Shown here piece after piece: positions 1-64,000 of a stretch of DNA of 64,000 nt. The DNA comes from an uncultured Chloroflexia bacterium. Lineage in GTDB: Bacteria > Chloroflexota > Anaerolineae > CG2-30-64-16. The notes beneath the pieces were generated by a model that was not told where the DNA came from, searched no databases, and saw only the letters and a list, made by a program, of their open reading frames with translations. Both the position numbers and the translations under genes were made by a program. Each line of letters opens with the position of its first letter. The stretch's first letter is position 1. The stretch covers positions 32,001 through 96,000 of the forward strand of contig CAWEMM010000012.1 in NCBI GenBank assembly GCA_963810095.1, read 5' to 3'.

Positions 1-920
1 TCGAAGAGGTGTTCGACATCTGCGACCGGATCACCGTGCTGCGCGACGGTGAGTTCGTGGGTGAGCGCGACGCAAAGACCACCTCGGTCGACGAGATCAT
101 CCGGATGATGGTTGGACGGCCCCTCAGTGCGCTGTTCGAGCGGCCGGCCGTCTTGCAGCGCGGCGAGGCTCCGCTGCTCGAGGTGCAGCATCTCTCCCGG
201 GCGATGAAGTTTGAAGACATCTCCTTCAACGTGCGGGCGGGCGAAATTGTTGGGATGGCTGGTCTGGTCGGCTCGGGACGCACGGAAGTCGCACGTGCAC
301 TATTCGGAACGCTCGTGCCCGACAGTGGCGAAATCCGCATCAACGGCGCCGTAGTGAAGATCAGGAACCCGCAGGACGCCATGGCCCGCGGCCTGATCTA
401 CCTGCCCGAGGACCGGCAAAACCACGGCCTGCTGATGCCGATGTCGATCTCCCAAAACATGACGCTGCCCGTGTTGAAGCGGCTTGCGCCCCACGGGTGG
501 CTGCACGCGGCGGTGGAGCGCCAGGTTGCGCTCCAGTATGCCGAGAAGCTGCGCATTGTGCTCCGCAGCGTCAACCAGCCGGTGCGCGAGTTGTCGGGTG
601 GCAATCAACAGAAGGTCGTCATCTCGAAATGGCTGCTCGTCGAGCCGAAGATCATGGTCCTCGACGAACCGACCCGCGGCATTGACATCGGCGCGAAAGC
701 GGAAGTGCACCGCTTGATGGGCGAGCTTGCTTCGCAGGGCATGGCGATCCTGATGATCTCCTCCGAACTACCCGAGGTGCTGGCGATGAGCGATCGAGTG
801 CTGGTGATGCGGGAGGGCCGGCTGGTGGCCCAGTTCGACCGCGAACAGGCCAACTCCGAGCGCATCATGGCGGCAGCCACGGGCCAACAAGCAGCCGCCG
901 AGCTGCCGGTGAAGGAGTAG
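1..920 (+). CDS. Sugar (rhamnose-type) ABC transporter ATP-binding protein, 5'-truncated by the window edge
   Basis: Second ABC domain with LSGGNQQKV signature, [13 protein letters not shown] and ISSELPE; upstream of two permeases, an SBP and rhaM. Confidence 0.9.
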
Positions 921-923
921 CCG

Positions 924-1953
924 ATGGCGACGACATCCACCTCCATTCGGCGGCCTCCGGGGAGCGCGGGGCTGGCGATCAAGCTGGCCCGCTTCCGTGA
1001 AGTGGGCATCGTGCTCTTCCTGTTGATCATCGTGGCCGGTGCGGCGATCGTCGAGCCGCGTTTCCTCACGCTGTTCAACCTACGAAGCATCCTGCTGTGG
1101 GTGCCGTTGCTCACCGTGATTGCCATGGGTGAGATGATGGTCATCATCACCCGCGGCATCGACGTTTCGGTCGGGTCCGTCATGGGCTTCGCCGGCATCG
1201 TTGTCGGCATGATCTTTCGGGATCATCCCGGTTTCAACATCTACCTGGGCGCGGTCCTCGCGCTCCTGATCGGCGCAGCGCTCGGCTCGATCAACGGCGG
1301 ACTGGTTGCCTGGGCGAAGGTGCCGCCCATCATCACCACGCTCGGCACCCTCAGCGCATTCCGCGGCCTCACGTTCGTCGTGAGCGGCGGGCGCCAAATT
1401 GATCCGAACCACGTCCCCCGGGAGCTGATCCGCTGGTCGCAAGTGGGCCCATTCGACTTCGAGTATGCGCCCTGGGTAGTCGTCATCGCGGCTCGCGGTG
1501 ACGCTGCTGGCCTACCTGTTCCTGCGGTTCGTCCGGCTAGGACGCTACATCTATGCCTTTGGCAGCAACCCGGAAGCAGCGCAGCTGCGCGGCATCCCAG
1601 TCGCACGTACGGCGTTCACCGTGTACCTCATCACGGGTGCGATGGCCGGCCTGGCGGGCTTGCTCTATGCCTCGCGCATGGGTTTCGTCAACCCAGGCCA
1701 GACGGGCGTGGGGTTTGAACTGACAGTCATCGCCGCCGTGGTGATCGGCGGCACAAACGTGTTCGGGGGCTCGGGATCCGTCATCGGCGTGCTGCTCGGC
1801 TGCCTGCTCCTCGGCACCATTAACGTTGCGCTGGCAGTGCTGGGGATCGCGGCGACCTGGCAGCTAGCCGTCTACGGTTTCGTTATCCTGCTGGCCGTGG
1901 TGACCGACGCCATTATCCAGGCCGAGCTGCGCCGCGCAGCCACAGGGGAGTGA
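924..1953 (+). CDS. Sugar ABC transporter permease (RbsC/RhaP-like), frameshift near 1495
   Basis: ORFs 924..1718 and 1498..1953 join into one permease with [22 protein letters not shown] and [14 protein letters not shown] motifs. Confidence 0.85.
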
Positions 1954-1957
1954 TCAC

Positions 1958-3007
1958 TTGAACGACGATATTCAACACACCCCCGTACAGCTATCGTCCA
2001 AGCCGCCGCGCGGCGCCCTGCAATCGCGTGTCCGTTCGGCCCTGTCCAGGCCCGAGGCGATTACCACCGCCCTCCTGATCATCGCGTTCATCGTGGGCGC
2101 GCTCCTGTCGCCCTACTTCCTGGACCTGAACTTCCTGCTCAACAATACGTCGGTCTACGTTGAGATCGGCCTGATGGCGCTAGGGCTGACGTTCGTTATC
2201 ATCAGCAACAACATCGACCTGTCGGTTTCGAGCATCCTCGCGCTGGTCGGGTGCGTCGTGGGCGTCCTCTACTTCAACCTCAAAGTACCGATGGCGCTCG
2301 CAATCCCCATCTCGATCCTCGTCGGGGTCGGCCTGGGCTGGGTGAACGGCACCCTGATGACGCGCGTCAAGCTGCCTTCGCTCACGGTCACGCTCGGCAC
2401 GATGGCGCTCTTCCGTGGGACCGCCAACATCCTCCTGGGAGACGAGTCGCTGCCGAAGATGGCGTTCCAGGCGAAGGCAGGTTACCCGGCCTGGTTTGTG
2501 GGCGTCGACCAGTGGATGATCCCGGGCACGTTCATCCCCATGCCGCTGGTGATCTTCCTGGTCGCGGCGGTGATACTGGGCCTGCTGCTGCACCGCACGA
2601 CCTTCGGCCGGTGGGTCTACGCGATCGGGACGAACGAAGGTGCGTCGCGCTACGCGGGCATCCCGGTCGACCGCATCAAGGTCATTATCTTCTCGCTGTC
2701 GGGGCTCTTGTGTGCGTTGGCCGGCCTCATCATGGTGTCGCGGCTCGGCGTATCCCGCTATGACCACGCCCGGGGCTGGGAGCTCGATGCAATCACGGCT
2801 GTCGTGCTCGGCGGTACGAGCATCAACGGCGGCCGCGGGAGCATCTTTGGCACGGTCATGGCTTTCTTCCTCATCGTGATCCTGCGCACCGGCATGGGCG
2901 TCGCCAACGTCAAAGCCGAAAGCCAGCTGACCATCATCGGTGCGCTGCTGATCGTGTCGGTCGTGGCATCCAACTTCGCAAACCGCTTGCGGAGTTCGCC
3001 AAAGTGA
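1958..3007 (+). CDS. Sugar ABC transporter permease (RhaQ-like)
   Basis: IDLSVSS, FGRWVYAIGTNE and GWELDAITAVVLGG motifs; hydrophobic multi-TM protein. Confidence 0.9.
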   Translation: MNDDIQHTPVQLSSKPPRGALQSRVRSALSRPEAITTALLIIAFIVGALLSPYFLDLNFLLNNTSVYVEIGLMALGLTFVIISNNIDLSVSSILALVGCVVGVLYFNLKVPMALAIPISILVGVGLGWVNGTLMTRVKLPSLTVTLGTMALFRGTANILLGDESLPKMAFQAKAGYPAWFVGVDQWMIPGTFIPMPLVIFLVAAVILGLLLHRTTFGRWVYAIGTNEGASRYAGIPVDRIKVIIFSLSGLLCALAGLIMVSRLGVSRYDHARGWELDAITAVVLGGTSINGGRGSIFGTVMAFFLIVILRTGMGVANVKAESQLTIIGALLIVSVVASNFANRLRSSPK

Positions 3008-3178
3008 GTCCCCGCTGAGGATGCAGAGGCCAAGGGGAGGTGCAAGGAGGTGAATCAGCAGCAAAGCAGCGTGTCCCACGCCTCACTGGCGTAGAACTCA
3101 GCCAGCCCGGAGCTGGCATGCCAGCACAGTCGGCGATAGCGAGGCCGATCAACTACACGTGCTCAACAAGGAGGAAAG

Positions 3179-4273
3179 ATGAACGTCAAGCGGTTCGGAC
3201 TCTGGATGGCCGTCGTGGTCATCCTGAGCATGCTGCTCACCGCGTGCGCCCCTGCTGCGCAGGCACCGGCTGCCGCGACCCAAGCGCCGGCGGCGGCAAC
3301 CCAAGCACCCGCCGCTGCGGCTGGGGACAAGATCAAGATCGTCTACATCCCCAAGAACACGGGTAACCCGTACTTCGACTCGATCATCAACGGCTTCAAG
3401 AAGTCCTGTGAAGAGCAGGGCTGCGACTTCACGACCACCGCGCCTGCCACCGCCGAGGCAACCTCGCAGTTGTCCTTCGTCAAGGAACAGATCCAGCGCG
3501 GGGTGAATGTGCTCGCTATCTCGCCCAATAGCCCGGATGCACTGAACTCCGTCTTCGACGAGGCCCGCGGCAAGGGCATCAAGGTGCTGATCGTCAATTC
3601 CGATATCCCGGGGAACGAGACGCACCGCGATGCGGCCGTGCTGCCGATGGACTTCAACATCACCGGCAAGAGCCAGATCGAGCTCATGTGCTCGCTCATC
3701 GACTGCGAAGGCAAGATTGCAGTCCTTTCCGCGACGGCCGACGCTCCCGATCAGAACTTCTGGATCGAGGGGATGAAGGAGACGCTGAAGGATCCGAAGT
3801 ACAGCAAGATGCAGCTGGTCGACGTGGTCTTCGGCAACGACGACCCTCAGAAGAGCCTGACCGAGTGTGAAGGCTTGCTCTCCAAGTACCCGGATCTCCG
3901 CGGCATCATCGCCCCGACGACCGTGGGCGTCGCGGCGGCGGCGCAGTGCGTGGAATCGGCCGGCGTGTACCCGGGCGGCAAGAATGCGGTGGGCAAGGGC
4001 CTGGAAGTAACCGGCCTGGGCACCCCGAACCAGATGCGCCGCTTCGTCGACTCGGGCATCGTCAAGAAGTTCGCGCTGTGGAGCCCCTACGATGAGGGTT
4101 ACCTGTCGGGCTACCTGGCCACCGCCCTGGCGAGCGGCAAGGTGAAGCCGGCCGAGGGTGTGACCTTCGACGTGCCGAATCTCGGCCAGCGCCAGTTTGC
4201 GAAGAACAACGTCGTCATCACCGGCCCGCCGACCGTCTTCGACAAGGCCAACCTACCAAACTTCAACTTCTAG
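3179..4273 (+). CDS. Rhamnose ABC transporter substrate-binding lipoprotein (RhaS-like)
   Basis: AGGAGG RBS; lipobox LLTAC; (AT)QAPAA linker repeats; PKNTGNPYF, NFWIEGM, IIAPTTVG and GLGTPNQM motifs; next to rhaM. Confidence 0.85.
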   Translation: MNVKRFGLWMAVVVILSMLLTACAPAAQAPAAATQAPAAATQAPAAAAGDKIKIVYIPKNTGNPYFDSIINGFKKSCEEQGCDFTTTAPATAEATSQLSFVKEQIQRGVNVLAISPNSPDALNSVFDEARGKGIKVLIVNSDIPGNETHRDAAVLPMDFNITGKSQIELMCSLIDCEGKIAVLSATADAPDQNFWIEGMKETLKDPKYSKMQLVDVVFGNDDPQKSLTECEGLLSKYPDLRGIIAPTTVGVAAAAQCVESAGVYPGGKNAVGKGLEVTGLGTPNQMRRFVDSGIVKKFALWSPYDEGYLSGYLATALASGKVKPAEGVTFDVPNLGQRQFAKNNVVITGPPTVFDKANLPNFNF

Positions 4274-4288
4274 TTCCGTCGTACTGCT

Positions 4289-4317
4289 GAGGGTGGCGGG
4301 CAGTTCCCGCCACCCTC
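4289..4317 (+). terminator. Intra-operon stem-loop after the SBP gene
   Basis: GAGGGTGGCGGG-cagtt-CCCGCCACCCTC, perfect 12-bp stem with no U-tract (mRNA stabiliser or weak terminator). Confidence 0.55.
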
Positions 4318-4333
4318 GTCATTTGGAGGACGT

Positions 4334-4654
4334 ATGAAGCGCATTGGGTTCTTGCTTAAGGTCCGAGAGGAAAAGATCCCCGAATATGTGGAGCACCACA
4401 AGCACGTGTGGCCCGACATGCAGGAGGCACTGCGTCGGAACGGGTGGCACAACTACTCCCTCTTCATGCGCGACGACGGCCTGATGTTTGGCTATTTCGA
4501 AGCGCCGGTCGATTTCGCGACGGCGCTGGATGGGATGTCTCAGGAAGAGGTAAACGCCCGCTGGGGCGACTTTATGAAGCCGTTTTTCGAGGCGCCGAGC
4601 GGCCGGCCCGACGAGAACATGCTCGAATTGACCGAGGTGTTCCACCTGGACTAA
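4334..4654 (+). CDS. rhaM: L-rhamnose mutarotase
   Basis: EYVEHHKHVWP, NYSLF, VNARW and EVFHLD motifs; GGAGG RBS. Confidence 0.9.
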   Translation: MKRIGFLLKVREEKIPEYVEHHKHVWPDMQEALRRNGWHNYSLFMRDDGLMFGYFEAPVDFATALDGMSQEEVNARWGDFMKPFFEAPSGRPDENMLELTEVFHLD

Positions 4655-4755
4655 AGGACTCTCAGTATCATCATGTGGGCTGGCGCCGGTCTTCGACCGT
4701 GCCCCTGGCGGGCGGCGTCCTCATGCAGGGCGGCCGCCCGCCCCGCTGGCTGGCG

Positions 4756-6239
4756 TCAGGCCTTCTGGGCGGACACAGCCAGGCTGTAGACGTCCACACC
4801 CTCGAGTTGGCCGCCGCTCAGGCTGCGCTTGCCGGCGACATCTACGAACCCTGCCTGTCGCACGAGATCCAGGTACTCCTGCTCGGGCAGCGCGCCGTTG
4901 ATGCAGCCCGCCCACATCTGCGGGTCGCCGCGCACGCTCATGGGCAGCGGACCGGCCGTCACCATGTCGCTGATGCTCAAGCGGCCGCCCGGCTTCAGCA
5001 CCCGGTAGGCTTCCTCGAAGACGCGGCCCTTGTCTTCCGCCAGGTTGATCACGCAGTTAGAGAGGATCACGTCGACCGTGCCATCTTCCACCGGCATCTC
5101 TTCCGCCTGGCCGAGCCGGAACTCGACCTGCTTCAGCCCGGCCTCCGCCGCGTTGCGCCGGGCACGCTCGATCATCGACGGGGTCATGTCCAGCCCGATC
5201 ACCCTGCCCGCCGGGCCCAACCCGACGGGCCGCGTAAAGCGCGTCGATCCCCGCGCCGCTGCCGATGTCGAGGACCGTCTCGCCCGGCCGCAGCGATGCC
5301 ATCGCGGTCGGATTACCGCAGCCGAGCGACATGTTCGCCGCGTCCAGGGGCACCGCGGCCAATTGCTCGGCGGTGTAGCCCGTGTCGTACAGCACCAGGT
5401 CCGCCTGGCCCGTCTCGACCAGTTCCATCGCGTGTGACGTGGGCGAACGGCAACTGCTCGATGCACGCGCCGCTCGCTGGCGAGCCGCTCTCGGATGTTG
5501 AGCAACAGCTGCTTTGCGCCGTCGTCGAGCCACAGCAGCCACTCTCGGCCAGCGCGCCGTAGCTGGCCTGCACCGCGGCTCGCCGCGCCGCTCACCCGCC
5601 GGCTCCCCGTGGCAACGAAAATGCTCGATATCCGCCATCGTCTCACCTTGCCGGCTCTGCGAACTCGAACTGCACGTCTGCCGAGTGGCGTCCACGATGA
5701 CGTTAACCAGGCCGGCCGCCCTGAACCAGCCGCGCACGGTCGGAGCGCTCGAAGCCGAGCCAGACGTCCGCCATCTCGTCGCGCAGCCAGGCGTGCTCGT
5801 GCCGGTCCATGTCCGTGATCACCAGCCGGCCGCCCGGCTTGAGCACCCGGACCATCTCCTTGATCGACGCCTCGGGATCGGGACAGTGATGGAGGTACAT
5901 GTTGGCGAAGACCGCGTCCAGCGACGCATCGTCGAACGGCAGCGCCGCGCCGTCGGCCAGCCGCTGCTCGACGTTGTCGAACGCCGGCCAGGTTCTGCTG
6001 TGCCGGCCTCCAGCATGGCGGCCGATCGCGTCGACCGCGTAAACTTTCGCCACCAGCGGCGCCAGGCCCGCCGCGACGAACCCGGTGCCCGAGCCGACGT
6101 CGGCCACGACCATGTCGGGCCGCAGGTAAGCCCGCGCAATCGCCGCGTCGCGCACCGCATCGCCGAAAATAACCTGGTTCGCAGCGATATCCCACTCGCC
6201 CGCGACCCGCTCGAAATACTCGGCCGACGCCTAAGTCAT
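4756..6239 (-). CDS. arsM: Arsenite S-adenosylmethionine methyltransferase with an N-terminal extra class I methyltransferase domain (several frameshifts)
   Basis: Reconstructed across frames: N-domain [35 protein letters not shown]; Cys-rich linker GCCG..SCC; C-domain [36 protein letters not shown] (ArsM motifs). Confidence 0.8.
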
Positions 6240-6367
6240 CGCTCATCCTTCGTAGCCTGTCATGGCACATGCTCCTCTGCTGAAATGATGCGCAGGAACA
6301 AGTCTCTCCAACGCCAGCCCAGACGCACTCGTCAGGGCTCACGCGAAACCCGCTCCTGCAGCGGTTC

Positions 6368-6383
6368 ATCGTATTTTTACGAT
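6368..6383. promoter_or_regulatory. Palindromic operator ATCGT-N6-ACGAT upstream of arsM
   Basis: ATCGTATTTTTACGAT; same box as the two upstream of arsR at 6851-6885; overlaps a possible minus-strand TTGGCC-N17-TACGAT promoter. Confidence 0.7.
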
Positions 6384-6430
6384 CATTGTCGGCCAAAAAA
6401 GAGCTGCTCCCGGGGACGGCTGACTCGCGC

Positions 6431-6828
6431 CTACTGGCCGCGCCTGCGACCCATGGCGCGTCCAGCCTCGATCGAGCGGCGCAATCCGGATGCTCGACTC
6501 GCAGCAGCCCGGCAGCCAACCCTCGATTTGCTCCTTCAGCCAGCGCACGCCCGCCTCGCTGAGGCAGTAGCAGGTGGCCGGCCCCTCGAACTCACCCTCG
6601 ATCAGCCCCGCCTCGCGCAGCACTTTGAGATGCTGGCTCACCGTGGACTGGGCCAGCGGCGTCGTCGTCGACGATCTCCTGCGTGATACAGGTCTTGCGC
6701 TCGGCAAGCGTCTGCATGATCCGAAAGCGAATGGGATTGCCGAGCGCCTTGAGCATCGACACGAGCCGCTCTTCGTCTGCGGTGCTGGGCCGCTCCTGAA
6801 GCGTGATACTTGCTCCATGCTTGCGCAT
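6431..6828 (-). CDS. arsR: ArsR/SmtB family repressor (frameshifted; ends approximate)
   Basis: KALGNPIRFRI, TCIT, LAQSTVSQHLKVLREAGLI, ATCYCL and C-terminal GCC. Confidence 0.85.
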
Positions 6829-6850
6829 CCCCTTCCGACCCATTTGCTAC

Positions 6851-6904
6851 ATCGTATCCTTACGATGATATCGTCTTTATACGATATAATGCGTGATTTG
6901 TCAA
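6851..6904 (-). promoter_or_regulatory. Sigma70 promoter with two tandem ArsR-type operators
   Basis: Minus strand TTGACA (6904-6899)-17 nt-TATAAA (6881-6876); palindromes ATCGTATCCTTACGAT (6851-6866) and ATCGTCTTTATACGAT (6870-6885). Confidence 0.8.
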
Positions 6905-7332
6905 GCCCCCAATTTCGCGTTTTGCCAAAAACTCGGTGACCCGGCAGCGCAATGTCGTCTCGCACGCGGCGGAAGACGGCCAGCACCTCATCCTCGCTGC
7001 CCGATCGCCTTGGCCGGGTCTGGAAAGCCCAGGTGCACCCGCCGGCCCTGCCCCAGCCAGACCGGGCAGTTCTCGGCTGCATCGTCGCACACCGTCACGA
7101 CGAGGTCGAACGGCACGGTCCGGAACTCGTCTGCACTCTTCGAGCGGCCATCGTGCTCGATGCCGATCTCGCGAAGCGCCAGCAGCGCCAACGGATGAAC
7201 GTAGCCCGCCGGCTGCGTGCCCGCACTGTAAGCCTCCCACACGTCGCCCAGCCGGGCATTGACGATCGCTTCTGCAATCTGGCTGCGGCACGAGTTGCCG
7301 GTGCATAAAAAGAGGACTCGCCGCTTATCCAT
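6900..7332 (-). CDS. arsC: Arsenate reductase, LMW-PTPase/thioredoxin type (3' frameshifts, end approximate)
   Basis: VLFLCTGNSCRSQIAE P-loop, VTVCDDAAENCP resolving cysteines, FPDPA. Confidence 0.9.
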
Positions 7333-7827
7333 CTTGCTCCGTCTCCGCAACGCAAGGTGCCGGCCGGCTTTTGAATAACGATCAGAGGCTCTACAATAAT
7401 CTGCGCTCTTCACCGAATTGGCGACGAGGCTGTACTTCTGGGCAGAGGCGAGCGCCTTGCAGCACCCGGCGTTCCGTGCGAAGCGCTGTCGCCGCCAGCA
7501 TCCGTCCGCACCGTAATCTGCGGTCGGAAGTGGAGTTCGCTGAAGATCTCCGTCCGGTCGATCTCGATCTTCTTCGTCCCATCCGCTCGGCAGCGGTAAT
7601 CCACGAGATCGATCTTGAACCGCTCGCACGCCCACAAGAACATCAGCATGATGCAGGTGTTTGCGGCAGCCACGAACGCGTCTTCCGGCGTGAGCACGTC
7701 CGCTCTGCCCGTGCGCGTCCGGAGGGCGCTGAGAAAACCATCTCCGGGCCATTCCCGAGGACGAGGTGGCCCGAGTGTCCGCCGCGCCATTCGACGTCCG
7801 TGCGATACGTTCGCGGTCTTAGCTCAT
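7325..7827 (-). CDS. OsmC/Ohr-like protein (frameshifted)
   Basis: Reconstructed YRTDVEW..FSAPP..TPEDAFVAAANTC..AQKYSLVANSVK; first OsmC Cys present, second usual Cys position reads Ser. Confidence 0.65.
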
Positions 7828-8569
7828 GGCGCCGGCCCTCGCGCTCTGAGCGCTGCGCGCAGTACGCCTGCCATGCCAGCCCGACCGCCTGCGAATACCA
7901 TGCTTCATCCTCCGCGGCCACGTCGTTGTACACCTGCGCGGTCTGCCAGATCTACGGCGGGCAGGCCGGCGTCCGCGCGCAGCCCTTGTTTGTAGCGCCA
8001 TTTCCAGGATCGGTTCGAGAGCCATGATCGTAGCCGTGCGGCCGTCCAACTCGACCGTGGTCACGGGGATTCCCGATCCGCAGGCGCACGCCGAAGTGCT
8101 GACGCTTTTCGGCGGCCGGGTCTCGCTTCCAGGAGCGCGCCGGCTGTCCGGCTCCAGCGGGCTGCAATCAGCCGATCGACTTCCGCAGCGACCGCGCCGG
8201 CCAGGGCTTCGACGACCGCCCGGCTTTCGGGCGTCAGGCGGCGCAGCCCTTCCGGCTGTGGCAGCCCACGCTCTGCCGCGAACTCGTCCACGACGAACGC
8301 GGCGGCGGGCGCGTTGCTGTAGCGTTCGGTCGCCGCGGGCGGCGCACCGCTTCTCGCAGCCGTCCACCGCGATCGTCGGGTAGAACCTGGCGAAGGCGCG
8401 GTCGCCCTCGCCGCCCGCCAGGAAGAGGGGCAGGCAGATGGTTACGGTCTGGTCGGGCCGCAAGCCCTCGAGCACCCGGAGCGCGGCCTGCCGGGTTACC
8501 ATGCCCGCCGGGCAGTTCCTCGCCGGAACAGGCGATGACGCCGACTTTGCGGCTCGGAAGACTAGGCAT
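7819..8569 (-). CDS. DGC-domain (putative Zn-binding) protein with a C-terminal CAC-containing extra domain (frameshifted)
   Basis: IACSG, TICLP, IAVDGCEKRCA, then CACGSGIPV...YNDV...Y domain. Confidence 0.7.
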
Positions 8570-9014
8570 GGTCGGCTCCCTGCTCCGGCGTGCCGGGGCT
8601 TAGCGCCGCATCCACCGCGCCCACGACTTCCTCCGCCAGCGCCCGCGCCAGCGCCAGGCCGCCCTCATTCAGCTCGGCAATCCCCGCGGGCTTTAAGGTT
8701 CGATTGCGCCGGAACGTATCCAGCACCGTGAACTCCTGCGCCACCGTGCCGCCCGACGCGCGCTACCAGCTTGCGTTGCGCAGGCCAGCTTGCAACCGTC
8801 CAGTGTCACGACGGGCGCGGTCCTGCAACGCGGCGCGGCCTGCTTCATCGCCCAGAACCAGCAGCGACAAGCGGCACGATCGCGGTGGTTTCGCGGCCGC
8901 AGTTCGTCAATCACGATGTACGCGGCTTCCCGCGTCACTGCGCCGTACGCCTTGCCGATCCCGCTGCACGGCACGATGCAGACCGGCGCGCGGCGCCGCC
9001 GTTGTCTCGCTCAT
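8562..9014 (-). CDS. DGC-domain (putative Zn-binding) protein (frameshifted)
   Basis: PCSGIGKAYGAVTREAAY and VTLDGCKLACAT. Confidence 0.7.
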
Positions 9015-9467
9015 CGATTCTCCCTCGGCTTCGGCCTGCGATCCGGGCGACCGCGAGGTAGGCTTCGGCGTCCAGCAGTCCGGAGACCGGCCACCGGGCG
9101 GGCCGCAGCTCGATGAGCCAGCCTTCGTCGTAGGGGCTGCTGATTGATCAAGCTCGGGCGCATCGGCGAGCGCGGCGTTGGTTGCGACGACCTCGACCCG
9201 CGAACGGCGCCGGAACGGCAAGGTCGACTTTGATGGTCTCGACATTCGCCAGGTCGTCCTCCGCTTCGACGGCGTTACCGACATCAGGCAGTTCCACGAA
9301 CGCGACGTCGCCGCTGGACTGCTGGCGAAAGTCGCGTCAGGCCCACCCGGGCCGCATCCCGTGCCGGGATCATAGTCGACCCACACGCCGGCAGCGGTGT
9401 ACAGGTAGCCGGACCGCACCCGAAAGATGAACTTGTCGACCCGGAACTCAAGGTCATGACCGTTCAT
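9011..9467 (-). CDS. Glycine cleavage H-like lipoyl-carrier protein (frameshifted)
   Basis: Reconstructed [36 protein letters not shown]...PEL.N..PY..GWLIEL; lipoyl-Lys in ETIK. Confidence 0.75.
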
Positions 9468-10657
9468 TCTCGTCTCCTTGCCGTGGACCCGCTCGTGGCC
9501 GCGATCATCAGGCGCGGCCCGGTCGCACGGGCGGCGGACAGGCCTCTTCGGCAGCCGCCGTCATGCCGGCAGGCGCGGGCGGCCAACTCGCTCTTGAACC
9601 ACCGGCGCTGCAGCGCGAACGCCACATTGACCAGCGCGATCATGACGGGCACTTCGATCAACGGGCCGATCACGGCCGCAAACGCCTCGCCCGAGGTGAT
9701 GCCGAACACGGCGATCGCGACGGCGATGGCGAGCTCGAAGTTGTTGCTCGCAGCCGTGAAGGACATAGTCGCCGTCATCTTGTAGTTCGCACCTGCGCGA
9801 CGCCCCATCCAGAACGTGACCATGAACATGATCACGAAGTAGAGCACCAACGGGATCGCGATCCGGACGACATCCAGCGGCTGGTTGATGATCTGCTTAC
9901 CCTGCAGGCTGAACATCACGATGATGGTGAAGAGCAGGGCAACCAGCGTAATCGGGCTGATGCGGGGGATGAACTTCGTCTCGTACCACTCCCGGCCCTT
10001 AAGCCGCAACAGGATGAAGCGCGACCCGAAGCCCGCGATCATGGGGATGCCCAGGTAGATGAAGACGGTCCGCGCCAGCTCGCCGATGCTGATCTGCACC
10101 GTGGCGCTCTCCAGCCCCAGCGCCTGCGGCAGGACGGTGATGAAGATGTAGGCATAGACGCTGTAAAAGAGCACCTGGAAGACGCTGTTGAACGCGACCA
10201 GGCCGGCCGCGTACTCGGTGTCGCCCTTGGCCAGCTCGTTCCAGACGATGACCATGGCGATGCAGCGCGCGAGGCCGATGAGGATCAGACCGGTCATGTA
10301 CTCCTGGTTGTAGCCGGCCAGGAAGATGACGGCCAGCACAAACATCAGGATCGGGCCGATGATCCAGTTTTGTACGAGCGACATGCCCAGGACCCTCGTG
10401 TTGCGGAAGACCTCGGGCAGCCGTTCGTACTTCACCTTGGCGAACGGCGGGTACATCATCAGGATGAGGCCGATGGCGATCAGGATGTTCGTGGTGCCGA
10501 TCTGGAACTTGTTGATGAGGCCTTCGAAGCCGGGGATCAGGTAGCCGATGGCGACGCCGAGGGCCATGGCGGCAAAGATCCAGAGGGTCAGGAAACGGTC
10601 CAGCGTTGAGAGCCGTTTCGGGCGGCGGGCGCGGCTGCAACTGCCGATGTGAGTCAT
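9464..10657 (-). CDS. acr3: Arsenite efflux permease Acr3
   Basis: [44 protein letters not shown] and GPLIEVP motifs. Confidence 0.95.
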
Positions 10658-10966
10658 GTTGCTCTCTCCTTGACTCGATGAAGGCCTGATTTGCCGAGCG
10701 CCGTCAGTTGGCGTCCGCCTGCAAGGACGTTGGCCAGCATGGTCACGATCTGCTCGGGTGACGGGCACCCGGCCGCCGCTGAGCAGCTGGTCGTTGACGA
10801 CCAGGCCGGGCGTGGCGAGCAAGTCGTAACGCTGGTACTCGTCCGGCGTCGCCGCTCTTCTCGAAGGTCGCGTCGACGCCGAGTTGCGCGACGCCTGCTT
10901 CGCATTCTGCGCCAGCCGGTCACAGTTGGCGCAGCCGCCGCCTAGAATCTTGATGTGCAGGGTCAT
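10654..10966 (-). CDS. Small thioredoxin-like redox-active disulfide protein (MTH895-like), frameshifted
   Basis: [19 protein letters not shown] and GGRVPS motifs; merged with acr3 in the ORF track by indels. Confidence 0.8.
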
Positions 10967-11043
10967 GTCGCAAGCCTCCGTAACAAGGATGATAGATAGT
11001 GGCGAGAGCCCCGTCTCGCATTGAGCGGGGCCGCGTCAGCAGG

Positions 11044-11414
11044 CTACTCGTATGCCTCGCGCCCTGCGCCACGTTCCACCAGGCACTTGGGGCAGGTGCA
11101 GCAGGCGAGGGCCGTCGCGGACTGCCGGCCGTTGCCGTCGCTCGACGGCAGTCTGCGCAGGCCGCGGCCACCTGGCGCGCCACGTTGTCGTCCGCCAGGC
11201 GGTAGTAAATATTGGTGCCGTCGCGCTCGTCGACGATGACCTTGGCGTTGCGCAGGATCGCCAACTGCTGCGAGACATAGGGTTGCGATTTGTTGAGCGC
11301 CGCGGAGAGGTGGCACACGCACTCGGGCTCGACCCGCAGCAGGTCCACGATCTGCAACCGCACCGGGTGCCCGATCGCCTTGAGCAAGGCGGCCTGTTGG
11401 CGGTAATGTTCCAT
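11044..11414 (-). CDS. arsR: ArsR/SmtB family repressor with a C-terminal CCTCPKC motif (frameshifted)
   Basis: KAIGHPVRLQI, ECVCHL, QPYVSQQLAILR, DGTNIYYRL; first gene of the ars operon. Confidence 0.85.
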
Positions 11415-11448
11415 ATGCTGTCTTTCCTATATAGCAATCTCTGCATAT
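11413..11448. promoter_or_regulatory. Tandem ATAT-N12-ATAT ArsR/SmtB-type operator over the RBS/start codon
   Basis: ATAT at 11413, 11429 and 11445 (16-bp spacing) in an AT-rich patch before the first arsR. Confidence 0.5.
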
Positions 11449-11677
11449 ATTACGACCGCGCCGCGTCCCTGTACATGACGCACGTCAGCTTTCCATGTGC
11501 ACGTCGGGCAGAGACTGCGGCCGGCCCGGCAAGCGCTATTGACCATTGACACCCCACAAGAGTAGTGCGATAATCGCACAAAGGCCACTTGTGGCGGCGT
11601 GCCATTGCCCTCTCGCGCTCCCCCACGCCGCGCCGTGTTGCTGAGTCCTTCCGCCGAATTGTAAGAGGAGTAATGAC

Positions 11678-14437
11678 ATGGTCAGCACCAAACGCAGCCC
11701 TGCAGGAGAGCGCAAGCCGAGATCGGCGCGCGGGGCCGTCCGGGATGCGCCTGTGGCAGTCAACCAGGCCCAGGCATACGACGTGCGCATCGTGCCGGCC
11801 CAGGTGGCGCCCGGCCAGGAATACTGGCGCGTCGTCAGCGTGCGCCACTTGAGTCCGGACGAGAACCGCGGCAAGCACAACGTGTTTGTCGACGCCCAGG
11901 ACGCTTCCGGTCAGCGCTGTCGAGACGCGGCGCTGCGCATCGGTTGGACGTGGGAGGGGCGCAACCCCCAGGACGCGGCAGACCCGAAGGCGCTCGATAA
12001 GCCGGACACCGAGCCCGCGGGCAACCTGGACGTGTACAAGGGGCAGCATATCGAGCTCTGGATCCAGGGTGATGGCCGGCCCAGCGACCATGTCGCGAAT
12101 TTGCGCACGGACCACCCCGACGAGCCGGGACCGAACGGCGAGTTGTGGAACACGTTATTCCACCACTCATTTTATGTGATCTTCCGTCTCAGCAAGATGG
12201 AGCCGGCGGGAAATGGACAGCAGCCGGGCGCCTCGGGCGCCGGTGCGCCGGGCGCCGGTGCGGGAACCGTCACTTCCCCCTCCAGCCCGCCACCTTCCAG
12301 CACACCGCCTTCCAACCCGCCCACGGCCGCGGGCTCGCCGGGAACGCCGGCGCCGCCCACGAGCGCGCCCGCGACGACTTTCCGCTTCGAGGCCTGGCCG
12401 AGCGAGTACCGGGTCATCACGCAGGCATTCGGCGTCAACCCGCAGAACTACAAGCCGTTCGGGCTGCCGGGGCACGAAGGCCTCGACATCAAGGCGCCGA
12501 CCGGCAGCAAGGTGTTCTGCGTCGCACCGGGGCAGGTCAAACTGATCACTCTCGTGAGCCCCGATCCCAAGAAGCCGGCGTATGGCAACCACGTGCGGGT
12601 GCTCCATGCGGACGGCTACGAGACGATCTACGCGCACCTGCAGTCGATCGCGGTCGAAATGGGGCAGACCGTGGCCGCGGGACAGCTCCTCGGGTTGGCG
12701 GACAGCACGGGCAACAGCACCGGCGCGCACTTGCACCTGACGCTCAAGCATCACGGCGAGTCGTTCGACGGCTATCCCAGCAGTATTGTCGATCCGACGC
12801 CGTTCCTGGCGCCGCTGCTCCAGGCGCAGCCCGCACCCGCAGCCGCAGGCGTGAAGGTGTCCGAAAAGTTGGGCTTAAACTGCAACGCGCCCACAGACGA
12901 CAACGGCAACCTCACCCCCCGCGTCGCAAACCCCCGGCTCATTGCAGATACGGGCGTGGGCTGGGTCCGGCTGAACTTCATCCTGCGGCCGTTCAACAGC
13001 CCCGCCGACGCGGGTTGGGTGGAGAATTACCGGAAGATCATCAAGGGCCTGCGCGACCAGGGGCTCAAGATCTACGGCCTGATCCACGCGCAAGCGGTGA
13101 CGGGCGACCCGGGCAACCAGTTCCGTGACGAGCCGGCAGGCTCGATCGACAACGACTGGATCCGCCGGTATGCCGAGAACTTCCGCATCATCGTCCAGCA
13201 GTTCAAGAACGACGTCGCGGTCTTCGAGTCGTTCAACGAACCCAACGACTGGCACCGGGTGCCGGGCGACCGGCCCTGGGAACAGCCGTGGGTGCATCCG
13301 TACTGGTTCGCCGTGATGCTGCAGAAGGTCTACGATGCGGTGCGCGACCTGAATGTGAAGCTCGTGTCGGGTCCGCTCCTGTCGACGCAATTCGGGAATG
13401 CGGCGGCCGGCTACCTGGCCAAGACCTACGAAGGGGGCGCCAAGTACTTCAAGTGGGGGGCCGGCGCGCCCGTGCCGTTTGACGGCGTCGCGTTCCACCC
13501 GTACGTCCTCATGGATTCTTCCCAGCCCGCGCTCGAGATCCCCCCGCGCTACCAGGACTACATGAAGGGGGTCAAGGACGCGATCACGACGTGGGAGAAG
13601 GGCACGCTGCGGCCGGTCTACATCTCTGAGATCGGCTTCCAGAACGCAGAGGACCGCCAGGTGGAGTGCATGAAGGTGGCCCTTCGCTGCGCGCTGGACG
13701 ACCCGTCCGTCGCGCTCTGCTTCTGGTATGGCATGCAGGACGATCCCGGCGAGTCCTACGGCTTGTATCGTAAGGAGGGCCTGGCGCCCGAACAGCAGAA
13801 GCCGGCGTACCAGGCCTTCGTCGCGCTGGCCCGAGAGGACCGCCGCGTCCCGGTGGCAGCCCTCCGCCCTGCGCCCCTGGTGCCCGATGCCCGTTTCGTC
13901 GCCGAGCTCGATGCGGTGAAGGATGGGACGGTCTTTGCGCCGGGCAGCTCGTTCACCAAGGTCTGGCGCATGCGGAACAGCGGCACGGCCCCATGGGGTG
14001 ACGGCTACAAGCTGGTGCGAATCGACGGGCTGAGTCTGGGCGCACCCGCCTCGATCCCCGTGCCCGCCTGCCCGCCGGGTCAAACGGTCGACCTCGCGGT
14101 CCCATTCGTGGTACCGCCGGAACCCGCGACGTGCACGAGCAGGTGGCAGCTCGTCGATCCGACCGGCAAACGCTTCGGCCAACCGGTCTGGACGACCATC
14201 AAGGTGCAGGCGCCGGTTGCCCCCGGCGTCGCGGCCAAGGACCTGTTCGGCGCCGAACCGTCCGAGCTCCTCGCGCCGGCCGCGGGACAGACGGCCGTCG
14301 CCGCCGCGCTCGGCATCATCTACACGACCTACTGGTTGCGGGTGCAGGCCGCCCAATCCGCCGCTGACCCGCAGCAGGCGCTGCGCGAGGCGGCCGAGGA
14401 CGCGCTCGCACAAATCAGGGCGTGGACGGCGACCTGA
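11678..14437 (+). CDS. Multidomain protein: unknown N-domain, Pro-rich linker, M23 peptidase, clan GH-A TIM barrel, NBR1-like Ig domain
   Basis: GGAG RBS; HEGLD...YAHL...STGAHLH (M23); FNEPN...FHPY...ISEIG (GH-A glutamates); FTKVWRMRNSGTAPWG (NBR1-Ig); no signal peptide. Confidence 0.75.
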   Translation: MVSTKRSPAGERKPRSARGAVRDAPVAVNQAQAYDVRIVPAQVAPGQEYWRVVSVRHLSPDENRGKHNVFVDAQDASGQRCRDAALRIGWTWEGRNPQDAADPKALDKPDTEPAGNLDVYKGQHIELWIQGDGRPSDHVANLRTDHPDEPGPNGELWNTLFHHSFYVIFRLSKMEPAGNGQQPGASGAGAPGAGAGTVTSPSSPPPSSTPPSNPPTAAGSPGTPAPPTSAPATTFRFEAWPSEYRVITQAFGVNPQNYKPFGLPGHEGLDIKAPTGSKVFCVAPGQVKLITLVSPDPKKPAYGNHVRVLHADGYETIYAHLQSIAVEMGQTVAAGQLLGLADSTGNSTGAHLHLTLKHHGESFDGYPSSIVDPTPFLAPLLQAQPAPAAAGVKVSEKLGLNCNAPTDDNGNLTPRVANPRLIADTGVGWVRLNFILRPFNSPADAGWVENYRKIIKGLRDQGLKIYGLIHAQAVTGDPGNQFRDEPAGSIDNDWIRRYAENFRIIVQQFKNDVAVFESFNEPNDWHRVPGDRPWEQPWVHPYWFAVMLQKVYDAVRDLNVKLVSGPLLSTQFGNAAAGYLAKTYEGGAKYFKWGAGAPVPFDGVAFHPYVLMDSSQPALEIPPRYQDYMKGVKDAITTWEKGTLRPVYISEIGFQNAEDRQVECMKVALRCALDDPSVALCFWYGMQDDPGESYGLYRKEGLAPEQQKPAYQAFVALAREDRRVPVAALRPAPLVPDARFVAELDAVKDGTVFAPGSSFTKVWRMRNSGTAPWGDGYKLVRIDGLSLGAPASIPVPACPPGQTVDLAVPFVVPPEPATCTSRWQLVDPTGKRFGQPVWTTIKVQAPVAPGVAAKDLFGAEPSELLAPAAGQTAVAAALGIIYTTYWLRVQAAQSAADPQQALREAAEDALAQIRAWTAT

Positions 14438-14745
14438 TGAGCTGCCGGGATGAGCTGTGCTCCGTGTGAGTACAGCTCATCCCACTGCTCGCAGGCAGCC
14501 TCTGCCGAGGTAGCCGCTGCCCGGGGGGCGCACAGTTCGCCTTGACAGCACAATTCACAAGAACGATGCACCAATTCCATTAAAATGGTTGTATAATCGT
14601 AGCGCCAACTAGCATTGCGAGCTTGCACCGCCGTTCTCAATATGCTCCAGAGCCAACAATGCTGAGGCCGGCTGCATCGTCAGCAGGCGGCTTTCTGTGT
14701 TGGACCGTGCCGGTTCTCGTGCGTTTCAGGACGGGGGTCACGGTC

Positions 14746-16572
14746 ATGGTAGTTGGGCTCTTCCGGTACAAGAACTTCGACCTCGAAGTCACGGAGTCCG
14801 ATGACGGCGCCTACCTAGCCGTTGCCTCCAGCGACCTCTTGCCATCGTCCGGACCCGTCAAGGCTCGTTTCTGCCTGCCATTCTCCGAAGAAGAACTCGC
14901 CCACTTTCCCGCGCCGGGCGGCTTTGCCCGTCGCCTGTCCCCAGTCCGCGACGCCCGGGTCACCCGCGCAGCGGCCCCTGCCGCTCTCGACGCAGCCGAA
15001 TTCGGACGTCGCCTCTTCGCAGCCGTCTTTGACGACGAGCAGGGACAGCCCAACGATGCGGGTGCGCTCCTCATGGCGTGCCTCCACGCCCTAAACGACC
15101 GTATCGGGCTCCGGATTCGTCTCGACCTCTGCCCTGCGCTGGCCGTTCTACCCTGGGAGTATCTGAGCTCGCCCCACGAAGATCCCTTCGCACTGTCCAA
15201 TAGAACGCCTGTCGTGCGAGTGCGCAAGGGCGACTGCCCCGCGCCAGACAACGCCGCGGTCGAAGCGCCTCTGCGGGTGCTCGCCATCATCTCGCCCGCC
15301 AGCAGCGACCTGGACCTGGCCGGGGAGTGGGAGGAACTGCAGACCGCACTGAGCGATCTCGTGACGTGGAAGTACGTCGAGATCGACCTACTCCAACGCC
15401 CGACGTTAGCCGGTCTGCAGGATGTACTGCGCGAGCACGAGTATCACGTCATTCATTTCATGGGCCACGGCGGCTTTGACGACGCGACGAATCAAGCGGT
15501 GCTCCTCTTCGACAAGGAGACGCCGGCCGAACACCTGGCCCGCCACCTGGGCAACCACCCACCCAAGCTCGTCTTCCTCAATGCATGTAACAGCGGCAAG
15601 AGCTCGCCAAACGACGCACTGGCCGGCGCGGCCCAGGGCCTGATCGCGAAGCAGGTGCCCGAGGTCGTTGCGATGCAGTTCCCCATCGGCGACCGGGCCG
15701 CGGTGCTGCTGGCGCGGGAGTTCTACGAGGCCATCGCCGACGGCTACCCGGTCGAGGCCGCGCTGAGTGAGGCCCGGCTGGCCGTCCTCGACTCGCAGCA
15801 GCAGGACGAGTGGAGCACGCCGGTGCTGTTCAGCTGCGGCACAGGCAGCATGGCGCTGGACCTGCCCGAACCGCCCCCACCCTACCGGCCGGGAACCGGC
15901 GAGCCTGAGACCGTGGTCATCCCGGCAGGGCGCTTCTGGTTTGGCAGCGGGGTGCCCGAAGATCAGCAGGGCGGCGCAGACCTGCCGCGCCAGCTCCGCC
16001 TGCCCACCTACGCAATCGGGAAGTACCCCGTTCGGAACGACGAATATGCCGGTTTCCTGAGCGAACCGAAGAACCGCAAGTATCTCCCGAGCGATCCCGG
16101 TTGGACCGTCATCGACCCACCCGCGGGACGGGAGGCAGCACCGGTTGTTGGCCTGACATGGGAAGCAGCCTGCGTCTACTGCGAGTGGCTGAGCCAGACC
16201 ACAGGCCAGCGCTACCGCCTGCCCACGGAAGCCGAATGGGAAAAGGCGGCCCGGGGCGACCAGGACCAGCGGCGCTACCCCTGGGGCAATGATCCCGCCG
16301 GCGCCCGCGCGCCAAGCCCCTACGGCTGCTGTGACATGGTAGGCACGATTTACGAGTGGACCTGCACCAAGTGGGACGGCGATCCAACAGCAGTATTTGG
16401 CCCGCATGAGGCGGGATCGTTGTCCGTCCGTGCGTCTGATGACGCTCTGACCCAGCGCGGCGGGCCTTTCAAGGCTGGTCAGCCGGCCGGGAACTGCAGT
16501 ACCCGGCGCCGCCAGCCGGGGTTGCGGACGTCTCAGAGCGTGGGCTTTCGGGTCGTGCGGGTCGTCGGTTGA
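14746..16572 (+). CDS. CHAT (caspase-like) protease fused to an FGE-sulfatase/SUMF1-like domain
   Basis: LPWEYL, VIHFMGHGGF (catalytic His), LVFLNACNSG (catalytic Cys), VVAMQFPI; then KYPVRN, RLPTEAEWEKAARG, DMVGTIYEW, GFRVV. Confidence 0.9.
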   Translation: MVVGLFRYKNFDLEVTESDDGAYLAVASSDLLPSSGPVKARFCLPFSEEELAHFPAPGGFARRLSPVRDARVTRAAAPAALDAAEFGRRLFAAVFDDEQGQPNDAGALLMACLHALNDRIGLRIRLDLCPALAVLPWEYLSSPHEDPFALSNRTPVVRVRKGDCPAPDNAAVEAPLRVLAIISPASSDLDLAGEWEELQTALSDLVTWKYVEIDLLQRPTLAGLQDVLREHEYHVIHFMGHGGFDDATNQAVLLFDKETPAEHLARHLGNHPPKLVFLNACNSGKSSPNDALAGAAQGLIAKQVPEVVAMQFPIGDRAAVLLAREFYEAIADGYPVEAALSEARLAVLDSQQQDEWSTPVLFSCGTGSMALDLPEPPPPYRPGTGEPETVVIPAGRFWFGSGVPEDQQGGADLPRQLRLPTYAIGKYPVRNDEYAGFLSEPKNRKYLPSDPGWTVIDPPAGREAAPVVGLTWEAACVYCEWLSQTTGQRYRLPTEAEWEKAARGDQDQRRYPWGNDPAGARAPSPYGCCDMVGTIYEWTCTKWDGDPTAVFGPHEAGSLSVRASDDALTQRGGPFKAGQPAGNCSTRRRQPGLRTSQSVGFRVVRVVG

Positions 16573-16604
16573 TGGAGCGAGGCGGGGCTTAGGAGGCGAA
16601 CGGG

Positions 16605-17654
16605 ATGGACGACGAACAAGTGCAGACCGCAGCCCGGCGAATAAAAGAGGGTACGTGCACGCCGATCATCAGCAACGAACTCATCATCGACCAGTATTTC
16701 GGCCAGGAAGCCGCAGGCAAGCTGGCGGGTGATTGGGCGCGCAGCGAGAGGGTGGGCTATCCCCTCGAATTGGACGAGGACAAGTACGACCTGTCCTGCA
16801 TCGCCCAGTACTGCTCGACTGTCAAGGGCTCCAGCGCAGCAAAAAGTATGTATCACGATCATCTCAAAAAGAGGTTTATCGAGGATGTCAAAAAAGCCGA
16901 TGCTCGGGCCGATGTGGACGACATCGACGAGCAGCGGGGAGACTTTACGTTCACGCAACTGGTCCTCGAACAACTCCAGCACCCGGGGTTCGGCCAACGC
17001 CTGGCGCCGGCCGCAGACGGAGCAGGCGACGGAACCACCCGAACGATCGTCGAGACGCTCGCGACCTTCAAGGCAAAGGTCTTTATCACCACCAGCCCGC
17101 ACACATTTCTCGAGAGTGCGCTGAAAAAGTACCAGAAGACACCGCGCAGCAAAGTCTACGACCCTCTGTGGGCTTCTCGGGGCGAGGATGACGCCGGCGC
17201 GACCGGAACGGGGGAAGCAACGAAGAGTGACGAGTGGAACCCGATGGTGTACCACTTGCTGGGCAAGGAAGACTTTGACGACTCGCTCGTGCTTTCTGAG
17301 GATGATTACCTGAGCGTGTTGCCAAGACTGTTCGAGGACCGCAAGAACACCAAGGTCGTGCCCGGCGAAGTGAGCGACGCCTTGACCCGCAGTTACCTGC
17401 TGCTGTTGGGGTACGACGTCGCCAGTTGGGAATTCAGAATCGTGCTCCGGCTCATTGCAACCCAGTACCCGCGACCACGCGGCATCGCGGTGCAGATCGA
17501 TCCGTACCGGGCGCCCGGCAAGGTAAAGGACCGCGACGCATACCTGGCCTACCTGAAGAAGGTGTTTGGCGACCCGGAACTCACCGTCTTTGCCGGCACG
17601 CCGTGGCAGCTTGTCGGCGACCTTGCCAAACGGCTGAAAGGGGGATCGCCGTGA
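16605..17654 (+). CDS. SIR2-like (SIR2_2-type) domain protein
   Basis: AGGAGG RBS; CTPII, FITTSPH, VYHLLG..SLVLSEDDYL, LLLLGY....WEFR; visibly more AT-rich than its neighbours. Confidence 0.75.
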   Translation: MDDEQVQTAARRIKEGTCTPIISNELIIDQYFGQEAAGKLAGDWARSERVGYPLELDEDKYDLSCIAQYCSTVKGSSAAKSMYHDHLKKRFIEDVKKADARADVDDIDEQRGDFTFTQLVLEQLQHPGFGQRLAPAADGAGDGTTRTIVETLATFKAKVFITTSPHTFLESALKKYQKTPRSKVYDPLWASRGEDDAGATGTGEATKSDEWNPMVYHLLGKEDFDDSLVLSEDDYLSVLPRLFEDRKNTKVVPGEVSDALTRSYLLLLGYDVASWEFRIVLRLIATQYPRPRGIAVQIDPYRAPGKVKDRDAYLAYLKKVFGDPELTVFAGTPWQLVGDLAKRLKGGSP

Positions 17655-20600
17655 CCAACGCAGTTTCAAGCGATGCAGCCGCCGTGGTCGCGGCCGCGCC
17701 GGTCGACGCACCCTTGGTCCCCCTGCCGGCGGAACCCAAGGAAATGCCCAACCCTTACGTCGGACCGCGGCCCTTCACGAAGGAGGAAGCCGCGCTCTTC
17801 TTCGGTCGAGATCACGAGTCGTCGGACCTGCGGACCCTCGTTTTCGTCGACCGGATCGTGCTCTTCGATGCAGCGTCGGGCGCGGGCAAAAGCTCGCTCC
17901 TCAACGCGGCGCTGCGGCAGAAGCTGAAAGAAGACCATTTCGACCTGGTGCCCGCCGACACGGCCAAGGCGCAGAGCGGCCGGGTGCGCGGCAGCTCCGC
18001 GGTCGAGGCCCCCGCCAACGTTCCCAACATCTTCGTCTACAACCTCCTCACCAGCATCGACGAAGGCAGACATACGGCCGGCGAGCTTGCGACCATGACG
18101 CTCAAGGCCTACCTGGACGAGCTGCCGGCCCCACCGCCGGGGCCCGACCGGGAACGGGTGGCACGGGTGCTGATCGTCGACCAGTTCGAAGAGATCTTTA
18201 CGTCGCACCTGGACCGCTGGGAAGACCGGGCAGGGTTCTTCAGGCAGCTGCGGGAGGCTGTCACGCCCCCCAAGGCCGACAATTCTGGCAACGGAGGCGG
18301 CCCGCTCAAGCCCGACATCTTCGTCATCCTGGCCATGCGCGACGATGCGGCGGCGATGCTTGACCAATACGCGCACCTGCTGCCCGGGCCGCCTGCGCAC
18401 CCGCTTCAACATGCAGCGCCTGGACCACGAGGCGGCGCTGTTGGCGATCCAGGGGCCGGCGGCGAATGCGGGACGACCCTTCGCCGAGGGCGTCGCCGAA
18501 GCGCTGCGCGACAACCTGTCCCTGGTCGACAACCCGGAGCGCAGACCCGAGAAGTACCAGGCCGAGTTCATCGAGCCGGTGCAGTTACAGGTTGTCTGCT
18601 GGCAGCTCTGGGAGGAACTCAGGTCGATGCCGTGCGGCGAGGCCGGCGACTTGCCCCTGGCTGCCGGCGCCGCGCCCGTGGCGCCGGCGAAGCCATGCCC
18701 GATCACCATGGAGCAGCTCCTGGCCGTGGCCCAGAAGCTTACCGGGGAGCCAGACCTGGGGACGTTTGTCGACGGCGCGCTGCAGCGCTTCTACGAAAAC
18801 GTCATGTCGGGGTCGGCCGGCAGCTTGGGTCTCACGGAGTTCGAGCTGCGCTCGTGGGTCGAGGACGAGCTAATTACCGGGCAGGGCACCCGCAACCTGG
18901 TCGACCAAGGCGAAACGAAAACCGCGGGGCTGCCAAATACGGCCGTCGAGGAGCTAAAAAAGCGGCTGCTGCTCCACCAGGAAGAACGGGGCGCGGTCCA
19001 GTTCTTCGAGCTGTTTCACGACCGGCTCGTAACGCCGATCAAGCTGTCCAATGCCGAATGGTTCAAGAAGCAGGATGTATCCCTGCAGAAAGCCGCGAGT
19101 GGAAGAAGTTCGACTCGCTTGGCAAGGGCGACGAGTGGTTGGCCCGCGGCGCCGGCCTGAAACGGGTCAGGAGCTACGTCGAGGCGGCGCAGGGGGCGGG
19201 GCAGCGGGTGCCGCCCGACCTGGTCACCTTCCTGAAAGCAAGCCAGGAGAAGGAAGCCGCCGCCAAACAGGGACGCAATTACGTCGCCCTGCTCCTGGGC
19301 TTTCTCGGCCTGCTGCTGGTCCTCGGCGTCATCTGGTCGCGTTATGTCGACAGCACGAACCAGAAAATCGCGGCCCGGGCCGACCTGGCGGGCCTGCATG
19401 CCGGCCAGATCAGCGACAAGCAGGGTGTGGCCGCAAACCCTGCGGTCGAGCCCCAGCTGAGCTTGCTGCTGGCAGTCGAGGCGCTCGACAGCATCGAGGT
19501 GGGCGGGTTTGAGGAACTGCTGGACCAGCAGTTCGGCGGCAGCAAGATCGCGCACGCGCGCACTGCCCTCCTTGGCAAGCTGCAGAGCGTGTTATCCGAG
19601 ACGGGCGGCGTGCCATTGCGGGCCGGACATGCGGTGACTGCCACCGCGGTGCTATCCTCGAGCGTCGCGGTCAGCCCGGACGGGCGCTGGGTTGCCGGCC
19701 TCGAGGCCGGCGCGGCTCCCAAGCTGCACATCTGGGACCTCCGGGGCAATCCGCCTGACGAGGAACCGGGGTCGCGGCCAGTCGACGCGACCACCATCAC
19801 CACGCTGGCGCTCGACGGGAAGGGCTCGGGGCTGTTCGTGGGTCACGACGACGGAAGCGTTGAGTATGTCTCGTTCGCCGACCGCCAGCCCCAGGCGCTG
19901 CCCGGTATCAAGGGGCAACAGCCCGTCACCCTGCTCGCCACGAGTCCGAGCCCGGGCCGCTGGCTCGCCCTGGCGGATGGGACGACAGAACTGGCGCTCT
20001 ACCCACTGAATCCCGAAGGCGCTCCGGGCCCCGTGCAGACGCTGCCCGGCCATGTCGGCGGAGTGCGGTCGGCTGTCTTCAGCCCCAACGGCAGCGTGGC
20101 TGGCCACGGTCGACGGCGAGGATCGCCTGCGCTTGTGGGATCTGCGAGGGGTTGCGGGCGCCGCAGTAGACGATGCCCGGCTGGGCGAGGCAGCCGGCCG
20201 CATTGTTGCCTTCAGCCAGGACGCGCAAGATCCGGCCTGGGTCGCAGCCGCCGGCCCCGAAGCCAATGTCGTCTACCTGTGGCGACTGCCGCTCAGCCCC
20301 GGATCGGCCGCGTACAAGATCAAGTTCGGCGCGCAAACGGACGCACCGGTTGCCGCGCTCGCGTTTGCCCGGCCTGTCGACGGACCGGCCAGATACCTGG
20401 TCGTGAGCCACACGGACGGCAAAATCATCCTGTGGCATCTGCCCACCGATCAGGATCGCGAAGAGCTGGCTGCGGCGCTGGCAGCCGAAGAGCAGGTCGC
20501 GGCGGCCGGTTCGGCCGAGAGCACGGCCGGGGCGCCCAAAACGGGCGCGGCCGGCTCAGGCCCGATTGGCGAGGACGATGGCAGCCCACCGTCAGACACA

Positions 20601-21206
20601 GGCCCTATCGGCCAGGACGATAGCAGCACACAGGCGAACGCCGGCCCTATCGGCCAGGATGGCGAGTCCGGCGCGACCCCGACCGGAGCGCCGGCGATGG
20701 ACTCCTATCCGGACCGCTGGCCGCCTATCGTGCTGACCACCCCGGGCCGGCCGCTCGTCGCGGCCAGTGGCAAGTGGCTGCTCACCGCGAGCGCCGGCGA
20801 CCCTCGCCTTTGCCGGTGGGATATCACCGAGCTGGAGCAGGGAAAGGTGTATCAAAGCCGGGTGCTAGAGCCGCCGTCCGAGGGACAGGACACGAAGCCG
20901 CCCGCTTCTTGTACGCCCATGAGCGGGCACGAAGACCCGGTGACGGCGCTGTATGCGGCGTGGATCCCGAAAGACGGGCTGCCGGGCTGGCTCAGCGTGG
21001 ACGAGCACGGCATACGGTATTGGCAGCCGCCGGGGGCCGCCGAGGGACAGCCGGCCGGCGATGGAAAGACTCTCTCGTCGCAGCTCAAGGAGCAGGCGTG
21101 CCGGAGGGCCGGCCGAGCGCTGACCCCGGGCGAGCTGGAGCGATTTATCCTGGCGAGCGCTCCGGGCGACGCGCAGTCGACCTGCGAGCGAATTCTGGGC
21201 GAATAG
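17651..21206 (+). CDS. nSTAND1 NTPase + TM helix + WD40-like repeats (frameshifts near 18385, 19090, 20090)
   Basis: GTGA overlap with the SIR2 stop; NPYVGPRPF..FFGRD, ASGAGKSSLL (Walker A), LIVDQFEE (Walker B), PVQLQVVCWQLW, ELFHDRL; TM YVALLLGFLGLLLVLGVIW; VSPDGRW/FSPNG/LWDL repeats; C-terminal AC..AGR.LT..E motif. Confidence 0.85.
20559..20684 (+). repeat. Three 42-bp (14-aa) tandem units in the STAND-WD40 gene
   Basis: GPIGEDDGSPPSDT / GPIGQDDSSTQANA / GPIGQDGESGATPT starting at 20559, 20601 and 20643. Confidence 0.75.
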
Positions 21207-21246
21207 CCGGAAGGCATGGTGGGCCGCTCGGCTCAGGAGGTGGAGT

Positions 21247-22137
21247 ATGGCGTTCACGCGACACGCAGGCTTGAAGTGGTTGCTGCTAGGCGGCCTGTTT
21301 CTTGCATTGGCCCTCATGCTGCTGAGCAGCCGGGCCGCGGCTGCGGCATGCGGCGGAGGGATCAAGTTTGGCAGCCAGACCTCGGACTGGATCGAGCGCA
21401 GCGGAGACCAGTGCGAGTACTTCTACGAGTACACCGGCGACGGGCAGACCGCAAAGGAAATCACCATTGCGATGCTCGGCGTCTCGCTCGACGAGCCGTC
21501 CCTCGCGCTGTATGCGCCGGGCAGCCGCACGCCGATGACGGGGGCGGACTGCGAGAAGCCAGTCGAGCGTCTTAGCCGGCTCAGTCCCACACCTGCACCA
21601 ACACCCTCACTCGCCCTAAGGGTCAAGCCGTCGCTGAGCCGGGCCCTGGCTGTCAGCCGGGAGGCGTCGATCTCATGTTACCTGAAGAAGCCGGGTATCT
21701 ACCGTATCGTGGCCGCCCGTGACCCCAACGCCCGGGCCGGCACGGCAACGGGCCAGTTCGTGCTCAATCTCTGTGGGACGCACATCGCCAGCCCGTACGA
21801 CGAGACACTCGAGGCGCCGCGCGACGGCGAGATCGAGCGGAAGGGGCTCGCGTGCTACAGCTTCGAGGCTCAGCCGAACGACTGTGTCACGATCGCGATG
21901 AACAAGAACCGCAAGGTGGCCGGGAACACGCTCGACCCCTGGCTGGACCTTCGCGACCCTGCAGGCACGATCATCGCATCGGACGACAACAGCAACGAGA
22001 ACGACAATGCGGCGATCCGAAACTTCTGCCTGAAGAAGCCCGGACTCTACACGATCATCGCGCGCTCGTACGATTTCAGCGGGAGCGGCCCGTTCAAATT
22101 CTACTTCACCCTGAAAGAGGCGCCCGCGAAGCGCTGA
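21247..22137 (+). CDS. Secreted Cys-rich protein with two PPC (pre-peptidase C-terminal)-like domains
   Basis: Strong RBS; signal peptide ending AAAA; DPWLDLRDPAGTIIASDDNS..NAAI..LKKPGLYTIIARSY and an earlier copy LKKPGIYRIVA. Confidence 0.7.
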   Translation: MAFTRHAGLKWLLLGGLFLALALMLLSSRAAAAACGGGIKFGSQTSDWIERSGDQCEYFYEYTGDGQTAKEITIAMLGVSLDEPSLALYAPGSRTPMTGADCEKPVERLSRLSPTPAPTPSLALRVKPSLSRALAVSREASISCYLKKPGIYRIVAARDPNARAGTATGQFVLNLCGTHIASPYDETLEAPRDGEIERKGLACYSFEAQPNDCVTIAMNKNRKVAGNTLDPWLDLRDPAGTIIASDDNSNENDNAAIRNFCLKKPGLYTIIARSYDFSGSGPFKFYFTLKEAPAKR

Positions 22138-22295
22138 GGCGCGCTCGTCGAGTCAGGGGTGCAACCTGCCCGGTCCTTGCAGCACCGGGCGCGTGAGAAC
22201 GCGTGCCGGCTCCTGACAGCGCTTTACGCCTCACGCAACACTGGGGCTCTCCATTCGTATTGGCGAGAGGATCATCAGTCCTTAGGAGCGATACA

Positions 22296-23108
22296 GTGGA
22301 GATCATCCTCGTCGTCGCCGGCGGCGTCGTGCTGCTGGCCTTGATCGCCTGGCTAGGCATTTCGATACAACCCCGGTCGTTCGGTCCCTACCCGGAAGCG
22401 TCAAAGCAACCCCAAACCGTCCCGCTGCCTGCGGGCCTGCCGCCACCCGTCGAGCGCTTCTACCGCACGATCTACGGCGACCACATCCCTGTGATCACGT
22501 CGGCGGTGGTCACGGGCCGGGCGGCGATGCGGCCCTTCGGCCCTCTCGCCCTTCCCGCACGCCTGCGCTTCATCCACGAGGCCGGCAAGGGCTACCGGCA
22601 CTACATCGAGATCACCTTGTTCGGTCTGCCGGTTATGAAGGTGAATGAGTGGTACCTGGACGGCCGTGGGCGCATGGAGCTGCCGTTTGGCACGGATGAG
22701 GGCCCCAAGACGGACCAAGGAGCCAATCTGGGGATGTGGTCAGAGTCCGTGTGGTTTCCTTCCATCTGGCTCACCGACCCGCGGGTGCGGTGGGTGCCGG
22801 TGGACGACGTCACCGCGTTGCTGGTCGTGCCGTTTGGCGAGGACGAAGAACATTATGTGGTTCGCTTCGACCCGGCGACCCACCTGACGATGTGGATGGA
22901 GTCGATGCGCTACCAGGGCCCAAAGAGCCCCGCGAAAATCCTGTGGCTCAACAAGTCGGTTCAGTGGAGCGATCGGGAGGGCAAGCCGTTCGCAAGCCGG
23001 GGTGCGGCGATCTGGATGGACAATGGTAAGCCCTGGGCTACCTTCACCGTGGAGGACGTCGTCTACAACGTCGACGTGTCCGCGGCCGTCCGCGCAAAGG
23101 GATTGTAG
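22296..23108 (+). CDS. Membrane-anchored conserved hypothetical protein (DUF6544-like)
   Basis: AGGAG RBS + GTG; N-terminal TM; [16 protein letters not shown] and W..VDD.TA motifs. Confidence 0.6.
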
Positions 23109-23195
23109 GGCCCGCCGTGACATAGACGAGCCGCCCGCGAGCCCCGCTGCTGCGCCAAGCCGGCGAGCGGTGTCGCGGCACGAAGGCTCGGCGGA

Positions 23196-23750
23196 CTAAC
23201 CGGCGCGGGTGTACGTCAGGAACACCGCGCCGGAGGGCAGCGCCCGGGCTTCTGCGAGGGCCAACTGCGCGTGCGCGGCCAGGCCGCTGAAGAGCGGCGT
23301 CCCTGCCCCAAGCACGACCGGGTTGAGCATCATCTGGAACTCGTCGATGAGCCCCGCGTCGACGAGGCTCGTGCAGAGGGTATTGCTGCCAAAGATGGCG
23401 ATAGCGCCGCCCGGGCCCTCCTTCAGCTTCCGGACCTGGCCCACCACATCCCCGGTCAAGACGCTTACGTTGCGCCAGCCGGGCTCAAAGTCCGAATGGC
23501 TCGCGACCAGCTTCTGCTTCTCGCCCATGAACCGGGCGGTCTCCGGAGCCATCTCCGCGGCCTCCGGGCTCGGCCAGAAGCTGCTCATCATCTCGTAGGT
23601 GCGCCGGCCGAACAGGATCGTCTCGACCTGCGGACCCTGCTCCCGTGCGAACGGCTCTGAGTCTGCGCCATGCGCCCACGAGATGTCGTGCCCCGGGGCC
23701 TCCACGCAGCCGTCCAGGCTGATGTTCATGAATACGAAGAGCTTCCTCAC
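23196..23750 (-). CDS. Dihydrofolate reductase/RibD C-terminal family protein
   Basis: MNISLDG, LFGRRTYE, GLIDEF..NPVVLGAGTPLF. Confidence 0.85.
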   Translation of the reverse strand: MRKLFVFMNISLDGCVEAPGHDISWAHGADSEPFAREQGPQVETILFGRRTYEMMSSFWPSPEAAEMAPETARFMGEKQKLVASHSDFEPGWRNVSVLTGDVVGQVRKLKEGPGGAIAIFGSNTLCTSLVDAGLIDEFQMMLNPVVLGAGTPLFSGLAAHAQLALAEARALPSGAVFLTYTRAG

Positions 23751-23877
23751 GCTCGTACCTCTTTCGGGCAAAGGAGGCGACTTCGCTCACCCTTAAATGA
23801 CGGCGCGCCTGCGCCGGCTGACGTGCCGAAGCACGCACACCGTCGCCGGCGCTCCCCGGCATGATCGACCGGCGCAG

Positions 23878-24024
23878 TTACCTGGCGCGGCTGCCCATCT
23901 CGTTAAACCACCGGCGGAACATAGGCACCGAGCCTGCGACGGCAGCGATCACCACGAGCAGGACGAGCAAAGCAATCGAAAAGACGGCCCGCTGATAAGC
24001 GGGTGCGGGTGGCGGTAGGGTCAT
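23878..24024 (-). CDS. Putative 48-aa single-TM protein (below the ORF-track cutoff)
   Basis: GAGG RBS, ATG..TAA; MTLPPPAPAYQRAVFSIALLVLLVVIAAVAGSVPMFRRWFNEMGSRAR. Confidence 0.45.
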   Translation of the reverse strand: MTLPPPAPAYQRAVFSIALLVLLVVIAAVAGSVPMFRRWFNEMGSRAR

Positions 24025-24157
24025 GGTACAACCTCACGAAGCGAGTGTGAACGGCTAGTCGATTTCCAGAGATCCACGCTGAAAATAGCACAAAACGCAC
24101 CTGCGGGCAAGTCTCCGCCTCGTGCGGACGGATCGGCGCCGGCGACTGAACTGATCC

Positions 24158-24257
24158 GAAATGGGACGCTCATGCAACTGATTGAACTGATCCGCACTGT
24201 CCTTCGGGCACGAGATCGTGACAATCAGTCAGATCAGTCCAATCAGTGTCCCATTTC
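24158..24257. repeat. Dispersed ~100-bp palindromic element (REP/MITE-like), copy 1
   Basis: Terminal inverted repeat GAAATGGGAC/GTCCCATTTC with internal ACTGAT/ATCAGT units; homologous copy at 50002-50087. Confidence 0.75.
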
Positions 24258-24486
24258 ATCCCTCGTTGTTCGGCGCAGCGGGGTGAGTGTCTATTCGCAA
24301 AGTGGAAAGAACGCGCTGCGTACTACATGTGCAAGCGCACATCGCGAGCTGTCTCGGCGTAGCCCCTCGCACGGAGTTCCGGCGGGTTTCGGCTATACTG
24401 TTGCCCGTTACGGACGCTTGGACACCGAGGCGTCTGACGCAAGCAACGCCTGCCGGACGCCGGCGGGTAGCGACAAGGGGTTGGGC

Positions 24487-25362
24487 ATGGGTATTGTCGT
24501 TCTGGGCGACATTGCGGTCGACATCACCAGCTATTTGCGCACGCCACTGCTGCGCGGCAGCGACGCCCCGGCCGAGGTCCGGGTCATGCCCGGCGGCTCA
24601 GGAGCCAATGTTGCCGTGTGGCTGGCGCGCGCCGGGATCGAGGTCACGTTCCTGGGCCGGGTGGGCGACGATCCGTTCGGCCGTTGGCTGGCTGAAGACC
24701 TGGAGCACGAAGGCGTCCGCCCGGTCCTCGCCGTCGATCCGGCCCATGCAACGGCGGTGATCCAGGTGCTCGTCGAGCCGGGGGGCGAGCGCACCATGGT
24801 GCCCGACCGGGGCGCGAACGCGCACTGGGATGAGGGCGACGTGCCCGAGGAGCTTATCGCGCGCGCCGAGTTGCTCCACGTCGTCGGCTACGTCCTGCTC
24901 GATGCCGGCAGCCGCCATGGCGCCTTGCAGGCGATGGAGATTGCTCGGCGGCGCGGCGTGCCTATCAGCCTGGATCCAAGCTCCCACGGCCCGCTGACTC
25001 GGCTGGGCGGCGAGGCGTTCTGGTCGCTCGCCGGACACGTCGATCTGTTCCTGCCCAACCGGGGCGAGGCGGCGGCTTTGACCGGCTGTGCGGACCCCGA
25101 AGCGGCGCTCGTGGCGCTTAAGCCGCACGCAAGCCTGGTGGCCATTAAGTTGGACCGGGAGGGCTGCATCGCTGGCTCTGACGCGACGCCGGCCCACCGC
25201 CAGGCAGCACCGCAAATACCTTCTCCCAACGCGACCGGCGCAGGCGATGCATTCGACGCAGGGTTCCTGGCAGCCTGGCTCGGAGAGCACGACCTGGCCG
25301 CGGCCTGCCGCGCAGGGGTGGAATTGGGGTCGCGCGCCGCGGGCCTGCCGACGACACGCTGA
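24487..25362 (+). CDS. PfkB family carbohydrate kinase
   Basis: PGGSGANVA, GRVGDDPFG, PNRGEA, ATGAGDAFDAGF. Confidence 0.9.
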   Translation: MGIVVLGDIAVDITSYLRTPLLRGSDAPAEVRVMPGGSGANVAVWLARAGIEVTFLGRVGDDPFGRWLAEDLEHEGVRPVLAVDPAHATAVIQVLVEPGGERTMVPDRGANAHWDEGDVPEELIARAELLHVVGYVLLDAGSRHGALQAMEIARRRGVPISLDPSSHGPLTRLGGEAFWSLAGHVDLFLPNRGEAAALTGCADPEAALVALKPHASLVAIKLDREGCIAGSDATPAHRQAAPQIPSPNATGAGDAFDAGFLAAWLGEHDLAAACRAGVELGSRAAGLPTTR

Positions 25363-25504
25363 CGGATCACTGGACGGCGCAGTCTGCCCGTGGCTGCAAA
25401 GCAAGCTGCGGATCAAACATAAGGGACCCCGGAGGTTTGACAAATCCCCGAGGTCCCCTGAAGCATGGAAGCTCGCCTGTGCACGGGCGTGTGTATCTCC
25501 GCTG

Positions 25505-26476
25505 CTATTCCGCCGGCACCCGCGGCGCGGTGAGCCTGGGCAGCACGGCCTCGATCTCCCGGCGCTGCACTTCGAGCCACGGAGGCAGAATCAGCTGCTC
25601 GCCCAGATGTGACTGGTCCTCATCCCGTGCAAAGCCGGGGCCATCGGTGGCCAGCTCGAAGAGCACGCCGCCCGGCTCGCGGAAATAGACGGAACGGAAC
25701 CAGAATCGATCGATCTGCGGCGTGGGCGAGAGGCCAACGGTCTCGATTGCCGCACGCAGGGTCATTTCCTCCTCGTCGTCGCGCACCCGCCATGCGACGT
25801 GATGCACGCCGCCCGTGCCCCACTGGCCCCGGCGCTCGCCCGGCATCGCCTTCAGCTCGACCAACCCGCCCGGCCCGCCGGCCCGACCGCTGCCCGCGTC
25901 CACGCCAAAACGGCGCCAGCCGTCTTCCTCGCCAATGAACTGGAACCCCATGAGCCGCGTCAGCAGCGCCTCGGTCGCCGTCAGGTCCCGCTCCCACAAG
26001 CGCACCGAGTGCATCCCGCGCACCTGCTTGTCGACCGGTACGGGCCCATCTGCCCACGGCGCAAACGGCCGCTCACCGCTCGTCTCGACCAGCGCCAGCG
26101 GCAACCCGTGCGGATCGGCGAAAGGCAGGACGTTCTCGCTAAAACGGCGCTCTTCGGGCCGCACCTCGACGTCAGCCCGGGTCAGGCGGTCACGCCAGTA
26201 GGGCAGGCTGCCGGGGGGCGCAGCGAAAGTGACCTCGACCGTGAAGCCCACGCCGAGCCGGGCGGGCGCCATATCGGGCCAGGGGAAGAAAGTCAGATCG
26301 GTGCCGGGCGTACCCTTCTCGTCGGCGTAGAAGAGATGATAAGTGTTCGTCACGTCCTGGTTGACCGATTTCTTGACCAGGCGCAAGCCCAGCACGCCGA
26401 CGTAAAAGTCGAGGTTTTCCTGCGGGTCACCGGCGATCGCGGTGACGTGGTGTATGCCATGAACAGATGCGGCCAT
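25505..26476 (-). CDS. Ring-cleaving dioxygenase, VOC family (MhqO-like)
   Basis: GIHHVTAI, LVKKSVNQD, GVHHVAW, DRFWFRSVYFREPGGVLFELATDGPGF. Confidence 0.9.
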   Translation of the reverse strand: MAASVHGIHHVTAIAGDPQENLDFYVGVLGLRLVKKSVNQDVTNTYHLFYADEKGTPGTDLTFFPWPDMAPARLGVGFTVEVTFAAPPGSLPYWRDRLTRADVEVRPEERRFSENVLPFADPHGLPLALVETSGERPFAPWADGPVPVDKQVRGMHSVRLWERDLTATEALLTRLMGFQFIGEEDGWRRFGVDAGSGRAGGPGGLVELKAMPGERRGQWGTGGVHHVAWRVRDDEEEMTLRAAIETVGLSPTPQIDRFWFRSVYFREPGGVLFELATDGPGFARDEDQSHLGEQLILPPWLEVQRREIEAVLPRLTAPRVPAE

Positions 26477-26590
26477 CAAAGTCTCCACATTCCAAATATA
26501 AACTCAGGTTATGTGAAGACATTGTCGCGCACCCGTGGGATGCGGGGTGTAACAAGAGATACACTTACTGCGGCACGAGCGGCTGGCTCT

Positions 26591-27974
26591 CTACCCTGCC
26601 CACAAATTGTAGGTGTACAGCGCAGCCAGCACGCCCATCAGCAGCACCGACGCGATCGTCCAGGCCCGGTCGAACGCAGGGCTGCGTCCCCATCTTGCCA
26701 GGGCCAGGAAGACGGCGGGCGCGCCGAGGATGTAGCGGTGCATGCCCTGGGCCGCGCCGCTGGTGAACGAGAGAAAGACCACCAAAAGGCTGAACCAAGC
26801 CACGTCGGGGTGCGTGCGCTGAACGGCAAAGAACGCGGCGAAGCCGAGCACTGCGCCCGCCATCTCGACGAGGTAGTACGCCGCCGCCTGCGGGTTGCCG
26901 CTGGTCGCACGCTGGATGGCGTTGCTCCACGCCGCGTAGGTCGAGCCGAACGCGAGCGCACCGCGGCCGAAATAGTGCTCTTCCACGAAGCTGAAGCCGC
27001 TGCCGAAGGCGCGAAAACTGCCAGGCCGCAAAGGCCAACAAGGGTGCAAAGGCGATCAGGCCGCGGACGAGCGGGCGCCACGGCACGCCGCTGCTCCACA
27101 GCTGCCGCCATTCCAGGTCCAGCTGCATCCAGTCCCCTTCGCGCGCCCACGCCATCACCATCGGCACGACGAGCGCGACCCCGATGGCTCGCGTCCACGT
27201 CGCGCAGACGGCGAGCAGCGCAGCCCGTGCGAACTGCGTCCGCCTGAGCAACGCAAGGCAGCCGAACGCGAGGCCCACAAAGAGGCCCTCGGTGTAGACC
27301 TGGGCCAGCCAGAAGCCGGTGGGGAACGCGACGAGGTAGAAGGCAGAGCGCAGGCCCTCCGAGTCGAGGCCGGCACGGTCTTCGAGCATGCTCGTTCCAC
27401 TCACGATGCTTGTCGCCCCCGTCTCGGCCCTCATCTTGCCGGCGCTCTCACGCCGGGCAAGGTCGTACAGCGCCAACATGCCCCCAAGCGCCCCCAGCGC
27501 GGAGACCAGCACGCCGGCCAGCGTCGCCGTCGCGATGGGGTTCAGCCCGAACACCCGCAGCGGAAAGGCGACGAGGCGGGTCACGAACGGGTAAAAGGGC
27601 ATGAACGCGTAGCTAAGCGTGAACTTGCGTGCGCCTTCGCCCACCGACCGGATGGCCGGGTCGTCGTACCCCTTCGTGGCGATCGAGAGATAAAACTCCG
27701 AATCCCAGGCAACCTGCGCATTCATGAAGGGCTCGAGCAGCGTCGGCTTGCCCTTCTGGCTGTCCTTGAGCGTCTCCTTGGCCGTCCACATCACCGAGTC
27801 GTCGGGCCGCTCGGGCTGGAGCCGGGCGGCCACGTAAGCCTGGTAGCCGACGACGATCAGCAGCCACGCCAGCCAGAGTGCGAATATGACGCGCACCCAG
27901 TAGGCGATGGGCAGCCGCTTCCCCAGGACGCGGGCTTTCTCGGAGAACCCCGGTTTCTGAACCCCCACGCTCAT
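26591..27974 (-). CDS. GT-C fold mannosyltransferase-like (PIG-V-like) membrane protein, frameshift near 27010
   Basis: WDSEFYLSIATKGY, AFMPFYP, YTEGLF, TR..G and RY motifs; multi-TM; overlaps the permease stop. Confidence 0.7.
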
Positions 27975-29035
27975 CGCCGCCTCCTTTCAGACCCGGTCAC
28001 AAGGACATCGTGCATGAAAAGCCGCTGTGCGATGAACAACACGACGACCGGCACGGACATCGCGAGCAGTGCGCTCACCTGCAGCATGTTCGGCGGTGGG
28101 AAGAACTGCTGGTAATTCTGGATCGAGTTCGCCACCGTGTACAGCTCCGAGCGTCCGGGCAGGTACAGCGACTGCAAACGCGTTTCGTTCCACGCGTAGA
28201 AGAACTGCAGGACGCCGACGGTCACCAGGACAGGGATGCTCTGCGGCAGGATGATCGAAAACAGGGTGCGCAGCGGGCCTGCCCCGTCCAGTTCGGCAGC
28301 CTCGTCGACCTCCCGCGGGATGCTGCGGAAGTTCTGGCGTAGCAGAAAGATGAGCAGTGCATTGCCAAACAACTGCGGCACGAGCAGCGGCAGCCATGTC
28401 CCGCTCCAACCCAGCACCCGCACGAACAGGAAATACGTCGGCACGAGCGTAATCTTCTCCGGGATGATCATCGTGGCGACCAGCAGGATGAAGAGGACGT
28501 TCTCGCCCGGGATCGGATAGCGGGCCATGCCGTAAGCCACGAGAATCGACGAGAGCAACACGGCGATCTCGCCCAGGATGGCAACGACAAACGTGTTGCG
28601 CAGCGCCCGCGGGAAATCGGCCACTTGCCAGATGTGCCTGAAGTTGTCCCAGGCGACGTGCGTCTCGTATACCTTGGTCAGCGTGCGCCAGCGCCCTTGC
28701 CACTTGATCAGCCCGGCCTCGGGGTGGGCAGGGTCGACGAAATCGGAATCGTTGCGCCGGGTGTTGACGAGCGCGAGCTCCCGCTCGCCTTCAGCGGTCG
28801 GCACCTTGTAGACGTCGTAGGTTTTGCCCTGCCACTCGAATTGCACCGTGCGTGCGGGGAGCAGAGGTGACTTGGCATCGAGAAACTGCCCGTCTTCTTT
28901 CAGCGCGGTGATGACCATGTAGCTCATGGGGAACAGGTAGAGCAGCAGGCCGCCCCACACGAGCAGGTTCAGCAGAAGCGTGCCCGAGCGGTCCCAGGCG
29001 CGTAAGCCGCGGCGGCGATTGCGTTCGGAGCTCAT
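27971..29035 (-). CDS. Carbohydrate ABC transporter permease (MalG-like)
   Basis: IFLLRQNF..IPREVDEAAELDGA (EAA loop), FFYAWN. Confidence 0.9.
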   Translation of the reverse strand: MSSERNRRRGLRAWDRSGTLLLNLLVWGGLLLYLFPMSYMVITALKEDGQFLDAKSPLLPARTVQFEWQGKTYDVYKVPTAEGERELALVNTRRNDSDFVDPAHPEAGLIKWQGRWRTLTKVYETHVAWDNFRHIWQVADFPRALRNTFVVAILGEIAVLLSSILVAYGMARYPIPGENVLFILLVATMIIPEKITLVPTYFLFVRVLGWSGTWLPLLVPQLFGNALLIFLLRQNFRSIPREVDEAAELDGAGPLRTLFSIILPQSIPVLVTVGVLQFFYAWNETRLQSLYLPGRSELYTVANSIQNYQQFFPPPNMLQVSALLAMSVPVVVLFIAQRLFMHDVLVTGSERRRR

Positions 29036-29037
29036 GT

Positions 29038-30006
29038 TTAGCTGGCCTCCCCGTCGGCGTAGAACACCCACGATCGCGCCCAGCGGAAGAGCAGCACCGT
29101 CACGACCAACATGACGATAAAGAACACCCAGGCCAGGCTGGACGCGTAGCCCAACTCATAGCGCCGGAACATGGTCTGGTAGATGTAGCCGTCGAAGGGC
29201 GATGCGCTGCCGGAAAACGGGTTGCCGCGATCGAGCAGCGCCACCCCACCGAACACCGCGATCAGGTTGATGACGATGCTGAACAGAATCGCGGGCGAGA
29301 TGAGCGGCAGCGTGATAGAGATGAAGCGCATGGCGGGGCCGGCGCCGTCCACCCGCGCCGCCTCGTACAGCTCGCGCGGGACGCCCTGCATTGCGCCGAG
29401 CATGATCAGCATGCCCGGTCCGATGCTCCACAGGCCAAGCATCATCTGCAGCAGGTTGTAGCCGGCCTCGCTGAACGGGCCGGCGTAGGGTGCGAGACCC
29501 AGCGGCTGCAGCACGAGGCGGTTGAGCCAGCCCGCGTTCGGGTCGAGGAAGCCCATCCACATGAACAGGATGGCAGTGGCGGGAATGATGCTGGGCAGGA
29601 AATACAGCGTGCGCGCCCACAGCTTGCCCATCAGCCGCTCGTGGTTCAACAACGTGGAGAGGCCAAGCGCCACCACAAGTTGCGCCGGGACGGCCTGCAG
29701 CGCGAGCCCGGCCGTGGCGAAGAAGGTCGCGGCCGCAGCCTCGTCGCGAAACAGGCGTCCGTAGTTCGCCAGCCCCACGAATTGCGTCTTCTCGGGCGAA
29801 AGCATGTAGAAGTTCGTGACCGAGAAGGCCAGGGCGGCGAGGATCGGCGCGAGCTTCAGGAGCACGAAACCGATGACCCAAGGCGCCACCAGGAGCAGCC
29901 CGATGACGGTGCGCCGCTGGCGTCGGGTAAGCCGCGGCCGGCTGCGGGCAGCGGTCTGGGCCGAGACGGGCGGGGAATAGTCCACTTGGCACCTCGCAAG
30001 GGGCAC
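29038..30006 (-). CDS. Carbohydrate ABC transporter permease (MalF-like); start uncertain
   Basis: FVGLANY, VPRELYEAARVDGA, ITLPLISP, GYASSLAW. Confidence 0.9.
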   Translation of the reverse strand: MPLARCQVDYSPPVSAQTAARSRPRLTRRQRRTVIGLLLVAPWVIGFVLLKLAPILAALAFSVTNFYMLSPEKTQFVGLANYGRLFRDEAAAATFFATAGLALQAVPAQLVVALGLSTLLNHERLMGKLWARTLYFLPSIIPATAILFMWMGFLDPNAGWLNRLVLQPLGLAPYAGPFSEAGYNLLQMMLGLWSIGPGMLIMLGAMQGVPRELYEAARVDGAGPAMRFISITLPLISPAILFSIVINLIAVFGGVALLDRGNPFSGSASPFDGYIYQTMFRRYELGYASSLAWVFFIVMLVVTVLLFRWARSWVFYADGEAS

Positions 30007-30189
30007 GTGCCACAGAAGCGGCGAGTGCCGCCGTTCATTCTGATGGGATTACGCACCGCGACCTGCAGCGTTGCAGACAAACCCCTTGACGCCCCGCAAG
30101 CAGGGTGCGATAATCGTACAAATGCTACTCGCCCTTCAACGCCGCCGCATCGAGTCGAGTGTTGTCAAGCCGGACGCAGGAGGACCTTG

Positions 30190-33100
30190 ATGGCGAACAA
30201 GCTCGGTTTCTACCTTCACAACTTCGAAATCGGCGAGCACAAACCCGACCTCTTCCGAGCGATCCAGGAGGTTCAGCCTCCGACCATCCTCGTGCATGCC
30301 TGGGACCAAATCGACACGCTCCGCCGGCTCGCGCCCCAGAGCTTCATTATCGGCCGCATGACCTACTTCGGCCACGAGAAAACGCCGCTCGAAAAGCTGG
30401 TAAACGGCTGGCTGGACGACGCGCACCCAGAGGACCGCGGCCGCGAATTCGCGGAGCACATCCTGCACGACAACTTCGACGCCGCAAGTAGGCGCGAGGG
30501 CGGCCGGCTGTGCATCGACGCGTGGATGAGCCTCAACGAGGCCGTACCCGGCCCGAGTTCCTCGTCGTTCGCCGAGGACCGCAAGGGTGTGGAGCGCCGG
30601 CTGCACGCCTACGATGCGTTCCAGGTTGGCTTTCGCAACAAGCTGATCGAGCAGGGCATCGAGGCGGTGGCGTTCAACTTCGGTGCGGGCAATTTTACCA
30701 CGCCCAAACAGTACCTCGACTACTTCCCGAACACGCTGGGGACGTTCACCTATCTTGGCTTCCACGAATACGGCTGGCCTGCGCTGTCGACCTCGGTCGA
30801 TCCGGCGGCGCGGACCAGCGCCGGCACCTACCGGGCGGTCGTCGCCGGCCTGCAGTCCGCGCTTCGCCGTAGCTATCAGGCGATCCTGACGGAGGCCGGG
30901 CTGACCTTCATGTACAAGTTTCCGGCGAGCGGCTTTGACGAGGGCTGGCTGTTCACACCCCCCGCCGAGTATCACAGCTTGCCGCTGACGCAGGATCAAT
31001 ACTGGCAGTCGCTGGAATGGCTGAACAGCACGCTCGAGCAGGACGAGTTTGCCAAGGGCGCGTGCCTTTTCGAGGTGGGCCACGAGGGACGCTGGGCGAA
31101 CTTCCGCCACTTCGGGATGGACAACAGCGGCCAGCCGGTCACGATCGTGGATCGCATCAGGGGCCTGGCGCAGGCCAGCCCAAAGGATTCGGGGCTGGAG
31201 CTGCCCGCAGTCGCGCGCCGCCAGGACTTCACCGGCAGCGTGGTCGACCAGGACGGCTCGCCCATTCCGGGCGCGCAGCTGCGACTGGTGTCGAACCTGG
31301 CGACCCTGGGACGCGACCCGCGGGCCGTCAGTAACAGTCGCGGCATGGTCACGTGGACGCGCAGCCTGACCGGGTACGGCGGCAGCCTCTGGAACTGCTG
31401 GCAGAAGCATGTCGCGCACCGCGTGGCCGCAATTACCTGGGAGGAATTCCGCCGGGAGGCCGCGCAGTATAATCCTGGCCTGCGCGACACGGACGACTTG
31501 ATGCGGTCCGACGCACGCTACTTCCTTCCCGAGAACCGGGTGGATGGTGACGCCGGGGCGACGGCGCCCGACATCGTGTGGGACAGGCTGGACGGCACTT
31601 TTGACGGCGACCTATGGGCGTGCTGGCGCGAAAACCTGCAGGGCAAAGTCGTCGGACTGACGTGGGAACTATTCCGGAGCCAGGTCGCCGAGTACAACCC
31701 CGGTATCGTCTACGGCAGCAAAGCCGACGGCCGGACGCAGACGATCGTTTTGCCGCGCAACGGCAACCAGGACGAGTACGCTCGGGTGGCCTACTCGGAC
31801 GGCGAAGGGCGCTTCCGGTTCGACGCGCTGCCCGCGGGCGACTACACGCTCGAGGTCGCGGCCGAGGGCTTCCTGCCCGACACCCGCCCGCTGACCGCGC
31901 CGGTGGACGGCAAGGTGGTCATCGGCCTGCAGGCGCCCATCGTGGTGCTCAGCAGGGGCGACGACTTCGTGCGCACGGCGGGCCGCGACTTCGTCATTGG
32001 CGGCCGCCGTTTCCGCTTCATCGGTGTGAACCTGCGCGGGCTGGTGCATTACAACCAGTCGCCCGGCCGGCCCTACGCCGATGCCCGGCAGCAACTGCGG
32101 GCCGCGCCGCGACATGGGTGCGCGCGTCGTGCGCGTCTTTGCCCCGCACGCCGAAGTCTCGCCCGCGGACACGGTCAACCGCATGCGGAATCTGCTCAAC
32201 CTGATGCAAGCCGAGTTTCCGGACATGTACCTGATCGTCAGCCTGTGCAACCTGTACAGCGACGTCGACTTCCGGGTGCCGGGCGACGACGCGGCGTACA
32301 GCCTGGACCCCGGGGGACCGAGAATCCTGGGGCTCGATTGGTTCCGCCAGGGCTACAAGGGCCCCTACACCACCTTCGCGCGCACGCTCGTCACTGCCTT
32401 CCGAGACAACCCGCGCATCATGGCCTACAACGTGGGCAACGAGCTCAAGGCGCAGGAGGCGCCCGATCTGCTGGTGGGCTTCATGCACACGATGGCCGCA
32501 CAGATCAGAAGTTGGGACGGTGGCAACCACCTGATCACGACCGGCATGATCAGCACCCGGCACGCGTTCATGGCGGGCAACGACGCGCTGCGCATGAAGC
32601 TGTACAGTTCGCCCAACCTGGACTTCATCACGAATCACTCCTACCACGGCGATAACAACGACACGCCGAGCATCGAGGACGACAGCGACCTGTCGATCCG
32701 GCTGGGCAAGCCGCTGCTGATCGAAGAAGCAGGCTTTGTGGGCAACGGCGACCGGTCCGGCTGGTTCGGTGCAGATCTGCGGCGGCTGGTGGACGAGAAG
32801 CGGGCGGGCGGCTTTATGCCGTGGGGCTTTATGGTGGGCGGCGACAACAACGACGGCGATAACGCGCTGGGTATCGACCACGTCTGGCACGGCGCCGACT
32901 GGGGCACGCTCAACAACCTCTTCCGCGACAAGGCTAACAACCTGGCAAACGATAACGCGGTCATCGACGTGCCGAAGCCGGTCGCAAAGTTTGCGGTCGG
33001 GCAGACGGTCTGGACGCAGACCACGGTGAACATGCGCAAGGCTCCCGGGCTTGCTGCCGGGTTGGTGCAGCAGCTGACGGCCCGCACCCAGGTCGTCATT

Positions 33101-33217
33101 ACCGGCGACGGCCAGACGCGCGACGGGCTGCTCTGGTGGCCGGTGCGAGCGGCCGACGTCACCGGCTTCGTTGCACAAACCAACAAGTCCAACGTCATCC
33201 TGCTTGCGGCTGCCTGA
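30190..33217 (+). CDS. Large multidomain glycoside hydrolase-like protein: TIM barrel, carboxypeptidase-regulatory-like domain with two LysM-like inserts, GH5-like domain, SH3 (frameshift near 32100)
   Basis: GGAGGA RBS; LNE..FHEYG..LTEAG; GSVVDQDGSPIPGA...SDGEGRFRF..LPAGDYTL; duplicated LW.CW...TWE.F...YNPG...LP; FIGVN, VGNE, HSYH, LIEEAG; VNMRKAPG..WWPV..GFV. Confidence 0.7.
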
Positions 33218-33545
33218 GGGCCGACCGCGGCAGTGGCGCTGGTGCCCTGCTCGTACTGTTTTGCCGGGGACCGCTGGTCCCCGGCGCCCCCGCCAGGGGG
33301 AACCCGCTGCGGCGGCAGCCCCCTTGACCCCCGAAGATGCTCGGGGGAAGCGGCTACCGTGCGGCAATGCCTGTGTCTGCACGACTCGGCGGTGCCAACA
33401 GCCGGTGGTCTCCCCAAAAGTAGCATCCTGGGGCGCGCGACTTGATTAGTCCACAGGCGTAGTGGAGGCATGGTCGATATTTGCCGTCAAACGGGCCAGC
33501 AGCGTAGTCATTGGGGGTTTCGGGGGCAAAGCCCCCGAAGCGGGG

Positions 33546-33633
33546 GCGGCGGGGGCCAGCCGGCCCTCGCCAAAGCGAAGAGCAAGCGGGCGGCGGGAGC
33601 CAGCCGGCCCTCGCAAAAGCAAGAGGCAAGCGG
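33546..33633. repeat. Two 44-bp tandem units plus flanking G/C-run hairpins (REP-like cluster)
   Basis: GCGGCGGG(G/A)GCCAGCCGGCCCTCGC.AAAGC..GA..CAAGCGG twice; preceded by TTCGGGGGCAAAGCCCCCGAA. Confidence 0.6.
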
Positions 33634-33739
33634 GCGGGGGGCCGACCGTCGCCCAGACGAAGCTGGAGGACTGGCAGCACCCGCAACTTGTGCTAGAATC
33701 TGCTAACGACCGCAACGCACCGAGGGAGAGACGAGAGCT

Positions 33740-35428
33740 ATGCTGCCTGAACCGTTCAAACCGCTTGATCCGCTCTGGTACAAGGACGCCGTCTTCTATG
33801 AGGTGTTCGTACGCGCATTCTCCGATAGCAATGCCGACGGCATCGGCGATCTGGCCGGACTGACCGGCAAACTGGAATACCTGCAATGGCTGGGCATCGA
33901 CGCCCTCTGGATGCTGCCCATCTTTCCTTCGCCGCTGCGCGATGACGGCTACGATGTGGCCGATTTCTTCGACATTCACCCTGACTACGGCACGATGGAC
34001 GACCTCAAGGTGCTGATCGCAGAGGCGCACCGCCGCAACATCAAGGTCGTGGTCGAGCTGATCCCCAACCACACCTCGGATCAGAATGCCTGGTTCCAGG
34101 CTTCACGCGACCCGGCGCACCCCGAGCACGCGAAGTACCGCGACTGGTACGTCTGGAGCGACACCGACCAGAAGTACAAGGACACTCGCATCATCTTCAT
34201 CGATTACGAGCCGTCAAACTGGTCCTTCGCACCGCTGCGCCGCCAGTACTATTGGCACCGTTTCTTCAATCACCAGCCCGATCTCAATTATGACAACCCC
34301 GAAGTGCAGCGTGCCATGCTGAAGGTGGTGCAGTTCTGGCTGGACCTGGGTGTGGACGCGTTCCGGGCCGATGCCACGCCGTACCTTTTCGAGCGCGAGG
34401 GCACCAGCTGCGAGAACCTGCCAGAGACGCATGGCTATCTGAAACGCCTGCGCTCGTTCGTCGACGGCTACGCACCGGGCACGATGCTCCTGTCCGAGGC
34501 GAATCAGTGGCCCGAGGACGTGCGCCCCTATTTTGGCGGCAACCCCGACGACCCGTCCATACGGGGCGATGAGTTCCACATGAACTTCCACTTTCCGGTC
34601 ATGCCGCGGGTCTTCCTGGCGCTCGAGCGGCAGGACCGGACACCCATCCACGAGATCCTGGCCCGCACCCCCGCGCTGCCGCCGGGCTGCCAGTGGGCGA
34701 CGTTCCTGCGCTGCCACGACGAGTTGACGCTCGAGATGGTGACACCGGACGAGCGCGAGGAGATGTGGAAGGTCTACGCGCCCGAGCCGCGCATGCGATC
34801 AAACCTCGGCATCCGGCGGCGGCTGGCGCCGCTGCTTGGCAACGACCGAGCGCGCATCGAGCTGGCCAACTCGATCCTCTTCAGCCTGCCCGGCTCGCCG
34901 GTCATCTACTACGGCGACGAAATCGGCATGGGCGATAACATCTTCCTGGAGGACCGGCGCGGACTGCGCACGCCGATGCAGTGGCAAGATGCCCGCAGCG
35001 CCGGGTTTTCCGAGGCCGATCCGTCTGAATTATACTCCCCGCTCATAGCTGACGAGACGTACGGCTACCATCGCGTCAATGTATCGGCCCAGCGGGCCGA
35101 TCCTGACTCGCTTCTGAACCGCATGCGGACGATGCTGGCCGTGCGTAAAGCACACCCGGCGTTCGGCCGCGGCGACTTCACGATGCTGTTTCCCGAAAAC
35201 ACGCACATCCTGGCCTGCTTGCGCAGTTACCTGGGCATTACGCTGCTGTCAGTAAACAACCTCTCGACAGAGCCGCAAGAGTGTGAGATCGACCTGTCGC
35301 AGTTCGCAGGCGCGACGCCGATCGACCTGTTTACCACCGAGCGACTGCCCGCCGTGAACGAGGCGACCTGGACGCTTTCGCTGCCGGGAAGCGCCTACCG
35401 CTGGCTGCGCCTGGCCTCAGAGGCGTGA
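33740..35428 (+). CDS. treS: Trehalose synthase / maltose alpha-D-glucosyltransferase
   Basis: [59 protein letters not shown]. Confidence 0.92.
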
Positions 35429-35441
35429 TGCCGCGTGCGGG

Positions 35442-35484
35442 TTAACGGTCCGCGCACGTTCAGTTTACGGTGACCTGTCATACT
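35442..35484 (+). promoter_or_regulatory. SARP-like 11-bp-periodic direct repeats plus -10 CATACT
   Basis: TTAACG (35442), CGCACG (35453), TTTACG (35464), 9-nt gap, CATACT (35479). Confidence 0.6.
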
Positions 35485-35537
35485 CCCGATGGTAGTCCGG
35501 ACAAGCTCGTAGCACGAGCAGGGCGACAGGAGGGCGT

Positions 35538-35807
35538 ATGAGCAAGCGGATAGCGAGTCTGGCGATTGCGGTTATGGCCGTGTTGGCGTTGTCACTCCCG
35601 GCCAACGCCAGGGGGATCGTCGACCCCATGCCCCCGCGCAGGCCGGTCACCTCGGCTCAGAAGGCCGGGCTGAGTGCGAGGCAATGGATGAAGCTTGGCC
35701 CGATGAGCCACGCCGAAGTCGAGAAGATGCGTAGGAAGGCGCAGCGACCGGAGGCAAACCACAGGCCGCTGCCGCCGCAGTGGGCGACGTCACAGGCGTA
35801 TATCTAG
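35538..35807 (+). CDS. Small secreted protein 1 (89 aa)
   Basis: AGGAGG RBS; Sec signal ending ANA; core WMKLGPMSHAE shared with its neighbour. Confidence 0.7.
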   Translation: MSKRIASLAIAVMAVLALSLPANARGIVDPMPPRRPVTSAQKAGLSARQWMKLGPMSHAEVEKMRRKAQRPEANHRPLPPQWATSQAYI

Positions 35808-35951
35808 ATTGGGGGGTTGACCGCGCGGAGGGTGTCCGGATCCTCGCGCGGTCGCCCCCACCCCAACCCATTCTACGGTTTAGGCGTGAGGGATTGCTTG
35901 CAGGGGTGGCAGTCCCTCACGTCTTTTCGCGCTCTGGGCCGGTCGCATCGT

Positions 35952-36016
35952 TTCACAAGAACATAACTTGCAGTGAACGTTCAGTTCACGATCTATGAGC
36001 GTTGCCGTGCCATACT
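35952..36016 (+). promoter_or_regulatory. SARP-like 11-bp-periodic direct repeats plus -10 CATACT
   Basis: TTCACA (35952), ATAACT (35963), TGAACG (35974), TTCACG (35985), TGAGCG (35996), 9-nt gap, CATACT (36011). Confidence 0.65.
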
Positions 36017-36084
36017 CGTCTTCAGGTTGCCGAAGGCTCCAGCGGGTTTGCCCGGTGCGGCCACTGTAGAAGTGGGAGGTAGAT

Positions 36085-36369
36085 ATGAAGACTCAAGTCG
36101 CAGTCGTGGTCATCGCAGCGTTGGTCCTGCTAGCGTTCGCGGTCCCGGCATCCGCATCGGTGCGAGACTACGTCGCGCCCCAGCCTGCCCGGCACCAATA
36201 CGGCTGGGCTAAGCTGGCCCCAGTCGACCAGGCCGAGCTGCAGGCAAGCAGGCTGGCCCCTGCCGGTTCCGCGCGTCTAATGGTTCCGGCAGAGCCCCGT
36301 CCGCGTGCGCCGAAAGCAAGCCGGGGCGAATTGCGGTCTGTAAGCGGGCGCGGGCCGCTCGCGCTGTAA
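36085..36369 (+). CDS. Small secreted protein 2 (94 aa)
   Basis: GGGAGG RBS; Sec signal ending ASA; core WAKLAPVDQAE. Confidence 0.7.
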   Translation: MKTQVAVVVIAALVLLAFAVPASASVRDYVAPQPARHQYGWAKLAPVDQAELQASRLAPAGSARLMVPAEPRPRAPKASRGELRSVSGRGPLAL

Positions 36370-36484
36370 GCGGGCGCGCCGCTCGCGGCTTCGCCGTGCG
36401 GCCTGCCGCTCCAGCCGAAAGCGCGGGCCAAGGCGGGGGTCGCACTGTAAGCCTGGTGCGGCCCCCTGGGCGCACGGACGAGAC

Positions 36485-39400
36485 TCAGCCGGCCGCCATG
36501 CCCAACTCGTAGAGCCGCTCTACCATCATTGCGCTGCCCGTCGCCCACTCGGCCTCAAACTGGCCGTAATCCAGCGCCTTCATCGTCTGCTCGACCGCCG
36601 CGAGATGCTCCGGCAAGTCGGGCAGCCACATCGAGGCGCCCATCGCGGCCAGCAGCGTCATGGCGCCGCCAAAAAGGCGTGCGGCCCGCGGCCACTGCTG
36701 CCTGGCAACCGCCACCTCGGCCAACGCTTCGACCTGCTCAGCGAGCCAGCGCCTGTCGCCCAGGTCCCGGCTCAACACCAGCCCTTCGCGAAAGTGACCG
36801 AGCGCTGCGATGGGATCGCCCCGGCGCAGCGCCATCCGGCCGAGTGCGGTCAGTGACATCATCATCAGCCGGCGGTTGCCCTGGACGCGGCAGAGTGCAA
36901 TGCTCTCCTCCAGGAATACCGCCGCCCGCTCGAAGTCGCCCTGCAGCCGCGCCACGTCGCCGAGATTGTGCAGGACGAGCGCAAGCTGGTAGCTATCGCC
37001 CAGTCGTCGCCACAGTGGCAGCGACCGCTCGCCGTATCGTCGGGAGGCATCGTAGTCCTCGCGAATCCCGGCCAGGAAGTTCAGGCCGATCATCACAGAA
37101 GCAATGCCCCGGGTGTCGCCCAGTTCCTCGTAGATCGTCAGCGCCTCGCCAAACTGGCTGGCGGCCAGCCCGAGCTTGTCCTCATAGCAGGCAACCGTGG
37201 CAAGGTTGTTGAGAGCCAGCGCGCTCCCGGCGCGGTCTCCTGCCTCCTCCCATCGCTTAAGGCTCGCCGCGTGCCGCGCATTTGCCTCCACGTAATCCCC
37301 GCGCAGCCAGGCGACCGTGCCGGCCGCGCTGTGCACCCGGGCTTGGAGTGCCGCGGGGGCGACCGCCAACTGGGACAGCGCCCGCGTCAGCCACGTGTGC
37401 GCCTCGTCCAACCGGTCCGCGCGGACCCAGTACTCACCCAGGGCCGCCGCGAGCCGCAGGGCGTCATCAACACACACGTCCGAGCAAGTGAGGCCCCAAA
37501 TCAGCGCCTCCCGGATGTTATCATAGTCGCGCTCGATCTGCTGGGCGGCCGGCACCTGCTCGGGCCCCCTCAGGCGGTCTTCCAATGCCTCGGCCGCGTC
37601 ACGGTAAAAGGCGAGGTGCCTGCAGCGCACCCGCTTCGCCTCGCCTGCCGTGTCGAGCCACTCGACCACGTACTGACGCACCACCTCCAACAGGCGGTAA
37701 CGCGCCGGTTCGGCCGCGCTCCGACCAGTGGTCACCACGAATGATTTGTCGACCAACAGCCCGAGTAGGGGCAGAACGTCGAGGGCCGGCGCCTCGTCGA
37801 AGGCACAGACACGCTCGGCTGCCTCGAGGGTGAACTGGCCTCGGAACACGGCGAGCCGGCGCAGCAGGATGCGCTCGTTCTCGCTCAACAGGCTGCAGCT
37901 CCACGCCATCGCGGCCAGCAGGCTGCCGTGCCTCGAGTCGGGGGCCGCTGCAGAAAACAGCCGGAAGATGTCGTCCAGCCGGTCGGCGATCTGCTGCGGT
38001 GTCAATAGCTTGACCCACGCCGCAGCCAGCTCGAGCGCCAATGGCAGTCCGTCAAGCTGGCGGCAGATCCGCACGACCGCGGCCACATTCGCTTCCGTCA
38101 GCTCGAACTCCCGGTCGACCGCCCGCGCCCGGTCGACAAAGACCTGCACGGCCGGGAAGCGGGCCGCGTCCTCGGGTGTCACCGCAAGGGCGGCCAGGAT
38201 CTCTGGGGCGGAGAGCGGGCTGAGGAGCCAGCGCGTCTCGCCCGTGGCGCCCAAGGGGGTCTGACTTGTCGCGAGCACGCGCACGCCGGGCGCGGCTCGT
38301 CGAATGGCGACGGCCAGCTTGCCCGCGGCCTCGGGCAGCACCTCGCAGCCGTCCAGGATGACCAGTTGCCGCCTGTTCTCTAGCACGGCCAGCACCGTGT
38401 CAAGCGGCAAGGCCCCGGGCTGTTCCGGAACATCGAGCGCCCGGGCGAGTGCGCCGGGGAGCAGGCCCTCTTCGGGCACAGCAGCGACGTCCAGAAGGAC
38501 GGCGCCGTCGGGGAAAAGCGCTCCGGCAGCCGAAGCGACCTCGAGCGCCAGCCGGGTCTTCCCGCAGCCCCCCGGCCCGCACAGCGTGATCACCGCAGCG
38601 CTGCCCCGCGTCTCAACTTCGCTTGCCAGGAGCCTGAGGAGCGCGGCAACGTCTGCCTCCCGGCCTAAAAAGCTCGTCAACGGCTTGGCGGGCATTGGCC
38701 GGGGTAGTTCCCGGAGCTTAGGGATCGCCAACGCCGTGTTGTCCACAGCAGCGGGCGGCGCGCGGGAGACCACCGCCTCCCAGTCGCCCATTCGAGATCG
38801 CCCGAGCAGCTTACCATCCCGGATCTGGTGATAGAGCTGCAGCGTCTCGGCCTCAGGCTCGACCGCGAGCTCCTCGGCCAGCACCCTGCGACAGCGCTCA
38901 TACTGCGCCAGCGCGCCGCTGCGGTCGCCCGCGAGCGCGAGCGCCAGCATGGCTTTGCGGTGGCACTCTTCCCGGGTGGGATCGATGGAGAGAAGCTGGG
39001 CGGCCCGGCGGGCAGCCGTACGGTAGTCTGCCAGGCCAAACGCGTGGTCTGCCAGCGAGCACAGCGCCTCCGCAGCCAGCCGGCGGAGCGCTTCGCGCTC
39101 CAGCGATGCCCACTCCTCGAAGGCCGCGCTGTCCTTCAGGTAGAAGCCGTGCAGAAAGTCGCCTCGGTACGCGGCGAGAACCCGGTCCAGCGCGCTTTGC
39201 TCGTCCTCTCGCAGTGTCCGGCCGTGCTCGCGCGCGGCAAGGGCCGTATCCGCGGCGCACTTCAGCTCCAGGGCATCGAGGTAGGTGGGGCGGGCAGCGT
39301 TCCAGGCCAGCGCCTGGCGCGTGATCTCGAGGTAGTCGCCGATTTGCGCCTTGAGGCTGGCGAGCGCGACACGGAGATTGCCCAACGCCTGGTCCTGGCT

Positions 39401-39562
39401 CTGCTCCTCCCACAAGAACTCGGCGAGGACTTCACGCGAGTGGCTGGTCTGGGTGTAGGCAAGATACAGGAGCAGAGCGGTGGCCTTCCGCGAGGCCAGG
39501 CCAGCGAGTGGCGCGCCGTCCAGCGTGACAGACAGACCCCCGAGCGACCTGATCTCCAGCAT
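36485..39562 (-). CDS. AfsR/SARP family regulator (wHTH-BTAD-STAND ATPase-TPR)
   Basis: SREVLAEFLW, YRGDFLHGF..FEEW, REECHR (BTAD); GPGGCGKTRLA (Walker A), LDGCE, LDGLPLALELAA; C-terminal TPRs. Confidence 0.92.
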   Translation of the reverse strand: MLEIRSLGGLSVTLDGAPLAGLASRKATALLLYLAYTQTSHSREVLAEFLWEEQSQDQALGNLRVALASLKAQIGDYLEITRQALAWNAARPTYLDALELKCAADTALAAREHGRTLREDEQSALDRVLAAYRGDFLHGFYLKDSAAFEEWASLEREALRRLAAEALCSLADHAFGLADYRTAARRAAQLLSIDPTREECHRKAMLALALAGDRSGALAQYERCRRVLAEELAVEPEAETLQLYHQIRDGKLLGRSRMGDWEAVVSRAPPAAVDNTALAIPKLRELPRPMPAKPLTSFLGREADVAALLRLLASEVETRGSAAVITLCGPGGCGKTRLALEVASAAGALFPDGAVLLDVAAVPEEGLLPGALARALDVPEQPGALPLDTVLAVLENRRQLVILDGCEVLPEAAGKLAVAIRRAAPGVRVLATSQTPLGATGETRWLLSPLSAPEILAALAVTPEDAARFPAVQVFVDRARAVDREFELTEANVAAVVRICRQLDGLPLALELAAAWVKLLTPQQIADRLDDIFRLFSAAAPDSRHGSLLAAMAWSCSLLSENERILLRRLAVFRGQFTLEAAERVCAFDEAPALDVLPLLGLLVDKSFVVTTGRSAAEPARYRLLEVVRQYVVEWLDTAGEAKRVRCRHLAFYRDAAEALEDRLRGPEQVPAAQQIERDYDNIREALIWGLTCSDVCVDDALRLAAALGEYWVRADRLDEAHTWLTRALSQLAVAPAALQARVHSAAGTVAWLRGDYVEANARHAASLKRWEEAGDRAGSALALNNLATVACYEDKLGLAASQFGEALTIYEELGDTRGIASVMIGLNFLAGIREDYDASRRYGERSLPLWRRLGDSYQLALVLHNLGDVARLQGDFERAAVFLEESIALCRVQGNRRLMMMSLTALGRMALRRGDPIAALGHFREGLVLSRDLGDRRWLAEQVEALAEVAVARQQWPRAARLFGGAMTLLAAMGASMWLPDLPEHLAAVEQTMKALDYGQFEAEWATGSAMMVERLYELGMAAG

Positions 39563-39946
39563 GCGTCACTGGCGCGAAGAGCAGTCCCTTCCTGGAACGC
39601 GATGCTGCCGGCATAGGGCAGTGGGACCTTGTCGCAACCGCTCGTCTTCCCGCGCACCCGCATCTTACACCCGAACAGCCAAAGTGGCTACGTAAGATCG
39701 CACACGATAGCGCCGCATTGTTTGGCACTCGTAGCGAGCTTGTCAACGGCTTGTGTGTCTCCTTGGGTGGCTGGACGGGCCGTTGCCATACAAAGGGGTA
39801 AAGTCACCGCGGGGCGCAATGGAGTCTTGCCTACACTACCAAGTTGTGGCATGATGCACCGTGTCCGAGTTTGTGAGCCTACCTCGCTCCACGCCCGCCG
39901 ACAGTCGCGATCGTCGCGCCCTCATCCATCGTTCCCTGGAGGCATC

Positions 39947-41167
39947 ATGGGACTAGACAAACGCCAGCTGTATCGCTTTCCCTGGTCGCTGAACGACAAT
40001 CCGATCGCCTGGTTGGAAGTCACCGACATTTGTAACATCTACTGTGAAGGTTGCTATCGCCAGCACATGACCGGGCACAAGACGCTCGAACAGGTCAAGG
40101 AAGAGGTCCTGATGTTCAAGCGTTGGCGCAATCCGGACAACGTCTCGATTGCGGGCGGCGAGCCTCTCATCTACCCCCACATCGTCGACCTGGTCGCGTT
40201 CATCCACGAACAGGGCATCAAGCCCGTCGTACTGACGAACGGCGTCGCGCTTACGCCGGAGATCCTCAAGGAACTCAAGAAGGCGGGGCTCGCGGGCTTC
40301 ACGCTCCACGTGGACAGCCACCAGAACCGGCCCAAGTGGAAAGGCAAGAGCGAGGCCGAGCTCAACGAGCTGCGCCAGACCTTTGCGGACATGATTCACA
40401 AGGTCAAGGGGTTGTATGTCATCTTCAACTCGACCGTCTATCCGTCTACGTACAAAGAAATCCCGGACGTGCTGAAGTGGGGCCAGAAGAACATCGACCG
40501 GGTGCACGGCCTGGTGTTCATCACCTACCGGACCGCCAAGCTGGACGAACAGAAGGCGACCGACCTCGCCGACCACGAAGTGGACCTGAGCAAGCTGAGC
40601 TATGTCAAGGACCACTTCGATGAGGAATTCGTCACGTCGCCCGAGGTTTACCAACTGCTGCAAGAGGTATGCCCCGAATACGACGCGGCGGGTTACCTGG
40701 GCGGGACGGCCCGGCACGACAGCTACAAGTGGCTGGCCGGCGCCATGATCGGCGCGAAGGGCAAGATGTACGGTGCAGTGGGGAAGGAAACGATGGAGGT
40801 GGCCCAGGCCGGCCATCACCTTCTGAACGGCACCTACCTGGCGTATCTCTCAGAGGCGAAGGTGGGCGGCCTCGCCTTCCTCATGGCGCCGTGGGACGGC
40901 AAGGTGCGCAAGGCGTTGGTGAACCGGGTCGGCGACCTGGTCCGGCATCCCGATCGCCTGCTGCGCCCGCTCTACATCCAGTCGGTGGGCATCATCCAGG
41001 CGCCCGACATCCAGCCGAACGGCCAGGCTGACATGTGCGACTCGTGCCCCGACATCACCATTTACGACGGCAAGTTCATCAACTCCTGCCGCATGGACGA
41101 GTACCGGCTCTTCGGCGGCTTCGTCTCGGTGCAGGAAAAAGAGAAACTCGAGACGATTCAGAACTAA
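39947..41167 (+). CDS. Radical SAM protein of unknown function
   Basis: CNIYCEGC, AGGEP, LTNG; C-terminal MCDSCPD...SCR Cys cluster; GGAGG RBS. Confidence 0.85.
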   Translation: MGLDKRQLYRFPWSLNDNPIAWLEVTDICNIYCEGCYRQHMTGHKTLEQVKEEVLMFKRWRNPDNVSIAGGEPLIYPHIVDLVAFIHEQGIKPVVLTNGVALTPEILKELKKAGLAGFTLHVDSHQNRPKWKGKSEAELNELRQTFADMIHKVKGLYVIFNSTVYPSTYKEIPDVLKWGQKNIDRVHGLVFITYRTAKLDEQKATDLADHEVDLSKLSYVKDHFDEEFVTSPEVYQLLQEVCPEYDAAGYLGGTARHDSYKWLAGAMIGAKGKMYGAVGKETMEVAQAGHHLLNGTYLAYLSEAKVGGLAFLMAPWDGKVRKALVNRVGDLVRHPDRLLRPLYIQSVGIIQAPDIQPNGQADMCDSCPDITIYDGKFINSCRMDEYRLFGGFVSVQEKEKLETIQN

Positions 41168-41184
41168 TAGGATGCCCGTGTTTC

Positions 41185-41217
41185 AGAAACCGGGTTTCTT
41201 CCAGAAACCCGGTTTCT
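41185..41217. repeat. AGAAACC(G/C)GGTTTCT REP-like palindrome pair between convergent genes
   Basis: AGAAACCGGGTTTCT-tcc-AGAAACCCGGTTTCT; related copies at 27931-27960 and 43490-43540. Confidence 0.75.
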
Positions 41218-41242
41218 CGTCTCTTTCTGAGTCATCTGCGTC

Positions 41243-42163
41243 CTATTCCGCCTCCGCCTGGGAAATCACGGGCCCAACTGCGGCCTTTGGCGGACGGGTC
41301 GTGTCCACGGCTGCCGCAACGTGTGCGCCGAACACCGCAATCACGTTGCTGAGATACACCCAGAAAAGGGTGGCCACCACGCCCCCCAGTGACCCATAGA
41401 CAACCTCGTAGGTCGACAGTCCACTCCCCATGTACCAACTGAAGCCCGCGGTGACCAGTTGCCAGGCGATCGACGCCAGCAGTGCGCCAAAAAAGGCCGC
41501 GCGCCAGGTGACCTTGGTGTTTGGCACCCATTTGTAGAGCGCCAGAAACAGGGCAAAGCCGGCAAAGAACGGGATCACGTTGGAGAGCACGCCCCACTGT
41601 GGCGATTCAATCAGGGCCTGCAACTGGGGCACGAACACCGGAAACCGCGGGAGCAGGTCGGCGGCGAGGCTCAGGAAGATGGCGACGATAAGCAGCACCA
41701 GGAGCACGCCGGCCATCTTCAGCCCCATTACCCGCATGCCGAGGAAATTGCGCATGCGCGCATCGGGCCAAGCCTGGCTGACGTGGTGGCTGAGGGCGCT
41801 GAAGAAGCCGATGCCCGACCACAAGAGCGTCACAAGTGCGACGATCCCGACCGGCGTCTTGAGCCGGAACACTTCGTCAAAGGTTGTCAGCAGTAGCCGG
41901 CTCGGCAGCGGGGAGACGCCGGACAGCATGATCCGGATTTGGCTGTACACGCGCTGATCCTGCAGGATGACGCTGGCCGCCGCGACGAGAAAGATGAGCA
42001 ACGGAAAGATGGACAGAAAGGCATAGTAGGCCATGGCCGCCGCGGCCTCGGCGCCGCGGCGCTCGCCATACGTCGTGACCGCTCGGCGCAGCGATTGCGG
42101 CATTCGGCGAGACCAGCGCGCCGCGAGGGTGCGGGCCTCAGTTGGTAGTGTTCGCAGATCCAT
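41243..42163 (-). CDS. YihY/BrkB family membrane protein
   Basis: AAAMAYYAFLSIFPLL, LYKWVP, YGSLGGVVATLFWVY..FGA. Confidence 0.9.
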   Translation of the reverse strand: MDLRTLPTEARTLAARWSRRMPQSLRRAVTTYGERRGAEAAAAMAYYAFLSIFPLLIFLVAAASVILQDQRVYSQIRIMLSGVSPLPSRLLLTTFDEVFRLKTPVGIVALVTLLWSGIGFFSALSHHVSQAWPDARMRNFLGMRVMGLKMAGVLLVLLIVAIFLSLAADLLPRFPVFVPQLQALIESPQWGVLSNVIPFFAGFALFLALYKWVPNTKVTWRAAFFGALLASIAWQLVTAGFSWYMGSGLSTYEVVYGSLGGVVATLFWVYLSNVIAVFGAHVAAAVDTTRPPKAAVGPVISQAEAE

Positions 42164-42245
42164 CTTCCCGCCTCAACCCGTGGCAAGAACACCAGTCCGG
42201 CCAGACAAAAGCCGGTCGAGGTCCTGGTCTCCCCACAGCTTCCGG

Positions 42246-42891
42246 TTACTCGGCTCGCCGCGCGAGCCGGTCGCGCAGCATCTCTTTCCACCCCTCGGCC
42301 AGCTCTGGCGAGAGCAGGAGTTCCTCGGCGAAGGATCGGTCGAACGCGCCGTGCCAGTTCTCGTTCAGCACTGCGATCGAATAGGGGCGCTGGGGCCGCG
42401 ATTCCAAAATCAGCTCGTCGCCCGCGCTCGACGTCGCCCGGCGTCAGCACCCGCAGGTACCAGCCGGTGCGCTGGGTCTCTGCGCCGCGCTTCAGAAAGC
42501 CCGGCAGACCCAGCTTGCGCTCCTGCTTGCTGCAGGGCACGCGCGACGCGCTCACCTGGACGCGGGCTGTGCCTGCCCGGTAGATATCGCCGACGAAAAC
42601 GCTGTACTCGTTCCCACCGCTGATCGTCCAGTTCTCCCCTACGGCGGCCGGACCCAGCGCCGCGCCCGGGTACTCGGCGTTCCAGAAATCGTAATGCTCG
42701 AGCGGTTGGCAGCAAACCGCCTGGTCGGGCGAGCCATGATGTTTCGGGTCTGCCACACGGTCGCCCGCGTGCCCCCCCAGGGTGAGAACGACCGGCTCGG
42801 CCACCGGCGTGCGGTAGATGGCGGAGAACCACTCTCCCCGCTCATCCCGATGCGTGGCCGGCTGTCCGATCGAAAGGGTGTGAATAAACAT
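42246..42891 (-). CDS. MOSC domain protein (YiiM-like), frameshift near 42430
   Basis: GDRVADPKHHG, VGENW, RVPCSK, RTGWYLRVLTPG, C-terminal LAEGW. Confidence 0.85.
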
Positions 42892-42991
42892 GCTGCTCCT
42901 CGATGAGGCCGCTTGGCCCGATATGTCCCGAGGATTAAACCACAGATTCGTGTTCCACACCACATCTCGGTCAAAAACAAGCAAAATATAC

Positions 42992-43021
42992 TTGACAAAT
43001 AAATACTGTTAGCTTTATGAT
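42992..43021 (+). promoter_or_regulatory. Sigma70 promoter of the antitoxin gene
   Basis: TTGACA-18 nt-TATGAT in an AT-rich patch. Confidence 0.65.
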
Positions 43022-43052
43022 GTAGCCACTCTCATGCCTACGGGAGGTCGAG

Positions 43053-43283
43053 ATGCCGTACGTCGGAATCAAGGAACTTAAGAACCAGACGACCGAGATC
43101 CTGCGCGGGGTGCGTGAGGATGGTCTTGAGTACGTGGTCACCTTCCACGGCCGGCCGGTGGCCGTGCTGCTGCCCATTGCCGACGATTTCCTCGTTGGCG
43201 AACAGCGACGCGCCGTCGAAGGCGCGTTTCCGAGCCAGCAACTGGTGACCGAGCTGCGCGCCGCCACGCTGATCGGCCTGTAA
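43053..43283 (+). CDS. Phd/YefM family type II antitoxin (no cognate toxin seen)
   Basis: VGIKELKNQTTEILR.V...VVTFHGRPVAVLLP; GGGAGG RBS. Confidence 0.8.
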   Translation: MPYVGIKELKNQTTEILRGVREDGLEYVVTFHGRPVAVLLPIADDFLVGEQRRAVEGAFPSQQLVTELRAATLIGL

Positions 43284-43559
43284 TGCGCGCGGCCCCCGGC
43301 CAACGTTACAGGGGCAACGGCCGCGGCCGAACTCGCAGGCGTCTCGAGGCGGGAGAGGCGCTCGTTGGTTCGGGCGCGGCCGCTGCTCCTGTCTCACGCC
43401 GGGCTATTCTTCTATGCGGGCGTCCTCGAGCGGCGGGCGCTCCTGACGCGCCGGCCGCTGCCTGGCTGGATGTTCGAGCCGAGGCAATAAGAAACCCGGT
43501 TTTGCTGCACCGGCAGGGCCAGCGCGAACAACCGGGTTTCGGATGGACGCAGGTTGGCT

Positions 43560-44177
43560 TCAGCGTATGGAGGCGAACAAGGCGTCCGCTTCGGCCTGTT
43601 CGTACGTCTCGGCCGGCATCCCGTAGATGACCAGCGTCAGCCCCCGTTCGCCCCGGGCCGCCACCATTGCCTGCTTCCACGGCCCGCTGGAACCCTTTCC
43701 CTCGGCGATCACCATCTCGACCGGTTTCCCATTGACGGTGATGGTTTTGCGCTCTACGACCTTCATCTCGCTGTTGTGCCAGCGGTAGCCGTGTGAACTC
43801 GCCAGCCCGCGCACCTCGCGCTCCAGTTCGTCAAGGTTCGTCTGCGACGCCTCAGGCACGACGGCCAGCATGATATGCCCCGTTCCGTTCTCCGGGCGGT
43901 AGCCGACCAGGCTGAAGCCGCCGATCCGCATCGCGTATTCCGAGCGCCAGCCGGCCGGCAGCTCGAACGGCGCCGCCTCGCCGGCAGCTTCGCCCAACTG
44001 CCCCGGTTCGACCTGCACCGCCTCTTCCACTGCAGTTCGCACGGACTCGCTGCGGACCGTGACCGAGTTGTCGATGAACAGCCACCTGGCAATCAGCGCC
44101 ACCGAACAGGCACAGAGACAGAGTACGACGAGCAGTCCTGCGAGGACGGCCAGGATGATCTTAGTGTTGCGGCTCAT
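43560..44177 (-). CDS. Hypothetical membrane-anchored protein
   Basis: GGAGGAG RBS; N-terminal TM with LCLCAC. Confidence 0.6.
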   Translation of the reverse strand: MSRNTKIILAVLAGLLVVLCLCACSVALIARWLFIDNSVTVRSESVRTAVEEAVQVEPGQLGEAAGEAAPFELPAGWRSEYAMRIGGFSLVGYRPENGTGHIMLAVVPEASQTNLDELEREVRGLASSHGYRWHNSEMKVVERKTITVNGKPVEMVIAEGKGSSGPWKQAMVAARGERGLTLVIYGMPAETYEQAEADALFASIR

Positions 44178-44379
44178 GAGACTCCTCCAGACGGGCCTTT
44201 TTTGGGTGATGTCTTTCACTCACAGTACGCAAGGGAGTTGCTGCAGGTTGCGATCCAGGCCGGCCGGCTCTTTCACACCCTTGATCGCCCCTTGACACGG
44301 TGGTCGAGTAACCGCATCCGGGGCGCACATGCTATAATTGCCTCCTACTCGCAATTCAAGTCCTCGAAAGGCACGCCCC

Positions 44380-45219
44380 ATGCATCGCACCCTTAATTCC
44401 GTCATTGGCATTCTGCTGATGATCGCGGCCGTCGTCGGCCTCGTCGCCAGCATCGGCGGCATTGTGGTTCTTGGGTCGGTCCATGCCCGCATCGACTCAG
44501 GCGTGAAGCACCAGCTCGCGCTGCTCGACCAGGCGCTTACTGCAACCGATAGCGGCCTGCGCACGGCGTCCGCCTCCGTCGCTCAGAGCCAGGCGACGCT
44601 GTCGTCCCTACAGAGCACGATTGGCGGCTCGGCTGGCGCCATCGACGACATCGTGCCGGCTGTGCAGGCGATGGGCGGAGTTGTTGGTAGCCAGCTGCCG
44701 GGTGCGCTCGAGGGCGCGACAAAGGCACTGACCACCTTTGCGAACACCGCAGCGGTGATCGACCGGGTGATGGGCGTCCTCGAATCTGTGCCCTTCGTCA
44801 ACATCCCCGCCTACGACCCCGACGTACCGCTTGCCGAAAGCGTCTCGAACGTGCGCGATAGTGTGGCAGGGCTGGGCGCGGACTTACGCGATATCCAGAC
44901 GGGCCTGGACAAGACCGCGACGAACCTGAACGCGGTACGCGGGGAAGTCTCGGGCGTGAGCACCGCGCTTGGCGGCCTCGAGACGTCGTTGGCCGGCACG
45001 GTCGACGTCCTGTCCAGCTATCAGGAGATTGTGGGCGACCTCCGCAGCCAGGTCGACGCAGCCAACCAGGGCATCGAGGACGCGCTGCGCTGGGCGCGCA
45101 TCGTCGCAACCCTCGTCCTGGCCTGGGTCGGCATCGCATCTCTCGGCATGCTCGTACAGGGCTGGTATATCCTGCAGAGCAGACGGGAGCCAGCGCGGGC
45201 GGAGGCCACGGGACTGTAG
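44380..45219 (+). CDS. Hypothetical two-TM coiled-coil protein
   Basis: N- and C-terminal hydrophobic helices flanking a heptad-rich region. Confidence 0.6.
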   Translation: MHRTLNSVIGILLMIAAVVGLVASIGGIVVLGSVHARIDSGVKHQLALLDQALTATDSGLRTASASVAQSQATLSSLQSTIGGSAGAIDDIVPAVQAMGGVVGSQLPGALEGATKALTTFANTAAVIDRVMGVLESVPFVNIPAYDPDVPLAESVSNVRDSVAGLGADLRDIQTGLDKTATNLNAVRGEVSGVSTALGGLETSLAGTVDVLSSYQEIVGDLRSQVDAANQGIEDALRWARIVATLVLAWVGIASLGMLVQGWYILQSRREPARAEATGL

Positions 45220-45379
45220 GGCAAGCAAGTCTGGCGGGCGCAAGTCCACGCTGCGCGGGCTTGCGGGCCGGGGCGCTTTACTTTGCGCTTGATATCGCCC
45301 TCCCGCTCCCGCCATCTTTGCCTTCTCTGCTCCCAGGAGTACAATTATTCGGCAGTCGTCATCATCAAGGAGTGACTCA

Positions 45380-46252
45380 GTGAGCATCATCGAGGTCACC
45401 AATCTCACAAAGTACTACGGCAAGGCGCGAGGCATCGTCGACGTCTCATTCAGCGAAGAAGCAGGCGAGATCTTCGGCTTCATCGGGCCGAACGGCGCGG
45501 GCAAGTCGACCACGATCCGCCTGCTCCTCTCCCTCATCCACCCCACCAGCGGCAGTGCGAAGATCTTCGGCCAGGACGTTGTCAGCAACGGGCCCAAAAT
45601 CCGGCGCGACATCGGCTACCTGCCTTCCGAGGTGTTTTACTACGAAGGGATGAAGGTCGTCGACCTGTTGAAGTATTCCGCCAGCTTCTACCCCCACGAC
45701 TGTACCCAGCGCATGAAACAGCTTTCGGATATCATGGAGCTGGAGCTGAACCGCCGCATCAGCGACCTGTCGTACGGCAACAAGAAGAAGGTTGGCATCG
45801 TGCAGGGCTTGCTGCACAGCCCGAAGCTGTTGTTCCTCGACGAGCCGACTTCCGGCTTGGATCCGCTCATGCAGCGGAAATTCTTCGACCTGATCCGTGA
45901 GGAAAACGCCCGGGGCGTCACCGTCTTCTTCTCCTCCCATATCCTGGGCGAGGTGCAGAAGCTCTGCACGCGGGTTGGCATCATCCGGGAAGGCAAGATC
46001 GTCGAGATCTCGGATATCCGGAGCCTGCAACAGAACAACTACAAGAAGATCGGCCTGACCGCACCGGGCGTCAGTCCGGATGCGTTCGCCCTGCCGGGCG
46101 TCACCGAGTGCCAACAGGAAGGCGACGCGCTGCGCTTCTTCTTCCGCGGCGACATCAACGCGGTGCTGCAGAGGCTGGGCCAAATGCAGGTGACCGATTT
46201 GACCATCGAAGAGCCCACGCTCGAAGAGATCTTCATGCACTACTACGAATAG
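45380..46252 (+). CDS. ABC-2 type exporter ATP-binding protein
   Basis: GPNGAGKST, LSYGNKKKV, LDEPTSGLD, SSH. Confidence 0.92.
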   Translation: MSIIEVTNLTKYYGKARGIVDVSFSEEAGEIFGFIGPNGAGKSTTIRLLLSLIHPTSGSAKIFGQDVVSNGPKIRRDIGYLPSEVFYYEGMKVVDLLKYSASFYPHDCTQRMKQLSDIMELELNRRISDLSYGNKKKVGIVQGLLHSPKLLFLDEPTSGLDPLMQRKFFDLIREENARGVTVFFSSHILGEVQKLCTRVGIIREGKIVEISDIRSLQQNNYKKIGLTAPGVSPDAFALPGVTECQQEGDALRFFFRGDINAVLQRLGQMQVTDLTIEEPTLEEIFMHYYE

Positions 46253-46261
46253 GCGGAGACC

Positions 46262-47071
46262 ATGAACGCAAGCATTTACAGGCATGAGTTCCGCGGGCGC
46301 CTCAAATCGGTGATCGTCTGGTCTGTCGCGGTGGCCGCGCTGATCCTGTTCTTCTTCTCGATCTTCCCTGTGTTTGCGGACCAGGCCGCACTCATGAACG
46401 AGTTCCTCGCCCGTTACCCGGCGCAACTGCGGGTCGCGCTGGGGCTGGGGAACCTGGATCTGGCGACCGTGCTTGGCTACTACAGCTTTCTCTTCATGTT
46501 CGTACAGCTGTGCCTGGCGGTTCAGGCCGCGAATTACGGCGTCGGCCTGGTGTCTGTGGAAGAGACCGACCTCACGGCCGACTTCCTGCTGGCCAAGCCT
46601 GTCAGCCGGGCCCAGGTGATGACCAGCAAACTGCTGGCCGCGCTGACCAGCCTGCTCCTCACCGACCTGGTCATCGTCGTCGTCACCTTCCTGGGGATCA
46701 CGCTGTTCCGCGAGGGGCGGGCCTACGACACCCGCACGCTGATCCTGCTGCTGGTGAGCATGGTCATCTTCCAGCTCTTCTTCCTCGGGGTCGGGCTGGC
46801 GATCTCGCTGCTGGTGAAGCGGGTGCGAAGCGTGACGCCGTATGCGCTGGGCCTCGCCATCGGCATGTACGTCCTGAGCGCCTTCAGCGGGGTCTTCGGC
46901 GATGTGGCGCTCGAATTGCTCACGCCGTTCAAGCACCTCGACGCGGCATACATCGCACACAACGGCGCGTTCAACACACCGCTGGTGCTGCTCAACCTCG
47001 GGGTGACGCTGATCGCGCTGGTGGCGAGCTACTGGCTGTACCTGCGCCGCGACATCCCGGCCGTGTCGTGA
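46262..47071 (+). CDS. ABC-2 type exporter permease
   Basis: EE..TADFLLAKPVSR, TPFK, RRDI; six TM. Confidence 0.85.
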   Translation: MNASIYRHEFRGRLKSVIVWSVAVAALILFFFSIFPVFADQAALMNEFLARYPAQLRVALGLGNLDLATVLGYYSFLFMFVQLCLAVQAANYGVGLVSVEETDLTADFLLAKPVSRAQVMTSKLLAALTSLLLTDLVIVVVTFLGITLFREGRAYDTRTLILLLVSMVIFQLFFLGVGLAISLLVKRVRSVTPYALGLAIGMYVLSAFSGVFGDVALELLTPFKHLDAAYIAHNGAFNTPLVLLNLGVTLIALVASYWLYLRRDIPAVS

Positions 47072-47085
47072 GGGGAGGGTAAACC

Positions 47086-47880
47086 GTGAATATCTTCCTG
47101 CGTGAGCTGCGCGCTAACCTGAAATCGCTGCTGATCTGGTGCGGCATCGTCATCCTCCTGATCATCATGGCCGTGGCCAAGTTTCAGGCCTTTGCCGGCG
47201 ACCCACAGACGATCAAGATGCTCGATTCGATGCCCAAGCAGCTGCTGGACGCGTTCGGGCTGCGCGCCTTCAACATGACCACTCTCAGCGGCTTTTACGG
47301 CGTCATGTTCGTCTACTTCGCCCTGATGGGTGCCATTGCCGCGGCCTTGTGGGGCAGCGACATCATCGCGAAGGAGCAGCGCGACAAGACCGTCGAGTTT
47401 TCCCTCGTGCTGCCGGTCTCGCGCAACCGGGTGGTAACCGCCAAAGCACTGGCAGCCCTGGTCAATTGCGTGATCTTCGTCCTGGTCACCTGGGGCGCGT
47501 CCGCGGTCGCCGTCCGCTCGTTCCAGCCGGACCAGGCTTTCTTCGACTACCTGCGGCTGCAGATGGCCGCGCTCTTTGCGATCGAGCTGATCTTCCTCGC
47601 GGTCGGCTTGCTGCTCGGCTGCGCGCTGAAGCAGTATCGCCGCGCCGGCACAGTTGCCGTATCCATCATCCTCGGCGCATACTTCATCTCGATCATCACG
47701 AGCATGCAGGCGAGCCTGGATTTCCTGAAGTGGTTCACGCCGTTCAAGTACTTCGACGCGGCAGAGCTGTTCCGCGCCGGGAGTATGAACACGACCTACC
47801 TCGTCCTCTCCGCGGCTATTATCGTCGTCTGCGTGGCCGCGGCGTACTGGTTCTATAACCGGCGGGACCTGTATATCTAG
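47086..47880 (+). CDS. ABC-2 type exporter permease (paralog)
   Basis: KE..KTVEF..LPVSR, TPFKYF, RRDL. Confidence 0.85.
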   Translation: MNIFLRELRANLKSLLIWCGIVILLIIMAVAKFQAFAGDPQTIKMLDSMPKQLLDAFGLRAFNMTTLSGFYGVMFVYFALMGAIAAALWGSDIIAKEQRDKTVEFSLVLPVSRNRVVTAKALAALVNCVIFVLVTWGASAVAVRSFQPDQAFFDYLRLQMAALFAIELIFLAVGLLLGCALKQYRRAGTVAVSIILGAYFISIITSMQASLDFLKWFTPFKYFDAAELFRAGSMNTTYLVLSAAIIVVCVAAAYWFYNRRDLYI

Positions 47881-47903
47881 GCCGGACGCGGGCCGGCAAC
47901 GCG

Positions 47904-48998
47904 ATGAACGAAGAATCGCTCCGCCGCTTTCGCCCAGACGGCTACCTGGCCGGGCTGGCCATGGTCGCGCTGATTACGGTCATCGGCCTGATTACGCATG
48001 GCCTGATCGTCTCGACGAACCTCGTCATGCTGTTCCTGCTGGCGGTGGTGATCGTCGCGCTGCGCTGGGGCCTTGGCCCGGCGATCTTCACCGCGCTGGC
48101 CAGCGTGGTGGGCTTTGACTTCTTCATCATCCCCCCAAGGCTGACCTTCGAAGTCGCAGACACGCAGTACCTGCTGACGTTCTTCGGCCTGCTGGCGACG
48201 GGTGTGGTCATCAGCACGCTCGCTGCCAGGGCGCGCCAGCGCGCCGACGAGGCCGTCGAACGCGCGCAATTGCTCGAGCAGGCCCGTGAGGCCGAGCTCC
48301 TCCGCGCGACGGAAAAGCTGCAAACGGCACTGCTTAACTCCATCTCGCACGACCTGCGTACGCCCCTGGCGTCGATCACCGGCGCCGTCAGTACGCTCCG
48401 GGACCCCGACGTGCAGTTGGACGAGGTCACCAGAGCCGAGCTTATCGCGGACGTCGCAACCGAGGCCGACCGCTTGAACCGGCTGGTCGGCAACCTGCTT
48501 GATATGACCCGGGTGGAGGCCGGCGCACTCCACATCACTAGCGAGCCGGGCGACATGGCCGAGGTCATCGGCGCGGCGCTCGAGCAGCGCGCAGGCGTGC
48601 TAAAGGACCGGACTCTGCTGCTCCGCGTGCAGCGCGATCTGCCCCCTGTGCCCATGAGCGAACCCCTCATCGTCCAGGTCGTCGTAAACCTGCTCGACAA
48701 CGCGCTCAAGTATTCGGGCGACGAAGCGGCGGTCGAACTGTCTGCGGCACTCGAGGGTGCGGCCGTGGCTGTAGCGGTGTCCGACCGGGGCGTCGGATTT
48801 CCGGAAGGGGACGAAGGGCACATCTTCGACAAGTTCTACCGCGTCCAGCAGCCGGGGCGGGTCAGCGGGACGGGCCTGGGGCTCGCGATTGCCAAAGGCA
48901 TCGTGGAGGCCCACGGCGGCGAGATTGCGGCCGAACACCGGCCCGGCGGCGGTTCGACCTTCCGCTTCACGCTGCCCGTGGCCAGGGAGGGACCATGA
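47904..48998 (+). CDS. kdpD: Minimal KdpD-like sensor histidine kinase (DUF4118 TM + HisKA + HATPase)
   Basis: NLVMLFLLAV..FDFFIIPP.LTF (DUF4118), SISHDLRTPL, NLLDNALKY, GTGLGLAI; lacks the N-terminal KdpD/Usp and GAF regions. Confidence 0.75.
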   Translation: MNEESLRRFRPDGYLAGLAMVALITVIGLITHGLIVSTNLVMLFLLAVVIVALRWGLGPAIFTALASVVGFDFFIIPPRLTFEVADTQYLLTFFGLLATGVVISTLAARARQRADEAVERAQLLEQAREAELLRATEKLQTALLNSISHDLRTPLASITGAVSTLRDPDVQLDEVTRAELIADVATEADRLNRLVGNLLDMTRVEAGALHITSEPGDMAEVIGAALEQRAGVLKDRTLLLRVQRDLPPVPMSEPLIVQVVVNLLDNALKYSGDEAAVELSAALEGAAVAVAVSDRGVGFPEGDEGHIFDKFYRVQQPGRVSGTGLGLAIAKGIVEAHGGEIAAEHRPGGGSTFRFTLPVAREGP

Positions 48999-49687
48999 CC
49001 CAGCCCGTCAACCAGCGGGTGCTGATCGTGGACGATGAGCACGCGATCCGCCGCTTCCTGCGTGCCTCGCTCACCGCGCACGGCTATACGATTCACGAGG
49101 CGGCCACGGGCGAAGAGGCCCTGCAAGTGGTCGTCAATGCCCGGCCAGACATCGTCATCCTCGACCTGGGCCTGCCCGGCATCGACGGGCTGGAGGTCAC
49201 CAAGCGCCTGCGCGAGTGGAGCACGACGCCGGTGATCGTCTTGTCGGTGCGGAATGACGAGGCAGAGAAGATCCGGGCGCTGGATGCGGGAGCCGACGAC
49301 TACCTCACCAAGCCCTTCGGCGTCGGCGAGCTGCTGGCCCGGCTGCGGGTGGCCCTGCGTCACCGGGCGCCTGAGGCGGGGAACGCGGCACTCTCTGCCG
49401 GCGAACTCGCTATAGATCTCACCCGGCGGCTGGTGACACTGGCAGGCGAGCCCGTCCAGCTCACGCCGACCGAGTATGACCTGCTGCGCGTAATGATGAC
49501 CCACGCCGGGAAGGTGCTCACGCACCGCCAACTGCTGCGCGAGGTGTGGGGCGCGGCGTACGAGTCGGAGACCCACCTGCTGCGCGTTAACATCAGCAAC
49601 CTGCGGCGAAAGATCGAGCCCGAGCCGGCACGACCGCAGTACATCTTGAATGAGCCGGGAGTCGGCTACCGCCTGCGTGAGTCTTGA
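48995..49687 (+). CDS. kdpE: KdpE-like response regulator
   Basis: LDLGLP, ALDAGADDYLTKPF, GKVLTHRQLLREVWG, LRRKIE..PARPQYI..EPGVGYR. Confidence 0.85.
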   Translation: MTQPVNQRVLIVDDEHAIRRFLRASLTAHGYTIHEAATGEEALQVVVNARPDIVILDLGLPGIDGLEVTKRLREWSTTPVIVLSVRNDEAEKIRALDAGADDYLTKPFGVGELLARLRVALRHRAPEAGNAALSAGELAIDLTRRLVTLAGEPVQLTPTEYDLLRVMMTHAGKVLTHRQLLREVWGAAYESETHLLRVNISNLRRKIEPEPARPQYILNEPGVGYRLRES

Positions 49688-49749
49688 CACTTTCTTGACA
49701 CGTTCCGGCCCAATCTTGATCCTCTCTTTATGCCCCCCGGACGTATGCT
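49682..49749 (+). promoter_or_regulatory. KdpE/OmpR-type direct repeats and -10 box
   Basis: TCTTGACAC (49682, 49693), TCTTGAT (49714), TCTTTAT (49725); TATGCT at 49744. Confidence 0.6.
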
Positions 49750-49771
49750 CTCCATCGAGGAGAGTAGTCAA

Positions 49772-49993
49772 ATGGATTTGCTCATCAAGCACGGCACCTG
49801 GATCATCGCGCCGGTCGGCCTGGTCCTGTCCCTGGTTTATCTTTACGCGTACCCGAAAATCTACCCGTTCCTGGTCGCCCGGTCCCTGAAAGAAGAGGAT
49901 GCCCTGGGCCGCGCCCCACAGGCTGTAACTCCCGAGGTTGAACCCCATCCCCGGCCATTCGAGGCGCCCCAGCCGGCCCGTTCACGCGCCTAA
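49772..49993 (+). CDS. Small single-TM protein (73 aa)
   Basis: GAGGAG RBS; MDLLIKHGTWIIAPVGLVLSLVYLYAYPKIYP; coding-like codon usage. Confidence 0.6.
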   Translation: MDLLIKHGTWIIAPVGLVLSLVYLYAYPKIYPFLVARSLKEEDALGRAPQAVTPEVEPHPRPFEAPQPARSRA

Positions 49994-50001
49994 ACCGAGC
50001 T

Positions 50002-50087
50002 GAAATGGGACGCTGATGCAACTGATCTGCACTGCCCTTAGGGTAGAGATCGTGATAGTCAGTCTGATCCGTTCAATCAGTGTCCCG
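50002..50087. repeat. Dispersed palindromic element, copy 2
   Basis: GAAATGGGACGCTGATGCAACTGAT...GAGATCGTGA...CAATCAGTGTCCC aligns with 24158-24257. Confidence 0.75.
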
Positions 50088-50162
50088 TCCCGTCTGGCTC
50101 GGTCGGAGACCGGCCAGAGCCCTTTCGGATAGAGTCTTAGTGCAGAGTGCTGCGGGAAAAGC

Positions 50163-51239
50163 TCAGGCCCGCGGCAGGATCACGGAGAACTGCGACCCCC
50201 GCCCCTTGCCCGCACTCGCGGCTTCGACGCGACCGCCGTGCGCTTCCACGATCACCTTGACGATGGCGAGCCCAAGCCCGGTGCCCCCCGTCTCGCGGCT
50301 GCGCGACCTGTCGGCCCGGTAGAACCGGTCGAACGCCGCGGCAAGTTGGTCGGGCTCCAGCCCTTCGCCCGTGTCCGCCACCGTCAGACGCACTTCTGAC
50401 GTGCTCACGGCGCTCGACACCCACACCTCGCCGCCCGCATCCGTGTGCCGCAGGGCATTTGTCAGCAGGTTGAATAGGACCTGGCGGATGCGCCCAGGGT
50501 CGACTTCGAGCTCGGGCAGGCCGCTGCAGCGGTCCACGAGTGCGATCCCTTTCTCGGCGGCAAACGGCTCGAGCGCCTGGAGCGTCTCGGCGACCAGGTC
50601 GGCCAGCGAACTCGCCTGCTTCTGCAGGGGCAGCTGCCTCGACTCGCCCAGCGAGAGCTCGCGCAGGTCGTTGACCAGGCGGATCAGGTGACGGGTCTGG
50701 CTGTACAAGTTTGCGATTTCCGACTCGTCGAGCGTGTAGACGTGATCGAGCGCTGCCCGGAGATTGCCCTCCAGTACGGTCAAGGGCGTACGTAGCTCGT
50801 GCGACACGTCGGCCATCAGATCGCTGCGCACGCTCTCAGCGCGCTGCAGGTCCGCGGCCATCTGGTTAAACGTGCTGCCGAGCTCGACCATCTCGAGGCT
50901 GCCGCGGGGTTTTACCCGCGCGCCAAGCTCCCCCGACCCCACCCGTCGCGCCACTCGCACCAGGTCCGTGATTGGCGCACTCACGATGCGCCCGATCAGG
51001 CCGCCGCCCGCAAGGCCCACCGCCGCTGAGAGCAGCATGAAGTTCACAAGCCGCCGCGTGATCTCGTCGCGCGTCTCGTTGCCAGGCCCCTCGGCATGGC
51101 CGGCCGTCTGTCCGGGCGCGACCGGGGACGGGGGCAGCCCGCCGGCCGGCGACAGCATGATCGACGCGAACTGCAGGAAGAAGACCAGGAAGAGTACTCC
51201 GGCAATCATCAGACCGATTCGCACCCACAGGCGGTTCAT
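50163..51239 (-). CDS. BaeS-like sensor histidine kinase (HAMP)
   Basis: FNQMA, DVSHELRTPL, NLLTNALRH, FDRFYR, GTGLGLAI. Confidence 0.92.
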   Translation of the reverse strand: MNRLWVRIGLMIAGVLFLVFFLQFASIMLSPAGGLPPSPVAPGQTAGHAEGPGNETRDEITRRLVNFMLLSAAVGLAGGGLIGRIVSAPITDLVRVARRVGSGELGARVKPRGSLEMVELGSTFNQMAADLQRAESVRSDLMADVSHELRTPLTVLEGNLRAALDHVYTLDESEIANLYSQTRHLIRLVNDLRELSLGESRQLPLQKQASSLADLVAETLQALEPFAAEKGIALVDRCSGLPELEVDPGRIRQVLFNLLTNALRHTDAGGEVWVSSAVSTSEVRLTVADTGEGLEPDQLAAAFDRFYRADRSRSRETGGTGLGLAIVKVIVEAHGGRVEAASAGKGRGSQFSVILPRA

Positions 51240-51943
51240 CGGGCATCTCCGGTGAAGCGGTATCCCACGCCGTAGACTGTCTGGATGTACACCGGGTCTT
51301 CGGCATCACGCTCGATCTTTCGGCGCAAGTTGCGGATGTGGGTGTCGAGCGCCCGGCCCAGCCCTTCGTACGCATACCCAAGTGCCTTCTCGAGCAGTTC
51401 GTCACGGGCCAAGGTGTAGCCCGGATTGCTCATGAACGCCTCCAGCAGGTTGAACTCGGTACGGGTGAGTTCGACGGGCCGGCCGTCGACCAGGAGCAGA
51501 TGTTGGTCGAGGTCGAGCCGCAAGTCGCCAGACGCGAGGATGCGCGGGGCCGCGATGGGCAGCCGGTCGAGGCGGGTGCGCCGCAGCAGCGCGCTGACCC
51601 GCGCGACGACCTCACGCGCATTGAACGGCTTGGTAATGTAGTCGTCCGCGCCCAACTCGAGGCCTACAATCTTGTCAGTGTCTTCGACCCGGGCGGTCAG
51701 CATGATGATCGGCACGGCCGCAAGGACCGGGTCTGCGCGCACCACCCGCGTGACGTCCCAGCCATCGCGGCCGGGCATCATCAGGTCCAGCACCACGAGG
51801 TCGGGCTGGTCGTGCCGCAGCACGTGCAGCGCGGTCTCGCCATCGCCTGCGGTCAGAACCTGGTAGCCCGCTTGCTCCAGGTAACCGCGCAACACCTTGA
51901 TGATGGAACGGTCGTCGTCGACCACAAGCACTCGTGAAGGCAT
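51236..51943 (-). CDS. OmpR-family response regulator
   Basis: VVDDD, LDLMMP, GADDYITKPF, TVYGVGY. Confidence 0.92.
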   Translation of the reverse strand: MPSRVLVVDDDRSIIKVLRGYLEQAGYQVLTAGDGETALHVLRHDQPDLVVLDLMMPGRDGWDVTRVVRADPVLAAVPIIMLTARVEDTDKIVGLELGADDYITKPFNAREVVARVSALLRRTRLDRLPIAAPRILASGDLRLDLDQHLLLVDGRPVELTRTEFNLLEAFMSNPGYTLARDELLEKALGYAYEGLGRALDTHIRNLRRKIERDAEDPVYIQTVYGVGYRFTGDAR

Positions 51944-52203
51944 TGTCTCTCCTGATCGTCCTGTTCGTCTCGCAGCATCCTAGCACGAAATTCTCAAGAC
52001 ATTGTCAAGCAACGTTAGCCGGGAAGCCGGTCCTGCGAATCCTCAGAATCTATGCAGCCGAGCTTGAGATTCTCTTGAGAATTGCGGCGCAGAATGACAA
52101 GCATCAAGGACGATGCCGGCAGGCGCTTGTCCGCCGGCGTTCGCCCTGGCGCTCGTCCATCGCAAGGTGCGATCGTTGGATTCAATCAAACAGGAGAAGC
52201 ATC

Positions 52204-53289
52204 ATGTTCAATTCTAACGGATCACTCGGTCACCGGCTCGTTGTCCTCGTTAGTGTATTGCTCATAGGAGGCCTGCTCATGTCCGGATGCGCCACATCGA
52301 CTCCCGCGCCGGCCGCCGCGCCAGGTTCTGCATCTCAGCCGGCTGCCACCGCGGCACCCGCAGCCACCGCCGCCCCTGTGCCCGCGGCCACCGCTGCGGC
52401 CACCGCTGCGGCCGGCGGCGTCATGCCCCAGGGCAAGGGGCCAGCGGGCGGCATGACGCAGGTGCAGGCGACCCCCGCGTACAAGGATCTCGCCTACGCA
52501 AATGCCTCGCCGACTCAGACGCTCGACATCTACGTGCCTGAAGGCAGCGGTCCGTTCCCGGTCGTCGTCGACATCCACGGCGGCGGCTTCATGATGGGCG
52601 ACAAGGGGATGGCCGCGCTAACCGACCAACTCCTGGCAGCGGGATACGCGGTTGCCAGCATCAACTACCGGCTGAGCGGCGAGGCGTTGGCCCCCGCACA
52701 GATCCAGGATGCGAAGGCTGCAGTCCGCTTTCTCCGGGCAAACGCCGCGCAGTACAAGCTGGACCCCGACCGCATTGCAGCATTCGGCCAATCGGCCGGC
52801 GGTAACCTGGCAGCGCTGCTCGGCACTTCGTGCGGGGTAGACGCGGTCGAAGGCGCGGAGCTGGGCAACACGGGCGTGTCGAGCTGTGTGCAGGCGGTCG
52901 TCGACTGGTTCGGGCCCACCGACTTTCTGCAGATGGACACGCAGTTCGCAGGCACCTCGTGCCCCACGACGCACGACGCCGCAGACTCGCCCGAATCTAA
53001 GCTGGTCGGTGCGCCCATCCAGACCGTACCCGACAAGGTCAAGGTGATGAACCCGATGACGTACGTCGACGGGAACGAACCGCCCTTCCTGATCCAGCGC
53101 GGCTCGGCCGACTGCAACGTGCCGCCTCAGCAGAGCCAACTCTTGTACGATGCGTTGGCGGCCAAGAACGGGCAGGACAAGGCGACGATCACGCTGCTCG
53201 AAGGCGCGGGTCACGGTGGAGCGCAGTTCGAGACGGCAGAGAACGTGAAGCTGGTGGTTGACTTCCTCAATCAGGCGCTGGCCAAGTAG
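52204..53289 (+). CDS. Alpha/beta-hydrolase lipoprotein (esterase/lipase, HSL-like)
   Basis: Lipobox MSGC; HGGGF, GQSAG, D.NVP, GAGHG; divergent from the TCS with CTTGAGA 11-bp repeats at 52063 and 52074. Confidence 0.88.
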   Translation: MFNSNGSLGHRLVVLVSVLLIGGLLMSGCATSTPAPAAAPGSASQPAATAAPAATAAPVPAATAAATAAAGGVMPQGKGPAGGMTQVQATPAYKDLAYANASPTQTLDIYVPEGSGPFPVVVDIHGGGFMMGDKGMAALTDQLLAAGYAVASINYRLSGEALAPAQIQDAKAAVRFLRANAAQYKLDPDRIAAFGQSAGGNLAALLGTSCGVDAVEGAELGNTGVSSCVQAVVDWFGPTDFLQMDTQFAGTSCPTTHDAADSPESKLVGAPIQTVPDKVKVMNPMTYVDGNEPPFLIQRGSADCNVPPQQSQLLYDALAAKNGQDKATITLLEGAGHGGAQFETAENVKLVVDFLNQALAK

Positions 53290-53315
53290 CGACTGCTTCT
53301 GCCGCAACAATGGGT

Positions 53316-53351
53316 GCGCCCCGACGTCTGGTCAGACGCCGGGGCGCTTTT
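53316..53351 (+). terminator. Intrinsic terminator
   Basis: GCGCCCCGACGTCTG-gt-CAGACGCCGGGGCGC-TTTT. Confidence 0.7.
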
Positions 53352-53394
53352 CGTGTGCCAAAGGATTCGCGAGTCCGGGATCGATCGCGACCGG

Positions 53395-54687
53395 TCAGCG
53401 TTTTTCGGCGTTGGGTTCCAGGTAAGGGATGGTCTGCGGGCCCTCGGGCAGCACGCAGATCGTGGCGCCTGGCCCGTAGCGCCGAAGCAGCTCGGTCACG
53501 GTGTCTTCGATGCGGGCCGAGTACTTGAGCAGCGCGGCTTCGATCTCATCCTTGCTCAGGAAATCCGTCCGCACGTACACGTCGGCCTTGAGCTGGATCT
53601 GCGCCTGGATCTGCGCCTGCCACTGGTCCTGCTTCAGGAACCCGGGCCGGCAGATCGTCTGCAGCAACTCGGCCGGGCTCGACGCGCCGCGCAGCAGTTC
53701 TCCGTACAGCCCGTGCTCGGGCAGGCCGTCCGAGCACTCCGCCGCGACGACGATCGCGCCGTCGTCCTTCACGACCAGTGCGGCCGCGCTCATCCCCTTC
53801 ACTGCCTGGTACAGGCTCTGGTCGAGCGGATAGCCGGAGTTGGTCGTGATCACGATATCGAAGGGCCGAGCGACGGGGATCATGGCAGTGCCCCTGACGA
53901 ACGCGCACCCCGCCGCATGTGCCTGCTCGAGCTCGCCGGCAAAGACGCCCGTGATGCGCCTGTCACGGTTGAGGCTGACGTTGAGCAGGAAGAGCCGGCC
54001 TGCCGAGCGCGCCACCTCCAAGATTTCCGCCAGGATCGGGTTTCCCTCCGTGACGCCCCATGTCGCATTGGGGTGCCGGATCATGTTCGCGTCGTGGTTG
54101 CCCAGCACGGTGCGCTGCCCGGCCATCCCCGGCATGATCGCCTTGCCGCCCCCCGAGAAGCCGGCAAACAGGTGCGGCTCGATGAAGCCCGTAAGCACCT
54201 TCAGGTCGCACTCAAGCAGCTCGCGATTGATCCAGATCTCGTGGCCAAAAGTGGAAACGCCGGTGCACGCCTGGGTGGCGGGGCTAAAAGCGTCGTTCTG
54301 CACAATGCGATAGTCGCGCACCAGCTCTTCGCCCAGCAGCCCGATCAGCTCGGCTTCAGTCGTGAAACGGTGCGTGCCGAGCGCCTCGAACAGGGTGATG
54401 TCGTCACGACGGACGCCCGCCGCCCGCAGCGTGTGCAGCACCTGGGGCAAGATGACCTCGTTGGGCGTCGCCCGGGTGATGTCGCTGAAGACGACCCCGA
54501 CACGCATCCCGGGCCGTACCTGCTGAGCCAGCGGCGCCGCGCCAAGGGGCTGCGCCAGGGCGGCCGCAATGGCCGCTCGCTCGTCGGGCAGGCCGGGCAC
54601 AAACAGCGGCTCGACCACGGTAACGTTCGCGTCGTCGGGCAGCTCGAGGGGCAGGCCCGAGCGGCCATAGGCAAGGGTTAGCTGCAT
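53395..54687 (-). CDS. larA: Nickel-pincer-dependent lactate racemase family protein
   Basis: SDITRATP, ALGTHR, IEPHLFAGFSGGGKAIMPG, GYPLDQSLYQAVKG; substrate not certain. Confidence 0.85.
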   Translation of the reverse strand: MQLTLAYGRSGLPLELPDDANVTVVEPLFVPGLPDERAAIAAALAQPLGAAPLAQQVRPGMRVGVVFSDITRATPNEVILPQVLHTLRAAGVRRDDITLFEALGTHRFTTEAELIGLLGEELVRDYRIVQNDAFSPATQACTGVSTFGHEIWINRELLECDLKVLTGFIEPHLFAGFSGGGKAIMPGMAGQRTVLGNHDANMIRHPNATWGVTEGNPILAEILEVARSAGRLFLLNVSLNRDRRITGVFAGELEQAHAAGCAFVRGTAMIPVARPFDIVITTNSGYPLDQSLYQAVKGMSAAALVVKDDGAIVVAAECSDGLPEHGLYGELLRGASSPAELLQTICRPGFLKQDQWQAQIQAQIQLKADVYVRTDFLSKDEIEAALLKYSARIEDTVTELLRRYGPGATICVLPEGPQTIPYLEPNAEKR

Positions 54688-55491
54688 GTGAGGTTCCCCA
54701 GGCGCAAGATGGCTTCGAGCACGCCACCGGCAATAGCAAAAGACTTGTCAGAGATCAGGTAGCAGTGTTCGGGCGCCGCCCGCGGGTCGACGTCGCCGAT
54801 CTTCTCGCCTGCATGCACCCGAGCGCCGGGACGCACGAGGCCGCGCAGCACGCCTGACGTCCCTGCACGCACCTCGTGCCCGTCGACGACCGCCACGACC
54901 TGCCCGGCCGCGACCCGGTCGCCGATCGCCGCCCGGCCGTATACCTCGCCCGGCACCGGTGCGCGCAGGATTCGCTCGTCGGTTTTGCCCCCAATGCTGC
55001 CCGGCCGCCCGGTGTCGGGCTCGGCCGCGCCTTCGGTGATCACCCGACCCAGGCAGTGCCCGCGGTTGGTCTCGACGACCGCGTGACAGTCGCGACTGGC
55101 CGTGAACCCGGGCCCAAGTGCAATAACCAGCGGTGCGAGAGCGAGCGAGGTGCCTGTGTTGCGCTTGGCCATGATCGCGTCGACCAGCACGGCGGGCTGC
55201 AGCGCGGCCAGGTTGGCGCCCGCAGGATCGACCAGAACGGGAATTACGCCGCGCTTCAATCGCCAGGCGTGCTGCGGCCGCGTCCTCGACCCGCCGGGCC
55301 GCGATGCCCTCGACCCGCACCTCGCCTTCATAAACGGCCTCGCCGAACGCTACGGTGCGGCGTACCATCAGCGGATGGGGCAGCTCGGTCATGGCGACCG
55401 GAAAACCACAGCGATGCAACCGGGCCGCGACGCCGGTCGCGAGGTCGCCGGCGCCCTTGATCAGGACCAGGGTGTTATTGAAGTTGCTCAT
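54678..55491 (-). CDS. yqeB: Selenium-dependent molybdenum hydroxylase system protein, YqeB family (frameshift near 55260)
   Basis: IKGAGDLATGVA.RL, VRRTVAF, VDAIMAKRN.GT, ALGPGF, ETNRGH.LGR, KIGDVDPR, ISDK..AIAGGVLEA. Confidence 0.88.
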
Positions 55492-55541
55492 CGAGGGTCA
55501 TTTTATGCCAGGAATGGGCACAACAGAAAAAGCTCTGCGCC

Positions 55542-56264
55542 CTATGGAGCCTCCCCCGCCCTTGGCGGTTCCGTACCGGGCGCGGGCTGCATCACCTTCT
55601 TCTCCCCCGCCACGGGCGCCGAGTAACACTGGTGGACGAAGATGATCAGCAGCACCCAGGGCAACGTCACCGCGAACGCGGCCAGCACGTCGCTGGGGTA
55701 ATGCACCTCGAGGTAATTCCGGCTCAGGCCAACGAGGACGATCCAGAAGCCTGCCGCCGAATAGATGGGAATGCGCCATTTAGGCGCGACGCGGCGGGCG
55801 AGCAGGTACGCCAGCACGGCATAGAACGCCAGCGCGGCCTGGCTGTGGCCGCTCGGAAAACTGTAGCCGCCGACGTTTTGCAAATGTGGGAAGAGGCTGG
55901 GCCGCGAACGCTCGAAGATCTGCTTGACGATCTGATTGAGGATGGCGACCCCCACCACGGAAACCACGAGCGCGATCCAGTCCTGCCGGTGGTTGCGCCA
56001 CCACAGCACGCCCAGCAGCAGGAGCACCGGCCCAAGCACCAGGGGCGTCGCCGAGTCGGACACGAGGAGCATGAAACGGGTGACACCCGGCGACGCTGCA
56101 CGCGCCAGCGAGGTCAGCACCGCCTGGTCGAAGCCAAAAGCCTGCTTCTCCACGATTTCACGGGCCAGCCCCACGAAGACTGCCAGCCCTAGCGTGGCCA
56201 GCAAAAGACCGATAATCAGCGGCCTGTTCCACTTGATACAGCCGCGCAAGCGCCAGTTCGCCAT
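55542..56264 (-). CDS. PAP2 family phosphatase
   Basis: KQIFERSRP, SFPSGHS, SRNYLEVHYPSDV. Confidence 0.9.
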   Translation of the reverse strand: MANWRLRGCIKWNRPLIIGLLLATLGLAVFVGLAREIVEKQAFGFDQAVLTSLARAASPGVTRFMLLVSDSATPLVLGPVLLLLGVLWWRNHRQDWIALVVSVVGVAILNQIVKQIFERSRPSLFPHLQNVGGYSFPSGHSQAALAFYAVLAYLLARRVAPKWRIPIYSAAGFWIVLVGLSRNYLEVHYPSDVLAAFAVTLPWVLLIIFVHQCYSAPVAGEKKVMQPAPGTEPPRAGEAP

Positions 56265-56358
56265 CCGTGCCATTACAACCTCGTTCGCCCCTGATCCTCA
56301 ACACACCATCTCAACTGGCTCAGTTTGCGCCGCCGGGAACGACCCGTCTATGAGCTAC

Positions 56359-56408
56359 TTTACATGATTCGCACCGCGCCTTCACATCTTCTGCACATCC
56401 TTGCGCAA
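56359..56408 (+). promoter_or_regulatory. 11-bp-periodic (TT)CACA repeats upstream of the response regulator
   Basis: TTTACA (56359), CGCACC (56370), TTCACA (56381), TGCACA (56392). Confidence 0.5.
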
Positions 56409-56529
56409 CACTCAAGCGTGGGGAATAATGGTTGCCGTAGCCAACACTGAGCTGCAGCACGTTGACACGAAGGAGCGCACTTGGTGCATCCCTGAGTGCC
56501 GTTCTACTGGCTAGCCCCGCGGAGAAGAG

Positions 56530-57219
56530 ATGTCACCCAAGATTCTGGTCGTAGACGACGAAGCGAAGATCGTCAAACTGGTCCGCTCATACCTCGAGCA
56601 GAGCGGGTTCGCGGTGGTGGAAGCGGGCGACGGGCAGACGGCCCTCATCCAGGCCCGCCGCGAGAAGCCCGACCTGGTCGTGCTCGACCTGGGTCTGCCG
56701 GGCTTCGACGGCCTGGAGGTGGCGCGGGTGCTCCGCCGGGAAGGCAACACTCCCATCATTATGCTTACCGCCCGCATCGAGGACACGGACAAGATTGTCG
56801 GGCTCGAACTGGGCGCGGACGACTACGTGACCAAGCCGTTCAATCCGCGCGAGCTGGTCGCGCGGGTCAAAGCCGTTCTTCGCAGGGCAGGCGCCGCGGC
56901 CGAGCCCGCGGCGGCACGCCTGAGCGCGGGCCCATTGGGGCTCGATCTGGCAGGACATGCGGCTACGGTCGACGGGCGCACGCTCGACCTCACACCAACC
57001 GAGTTCGAGCTCCTGGCCGTCTTTCTCCAGAACCCCGGCCGTGCGTTCAGCCGGCTCGAGCTGCTCGACCGCGTGCAAGGCGACGCATACGAAGGCTACG
57101 AGCGGACGATCGACGCGCACGTCAAGAACCTGCGGGCGAAGCTGGGCGACGATCCCCGGAAGCCGCGTTTCATCCAGACGGTCTTTGGCGTAGGCTACAA
57201 GCTGGGGTCCGACCTGTGA
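56530..57219 (+). CDS. OmpR-family response regulator
   Basis: VVDDE, LDLGLP, GADDYVTKPF, ERTIDAHVKNLR, TVFGVGY. Confidence 0.92.
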   Translation: MSPKILVVDDEAKIVKLVRSYLEQSGFAVVEAGDGQTALIQARREKPDLVVLDLGLPGFDGLEVARVLRREGNTPIIMLTARIEDTDKIVGLELGADDYVTKPFNPRELVARVKAVLRRAGAAAEPAAARLSAGPLGLDLAGHAATVDGRTLDLTPTEFELLAVFLQNPGRAFSRLELLDRVQGDAYEGYERTIDAHVKNLRAKLGDDPRKPRFIQTVFGVGYKLGSDL

Positions 57220-58604
57220 ACCGCCTGTGGGTCAAGCTGACCGCCGCATTTCTGGGGGTGTCGCTGGCCGCGATCGGCCTGGTTGCTGTGATCTCCGTCC
57301 GGGCCACCGACGCTTCGTTCCGGCAGTACGTGGTTGCCTCGGGCATGGGCAACCAGGTCTTGGCGGCCGAAACGCTGGCCGAATACTACATGTCAAACGG
57401 CAGTTGGCGCGGGGTCGAGCAAGTCCTGGAGCAGCTGGGGCCGGGGGGCATGGGCGCTATGATGGGGATGGGCCGCGGGATCGGGGCGGGGGGCCCGAAC
57501 CTTGCGGTGGCAGATCCGGGCGGCCGTGTGCTTGCCAGTCGCACCGGCGAGCTCGTCGGCGAGGTGATGCCGCCTGCGGTGCTGGCCCAGGGCGTCCCGA
57601 TCGTGTCACGGGGCCAAGACGTCGGCACCCTGCTGAACGTGCGCCCTGCATCGGCCGTGCTCGATCCGCAAGCCGAGACTTTCCTAAGCCGCGTACGTAT
57701 GTCGCTTGTGTGGGCCGCCCTCGGCGCGGTGGTCCTGTCGCTGGTCCTCGGGGTGCTCTTGAGCCGGCTGTTGACCGCGCCGCTCGCCCGGCTCACCGGC
57801 GCAGCCCAAGCCATCGCGGGCGGTGACTTATCGCAGCGGGTGGCCGTCCGCTCGGGCGACGAGATCGGCGAGCTCGGCAAAGCATTCAACGAGATGGCCG
57901 AGAGCCTGGACCGGGCTGAAGACCTGCGCAAGAACCTGATCGCCGACATCTCGCACGAGCTCCGCACACCCCTCACGGTCGTCCAGGGCGACCTGCAAGC
58001 CATTCTTGACGGCGTCTACCCGCTCGAGATGGCGCAGGTGTCCAGCCTGTTCGAAGAGACCCGCCTTCTGACGCGGCTGGTCGACGACCTGCACGACCTG
58101 GCGCTGGCCGACGCGGGCCAGCTGCGGATCGAGCGGCTGCCGGTGGACGTGGCCGAGCTGGCGCGGGCCGCGGTGAGCCAGTTCGCGCCCCTGGCCGAGG
58201 CGGCCGCGATCCGCCTCTCCTTCGAGGCACACGGCAGTGCGCCGGTGGATGGCGACGCGGACCGAATATCGCAAGTCCTGCGCAACCTCCTGAGCAACGC
58301 ACTGCGCCACACGCCCGCGGGCGGCCAAGTGACCGTGCGGGTGCGCGCGACGGGCAGCCAGGTCAGAGTGCAAATCGCAGACACCGGCTCGGGCATTTCC
58401 CCCGAAGACCTGCCGCATGTCTTCGACCGGTTCTACCGCGGCGATCGGAGCCGCTCGCGGCAAGGCGGCGGTGCCGGCCTCGGCCTCGCCATCGCGCGCC
58501 AGCTTGTGGCGGCCCACGGGGGCCAGATCAGCGTGGACAGCGAGGCAGGGGTCGGCACTGCGTTCACGGTCGAGTTGCCCCAACTGGCCGAAACTGGGGC
58601 GTGA
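57216..58604 (+). CDS. BaeS-like sensor histidine kinase with a Gly/Met-rich extracytoplasmic loop
   Basis: GTGA overlap; GMGAMMGMGRG loop; HAMP, DISHELRTPL, GAGLGLAI. Confidence 0.92.
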   Translation: MNRLWVKLTAAFLGVSLAAIGLVAVISVRATDASFRQYVVASGMGNQVLAAETLAEYYMSNGSWRGVEQVLEQLGPGGMGAMMGMGRGIGAGGPNLAVADPGGRVLASRTGELVGEVMPPAVLAQGVPIVSRGQDVGTLLNVRPASAVLDPQAETFLSRVRMSLVWAALGAVVLSLVLGVLLSRLLTAPLARLTGAAQAIAGGDLSQRVAVRSGDEIGELGKAFNEMAESLDRAEDLRKNLIADISHELRTPLTVVQGDLQAILDGVYPLEMAQVSSLFEETRLLTRLVDDLHDLALADAGQLRIERLPVDVAELARAAVSQFAPLAEAAAIRLSFEAHGSAPVDGDADRISQVLRNLLSNALRHTPAGGQVTVRVRATGSQVRVQIADTGSGISPEDLPHVFDRFYRGDRSRSRQGGGAGLGLAIARQLVAAHGGQISVDSEAGVGTAFTVELPQLAETGA

Positions 58605-58676
58605 AGTCTGTCACCTTTCGAGCCCTGGCTGCATCAGAAGTCTGAAACGCGAACGCATGAATGCTGGGAGGCTGCG

Positions 58677-59102
58677 ATGGGTACACAAGTGACGGATGCG
58701 ACAACCGAAAGCGCGCTTGGACGGACAGTCCTGCTGCACGCGGAATTCAACACAGCGCTGGAGCGGGTGACGCAGGCGTTGAAGGTCGAAGGTTTTGGCA
58801 TTCTGACCGAGATCGACGTCAAGGAAACGCTGAAGAAGAAGCTGGACGTGGATTTTCGCCCGTACAAGATTCTCGGCGCGTGCAACCCACCGCTCGCGTA
58901 CCGGGCGCTGTCTGTCGCGCCCGAAGTCGGCCTGCTGCTGCCGTGTAATGTGACGGTATCCTACGTCGAAGACGACCTCACCCAGGTGTCGCTGGTCGAT
59001 CCGATCGCGATGCTGGGCGTCGTCCAGTACGCCGAGCTCGAACCCGTGGCTGCCGACGCGGCCGCCCGCCTGGACCGTGTCGCTGCTGCGCTCCGGGCAT
59101 AG
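58677..59102 (+). CDS. DUF302 family protein
   Basis: GFGILTEIDV..TLKKKL, ILGACNP, GLLLPCNV. Confidence 0.88.
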   Translation: MGTQVTDATTESALGRTVLLHAEFNTALERVTQALKVEGFGILTEIDVKETLKKKLDVDFRPYKILGACNPPLAYRALSVAPEVGLLLPCNVTVSYVEDDLTQVSLVDPIAMLGVVQYAELEPVAADAAARLDRVAAALRA

Positions 59103-59128
59103 ACCGAGCGCCAGGCGAAAATGATCTC

Positions 59129-59169
59129 GCCGGTCTCGTACGCCGGCTAAGCTGGCGTACGAGACCGGC
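59129..59169. terminator. Long stem-loop after DUF302
   Basis: GCCGGTCTCGTACGCCGGC-taa-GCTGGCGTACGAGACCGGC. Confidence 0.6.
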
Positions 59170-59230
59170 CCGCGGACATTTTCACGCTGCGACTCGTTTA
59201 AGTGCAACCAGGAGAATTCGCGAGTCGCGT

Positions 59231-59335
59231 CCTTCGACTGCGGCAGCCGCTGCGCTGGCGCCTCCGCTCAGGATGCTGCGAGCGCAAGGCATCCTGAGCG
59301 GAGGAGCGTCAGGAGCGGCGGAGCGAAGTCGAAGG
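59231..59335. repeat. REP-like nested palindrome
   Basis: CCTTCGACT...CCTCCGCTCAGGATGC / GCATCCTGAGCGGAGG...AGTCGAAGG. Confidence 0.7.
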
Positions 59336-59409
59336 GCGATGGCATCAGCAGATTCACTTTGTTGACTTAGAACACCCCTGACACTGAATATTGCGGAGGA
59401 AAAAGACCG

Positions 59410-59619
59410 ATGCCCCTGTACGAATTCCAGTGCACCGACTGCAAGGACGAATTCGAGGAGTTGGTGCGTTCGTCGGCTGCCGTTGCCGAAGTCAAGTGCC
59501 CCCACTGCGGCGGGCAGCACGTCAAGCGAAAAGTCTCGCTGTTTGCGTCGAAGGGTGGCGCCACGAGCATGTCGCTCGGCCCTGCCCCGGCTTCCTCGTG
59601 TTCCACCGGGGGCACCTGA
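59410..59619 (+). CDS. FmdB family zinc-ribbon protein
   Basis: MPLYEFQCTDC...CPHCG; GGAGG RBS. Confidence 0.88.
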   Translation: MPLYEFQCTDCKDEFEELVRSSAAVAEVKCPHCGGQHVKRKVSLFASKGGATSMSLGPAPASSCSTGGT

Positions 59620-59661
59620 GGGCTGCGCTGACCAGGCCGGCCGTGCGCCGGCAAACAAAAT

Positions 59662-59714
59662 AAAACCCCCGCTTCTGCTGCCAGCGTGCTGGCGAGAAGC
59701 CGGGGTTTTGTTTT
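59662..59714. terminator. Bidirectional intrinsic terminator
   Basis: AAAACCCC.GCTTCT..GCCAGC-gt-GCTGGC.AGAAGC.GGGGTTTT between convergent genes. Confidence 0.75.
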
Positions 59715-60114
59715 ACGCCACGACCTTCGTGCTGACCGTCATGTGCGGCGGGTTCTCGATGTGCTTCTTCACTGCGCACTGCTCGGCAGACCGGATCACG
59801 GCCTCCTTGTACTTCTCGGGGAACGACGGCGGCAGCTGGATCTCGAGTTCAATCTTCGAGACCATGCGGGTCGCCGGATCGCTCTCCATCCGCTGAACCA
59901 GGCGGATCCCCTCGGTGGGCAGCCCCCGCTGGCGGCAGAAGCCCAGAACGTAAATCCCGGCGCAGGTGCCCAGCGAGGCCAGGAACAGCGAGAACGGTGC
60001 GGGCGCGGCGCCCTGCCCACCCGCATACGGTGGCTGGTCGGTGACGACGGTGAACTCGCCAAAGTGAGCGTCGACGCGCGCCCCGCCCGGGAAGTCGATA
60101 ACCATTTCGTTCAT
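59713..60114 (-). CDS. OsmC family protein
   Basis: TDQP..GG...AP.PF.LFLASLGTCAG, AEQCAVKKH (both Cys present). Confidence 0.85.
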   Translation of the reverse strand: MNEMVIDFPGGARVDAHFGEFTVVTDQPPYAGGQGAAPAPFSLFLASLGTCAGIYVLGFCRQRGLPTEGIRLVQRMESDPATRMVSKIELEIQLPPSFPEKYKEAVIRSAEQCAVKKHIENPPHMTVSTKVVA

Positions 60115-60197
60115 GAGGGTCTCCTTGAAGGGATGATTTGATTGCCAACACGGGGTGAGATGCGCGCAAGTTCAGAACGTTACAGATGGCCGTTGTT

Positions 60198-60251
60198 CGC
60201 ACCGGACACCCACATCTCGTTCACAGGTCCTTCACAACCCGGCGGTATGCT
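60198..60251 (+). promoter_or_regulatory. 11-bp-periodic TTCACA repeats plus -10 TATGCT
   Basis: CGCACC (60198), CCCACA (60209), TTCACA (60220, 60231), TATGCT (60246). Confidence 0.6.
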
Positions 60252-60301
60252 GTAACCAGCCAACCGAAATGGTTGTGCCACCCAAGACAGAGAGGTTTCA
60301 T

Positions 60302-60850
60302 ATGAAGCGTATCACGGTAATCACCCTTCTTGCAGTCGTGCTCGCCACGCTGCTCGCCTCCACCGCTCTCGCGGCCGGCCCCGTGGGCGGTCGCCTGGCC
60401 CAGGGCACGACTCCGACGACGGGCGCGTGCCCCATGGGCGGAACGGGTATGGCCGGACGCCCTGACTGGGCCGGTCAGCCCGACCAGGTTGCAACGCTGC
60501 TCGGCATGACCGAGGCCCAGATCCAGGCCGAGCGCCAGGCCGGCAAGTCGCTGGCGCAGATCGCCGCGAGCAAGAACGTGTCGGAAGACAAGCTGATCGA
60601 GACGATCCTCGGCGCCAAGAAGACCCTGATTCAGCAGGCCGTGACGGATGGCAAGCTGACCCAGGCGCAGGCCGACACCATGCTGCAGAACATGCAGAGC
60701 ATGGTCAAGACGATGGTCGAGCGCAGCACGACCGGGCCCGCGAGCGGCCGGGGCATGATGGGCGGCCAGGGCACCATGGGCGGTCGCGGCGGCATGGGCG
60801 GCCGGGGCATGATGCGGGGCCAGGGAACGACCCTGGGCAACAACTTCTAG
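60302..60850 (+). CDS. Secreted Gly/Met-rich helical protein
   Basis: Signal peptide ending ALA; LLGMT....GKSLAQIA, GKLTQAQAD; GRGMMGG tail. Confidence 0.75.
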   Translation: MKRITVITLLAVVLATLLASTALAAGPVGGRLAQGTTPTTGACPMGGTGMAGRPDWAGQPDQVATLLGMTEAQIQAERQAGKSLAQIAASKNVSEDKLIETILGAKKTLIQQAVTDGKLTQAQADTMLQNMQSMVKTMVERSTTGPASGRGMMGGQGTMGGRGGMGGRGMMRGQGTTLGNNF

Positions 60851-60870
60851 CCGCAGCGGCTGGAACAAAG

Positions 60871-60899
60871 AAGCGGGCGGAGGTGACTCCGCCCGCTTT
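60871..60899. terminator. Terminator hairpin between convergent genes
   Basis: AAGCGGGCGGAG-gtga-CTCCGCCCGCTTT. Confidence 0.75.
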
Positions 60900-60902
60900 A
60901 GT

Positions 60903-61307
60903 TTATCCGCCCTCGGTGGGCGCACGCTCCACCAGGTCCCACTTATTGCCGTACAAATCCAGGAAGACTACGACCCACCCATATGCCTCGTGGCGAGGCA
61001 GCTCGACGAAACGCACGCCCGACGCCTTCATGCGCTCGTAGTCGCCCTGAAAATCGCCGGTTTGTAGAAAGAGAAACACCCGGCCGCCCGTTTGGTTGCC
61101 CACGTGCGCGGCCTGCTCGGGGGTGGCGGCGCGGGCCAACAGCAGGGCCGCACCCCCTTTCCCCCGCGGCGCGACCTGCACCCACCGTTTCCCGCCGTCG
61201 AGCGGCGTGTCTTCCACCAGCTCGAAGCCGAGTGCCCCGGTATAGAAAGCAATTGCTTCGTCGTAATCATCGACGAGTAAGGCGACCAATCCCAGCGACT
61301 GAGCCAC
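60903..61307 (-). CDS. VOC/glyoxalase family protein
   Basis: LLVDDYDEAIAFY, KRWV.V.P, GNQTGGRVFLFL, DLYGNKWDL. Confidence 0.88.
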   Translation of the reverse strand: MAQSLGLVALLVDDYDEAIAFYTGALGFELVEDTPLDGGKRWVQVAPRGKGGAALLLARAATPEQAAHVGNQTGGRVFLFLQTGDFQGDYERMKASGVRFVELPRHEAYGWVVVFLDLYGNKWDLVERAPTEGG

Positions 61308-61359
61308 GGCTGCCTCCTTACTGCGAGCGCTAACACACACCTGCCAGGTACGCGCCTCG

Positions 61360-61873
61360 TTACGCCGCGCCCATCAGCGGCTCCAGCCACTCGGCGTGTT
61401 CGAGATAATGGCCGTAGGTATTGCCCACGACGAAGGCGCCGAGCGGGTTGTCCTCGCCCGGGCGCCTCGGCTGCTGCAGCCGGTCGAAGGGAAAGCGCGC
61501 AATGGCGTCCACCGCGTCGTCGTGCGAGGCCCAGACCTCGGCCAACACGTCCGCCGGGGCTGCGCCCGCGGTTACGCCGGTATACCATATCGTTGATGCC
61601 CGTCTCGTCCAGGCTGCGCATTTCGGCCTCGCTCACACCCAGCACTTGGTGCTCCGGCTCGTTGCCCAGGTGACTGCGCACGAGCATCTGCTCCCAAAAA
61701 GCCAGGTGCGCCATGTGATCGACGACGGACCAGCCGCCGTTCCCCGGCGCAGCCAACCGGTCTTCGGGCAGGGCCAGCACTTTCTCACGCAGGGCCACCC
61801 ACTCGCGCTCAATCCTCTGCAACAACTCGGCCATGTCCTCGGGCGCATTCGGATACTTCTGTTCCTCACTCAT
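61360..61873 (-). CDS. DinB/ClbS-like four-helix-bundle protein (frameshift near 61555)
   Basis: WSVVDHMAHLAFWE...GNTYGHYLEH. Confidence 0.75.
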
Positions 61874-61889
61874 ATGTTCCCTCCTGCAA

Positions 61890-62697
61890 CTACTTACGAC
61901 TCTGTGACTTATGATACACCATCTGCTGCAAATCTGCCTCGGCCCGCCCGATCTTCGACTGGTAGATGCCCGAGCTGGCTCTGGAACGACGCACCCAGGT
62001 GGCTCGCCTGGTAGCCGGCCATCATCTGGTTCAGCCAGTCCTGCATCAGCGTGGAATCGGCCTCGCGGTACTGCCCGGTGAACGTGACCGTCTCCAGGGG
62101 CAGCTTCGGCGGCATGGGCGGGCGCGGGGCCTTGGGATAGCCGAACACGATGGTCATGATCGGGATAACACCCGGCGGCAGGCACAGGACGCCGGCCAGG
62201 TAGCCCGCATCGAGAAAGCCGGTGCGGCCCGTCTCCGAGAGCATGACGGATCCAACCCCGAGCGCCTCGGCTGCGACGTTCATCGCCATCGCGGCCAGCG
62301 AAGCGTTCATGACGCCAACCGTGTACTCGACGAGCGGGCTCTCAGGGAAAACGTCGAGGACGGCTCTCGCCCGGTGCGTGTCGGCCAGAATGATCACGGC
62401 GGCAGCGGCCTTGAACGGGACAGGCCGGCTAAACGTTTCGGTCCACTGCCCGGACGTGAATGCCGCAAAGCTCCAGGTTTGCAGGTTAACGGTGGAGGGC
62501 GCGAGCCGGCCCGCCTCGAGGATGGCCGCGAAAATGTCCTCGGGGATCGGTTCGTCGGTGAAGCTGCGCACCGTCCGGCGCTTCAGGAGAACCCCGAGGA
62601 GGGCGTTGTCCTCGAGTGAAGGGGGGATGTTCGGCCGGCCCCGCATGATGCGGAGCAGGCTGGTGACAAACACCCTGGGGGAGGGCGGTTTGAGCAT
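61890..62697 (-). CDS. Nitroreductase family protein (3' frameshift)
   Basis: RRTVRSF, APSTVNLQTW, AAEALGVGSV, FGYP. Confidence 0.85.
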
Positions 62698-62721
62698 GCT
62701 ATCCTCCGCTGAGGGCCCGGC

Positions 62722-64000
62722 CTAAATAGCCTGGCCCTTGAACTGGCTCATATACAGGCGATAGAAGAAGCCGCGGCGGGCCAACAAGTCCCCGTGCGTG
62801 CCTTCTTCCAGAATGCGGCCGTCGTCAATCACGAGCACCCGGTCCGCGTCCCGAATGGTGCTGAGCCGGTGCGCGATGACAAAGCTGGTGCGGGCACGCC
62901 CGGTCCCCGGGCGCGACATCAGCCGCAGCAGCGCGGCCTGGATGCGCGCTTCGGTGCGCGTATCGACCGAACTGGTCGCCTCGTCGAGGATCAGGATCGC
63001 GGGATCCGCGAGGATGGCCCGGGCGATGGCCAACAGCTGCCGCTGGCCCTGGCTCAGATTGCTGGCCCGTTCAGACAGCAGCGTCTGGTACCCCTGGGGC
63101 AGCTGCCGGATGAAGTGATCGGCGTCGGCCATCTCCGCGGCGGCTATGACCTCGGCGTCAGTCGCGTCGAGCCGGCCGTAGCGTATGTTGTCCATGACCG
63201 ATGCGGAAAACAAGAACGTATCCTGCAGCACCAGCCCGAGCTGGCGGCGCAGATCGGCCTTGCTGATGTCACGGATGTCGCGGCCGTCGATCTCGATGCA
63301 CCCTCCGCCGGCCTCATAGAAGCGGGTCAGCAGGTTAATGATCGTGGTCTTCCCCGCGCCTGTGGGGCCGACCAACGCGATCATCTGGCCCGGCTGCGCA
63401 TGCAGCGACATGTCCTTGATCACATGCTGGTCGGGGCGGTAGCCGAAGTCGACATTCTCGAAGCAGACGTCGCCACGGATGGCCGCCATAGCGGGCGCCG
63501 ACGCGGGCGCATCAGGCTCGGAAGGCGTATCGATGGTTTCGAAAATACGCTCCGCACCCGCCAGCGCGGCCTGGATCGAGTTGTAGATGTTGGCGATCTG
63601 CCGGAGCGGGTTGATGAAGTTCTGGCCGTAGACAATAAAGGTGGCGATGACGCCGACGGTCACCAGCCCGCGCAGCGCCAGGAACCCGCCCAGCCCCGCG
63701 AGCACGATCACGAAGAAGTTGCCCAGCACGTTCGTCAGGGGCATCAGGAGAAGCGCGTACGTGTTGGCCGAAACGCCCGACCGGTACACCGACTCGTTGC
63801 GCTCGCGGAATGCGGCCACGGCAGACTCGTTGCGACGGAACGCCGTAATCACCTTCTGGCCGCTGATCGACTCTTCCATGGTCGCGTTGAGCTCGCCGAG
63901 GTGCTTCTGCAGGTCACGAAACCCCCGGCGGGTATAACGGGCAACGAACTGGGTGAACCAGAACATGATCGGTACGACGAGCAGCGACGCCAGCGCCAGC
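62722..64000 (-). CDS. ABC exporter, fused permease/ATPase (5'-truncated by the window edge)
   Basis: GPTGAGKTT, LSQGQRQLL, LDEATSSVD, IAHRLST. Confidence 0.92.
   Translation of the reverse strand, partial: LALASLLVVPIMFWFTQFVARYTRRGFRDLQKHLGELNATMEESISGQKVITAFRRNESAVAAFRERNESVYRSGVSANTYALLLMPLTNVLGNFFVIVLAGLGGFLALRGLVTVGVIATFIVYGQNFINPLRQIANIYNSIQAALAGAERIFETIDTPSEPDAPASAPAMAAIRGDVCFENVDFGYRPDQHVIKDMSLHAQPGQMIALVGPTGAGKTTIINLLTRFYEAGGGCIEIDGRDIRDISKADLRRQLGLVLQDTFLFSASVMDNIRYGRLDATDAEVIAAAEMADADHFIRQLPQGYQTLLSERASNLSQGQRQLLAIARAILADPAILILDEATSSVDTRTEARIQAALLRLMSRPGTGRARTSFVIAHRLSTIRDADRVLVIDDGRILEEGTHGDLLARRGFFYRLYMSQFKGQAI

Follow-up and report, generated by a model that had tools for sequence, protein, structure and literature searches.

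A conserved GcvH-like, DGC, DGC and OsmC-like gene module inside an arsenic operon of an uncultured Chloroflexota bacterium, with a proposed lipoyl-dithiol role

The window examined in this study, a 64,000-nucleotide stretch of the genome of an uncultured Chloroflexota bacterium, carries an arsenic operon on its minus strand in which acr3 and arsC bracket four genes encoding a GcvH-like carrier, two DGC proteins (DGC1 and DGC2) and an OsmC-like protein, as seen from pieces of open reading frames and their Pfam matches. Table 1 shows the position of each gene. The genes for an ArsR with an ECVCHL motif, Acr3 and a low-molecular-weight phosphatase (LMW-PTP) type ArsC are co-directional and closely spaced, the arrangement by which ars-operon membership is recognized. 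The window Acr3 shares 82% identity over 359 aa with that of the intact homologous locus L012, where the homologue of the small thioredoxin-like gene belongs to the MTH895/ArsE family (NCBIfam TIGR00412, 72.3 bits). Within the four-gene module, the GcvH-like and DGC1 genes overlap by an ATGA, and overlaps of 8 nt join DGC1 to DGC2, DGC2 to the OsmC-like gene and the inferred OsmC-like stop codon to the arsC start; the module junctions at L012 overlap by 4, 8 and 8 nt. The original prediction, which had been made from the sequence of the window, named these genes, placed them between acr3 and arsC, and described abutting or overlapping start and stop codons. The Pfam matches (GCV_H, DGC twice, OsmC, SBF/Acr3 and LMWPc) and the overlaps read both in the window and at L012 are in full agreement with it.

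Table 1. Genes of the arsenic operon and of the enclosed four-gene module in the window
Feature	Positions	Strand	Evidence and remarks
arsR (ArsR/SmtB repressor, ECVCHL motif)	11083..11414	-	Pfam HTH_5 47.8 bits; one frame change near 11122 (frameshift-aware alignment to L012 ArsR)
Small thioredoxin-like gene (Thioredoxin_3), CxxC motif	10720..10966	-	Pfam PF13192 44.4 bits; three frame changes, fused to acr3 in the ORF list
acr3, arsenite efflux permease	9506..10650	-	Pfam SBF 203.4 bits; two frame changes, one near each end
Four-gene span	9467..7325	-	From the GcvH-like start codon at 9467 to the inferred OsmC-like stop codon at 7327-7325
GcvH-like lipoyl-carrier gene	9011..9467	-	Pfam GCV_H; ETIK with candidate lipoyl-Lys; six single-base insertions
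DGC1	8562..9014	-	Pfam PF08859; three invariant Cys (PCSGIGK ... DGCxxxC); four frame changes
DGC2	7819..8569	-	Pfam PF08859; DGC domain with four invariant Cys and a C-terminal domain of ~90 aa with an invariant CxCG; five frame changes
OsmC-like gene	7325..7827	-	Pfam OsmC; aligned with 2onf and 2d7v; six or more frame changes
arsC (LMW-PTP type arsenate reductase)	6900..7332	-	Pfam LMWPc 62.6 bits; three-frame reading; C-terminal part frameshifted
Downstream ars genes: another arsR-like piece, and ArsM-like genes for two SAM methyltransferases	4759..7094	-	Pfam HTH_5, Methyltransf_11 and Methyltransf_31; also frameshifted

None of the four module genes forms an intact open reading frame in the present assembly. 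Frameshift-aware alignment to intact homologues placed 6, 4, 5 and 6 frame changes in the successive genes, a total of approximately 21. Single extra bases account for 19 of them, and no in-frame stop was found in any of the four genes. Contigs built from short reads of four public runs (four studies) have one letter fewer than the window at the 12 places listed out of 23 (7358, 7401, 7698, 7727, 7953, 8761, 8775, 8819, 8871, 8893, 9021 and 9040), and 9 of these 12 fall within 12 nt of a predicted frameshift site. Because these bases are absent from short-read contigs, several of which show no other difference to the window, the frame breaks are assembly errors and not decay, as the original prediction had hinted in advising that the indels be polished. 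It could be argued that the window holds a decaying pseudogene cluster made redundant by a second, nearly intact copy of the module on contig C8, since the four genes have accumulated about 21 frame changes in 2.1 kb compared to 2 in 1.1 kb for Acr3, and the flanking 919-aa reading frame is intact. However, this explanation is scarcely credible and was rejected, given the lack of in-frame stops, the predominance of single-base events, the retention of conserved residues, and the short-read contigs from four studies that miss exactly those bases. For annotation, these findings indicate that the ars island of the present assembly requires polishing ahead of gene calling.

The first gene of the module encodes a protein of the GCV_H family (PF01597, cut-off 22.2), against which the intact homologue (P0001) scores 105.8 bits and a 46-aa piece from the window 33.4 bits. 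The carrier scores below the cut-offs for GcvH equivalogs (104.3 versus 115.85 for TIGR00527 and 108.2 versus 117 for NF002270), while the canonical gcvH of the same genome, located on contig C1, reaches 150.7 bits; on these sequence scores, the carrier is a GcvH paralogue. The genes gcvT and gcvP lie beside the canonical gcvH (C1:142896-152417) and neither occurs in the window, as had been remarked from the outset. The predicted lipoyl-lysine of the ETIK motif, another element of the original prediction, is encoded at 9231-9229 and is invariant (K78) in 71 of 71 homologues, and the window genome contains LipA and LplA/LipB-type genes. In 3 of the best 80 loci (L079, L084 and L094), the gene immediately upstream of the carrier is dihydrolipoamide-dehydrogenase-like (Pyr_redox_2 plus Pyr_redox_dim), and no such (Lpd) gene was found in the window.

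The window pieces of the two DGC genes score 27.2 and 30.5 bits against PF08859 (cut-off 27), and the intact homologues score 45.9 and 54.3 bits. The motif DGCxxxC is invariant in both proteins, and tblastn cross-hits of 34-41% identity identify them as paralogues, which is how they had been described originally. Cysteines conserved in all homologues are C12, C69 and C73 of DGC1 and C14, C45, C71, C75, C160 and C162 of DGC2. The PF08859 family is named 'uncharacterized metal-binding protein' or 'putative zinc-binding protein' in the sources, with no assigned function, and NCBIfam gave no family for either protein. When DGC1 and DGC2 were co-folded, the median ipSAE was 0.79, compared to 0.01 for the best of three controls; the ipSAE mark passed by this pair is attained in 116 of 157 solved complexes, as opposed to 2 of 215 mismatches. 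At least 75% of contacts agreed between runs, the partner pLDDT was at least 84, and the predicted interface joins residues 13-19, 45-52, 73 and 75-76 of DGC2 to residues 11-16, 41-49 and 71-74 of DGC1. The model therefore supports a DGC1-DGC2 heterodimer whose interface would be built from the invariant Cys loops of both chains (three plus four Cys). This result is unlikely to reflect memorized structures because no solved relative was found by sequence, with PDB sequence and profile searches returning only chance-level rows.

Structural comparison of the DGC2 AlphaFold2 model gave no PDB match at E <= 0.001 with Foldseek, and a wide VIA-align search reached a Z of 8.7 at most (3pu6_A, rmsd 3.0, 116 aligned residues), followed by generic alpha/beta folds. 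In that search, LMW-PTP arsenate reductases had Z values of only 6.6 and 6.3, and DGC2 cannot be assigned to a family on these grounds. Its C-terminal domain folded alone with a pLDDT of 83.1, had a best Z of 5.0, and returned no usable match in an Atlas search. No structural relative that would be informative emerged for the DGC fold, so that the DGC proteins may equally well have a role involving a metal or an Fe-S cofactor. Fourteen longer proteins were also found as candidate fusions, four of them carrying GCV_H and DGC, each a single sequence on one contig. They were set aside as Rosetta stones, as they may be artefacts of the 4-nt gene overlaps and error-prone assemblies.

The fourth protein contains an OsmC domain (PF02566, 39.1 bits for homologue P0004 versus a cut-off of 27.5), with the window piece just under the cut-off at 25.7 bits, and its sequence matches the solved structures 2onf and 2d7v. 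Its C57 aligns with the helix (peroxidatic) cysteine of both structures and is present in 73 of 73 homologues, a second invariant cysteine is C78 (L012 numbering; both are 100% conserved), and a PE(D) motif is conserved 10 residues before C57. Ser131, within a KYS motif, aligns with the C-terminal (resolving) cysteine of 2onf and 2d7v; this position is Ser in all 73 homologues, with no Cys in the column. In addition, the position of the catalytic Arg of Ohr aligns to the invariant His17 in what is a weak alignment (E 0.82). Since the OsmC-like protein lacks the resolving cysteine and single Cys mutants of Ohr are described as losing activity (PMC5384416), a simple peroxidase end-point is doubtful. 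The original appeal to lipoyl-dependent Ohr/OsmC enzymes is weakened by the serine. This serine and, at the level of a model, the predicted DGC1-DGC2 heterodimer are new in the current study.

The loci homologous to the module were collected with peptide patterns derived from Chloroflexota sequences, and the best 80, nearly all from Chloroflexota metagenome-assembled genomes, were examined. The four genes occur in identical order in 73 of these 80 loci, with the remaining seven cut by contig ends, although such counts overstate independence because most loci come from one phylum and are mutual kin. The association of the four genes is more than chance. In an even sample of the phylum, DGC2 was found at E <= 1e-20 in only 7 of 301 genomes (G000 included). 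Linkage to arsenic genes was assessed in the 43 loci flanked on each side by 5 kb or more, where Acr3 and ArsC were searched by tblastn within 10 kb. An ArsR-family gene was present in 41 of them and an adjacent ArsE-type thioredoxin (Trx_3) in 40, while Acr3 was found in 20, LMW-PTP ArsC in 21, and one or the other in 26, leaving 17 with neither; the linkage on which the original prediction had staked itself thus holds. Of 51 ArsR proteins encoded upstream, 50 carry the CVCH motif, including 13 of 13 from those loci lacking both Acr3 and ArsC in which ArsR was matched upstream. Among 41 loci that span 19 kb or more, ArsP_1 was found in 7, ArsA in 7, an ArsM-like gene in 6 and an AhpD-like CMD gene near the module in 15. 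Some of the loci lacking Acr3 and ArsC adjoin sulfur-related genes (TauE, rhodanese, sulfate permease), and DsbD-type genes also lie near the module in some loci. The second module copy in the window genome is located in another ars island (contig C8), and tblastn found Acr3 at only two places in this genome, either next to a module copy or about 8 kb away from one. No public RNA run is listed as containing the stretch. The DNA runs that contain it do so with small word shares, at most 0.13 each.

The explanation that we tentatively prefer, with somewhat less than even confidence, is that arsR, the arsE-like thioredoxin gene, acr3, the GcvH-like gene, DGC1, DGC2, the osmC-like gene and arsC form one arsenite-controlled operon, in which the middle four genes are an accessory thiol module arranged around a private lipoyl carrier and involved in a relay or in arsenic handling. 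In this scheme, As(III) would release the CVCH-type ArsR, and the housekeeping LipA and LplA/LipB would presumably lipoylate the carrier, which would be reduced by a dihydrolipoamide dehydrogenase such as the one encoded beside it in some relatives. The swinging dihydrolipoyl dithiol would then service the cysteine sites of its partners, namely the DGC1-DGC2 heterodimer and an atypical protein of the OsmC fold that keeps one canonical Cys, with the small CxxC thioredoxin as an additional member of the relay. The net effect would be that arsenic-reactive thiols are kept reduced, or that As(III) or arsenic-thiol adducts are taken from their targets and passed on to efflux, reduction or methylation. 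Lipoylation, the direction of electron or arsenic flow, and the substrate are what we infer here, and the module may accordingly be read as an arsenite-induced lipoyl-dithiol relay or arsenic-handling unit. The interpretation offered originally, of a lipoate-based arsenite sink, chaperone or redox relay, is partly supported by the ars linkage, the invariant lipoyl-lysine and the lipoylation genes of the genome, while its appeal to Ohr/OsmC enzymes has lost ground. It is also important to note that several observations fit our preferred explanation poorly: Acr3 and LMW-PTP ArsC are both missing within 10 kb in 17 of 43 loci, some of which adjoin sulfur genes; Lpd is adjacent in only 3 of the best 80 loci and is not in the window; and the OsmC-like protein lacks its resolving cysteine.

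There are several other potential explanations for the module. An As(III) S3 site requires three cysteines, and DGC1 has exactly three invariant ones, which lie within the predicted heterodimer interface; it is conceivable, if unlikely, that the dihydrolipoyl arm and this site (with DGC2) act as an arsenite sink or metallochaperone that binds As(III) and passes it to Acr3, ArsA or ArsM, with redox turnover small or absent. Both in the window and at many other loci, acr3 lies immediately next to the module, and ArsA occurs in 7 of 41 large loci. However, the Acr3 search detected no pump within 10 kb for at least 17 of 43 loci (ArsA was later found in one of the 17 and ArsP_1 in one), no similarity to ArsD was seen, and redox turnover is what the conserved OsmC-fold protein, the CxxC thioredoxin and neighbors of the Lpd or AhpD-like kind point to. 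A lipoyl-dependent peroxide defense that is co-regulated with ars genes, in which electrons would pass from NADH through Lpd and the lipoyl carrier to an OsmC-like peroxidase acting on the peroxides of arsenic stress, with the DGC proteins as helpers, would leave both invariant DGC genes and the CVCH ArsR, which is not a peroxide sensor, without explanation. The pairing of such a carrier with an OsmC-fold protein does have direct precedent, as lipoyl groups are described as reducing Ohr/OsmC proteins (PMC5384416) and the Trichomonas OsmC as accepting lipoate-derived electrons through the L and H proteins (PMC7946386). The peroxidatic-position cysteine and the upstream PE motif are likewise conserved, and 15 of 41 loci have AhpD-like genes in the vicinity, but with Ser at the resolving position in 73 of 73 homologues and an invariant, weakly aligned His (E 0.82) in place of the catalytic Arg of Ohr, we regard a peroxide defense as improbable.

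Regulators of the ArsR/SmtB type sense many ligands, and the module could in principle be an ArsR-family-controlled thiol module for another thiophilic metal(loid) or for reactive sulfur species that is often merely co-located with ars genes, as might be imagined from the 17 of 43 loci lacking both Acr3 and ArsC and from the TauE, rhodanese, sulfate permease and DsbD-type genes nearby. This appears very unlikely, given that even the loci without Acr3 and ArsC have CVCH in 13 of 13 upstream ArsR proteins, that the module is directly coupled in translation to acr3 and arsC in the window, and that it is present in both ars islands of the window genome.

A bolder version of the preferred lipoyl-relay explanation, which we consider somewhat unlikely, is that the carrier and the DGC1-DGC2 heterodimer constitute a new kind of arsenic-handling machine, in which the dihydrolipoyl swinging arm delivers As(III) or electrons to a composite seven-Cys site at the DGC interface. 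If this is true, anaerobes would possess a lipoate-dependent arsenic chaperone, or an arsenate or organoarsenical reductase unrelated to ArsC and ArsD. The toxicity of arsenite is classically ascribed to its binding of dihydrolipoyl groups; an arsenite-controlled operon with an own lipoyl carrier and dedicated Cys-cluster partners would be a resistance strategy that rests on the chemistry of arsenite poisoning itself. The DGC domain (PF08859), which occurs in thousands of unannotated proteins (4081 matches), would thereby gain its first functional context. The module suggests that these microbes turn a cofactor poisoned by arsenite into a tool against arsenite, which would be of relevance for how arsenic cycles in anoxic sediments and sludge, environments in which Anaerolineae-type Chloroflexota are frequently found.

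Compared to known systems, the window resembles classical ArsR-controlled ars operons in its CVC-type arsR, acr3, LMW-PTP arsC, ArsM-like methyltransferases and ArsE-family Trx_3 in one co-directional run, but differs from operons of the type arsR-acr3-arsC with an ArsE-family thioredoxin, ArsM or ArsP in its four-gene insert. ArsD is an arsenite metallochaperone, a small cytosolic protein of ars operons with a three-Cys site that serves ArsA; DGC1 likewise has three invariant cysteines, but no relation in sequence or fold was seen, and the partner ATPase is mostly absent from the module loci. In Mycobacterium tuberculosis, Lpd, the lipoyl protein DlaT, AhpD and AhpC form an NADH-driven relay that runs from a lipoyl protein via small Cys adaptors. 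The AhpD-family (CMD) genes that 15 of 41 large loci have close to the module resemble this relay in part, whereas the carrier of the module is a dedicated GcvH paralogue rather than an E2 subunit, and there is no AhpC. An arsenic-directed search of the full-text literature yielded no description of the four-gene module, in agreement with the statement to that effect in the original prediction, although a lone DGC gene in an ars operon of Pseudodesulfovibrio mercurii ND132 is noted in one preprint (bioRxiv 10.1101/2022.10.17.512643). That operon, arsR5-arsP-arsE-DGC, is listed there among the operons differentially expressed with arsenic, and it similarly places a PF08859 protein beside an ArsE-type thioredoxin under ArsR. 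Unlike the window module, the operon as given in the preprint has a single DGC gene, for a protein whose function is called unknown, and has no GcvH-like or OsmC-like gene. In the hydrogenosome of Trichomonas vaginalis, the L protein, H protein and OsmC detoxify peroxide (Nyvltova et al. 2016, cited in PMC7946386), so that an H protein serves a purpose other than glycine cleavage and carries electrons on its lipoyl group to an OsmC-fold protein, as is predicted for the module. Lpd is the likely recharger in the module too, and is adjacent in 3 of the best 80 loci. The module differs in that Ser occupies the resolving-Cys position, that a CxxC thioredoxin and two invariant DGC proteins belong to the unit, and that control would lie with a CVCH ArsR in ars operons. 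The LbpA lipoate-binding proteins of sHdr sulfur oxidation (PMC10332631; bioRxiv 10.64898/2026.10.01.755906) are also GcvH paralogues that act as dithiol carriers for a thiol or sulfur pathway other than glycine cleavage, sometimes with their own lipoylation enzymes, whereas the locus in the window has no sHdr genes and surrounds its carrier with other partners (the DGC and OsmC-like proteins) and another regulator.

Three-frame translation of the minus strand of the window, with Pfam searches of the open pieces, resolved the gene run listed in the table below. The original prediction had placed a GcvH-like carrier gene, two DGC genes and an OsmC-like gene between acr3 and arsC at 7325..9467, and this observation is confirmed in both gene content and limits, the ends matching the GcvH-like start and the inferred OsmC-like stop. 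The predicted ETIK motif is present (lysine codon at 9231-9229), and the junctions, described as abutting or overlapping, overlap by ATGA at the first and by 8 nt at the other three, identically to those of L012, an intact reference locus in a relative. As the original prediction also held, gcvT and gcvP are absent from the window; the canonical gcvT, gcvP and gcvH lie together on contig C1 of the same genome (G000).

Genes of the window, reference proteins of locus L012 and related features (Pfam bit scores)
Feature	Location	Size	Domain and score
arsR	window, minus strand		HTH_5 47.8
small Thioredoxin_3 gene	window, minus strand		Thioredoxin_3 44.4
acr3	window, minus strand		SBF 203.4
GcvH-like gene	window, minus strand, start codon at 9467		GCV_H 33.4 on 46-aa piece
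two DGC-domain genes	window, minus strand		DGC 27.2 and 30.5
OsmC-like gene	window, minus strand, last base of inferred stop 7325		OsmC 25.7, slightly below cut-off
arsC, LMW-PTP type	window, minus strand		62.6
second arsR-like piece, two methyltransferase genes	window, downstream of arsC		
P0001, carrier	L012	148 aa	GCV_H 105.8
P0002, DGC1	L012	138 aa	DGC 45.9
P0003, DGC2	L012	243 aa	DGC 54.3
P0004, OsmC-like protein	L012	156 aa	OsmC 39.1
dihydrolipoamide-dehydrogenase-like genes	L079:7557-9125, L084:183-1583, L094:7662-9062		Pyr_redox_2 + Pyr_redox_dim
second ars island of G000	C8:94300-115456 (L009:1-19001)		
second module copy	C8:104407-106450		
ArsR-LMWPc ORF	L009:17426-18241		HTH_5 (ArsR-type HTH) + LMW-PTP arsenate reductase
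third GCV_H-domain gene of G000	C9:627447-627794 (L096:6391-7155), minus strand		GCV_H 83.6

None of the four module genes is intact as an ORF in the window assembly. Alignment of the intact L012 proteins to the window DNA, with frame changes allowed, located six changes in the carrier gene, four in DGC1, five in DGC2 and six in the OsmC-like gene, 19 of these 21 being single extra bases, and found no in-frame stop in the module genes; the flanking arsR, thioredoxin and acr3 genes contained one, three and two changes, respectively. Logan contigs from four public runs of four studies were also compared with the window. These contigs lack one window letter at 7358, 7401, 7698, 7727, 7953, 8761, 8775, 8819, 8871, 8893, 9021 and 9040 (the 12 listed of 23 places), and predicted frame-change sites lie at most 12 nt away for nine of the 12. 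Contigs covering 7823-7986 and 8481-8632 differ from the window by one gap each and those covering 7325-7449 and 8830-8982 by two each, all without substitutions, and the contig covering 7528-7678, where no event was predicted, has neither gaps nor substitutions. Since several of these contigs are identical to the window save for the extra bases, gene decay is ruled out, and with no in-frame stop it is very improbable that the broken frames mark a pseudogene cluster. In the organism itself the module genes are best regarded as intact, and the frameshifts as assembly errors, as the original prediction hinted in advising that the indels be polished. Frame-breaking insertions crowd in the ars island (4700-11450), with 21 in the 2.1-kb module and only two in acr3, and the consensus problem seems confined to this island because the flanking 919-aa ORF (11678-14437) is open. 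A neighbouring 364-aa ORF is open too.

The module is a patchy accessory unit: DGC2 was found at E <= 1e-20 in only seven of 301 genomes sampled evenly across the phylum, and the 2-kb module block in 13 of 24 genomes of the family to which G000 belongs. Among G000 and 40 relatives, DNA searches found the block in 17 of 41 genomes; both this count and the phylum count include G000. When 1.84 billion cluster representatives were searched with a profile, 690 proteins matched at E <= 1e-3, 361 at E <= 1e-10 and 128 at E <= 1e-30. Scanning one genome per species with the DGC2 alignment matched 546 stretches, of which 342 encode a relative, and locus counts rest on the best 80 of these 342, almost all from MAGs labelled Anaerolineae, Caldilineales or Chloroflexota. 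The four-gene order is the same in 73 of the 80, and in the other seven the contig breaks off no more than 600 nt away. Among the 43 flanked by 5 kb or more on each side, an ArsR-family gene is present in 41 (within 2.6 kb upstream in 35), an adjacent Thioredoxin_3 gene in 40, Acr3 in 20 and LMW-PTP ArsC in 21, with one or both of the last two in 26 and neither in 17. The synteny search with ars genes proposed in the original prediction was therefore positive. Fifty of 51 upstream ArsR proteins, among them 13 of 13 from loci without Acr3 or ArsC, contain CVCH at the position where classical ArsR has its arsenite-binding Cys pair. In addition to this motif, Cys-rich C-terminal tails occur in the ArsR of the window (CCTCPKC, 11083-11170) and of L012 (CHC...CVCPKC, L012:10065-10130), and could form a second metal(loid) site.

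In the 41 loci that span 19 kb or more, recurrent neighbours were AhpD-like CMD (15), TauE (12), PF04060 Fe-S protein (12), FmdE (11), DsbD_TM (8), ArsP_1 (7), ArsA (7) and ArsM-like methyltransferase (6). Loci without Acr3 and ArsC (L027, L046, L050, L079) often have TauE/SafE, rhodanese and sulfate permease with STAS nearby. Within G000, tblastn places Acr3 at only two sites, each beside or about 8 kb from a module copy. The second copy, found by DNA search and 74% identical, is almost intact and lies in a second, larger ars island on contig C8. This island runs arsR-trx-acr3, SPASM and PF04060 Fe-S pieces, arsR-trx-ArsP_1, then FmdE, TauE, FmdE, DUF169 and the module, followed by a TlpA-like thioredoxin, DsbD_TM, an Fe-S protein, PadR, ArsP_1, an ArsR-LMWPc fusion and three arsC genes. 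The fusion, a single ORF, could be genuine or an assembly frameshift.

The L012 carrier scores under the NCBIfam cut-off for true GcvH (104.3 versus 115.85), and its lysine (Lys78, ETIK) is invariant; in the conservation analysis each protein was represented by 66 to 80 distinct sequences. G000 encodes LipA (367 bits) and LplA/LipB-type genes, a gene content suggesting that the paralogous carrier can be lipoylated by the genome's own enzymes. In L079, L084 and L094 a gap of 8 to 36 nt separates the end of the dihydrolipoamide-dehydrogenase-like gene from the carrier gene that follows it. The third GCV_H-domain gene of G000 is solitary: it adjoins a LysM/YkuD gene and a gene for a CoA-binding protein, and neither DGC, OsmC nor gcvT/P genes are among its neighbours. 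Four rare predicted proteins (P0126, P0127, P0133, P0135), each a single sequence on one contig, join GCV_H and DGC in one chain and may have arisen artefactually where the genes overlap by 4 nt. The small thioredoxin of L012 belongs to the MTH895/ArsE family (NCBIfam); the same searches of L012 proteins returned no NCBIfam model for DGC1 or DGC2.

Invariant cysteines are Cys12, Cys69 and Cys73 in DGC1, and Cys14, Cys45, Cys71 and Cys75 in DGC2, together with Cys160 and Cys162 (CxCG) in its C-terminal domain. The AF2 model of DGC2 (pLDDT 85.1) has an alpha/beta domain, with cysteines at the ends of strands 1 to 3, then a strand-and-helix domain; structure searches with AF2 models found no informative solved relative for either. 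When DGC2 was co-folded with DGC1, the median score was 0.79 versus 0.01 for the best of three controls, a mark that 116 of 157 solved complexes and two of 215 mismatched pairs attain, counts that are only rough for our own alignments. Contacts agree between runs to 75% or more, the pLDDT of the partner is 84 or higher, and memorisation of a known structure is an unlikely source of the score because no like complex has been solved. The predicted interface comprises Cys-bearing loops (DGC2 13-19, 45-52, 73 and 75-76; DGC1 11-16, 41-49 and 71-74), and the model supports, without proving, a DGC1-DGC2 heterodimer with a composite cysteine cluster.

The original interpretation is supported in its link to arsenic genes and in treating the GcvH-like protein as a lipoyl carrier; the functions it proposed are among several candidate mechanisms. 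We tentatively prefer a lipoyl-dithiol relay serving the cysteine sites of DGC1, DGC2 and the OsmC-like protein, a reading that is plausible but far from assured. It is rather unlikely that the module is purely an As(III) chaperone or sink, and a response that is not arsenic-specific is quite improbable. Peroxide defence would fit an OsmC fold and is also unlikely. Cys57 and Cys78 are invariant in the OsmC-like protein, and alignment to solved OsmC-family proteins (2onf, 2d7v) identifies Cys57 as the helix Cys and places Ser131 at the usual C-terminal Cys, a column with Cys in none of 73 OsmC-like sequences. According to PMC5384416, Ohr/OsmC enzymes need both cysteines and Ohr single Cys mutants lose activity; the OsmC-like protein therefore fails a defining feature of the two-Cys peroxidases. 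Paired with a dithiol donor, for example a lipoyl arm, it might still function.

Full-text literature searches aimed at arsenic found no paper that describes a GcvH-DGC-DGC-OsmC unit within an ars operon, in agreement with the original prediction, which knew of no description. The literature offers precedents for its parts: GcvH paralogues are used outside glycine cleavage in S. aureus GcvH-L (PMC12440151) and LbpA/sHdr (PMC10332631), and a lipoyl carrier feeds an OsmC fold in lipoyl-dependent Ohr/OsmC (PMC5384416) and the Trichomonas L/H/OsmC system (PMC7946386). The closest match among the papers found is the ArsR5 operon of P. mercurii ND132, where a preprint describes a PF08859 gene, its function given as unknown, after arsP and arsE under ArsR5 control, and includes this operon in its list of operons with differential expression under arsenic.

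Follow-up and report, generated by a model that had tools for sequence, protein, structure and literature searches.

Do the four genes at positions 14746 to 22137 of this uncultured Chloroflexia genome form a signalling system of the NLR type, and if so, which of their products senses and which acts? The window analysed here is the whole 64,000-nucleotide stretch of DNA in which they lie. A sequence-only reading had proposed a conflict system in which an outward-facing STAND receptor signals to a separately encoded protease and a SIR2 partner. The four-gene observation itself is confirmed, and the genes are co-directional and packed as described, with a 32-nt gap between genes 1 and 2, a GTGA overlap at 17651-17654 between genes 2 and 3, and a 40-nt gap between genes 3 and 4.

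14746-16572, plus strand: gene 1, CHAT-FGE protein of 608 amino acids (open reading frame, Pfam)
16605-17654, plus strand: gene 2, SIR2-fold protein (open reading frame, Pfam)
17651-21206, plus strand: gene 3, nSTAND1 NTPase with one transmembrane helix, ending in a region of WD40 type (Pfam on pieces)
21247-22137, plus strand: gene 4, protein of 296 amino acids with two PPC-like repeats, predicted to be secreted or N-terminally anchored (open reading frame)

The domain calls also agreed with a Pfam profile search, which matched CHAT, FGE-sulfatase, SIR2_2, nSTAND1 and WD40 and left PPC just under its cut-off. The interpretation placed on these genes, however, is supported only in part. The TATAAT hexamer is present at 14592-14597, upstream of gene 1, but complete sigma-70 sites are no more frequent than chance (0 found by the promoter scan versus 0.8 expected). 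The flanks of the cluster in the window are ordinary chromosomal genes.

A profile built from SIR2 homologs returned 555 tblastn-confirmed relatives in species-representative genomes, and the best 79 of these loci, mostly from the Chloroflexota, were kept. In 75-76 of the 79, an nSTAND1 gene lies downstream of the SIR2 gene on the same strand and starts within 2.5 kb, the median gap between the two matches being 66 nt. The expected co-occurrence around a STAND gene is therefore real, and the core cassette is conserved and not a chance neighbourhood. Directly upstream of SIR2, 38 of the 79 loci carry a gene that joins a variable domain to FGE; this domain is CHAT in 11, TIR in 6, EAD7 in 5, and unassigned or cut in 16. 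CHAT-SIR2 fusions number nine, comprising eight further loci and a paralog in the window's own genome. The system is rare and patchy: of 301 genomes sampled across the phylum, 15 matched the SIR2 profile, as did 0 of 7 genomes of the same genus. Tandem cassettes, a transposase, and neighbours with PIN, patatin or caspase domains were also seen among the related loci. Some of them are followed by Amidase_2 and M14 genes, and PfkB recurs downstream in L014, L062, L080 and the window.

The product of gene 1 is predicted to be a cytoplasmic, caspase-like CHAT protease fused to a non-catalytic domain of the FGE/C-type-lectin fold. CHAT spans approximately residues 121-354 (PF12770, 106.6 bits, 2.1e-30, cut-off 24) and FGE approximately residues 386-605 (FGE-sulfatase, 125.8 bits, 3.1e-36, cut-off 23.3), and no hydrophobic segment was found in the protein (maximum KD19 1.07). 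The His/Cys dyad had been described as intact and is so, with His 237 in HFMGHG and Cys 279 in NACNSG. The FGE domain was considered as a true formylglycine-generating enzyme and rejected: the fold is there, since the family profile matches solved FGEs at approximately 1e-36, but the family lacks both catalytic Cys, the Cys positions of LCHESYC meeting a gap and non-Cys residues when it is aligned to 6s07 and 5nxl. Read by eye, the window's own protein has Ala and Gly at these positions. The FGE module had appeared to be an oddity of this CHAT protein. Instead, it is a conserved module, given that an FGE-bearing gene precedes SIR2 in nearly half of the loci and that the CHAT-FGE architecture recurs in 11 of them. 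It was also considered as the target of a diversity-generating retroelement, and this is not supported: the 88.5% complete genome gave no RVT_1 (reverse transcriptase) match and no copy of the FGE DNA resembling a template, although an incomplete genome could still lack such parts by chance.

Gene 2 matches SIR2_2 at 45 bits (1.5e-11, cut-off 24.5). The SIR2 fold is confirmed at the level of an AF2 model (pLDDT 86.5), whose top Foldseek matches are ThsA, KomC and DSR2, ThsA 8bto being matched at E 3.4e-11 with a probability of 1.00 and a TMq of 0.59. The proposal that this protein acts as an NADase effector is not supported. Comparison with ThsA and 78 homologs shows other residues in gene 2 at the Gly-rich loop, Asn and His typical of SIR2 NADases. 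Its NAD-site motifs read PIISN, TTSPH and YHLLG, and ThsA has TTNYD and KMHG at aligned positions; where ThsA has this Asn the family has Ser, and the His of its HG is matched by Leu. The complete set of loop, Asn and His is missing from all 39 FGE-linked and all 9 CHAT-fused rows and is kept in 11 of the 31 other rows, each of these 11 being a two-gene locus that lacks a further effector gene upstream. A FastTree phylogeny sets each of the three classes apart by a branch, with support of 99, 97 and 90. Because the loop, Asn and His are missing, the gene 2 protein is more likely an adaptor. Its pocket still holds invariant T162, T163, H217, G220, E232 and D233, and the protein need not be inert: a changed activity or ligand binding may persist there.

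Gene 3 encodes the central protein of the cassette and is interrupted in this assembly. Its features are as follows.

17651 to about 18388, about 18384 to about 19094, about 19091 to about 20091, and about 20082 to 21206, plus strand: four alternating frame segments (three-frame translation)
18383-18389, plus strand: frameshift 1, one extra base in cccgggc (X1 contig compared)
19092-19094, plus strand: frameshift 2, one missing base (X1 and X5 contigs compared)
20088-20092, plus strand: frameshift 3, one extra base within a WD40 blade (frame translation, ortholog alignment)
19280-19336, plus strand: single transmembrane helix, a hydrophobic 19-mer with KD19 of 2.59 (Kyte-Doolittle), between the NTPase and the WD40 region
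20557-20659, plus strand: 42-nt tandem repeat of 2.5 copies, a Gly/Asp/Ser-rich insert in the outer region (repeat analysis)

The three frameshifts are genuinely present in the assembly, and an intact ortholog of 1253 amino acids (P0085) spans the four alternating frames colinearly. The segments align to its residues 26-247, 246-502, 482-834 and 818-1252, with identities of 89, 79, 63 and 41% in that order. These indels could be real, in which case the STAND gene would be a recent pseudogene and the cluster dead in this genome, with the family elsewhere unaffected. We consider this doubtful. It would account for three 1-nt indels within a 3.6-kb gene, two of which (frameshifts 2 and 3) lie outside long homopolymers, against a visible background of one clear frameshift in approximately 60 kb of the window, and 2 of the 4 other nSTAND1 genes of the genome are also split. 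However, the essential rpoB gene and an ABC permease, the latter in the window, are likewise frameshifted, so indel errors do exist in this assembly. Moreover, a public contig from run X1, approximately 97% identical, is one base shorter at 18383 and lacks frameshift 1, and both this contig and one from a second study (X5) have an extra G after 19093 and lack frameshift 2. No compared public contig bridges 20091-20124, where record 6 of X1 and record 29 of X6 both end at 20091. Apart from the three sites, every frame segment is open and aligned to P0085 over residues 26-1252. Contig breaks and depth changes over the STAND gene additionally suggest mixed strains, which favours consensus errors. 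For these reasons, the frameshifts are more likely errors of the assembly consensus than marks of a dead gene.

The first frame segment alone matches nSTAND1 (PF20703) at 83.7 bits (2.6e-23, cut-off 27.1), a paralog (P0001) scores 122.6 bits, and WD40 matches a gene 3 piece at 31.8 bits (1.9e-07). Both Walker motifs, A (SGAGKSS) and B (LIVDQFEE), are intact, as claimed, and alignments of 34 and 36 homologs show no variation in these columns. The domain order was taken from a homolog, L002, and not from the broken gene of the window. Its AF2 model (pLDDT 86.3) has nucleotide-binding, helical and winged-helix domains, followed by a long helix predicted to pass through the membrane. Foldseek matched this model to ORC/Cdc6, CED-4, ZAR1 and Apaf-1 at a TMq of only approximately 0.3, with ORC/Cdc6 chains slightly above the STANDs.

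A single helix between the NTPase and the WD40-like region had been proposed, and the 19-mer given above is in that place. Helices were sought 350-600 amino acids into the 61 STANDs with at least 600 amino acids after the NTPase start; 55 have one hydrophobic helix and 6 have none, so the single helix is a family trait. Lys and Arg are more abundant on the N-terminal flank in 52 of the 55 (mean 5.05 versus 1.87 on the C-terminal flank). Because of these flank charges and the cell-wall-type domains that follow the helix (degenerate M23, M14, SH3, PPC), the variable C-terminus is predicted to lie outside the cell and the NTPase inside, in line with the outward orientation suggested earlier. This topology rests on the family, since the bias of the window's own protein is weak (4 versus 3). 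WD40 follows the helix in 28 of the 55 (tblastn), and Pfam assigned the other 27 as FGE in 5, M14 in 4, M23 with or without SH3 in 2, PPC in 3, TPR in 3, PD40 in 2, pentapeptide in 1 and none in 7. The M23 and M14 copies lack metal-binding motifs, as these motifs are generally defined, and thus look like binding modules rather than enzymes. At the position matching the 42-nt repeat of the window, P0085 has a different repeat.

Gene 4 had been proposed as the possible source of a secreted co-sensor. PPC (PF04151) scores 24.1 bits, just under its cut-off of 25.9, and precomputed annotations place PF04151 on three homologs. The protein has an N-terminal hydrophobic segment (KD19 2.12) and six Cys that are invariant among 4 homologs. 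A link to the STAND is somewhat supported, since three family members have PPC domains built into their outer region, and the PPC repeats of one of these, L038, are 31% identical to gene 4 (pairwise E 2e-12). A homolog, P0082, lies on a contig with a reported length of 89417, and the contig of the SIR2 and STAND orthologs is equally long. As a general component of the system, however, the PPC gene is not supported: tblastn found it in none of the 79 loci (the best of 555 relatives), and it is absent from all 37 downstream genes scanned. Gene 4 is lineage-specific.

No named system with exactly this arrangement had been recognised, and none appeared in PADLOC or in the literature searched, although the supplementary neighbourhood tables of PMC8195603 may list such loci. 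Against PADLOC-DB 2.0.0, the window matched only SAVED_CHAT (6e-13) and, marginally, BovA (E 0.0086), both on the CHAT-FGE protein; its homologs matched only models of ThsA-type SIR2, TPR or HEAT-ARM domains, and none of the 5 STANDs scanned matched a PADLOC NTPase model. The cluster is thus apparently an undescribed variant of the STAND conflict systems. The NTPase-FGS systems (Kaur, Iyer, Burroughs, Aravind 2021, PMC8195603) share with it nSTAND1, the FGE fold, the swappable CHAT, TIR and EAD7 modules and an enrichment in bacteria that are filamentous or multicellular. Their effector, NTPase and FGS parts are joined in a single cytoplasmic protein, and a diversity-generating retroelement often accompanies it. 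Here, by contrast, FGE is on the effector protein, the STAND instead has an outer domain beyond a membrane helix, a SIR2-fold gene always lies between the two, and no reverse transcriptase was found. The two-gene, membrane-associated EACC1-caspase systems of multicellular bacteria also use a caspase-fold effector (Kaur et al., 2020, PMC7159879), and PMC8195603 reports nSTAND1 from some of them. There, EACC1 is small, has one helix and is encoded apart from the caspase protein, to which the variable region belongs; in the window no EACC1-like gene was seen and the helix is within the STAND protein.

Three other groups are also comparable. The SIR2 NADases Thoeris ThsA, DSR2 and KomC share the fold found by Foldseek, and the two-gene relatives resemble ThsA further in keeping the canonical motifs and matching PADLOC ThsA models at approximately 3e-18. 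Unlike these enzymes, the window's SIR2 protein lacks the Gly loop, Asn and canonical His and is encoded separately beside a membrane STAND. STAND proteins with a fused SIR2 are also known. The Apaf-1/CED-4 apoptosome likewise combines a STAND NTPase, a WD40 sensor, adaptor contacts and a caspase-fold protease. Its receptors are soluble and cytoplasmic with CARD adaptors, whereas here there are a membrane helix, a predicted outward sensor and a pair of SIR2-fold and FGE-fold domains in the adaptor position. Finally, the CHAT proteases of type III CRISPR and CBASS-like systems (SAVED_CHAT) share the His/Cys dyad, but neither a SAVED or TPR-Csx29 part nor a CRISPR context is present in the window, and the match covers the CHAT domain only.

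On balance, we lean towards a conserved, apparently undescribed, membrane-spanning NLR-like signalling system that works by the following steps, for which topology, binding partners, signalling direction, trigger and outcome are inferred. The nSTAND1 protein would span the membrane, its NTPase on the cytoplasmic side and its variable WD40-type region on the outer side. That region would bind a cue from the envelope or from outside, perhaps together with the secreted PPC protein, and binding would release the STAND modules in the cytoplasm for NTP-dependent oligomerisation. The degenerate SIR2-fold protein, whose gene always directly precedes that of the STAND, would be a non-catalytic adaptor on this platform, where the constant FGE-fold domain would dock a variable effector, here the CHAT protease. 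Proximity would turn the protease on, and cleavage of cellular targets would lead to cell death or arrest. An outward sensor sits oddly with phage defence; to our knowledge, the known STAND sensors in phage defence read proteins inside the cell.

The logic could also run the opposite way, with the cytoplasmic FGE sensing an invader molecule and the membrane STAND serving as scaffold or switch. Variable C-terminal repeats are the usual sensor of STAND and NLR proteins, which speaks against such an arrangement. The outer region is also the most variable part of the STAND (41-63% identity to the ortholog versus 89% for the NTPase), and its domain types vary widely. FGS domains have been proposed (PMC8195603) as invader-binding sensors of STAND systems and not as docking modules, and FGE is both the part that stays the same in the upstream protein across the 38 loci and a post-helix domain of five family STANDs. 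Nevertheless, FGE is not visibly diversified, given that neither a reverse transcriptase nor a template copy was found in the 88.5% complete genome, and the nine CHAT-SIR2 fusion loci do without it. We regard FGE as the sensor as unlikely. Equally unlikely is the accompanying idea that the outer region merely tethers the STAND to the envelope or acts on it, and the outer M23 and M14 domains would make unlikely effectors because they lack catalytic motifs. Least probable is a non-immune module for envelope surveillance or development in filamentous bacteria, in which the receptor would read the state of the cell wall and the protease would process cellular targets, for instance in filament breakage or differentiation: the cell-wall-type outer domains (degenerate M23 with SH3, degenerate M14, PD40), the downstream Amidase_2, M14 and PfkB genes and the ordinary flanks are consistent with it, but effector swapping, tandem cassettes, a transposase and PIN, patatin or caspase neighbours are hallmarks of conflict systems, and the patchy distribution and the match of the canonical SIR2 of the two-gene relatives to ThsA defence models also speak against it.

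If the membrane-spanning NLR-like reading is correct, these loci would define a family of receptors that couple external ligands to cytoplasmic death effectors. Degenerate M23 and M14 domains would read cell-wall fragments, and WD40, PPC and TPR domains would read other cues. It is tentatively suggested that, across this family, an outer ligand would act through the STAND NTPase on swappable death effectors, with a SIR2 pseudo-enzyme as adaptor and an FGE domain as dock.

The four genes of the cluster are co-directional and closely packed, the spacing between successive genes being a 32-nt gap, a GTGA start/stop overlap and a 40-nt gap. Their domains, as matched in Pfam, are as follows:

14746-16572, co-directional with genes 2 to 4: gene 1, CHAT (2.1e-30) and FGE-sulfatase (3.1e-36)
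16605-17654, co-directional with genes 1, 3 and 4: gene 2, SIR2_2 (1.5e-11)
17651-21206, co-directional: gene 3, nSTAND1 (2.6e-23) and WD40 (1.9e-07), matched on pieces of the gene
21247-22137, co-directional: gene 4, PPC (6.9e-05; 24.1 bits, slightly below the 25.9-bit cut-off)

The encoded proteins have the CHAT His and Cys as well as both Walker motifs (A and B), and one strongly hydrophobic helix (nt 19280-19336, KD 2.59) lies between the NTPase and the WD40 part of gene 3. The cluster described in the sequence-only reading is borne out in its ORFs, gaps, overlap, domains, motifs and single helix. As to a promoter, TATAAT is present at 14592, but a promoter scan found no complete sigma-70 promoter. 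Terminator-like sites are no commoner than in shuffles. The neighbours are unrelated chromosomal genes (M23/GH5/Ig-like upstream; DUF6544, RibD_C and PfkB downstream). The window also holds an arsenic-resistance-like group (4759-11426) of two methyltransferase genes, ArsR-type HTH genes, a low-molecular-weight phosphatase and a thioredoxin-SBF (ACR3-like) transporter, in which one HTH_5 match is partial and may signal a further frameshift. At 36488-41164, a 1026-aa BTAD and TPR regulator on the minus strand adjoins a divergent radical SAM protein.

The arrangement of these genes is conserved well beyond the window. While a single-protein query retrieved no SIR2 loci, a profile search of species-representative genomes with SIR2 homologs yielded 555 confirmed relatives, and the best 79 loci were retained. 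Going by record titles or tree labels, about 66 of these 79 are from Chloroflexota; the others belong to Pseudomonadota, Thermodesulfobacteriota, Verrucomicrobiota, Actinomycetota, Ignavibacteriota, Acidobacteriota and Bacillota. In support of the predicted co-occurrence across genomes, an nSTAND1 NTPase starts just downstream of the SIR2 gene, on the same strand, in 75-76 of the best 79 loci, the two matches lying a median of 66 nt apart; the loci outside this pattern are L020, which reaches a contig end, L060 and L079. Directly upstream of the SIR2 gene, 38 of the best 79 loci encode a protein ending in FGE-sulfatase, whose N-terminus is CHAT in 11, TIR_2 in 6, EAD7 in 5 and unassigned or cut in 16. 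The CHAT-FGE fusion, at first regarded as an oddity, is one standard form of this upstream protein. Additionally, CHAT is fused to SIR2 in eight of the best 79 loci, in which Pfam finds no FGE; for a ninth (L060), truncated where its contig begins, the assignment comes from tblastn only. Because of the SIR2-nSTAND1 and upstream FGE counts, an effector or adaptor that varies, joined to an FGE module that does not, followed by SIR2 and then nSTAND1, is a trait of the family. The source genome itself contains a paralogous cassette, L001 (G000:C6:1598000-1616000):

L001:11087-13153, minus strand: CHAT-SIR2 fusion
L001:7341-11330, minus strand: intact nSTAND1-helix-WD40 protein with 13 matched WD40 stretches

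The distribution of the cassette is patchy. The SIR2 profile matched in 7 of 41 relatives at E<=1e-20, in none of 7 same-genus genomes, and in 15 of 301 genomes sampled across the phylum (of these, 9/18 in one family).

There is no conserved fourth gene downstream of the STAND gene. In L001, the nSTAND1 gene is followed by a protein of 677 aa that weakly matches Peptidase_C25, and in other loci the downstream genes include a patatin (L019), a caspase C14 (L038), EAD7 (L073), PIN (L070) and a DDE transposase (L006). In two loci a second SIR2-like gene directly follows the STAND gene (L005:13854-14876 and L033:9125-10129), so cassettes occur in tandem. PfkB, found at 24172-25362 in the window, recurs downstream of the cassette in L014, L062 and L080, and downstream in L056 (L056:7200-10016) is a GH5 and Ig-like protein similar to the one encoded upstream of the window's cluster; these recurrences hint at a common chromosomal site for cassettes. 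The FGE proteins of L005, L014, L023, L029, L032, L061 and L080 share a helical N-terminal module of about 90 aa without a Pfam match, which occupies the place of CHAT, TIR or EAD7 in other loci and may be an undescribed effector-associated adaptor domain. An HMM built from the five EAD7 N-termini matched none of 14 unassigned FGE-protein N-termini.

The SIR2 partner had been taken for an NADase, and this part of the sequence-only reading is not supported. The predicted fold of gene 2 is SIR2, the AF2 model (pLDDT 86.5) finding ThsA (3.4e-11), KomC and DSR2 as its best Foldseek matches. In the profile alignment to ThsA, however, the family has Ser at the Asn of TTNYD and Leu at the His of the HG motif, and PIISN stands in the window's protein at the position of the SeThsA Gly-rich loop. 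With Gly-rich loop, Asn and His all replaced, the window's protein is probably not an NADase. Motifs were tallied over 79 aligned rows, comprising 78 loci and the window (L058 was dropped, no ORF having been called). The full canonical set occurs in none of the 39 FGE-linked rows, 21 of which, the window included, lack all three features, in none of the nine CHAT-fused rows, all of which lack the canonical His, and in 11 of the remaining 31. As the sequences are related, these counts do not represent independent events. All 11 canonical rows come from two-gene loci that lack an upstream effector gene, and most of these loci lie outside Chloroflexota. Against the PADLOC ThsA models the canonical SIR2 proteins reach about 3e-18, while the window's protein gives no match. 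In a FastTree phylogeny each of the three SIR2 classes falls on one side of a branch (support 99, 97 and 90). The window, itself on a long branch, is placed with L002 and L003, both CHAT-FGE loci (support 98). The region of its SIR2 gene (16500-17499) has a G+C of 0.60-0.61 vs 0.64-0.71 in its neighbours. Since the pocket residues T162, T163, H217, G220, E232 and D233 are still invariant, the protein may have an altered activity or bind a ligand. We infer that an active SIR2 effector and a membrane STAND ancestrally formed a pair to which new effectors were added, after which the SIR2 fold would have been retained as an adaptor.

The FGE domain appears likewise to be non-catalytic, its sequence pointing to a binding fold. 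The profile built for the family finds ToxD (1e-44) and true FGEs as well as SUMF2, an inactive paralog, and it has neither of the two FGE active-site cysteines. Neither a reverse transcriptase nor a template-like repeat was found in the source genome, which is 88.5% complete, and the domain is therefore not visibly the target of a diversity-generating retroelement.

A single transmembrane helix between NTPase and WD40, as predicted for the window, is also a property of the family. Of the 75 STAND ORFs, 61 continue for 600 aa or more beyond the start of the NTPase, and 55 of these 61 possess one hydrophobic helix 350-600 aa in; L037, L045, L048, L052, L057 and L063 lack it. In the 55 proteins, the 15 residues before the helix contain a mean of 5.05 K+R, vs 1.87 after it, and K+R is richer on the N-side in 52 and equal in 3. 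Under the positive-inside rule, this bias would place the NTPase in the cytoplasm and the C-terminal region outside. The charge bias of the window's own STAND is weak (4 vs 3), and the outward topology is thus suggested by the family rather than by this protein. The region behind the helix is highly variable. WD40 is found in 28 of the 55 by tblastn, and Pfam assigns the other 27 to FGE (5), Peptidase_M14 (4), Peptidase_M23 (2, one with SH3_3), PPC (3), TPR (3), PD40 (2), pentapeptide (1) or nothing (7). M23, M14, SH3_3 and PPC are typical extracytoplasmic, wall-associated domains. The metal-binding motifs of the M23 and M14 families are missing from these copies, which look like binding modules rather than enzymes. 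For the homolog of closest architecture, the STAND of L002, the AF2 model (pLDDT 86.3) comprises a nucleotide-binding, a helical and a winged-helix domain, and a single long helix (residues 436-569) crosses the predicted membrane segment; in Foldseek the model lies closest to ORC/Cdc6, CED-4, ZAR1 and Apaf-1, with low TM-scores.

The STAND gene of the window changes frame three times, near 18383-18389, 19093 and 20090. An intact ortholog of 1253 aa (P0085) aligns in four colinear pieces in alternating frames, with identity decreasing piece by piece (89% in the NTPase, then 79%, 63% and, at the outer C-terminus, 41%), and by this alignment the gene appears complete save for three 1-nt indels. 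These probably represent assembly error, perhaps arising from mixed strains. A soil-metagenome contig from run X1, about 97% identical (62 differences in 2199 nt), has one base fewer at 18383 and an extra G after 19093, changes that remove frameshifts 1 and 2, and a contig from a second study (X5) also has the G at 19093. None of the public soil-metagenome contigs compared spans 20091-20124, next to frameshift 3, two stopping exactly at 20091. Indel errors occur elsewhere in the assembly. Outside the window, rpoB (G000:C14:146878-150922) is frameshifted, one frame ending at 150456 and the conserved C-terminal part continuing in a frame open over 150218-150922. At 921-1953 (plus strand) of the window, the coding sequence of a branched-chain-type ABC permease runs over two frames, with BPD_transp_2 profile positions 3-105 matched in 921-1715 and 139-269 in 1480-1950. 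Two further nSTAND1 genes of the genome (G000:C7:68530-73220 and G000:C7:515209-516511) also have their profile match split over two open frames, and such genes are prone either to assembly errors or to frequent decay. Genuine decay of the window's gene is rather unlikely: three indels in 3.6 kb do exceed the visible background, but two of them are absent from the nearly identical X1 contig and the assembly has also frameshifted rpoB.

Gene 4 had been proposed as a secreted co-sensor. A hydrophobic N-terminal segment and six Cys invariant among four homologs would fit export. However, tblastn of the protein against the best 79 loci gave no match, and PPC occurs in none of 37 downstream genes scanned (from 40 candidates, three very long ones being omitted). 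The gene is lineage-specific and not a general member of the cassette. What stands of the proposal is a tie to the STAND, because PPC repeats are fused to the outer region of three family STANDs, those of L038 sharing 31% identity (E 2e-12) with the window's protein, and because homologs of the PPC protein (P0082, 59%), the SIR2 protein (P0004, 61%) and the STAND (P0085, 64%) are each reported from a contig of 89417 nt, their placement on one contig resting only on this equal reported size.

No exact match to a described system was found in PADLOC-DB 2.0.0, which has no model for the NTPase, or in the literature searched, where the matches concern general STAND/FGS work. nSTAND1 was named by Kaur et al. 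(2021; PMC8195603), in whose available text effector/EAD-NTPase-FGS proteins are single polypeptides, often with a retroelement. EADs and a membrane-associated EACC1-caspase pair are covered in the portions available of Kaur et al. (2020; PMC7159879), and in those of Dore et al. (2024; PMC10907252) some sensor domains are considered possibly periplasmic. A 2026 preprint (10.64898/2026.01.04.697583), likewise available in part, surveys STAND clades with WD40 or FGE sensors. The accessible parts of this literature contain no description of an nSTAND1 in the membrane that has a SIR2-fold protein as its obligatory neighbour and an effector-FGE protein encoded separately, and supplementary tables may list such neighbourhoods.

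Overall, the interpretation of the cluster as an NLR-like conflict system is right in kind and has to be corrected on three points, namely that the SIR2 protein is degenerate, the FGE domain a constant module and the PPC gene lineage-specific. Judging from the anatomy of the proteins, a signal would start at the outward-facing sensor, drive NTP-dependent assembly of the STAND, and pass through the SIR2-fold and FGE adaptors to the CHAT protease. The family would also be a clear example of an enzyme turned adaptor, with canonical SIR2 in the two-gene relatives and degenerate SIR2 wherever CHAT, TIR or EAD7 has been added. To our knowledge, the characterised STAND/NLR receptors of animals, plants, fungi and bacteria sense intracellular ligands. 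If true, a conserved outward-sensing STAND family in bacteria would unite the logic of surface receptors with NLR death platforms, and outside-in activation of a caspase-like protease would become testable in bacteria. The concentration of the family in filamentous Chloroflexota is compatible with the proposed link between a multicellular habit and regulated cell death.
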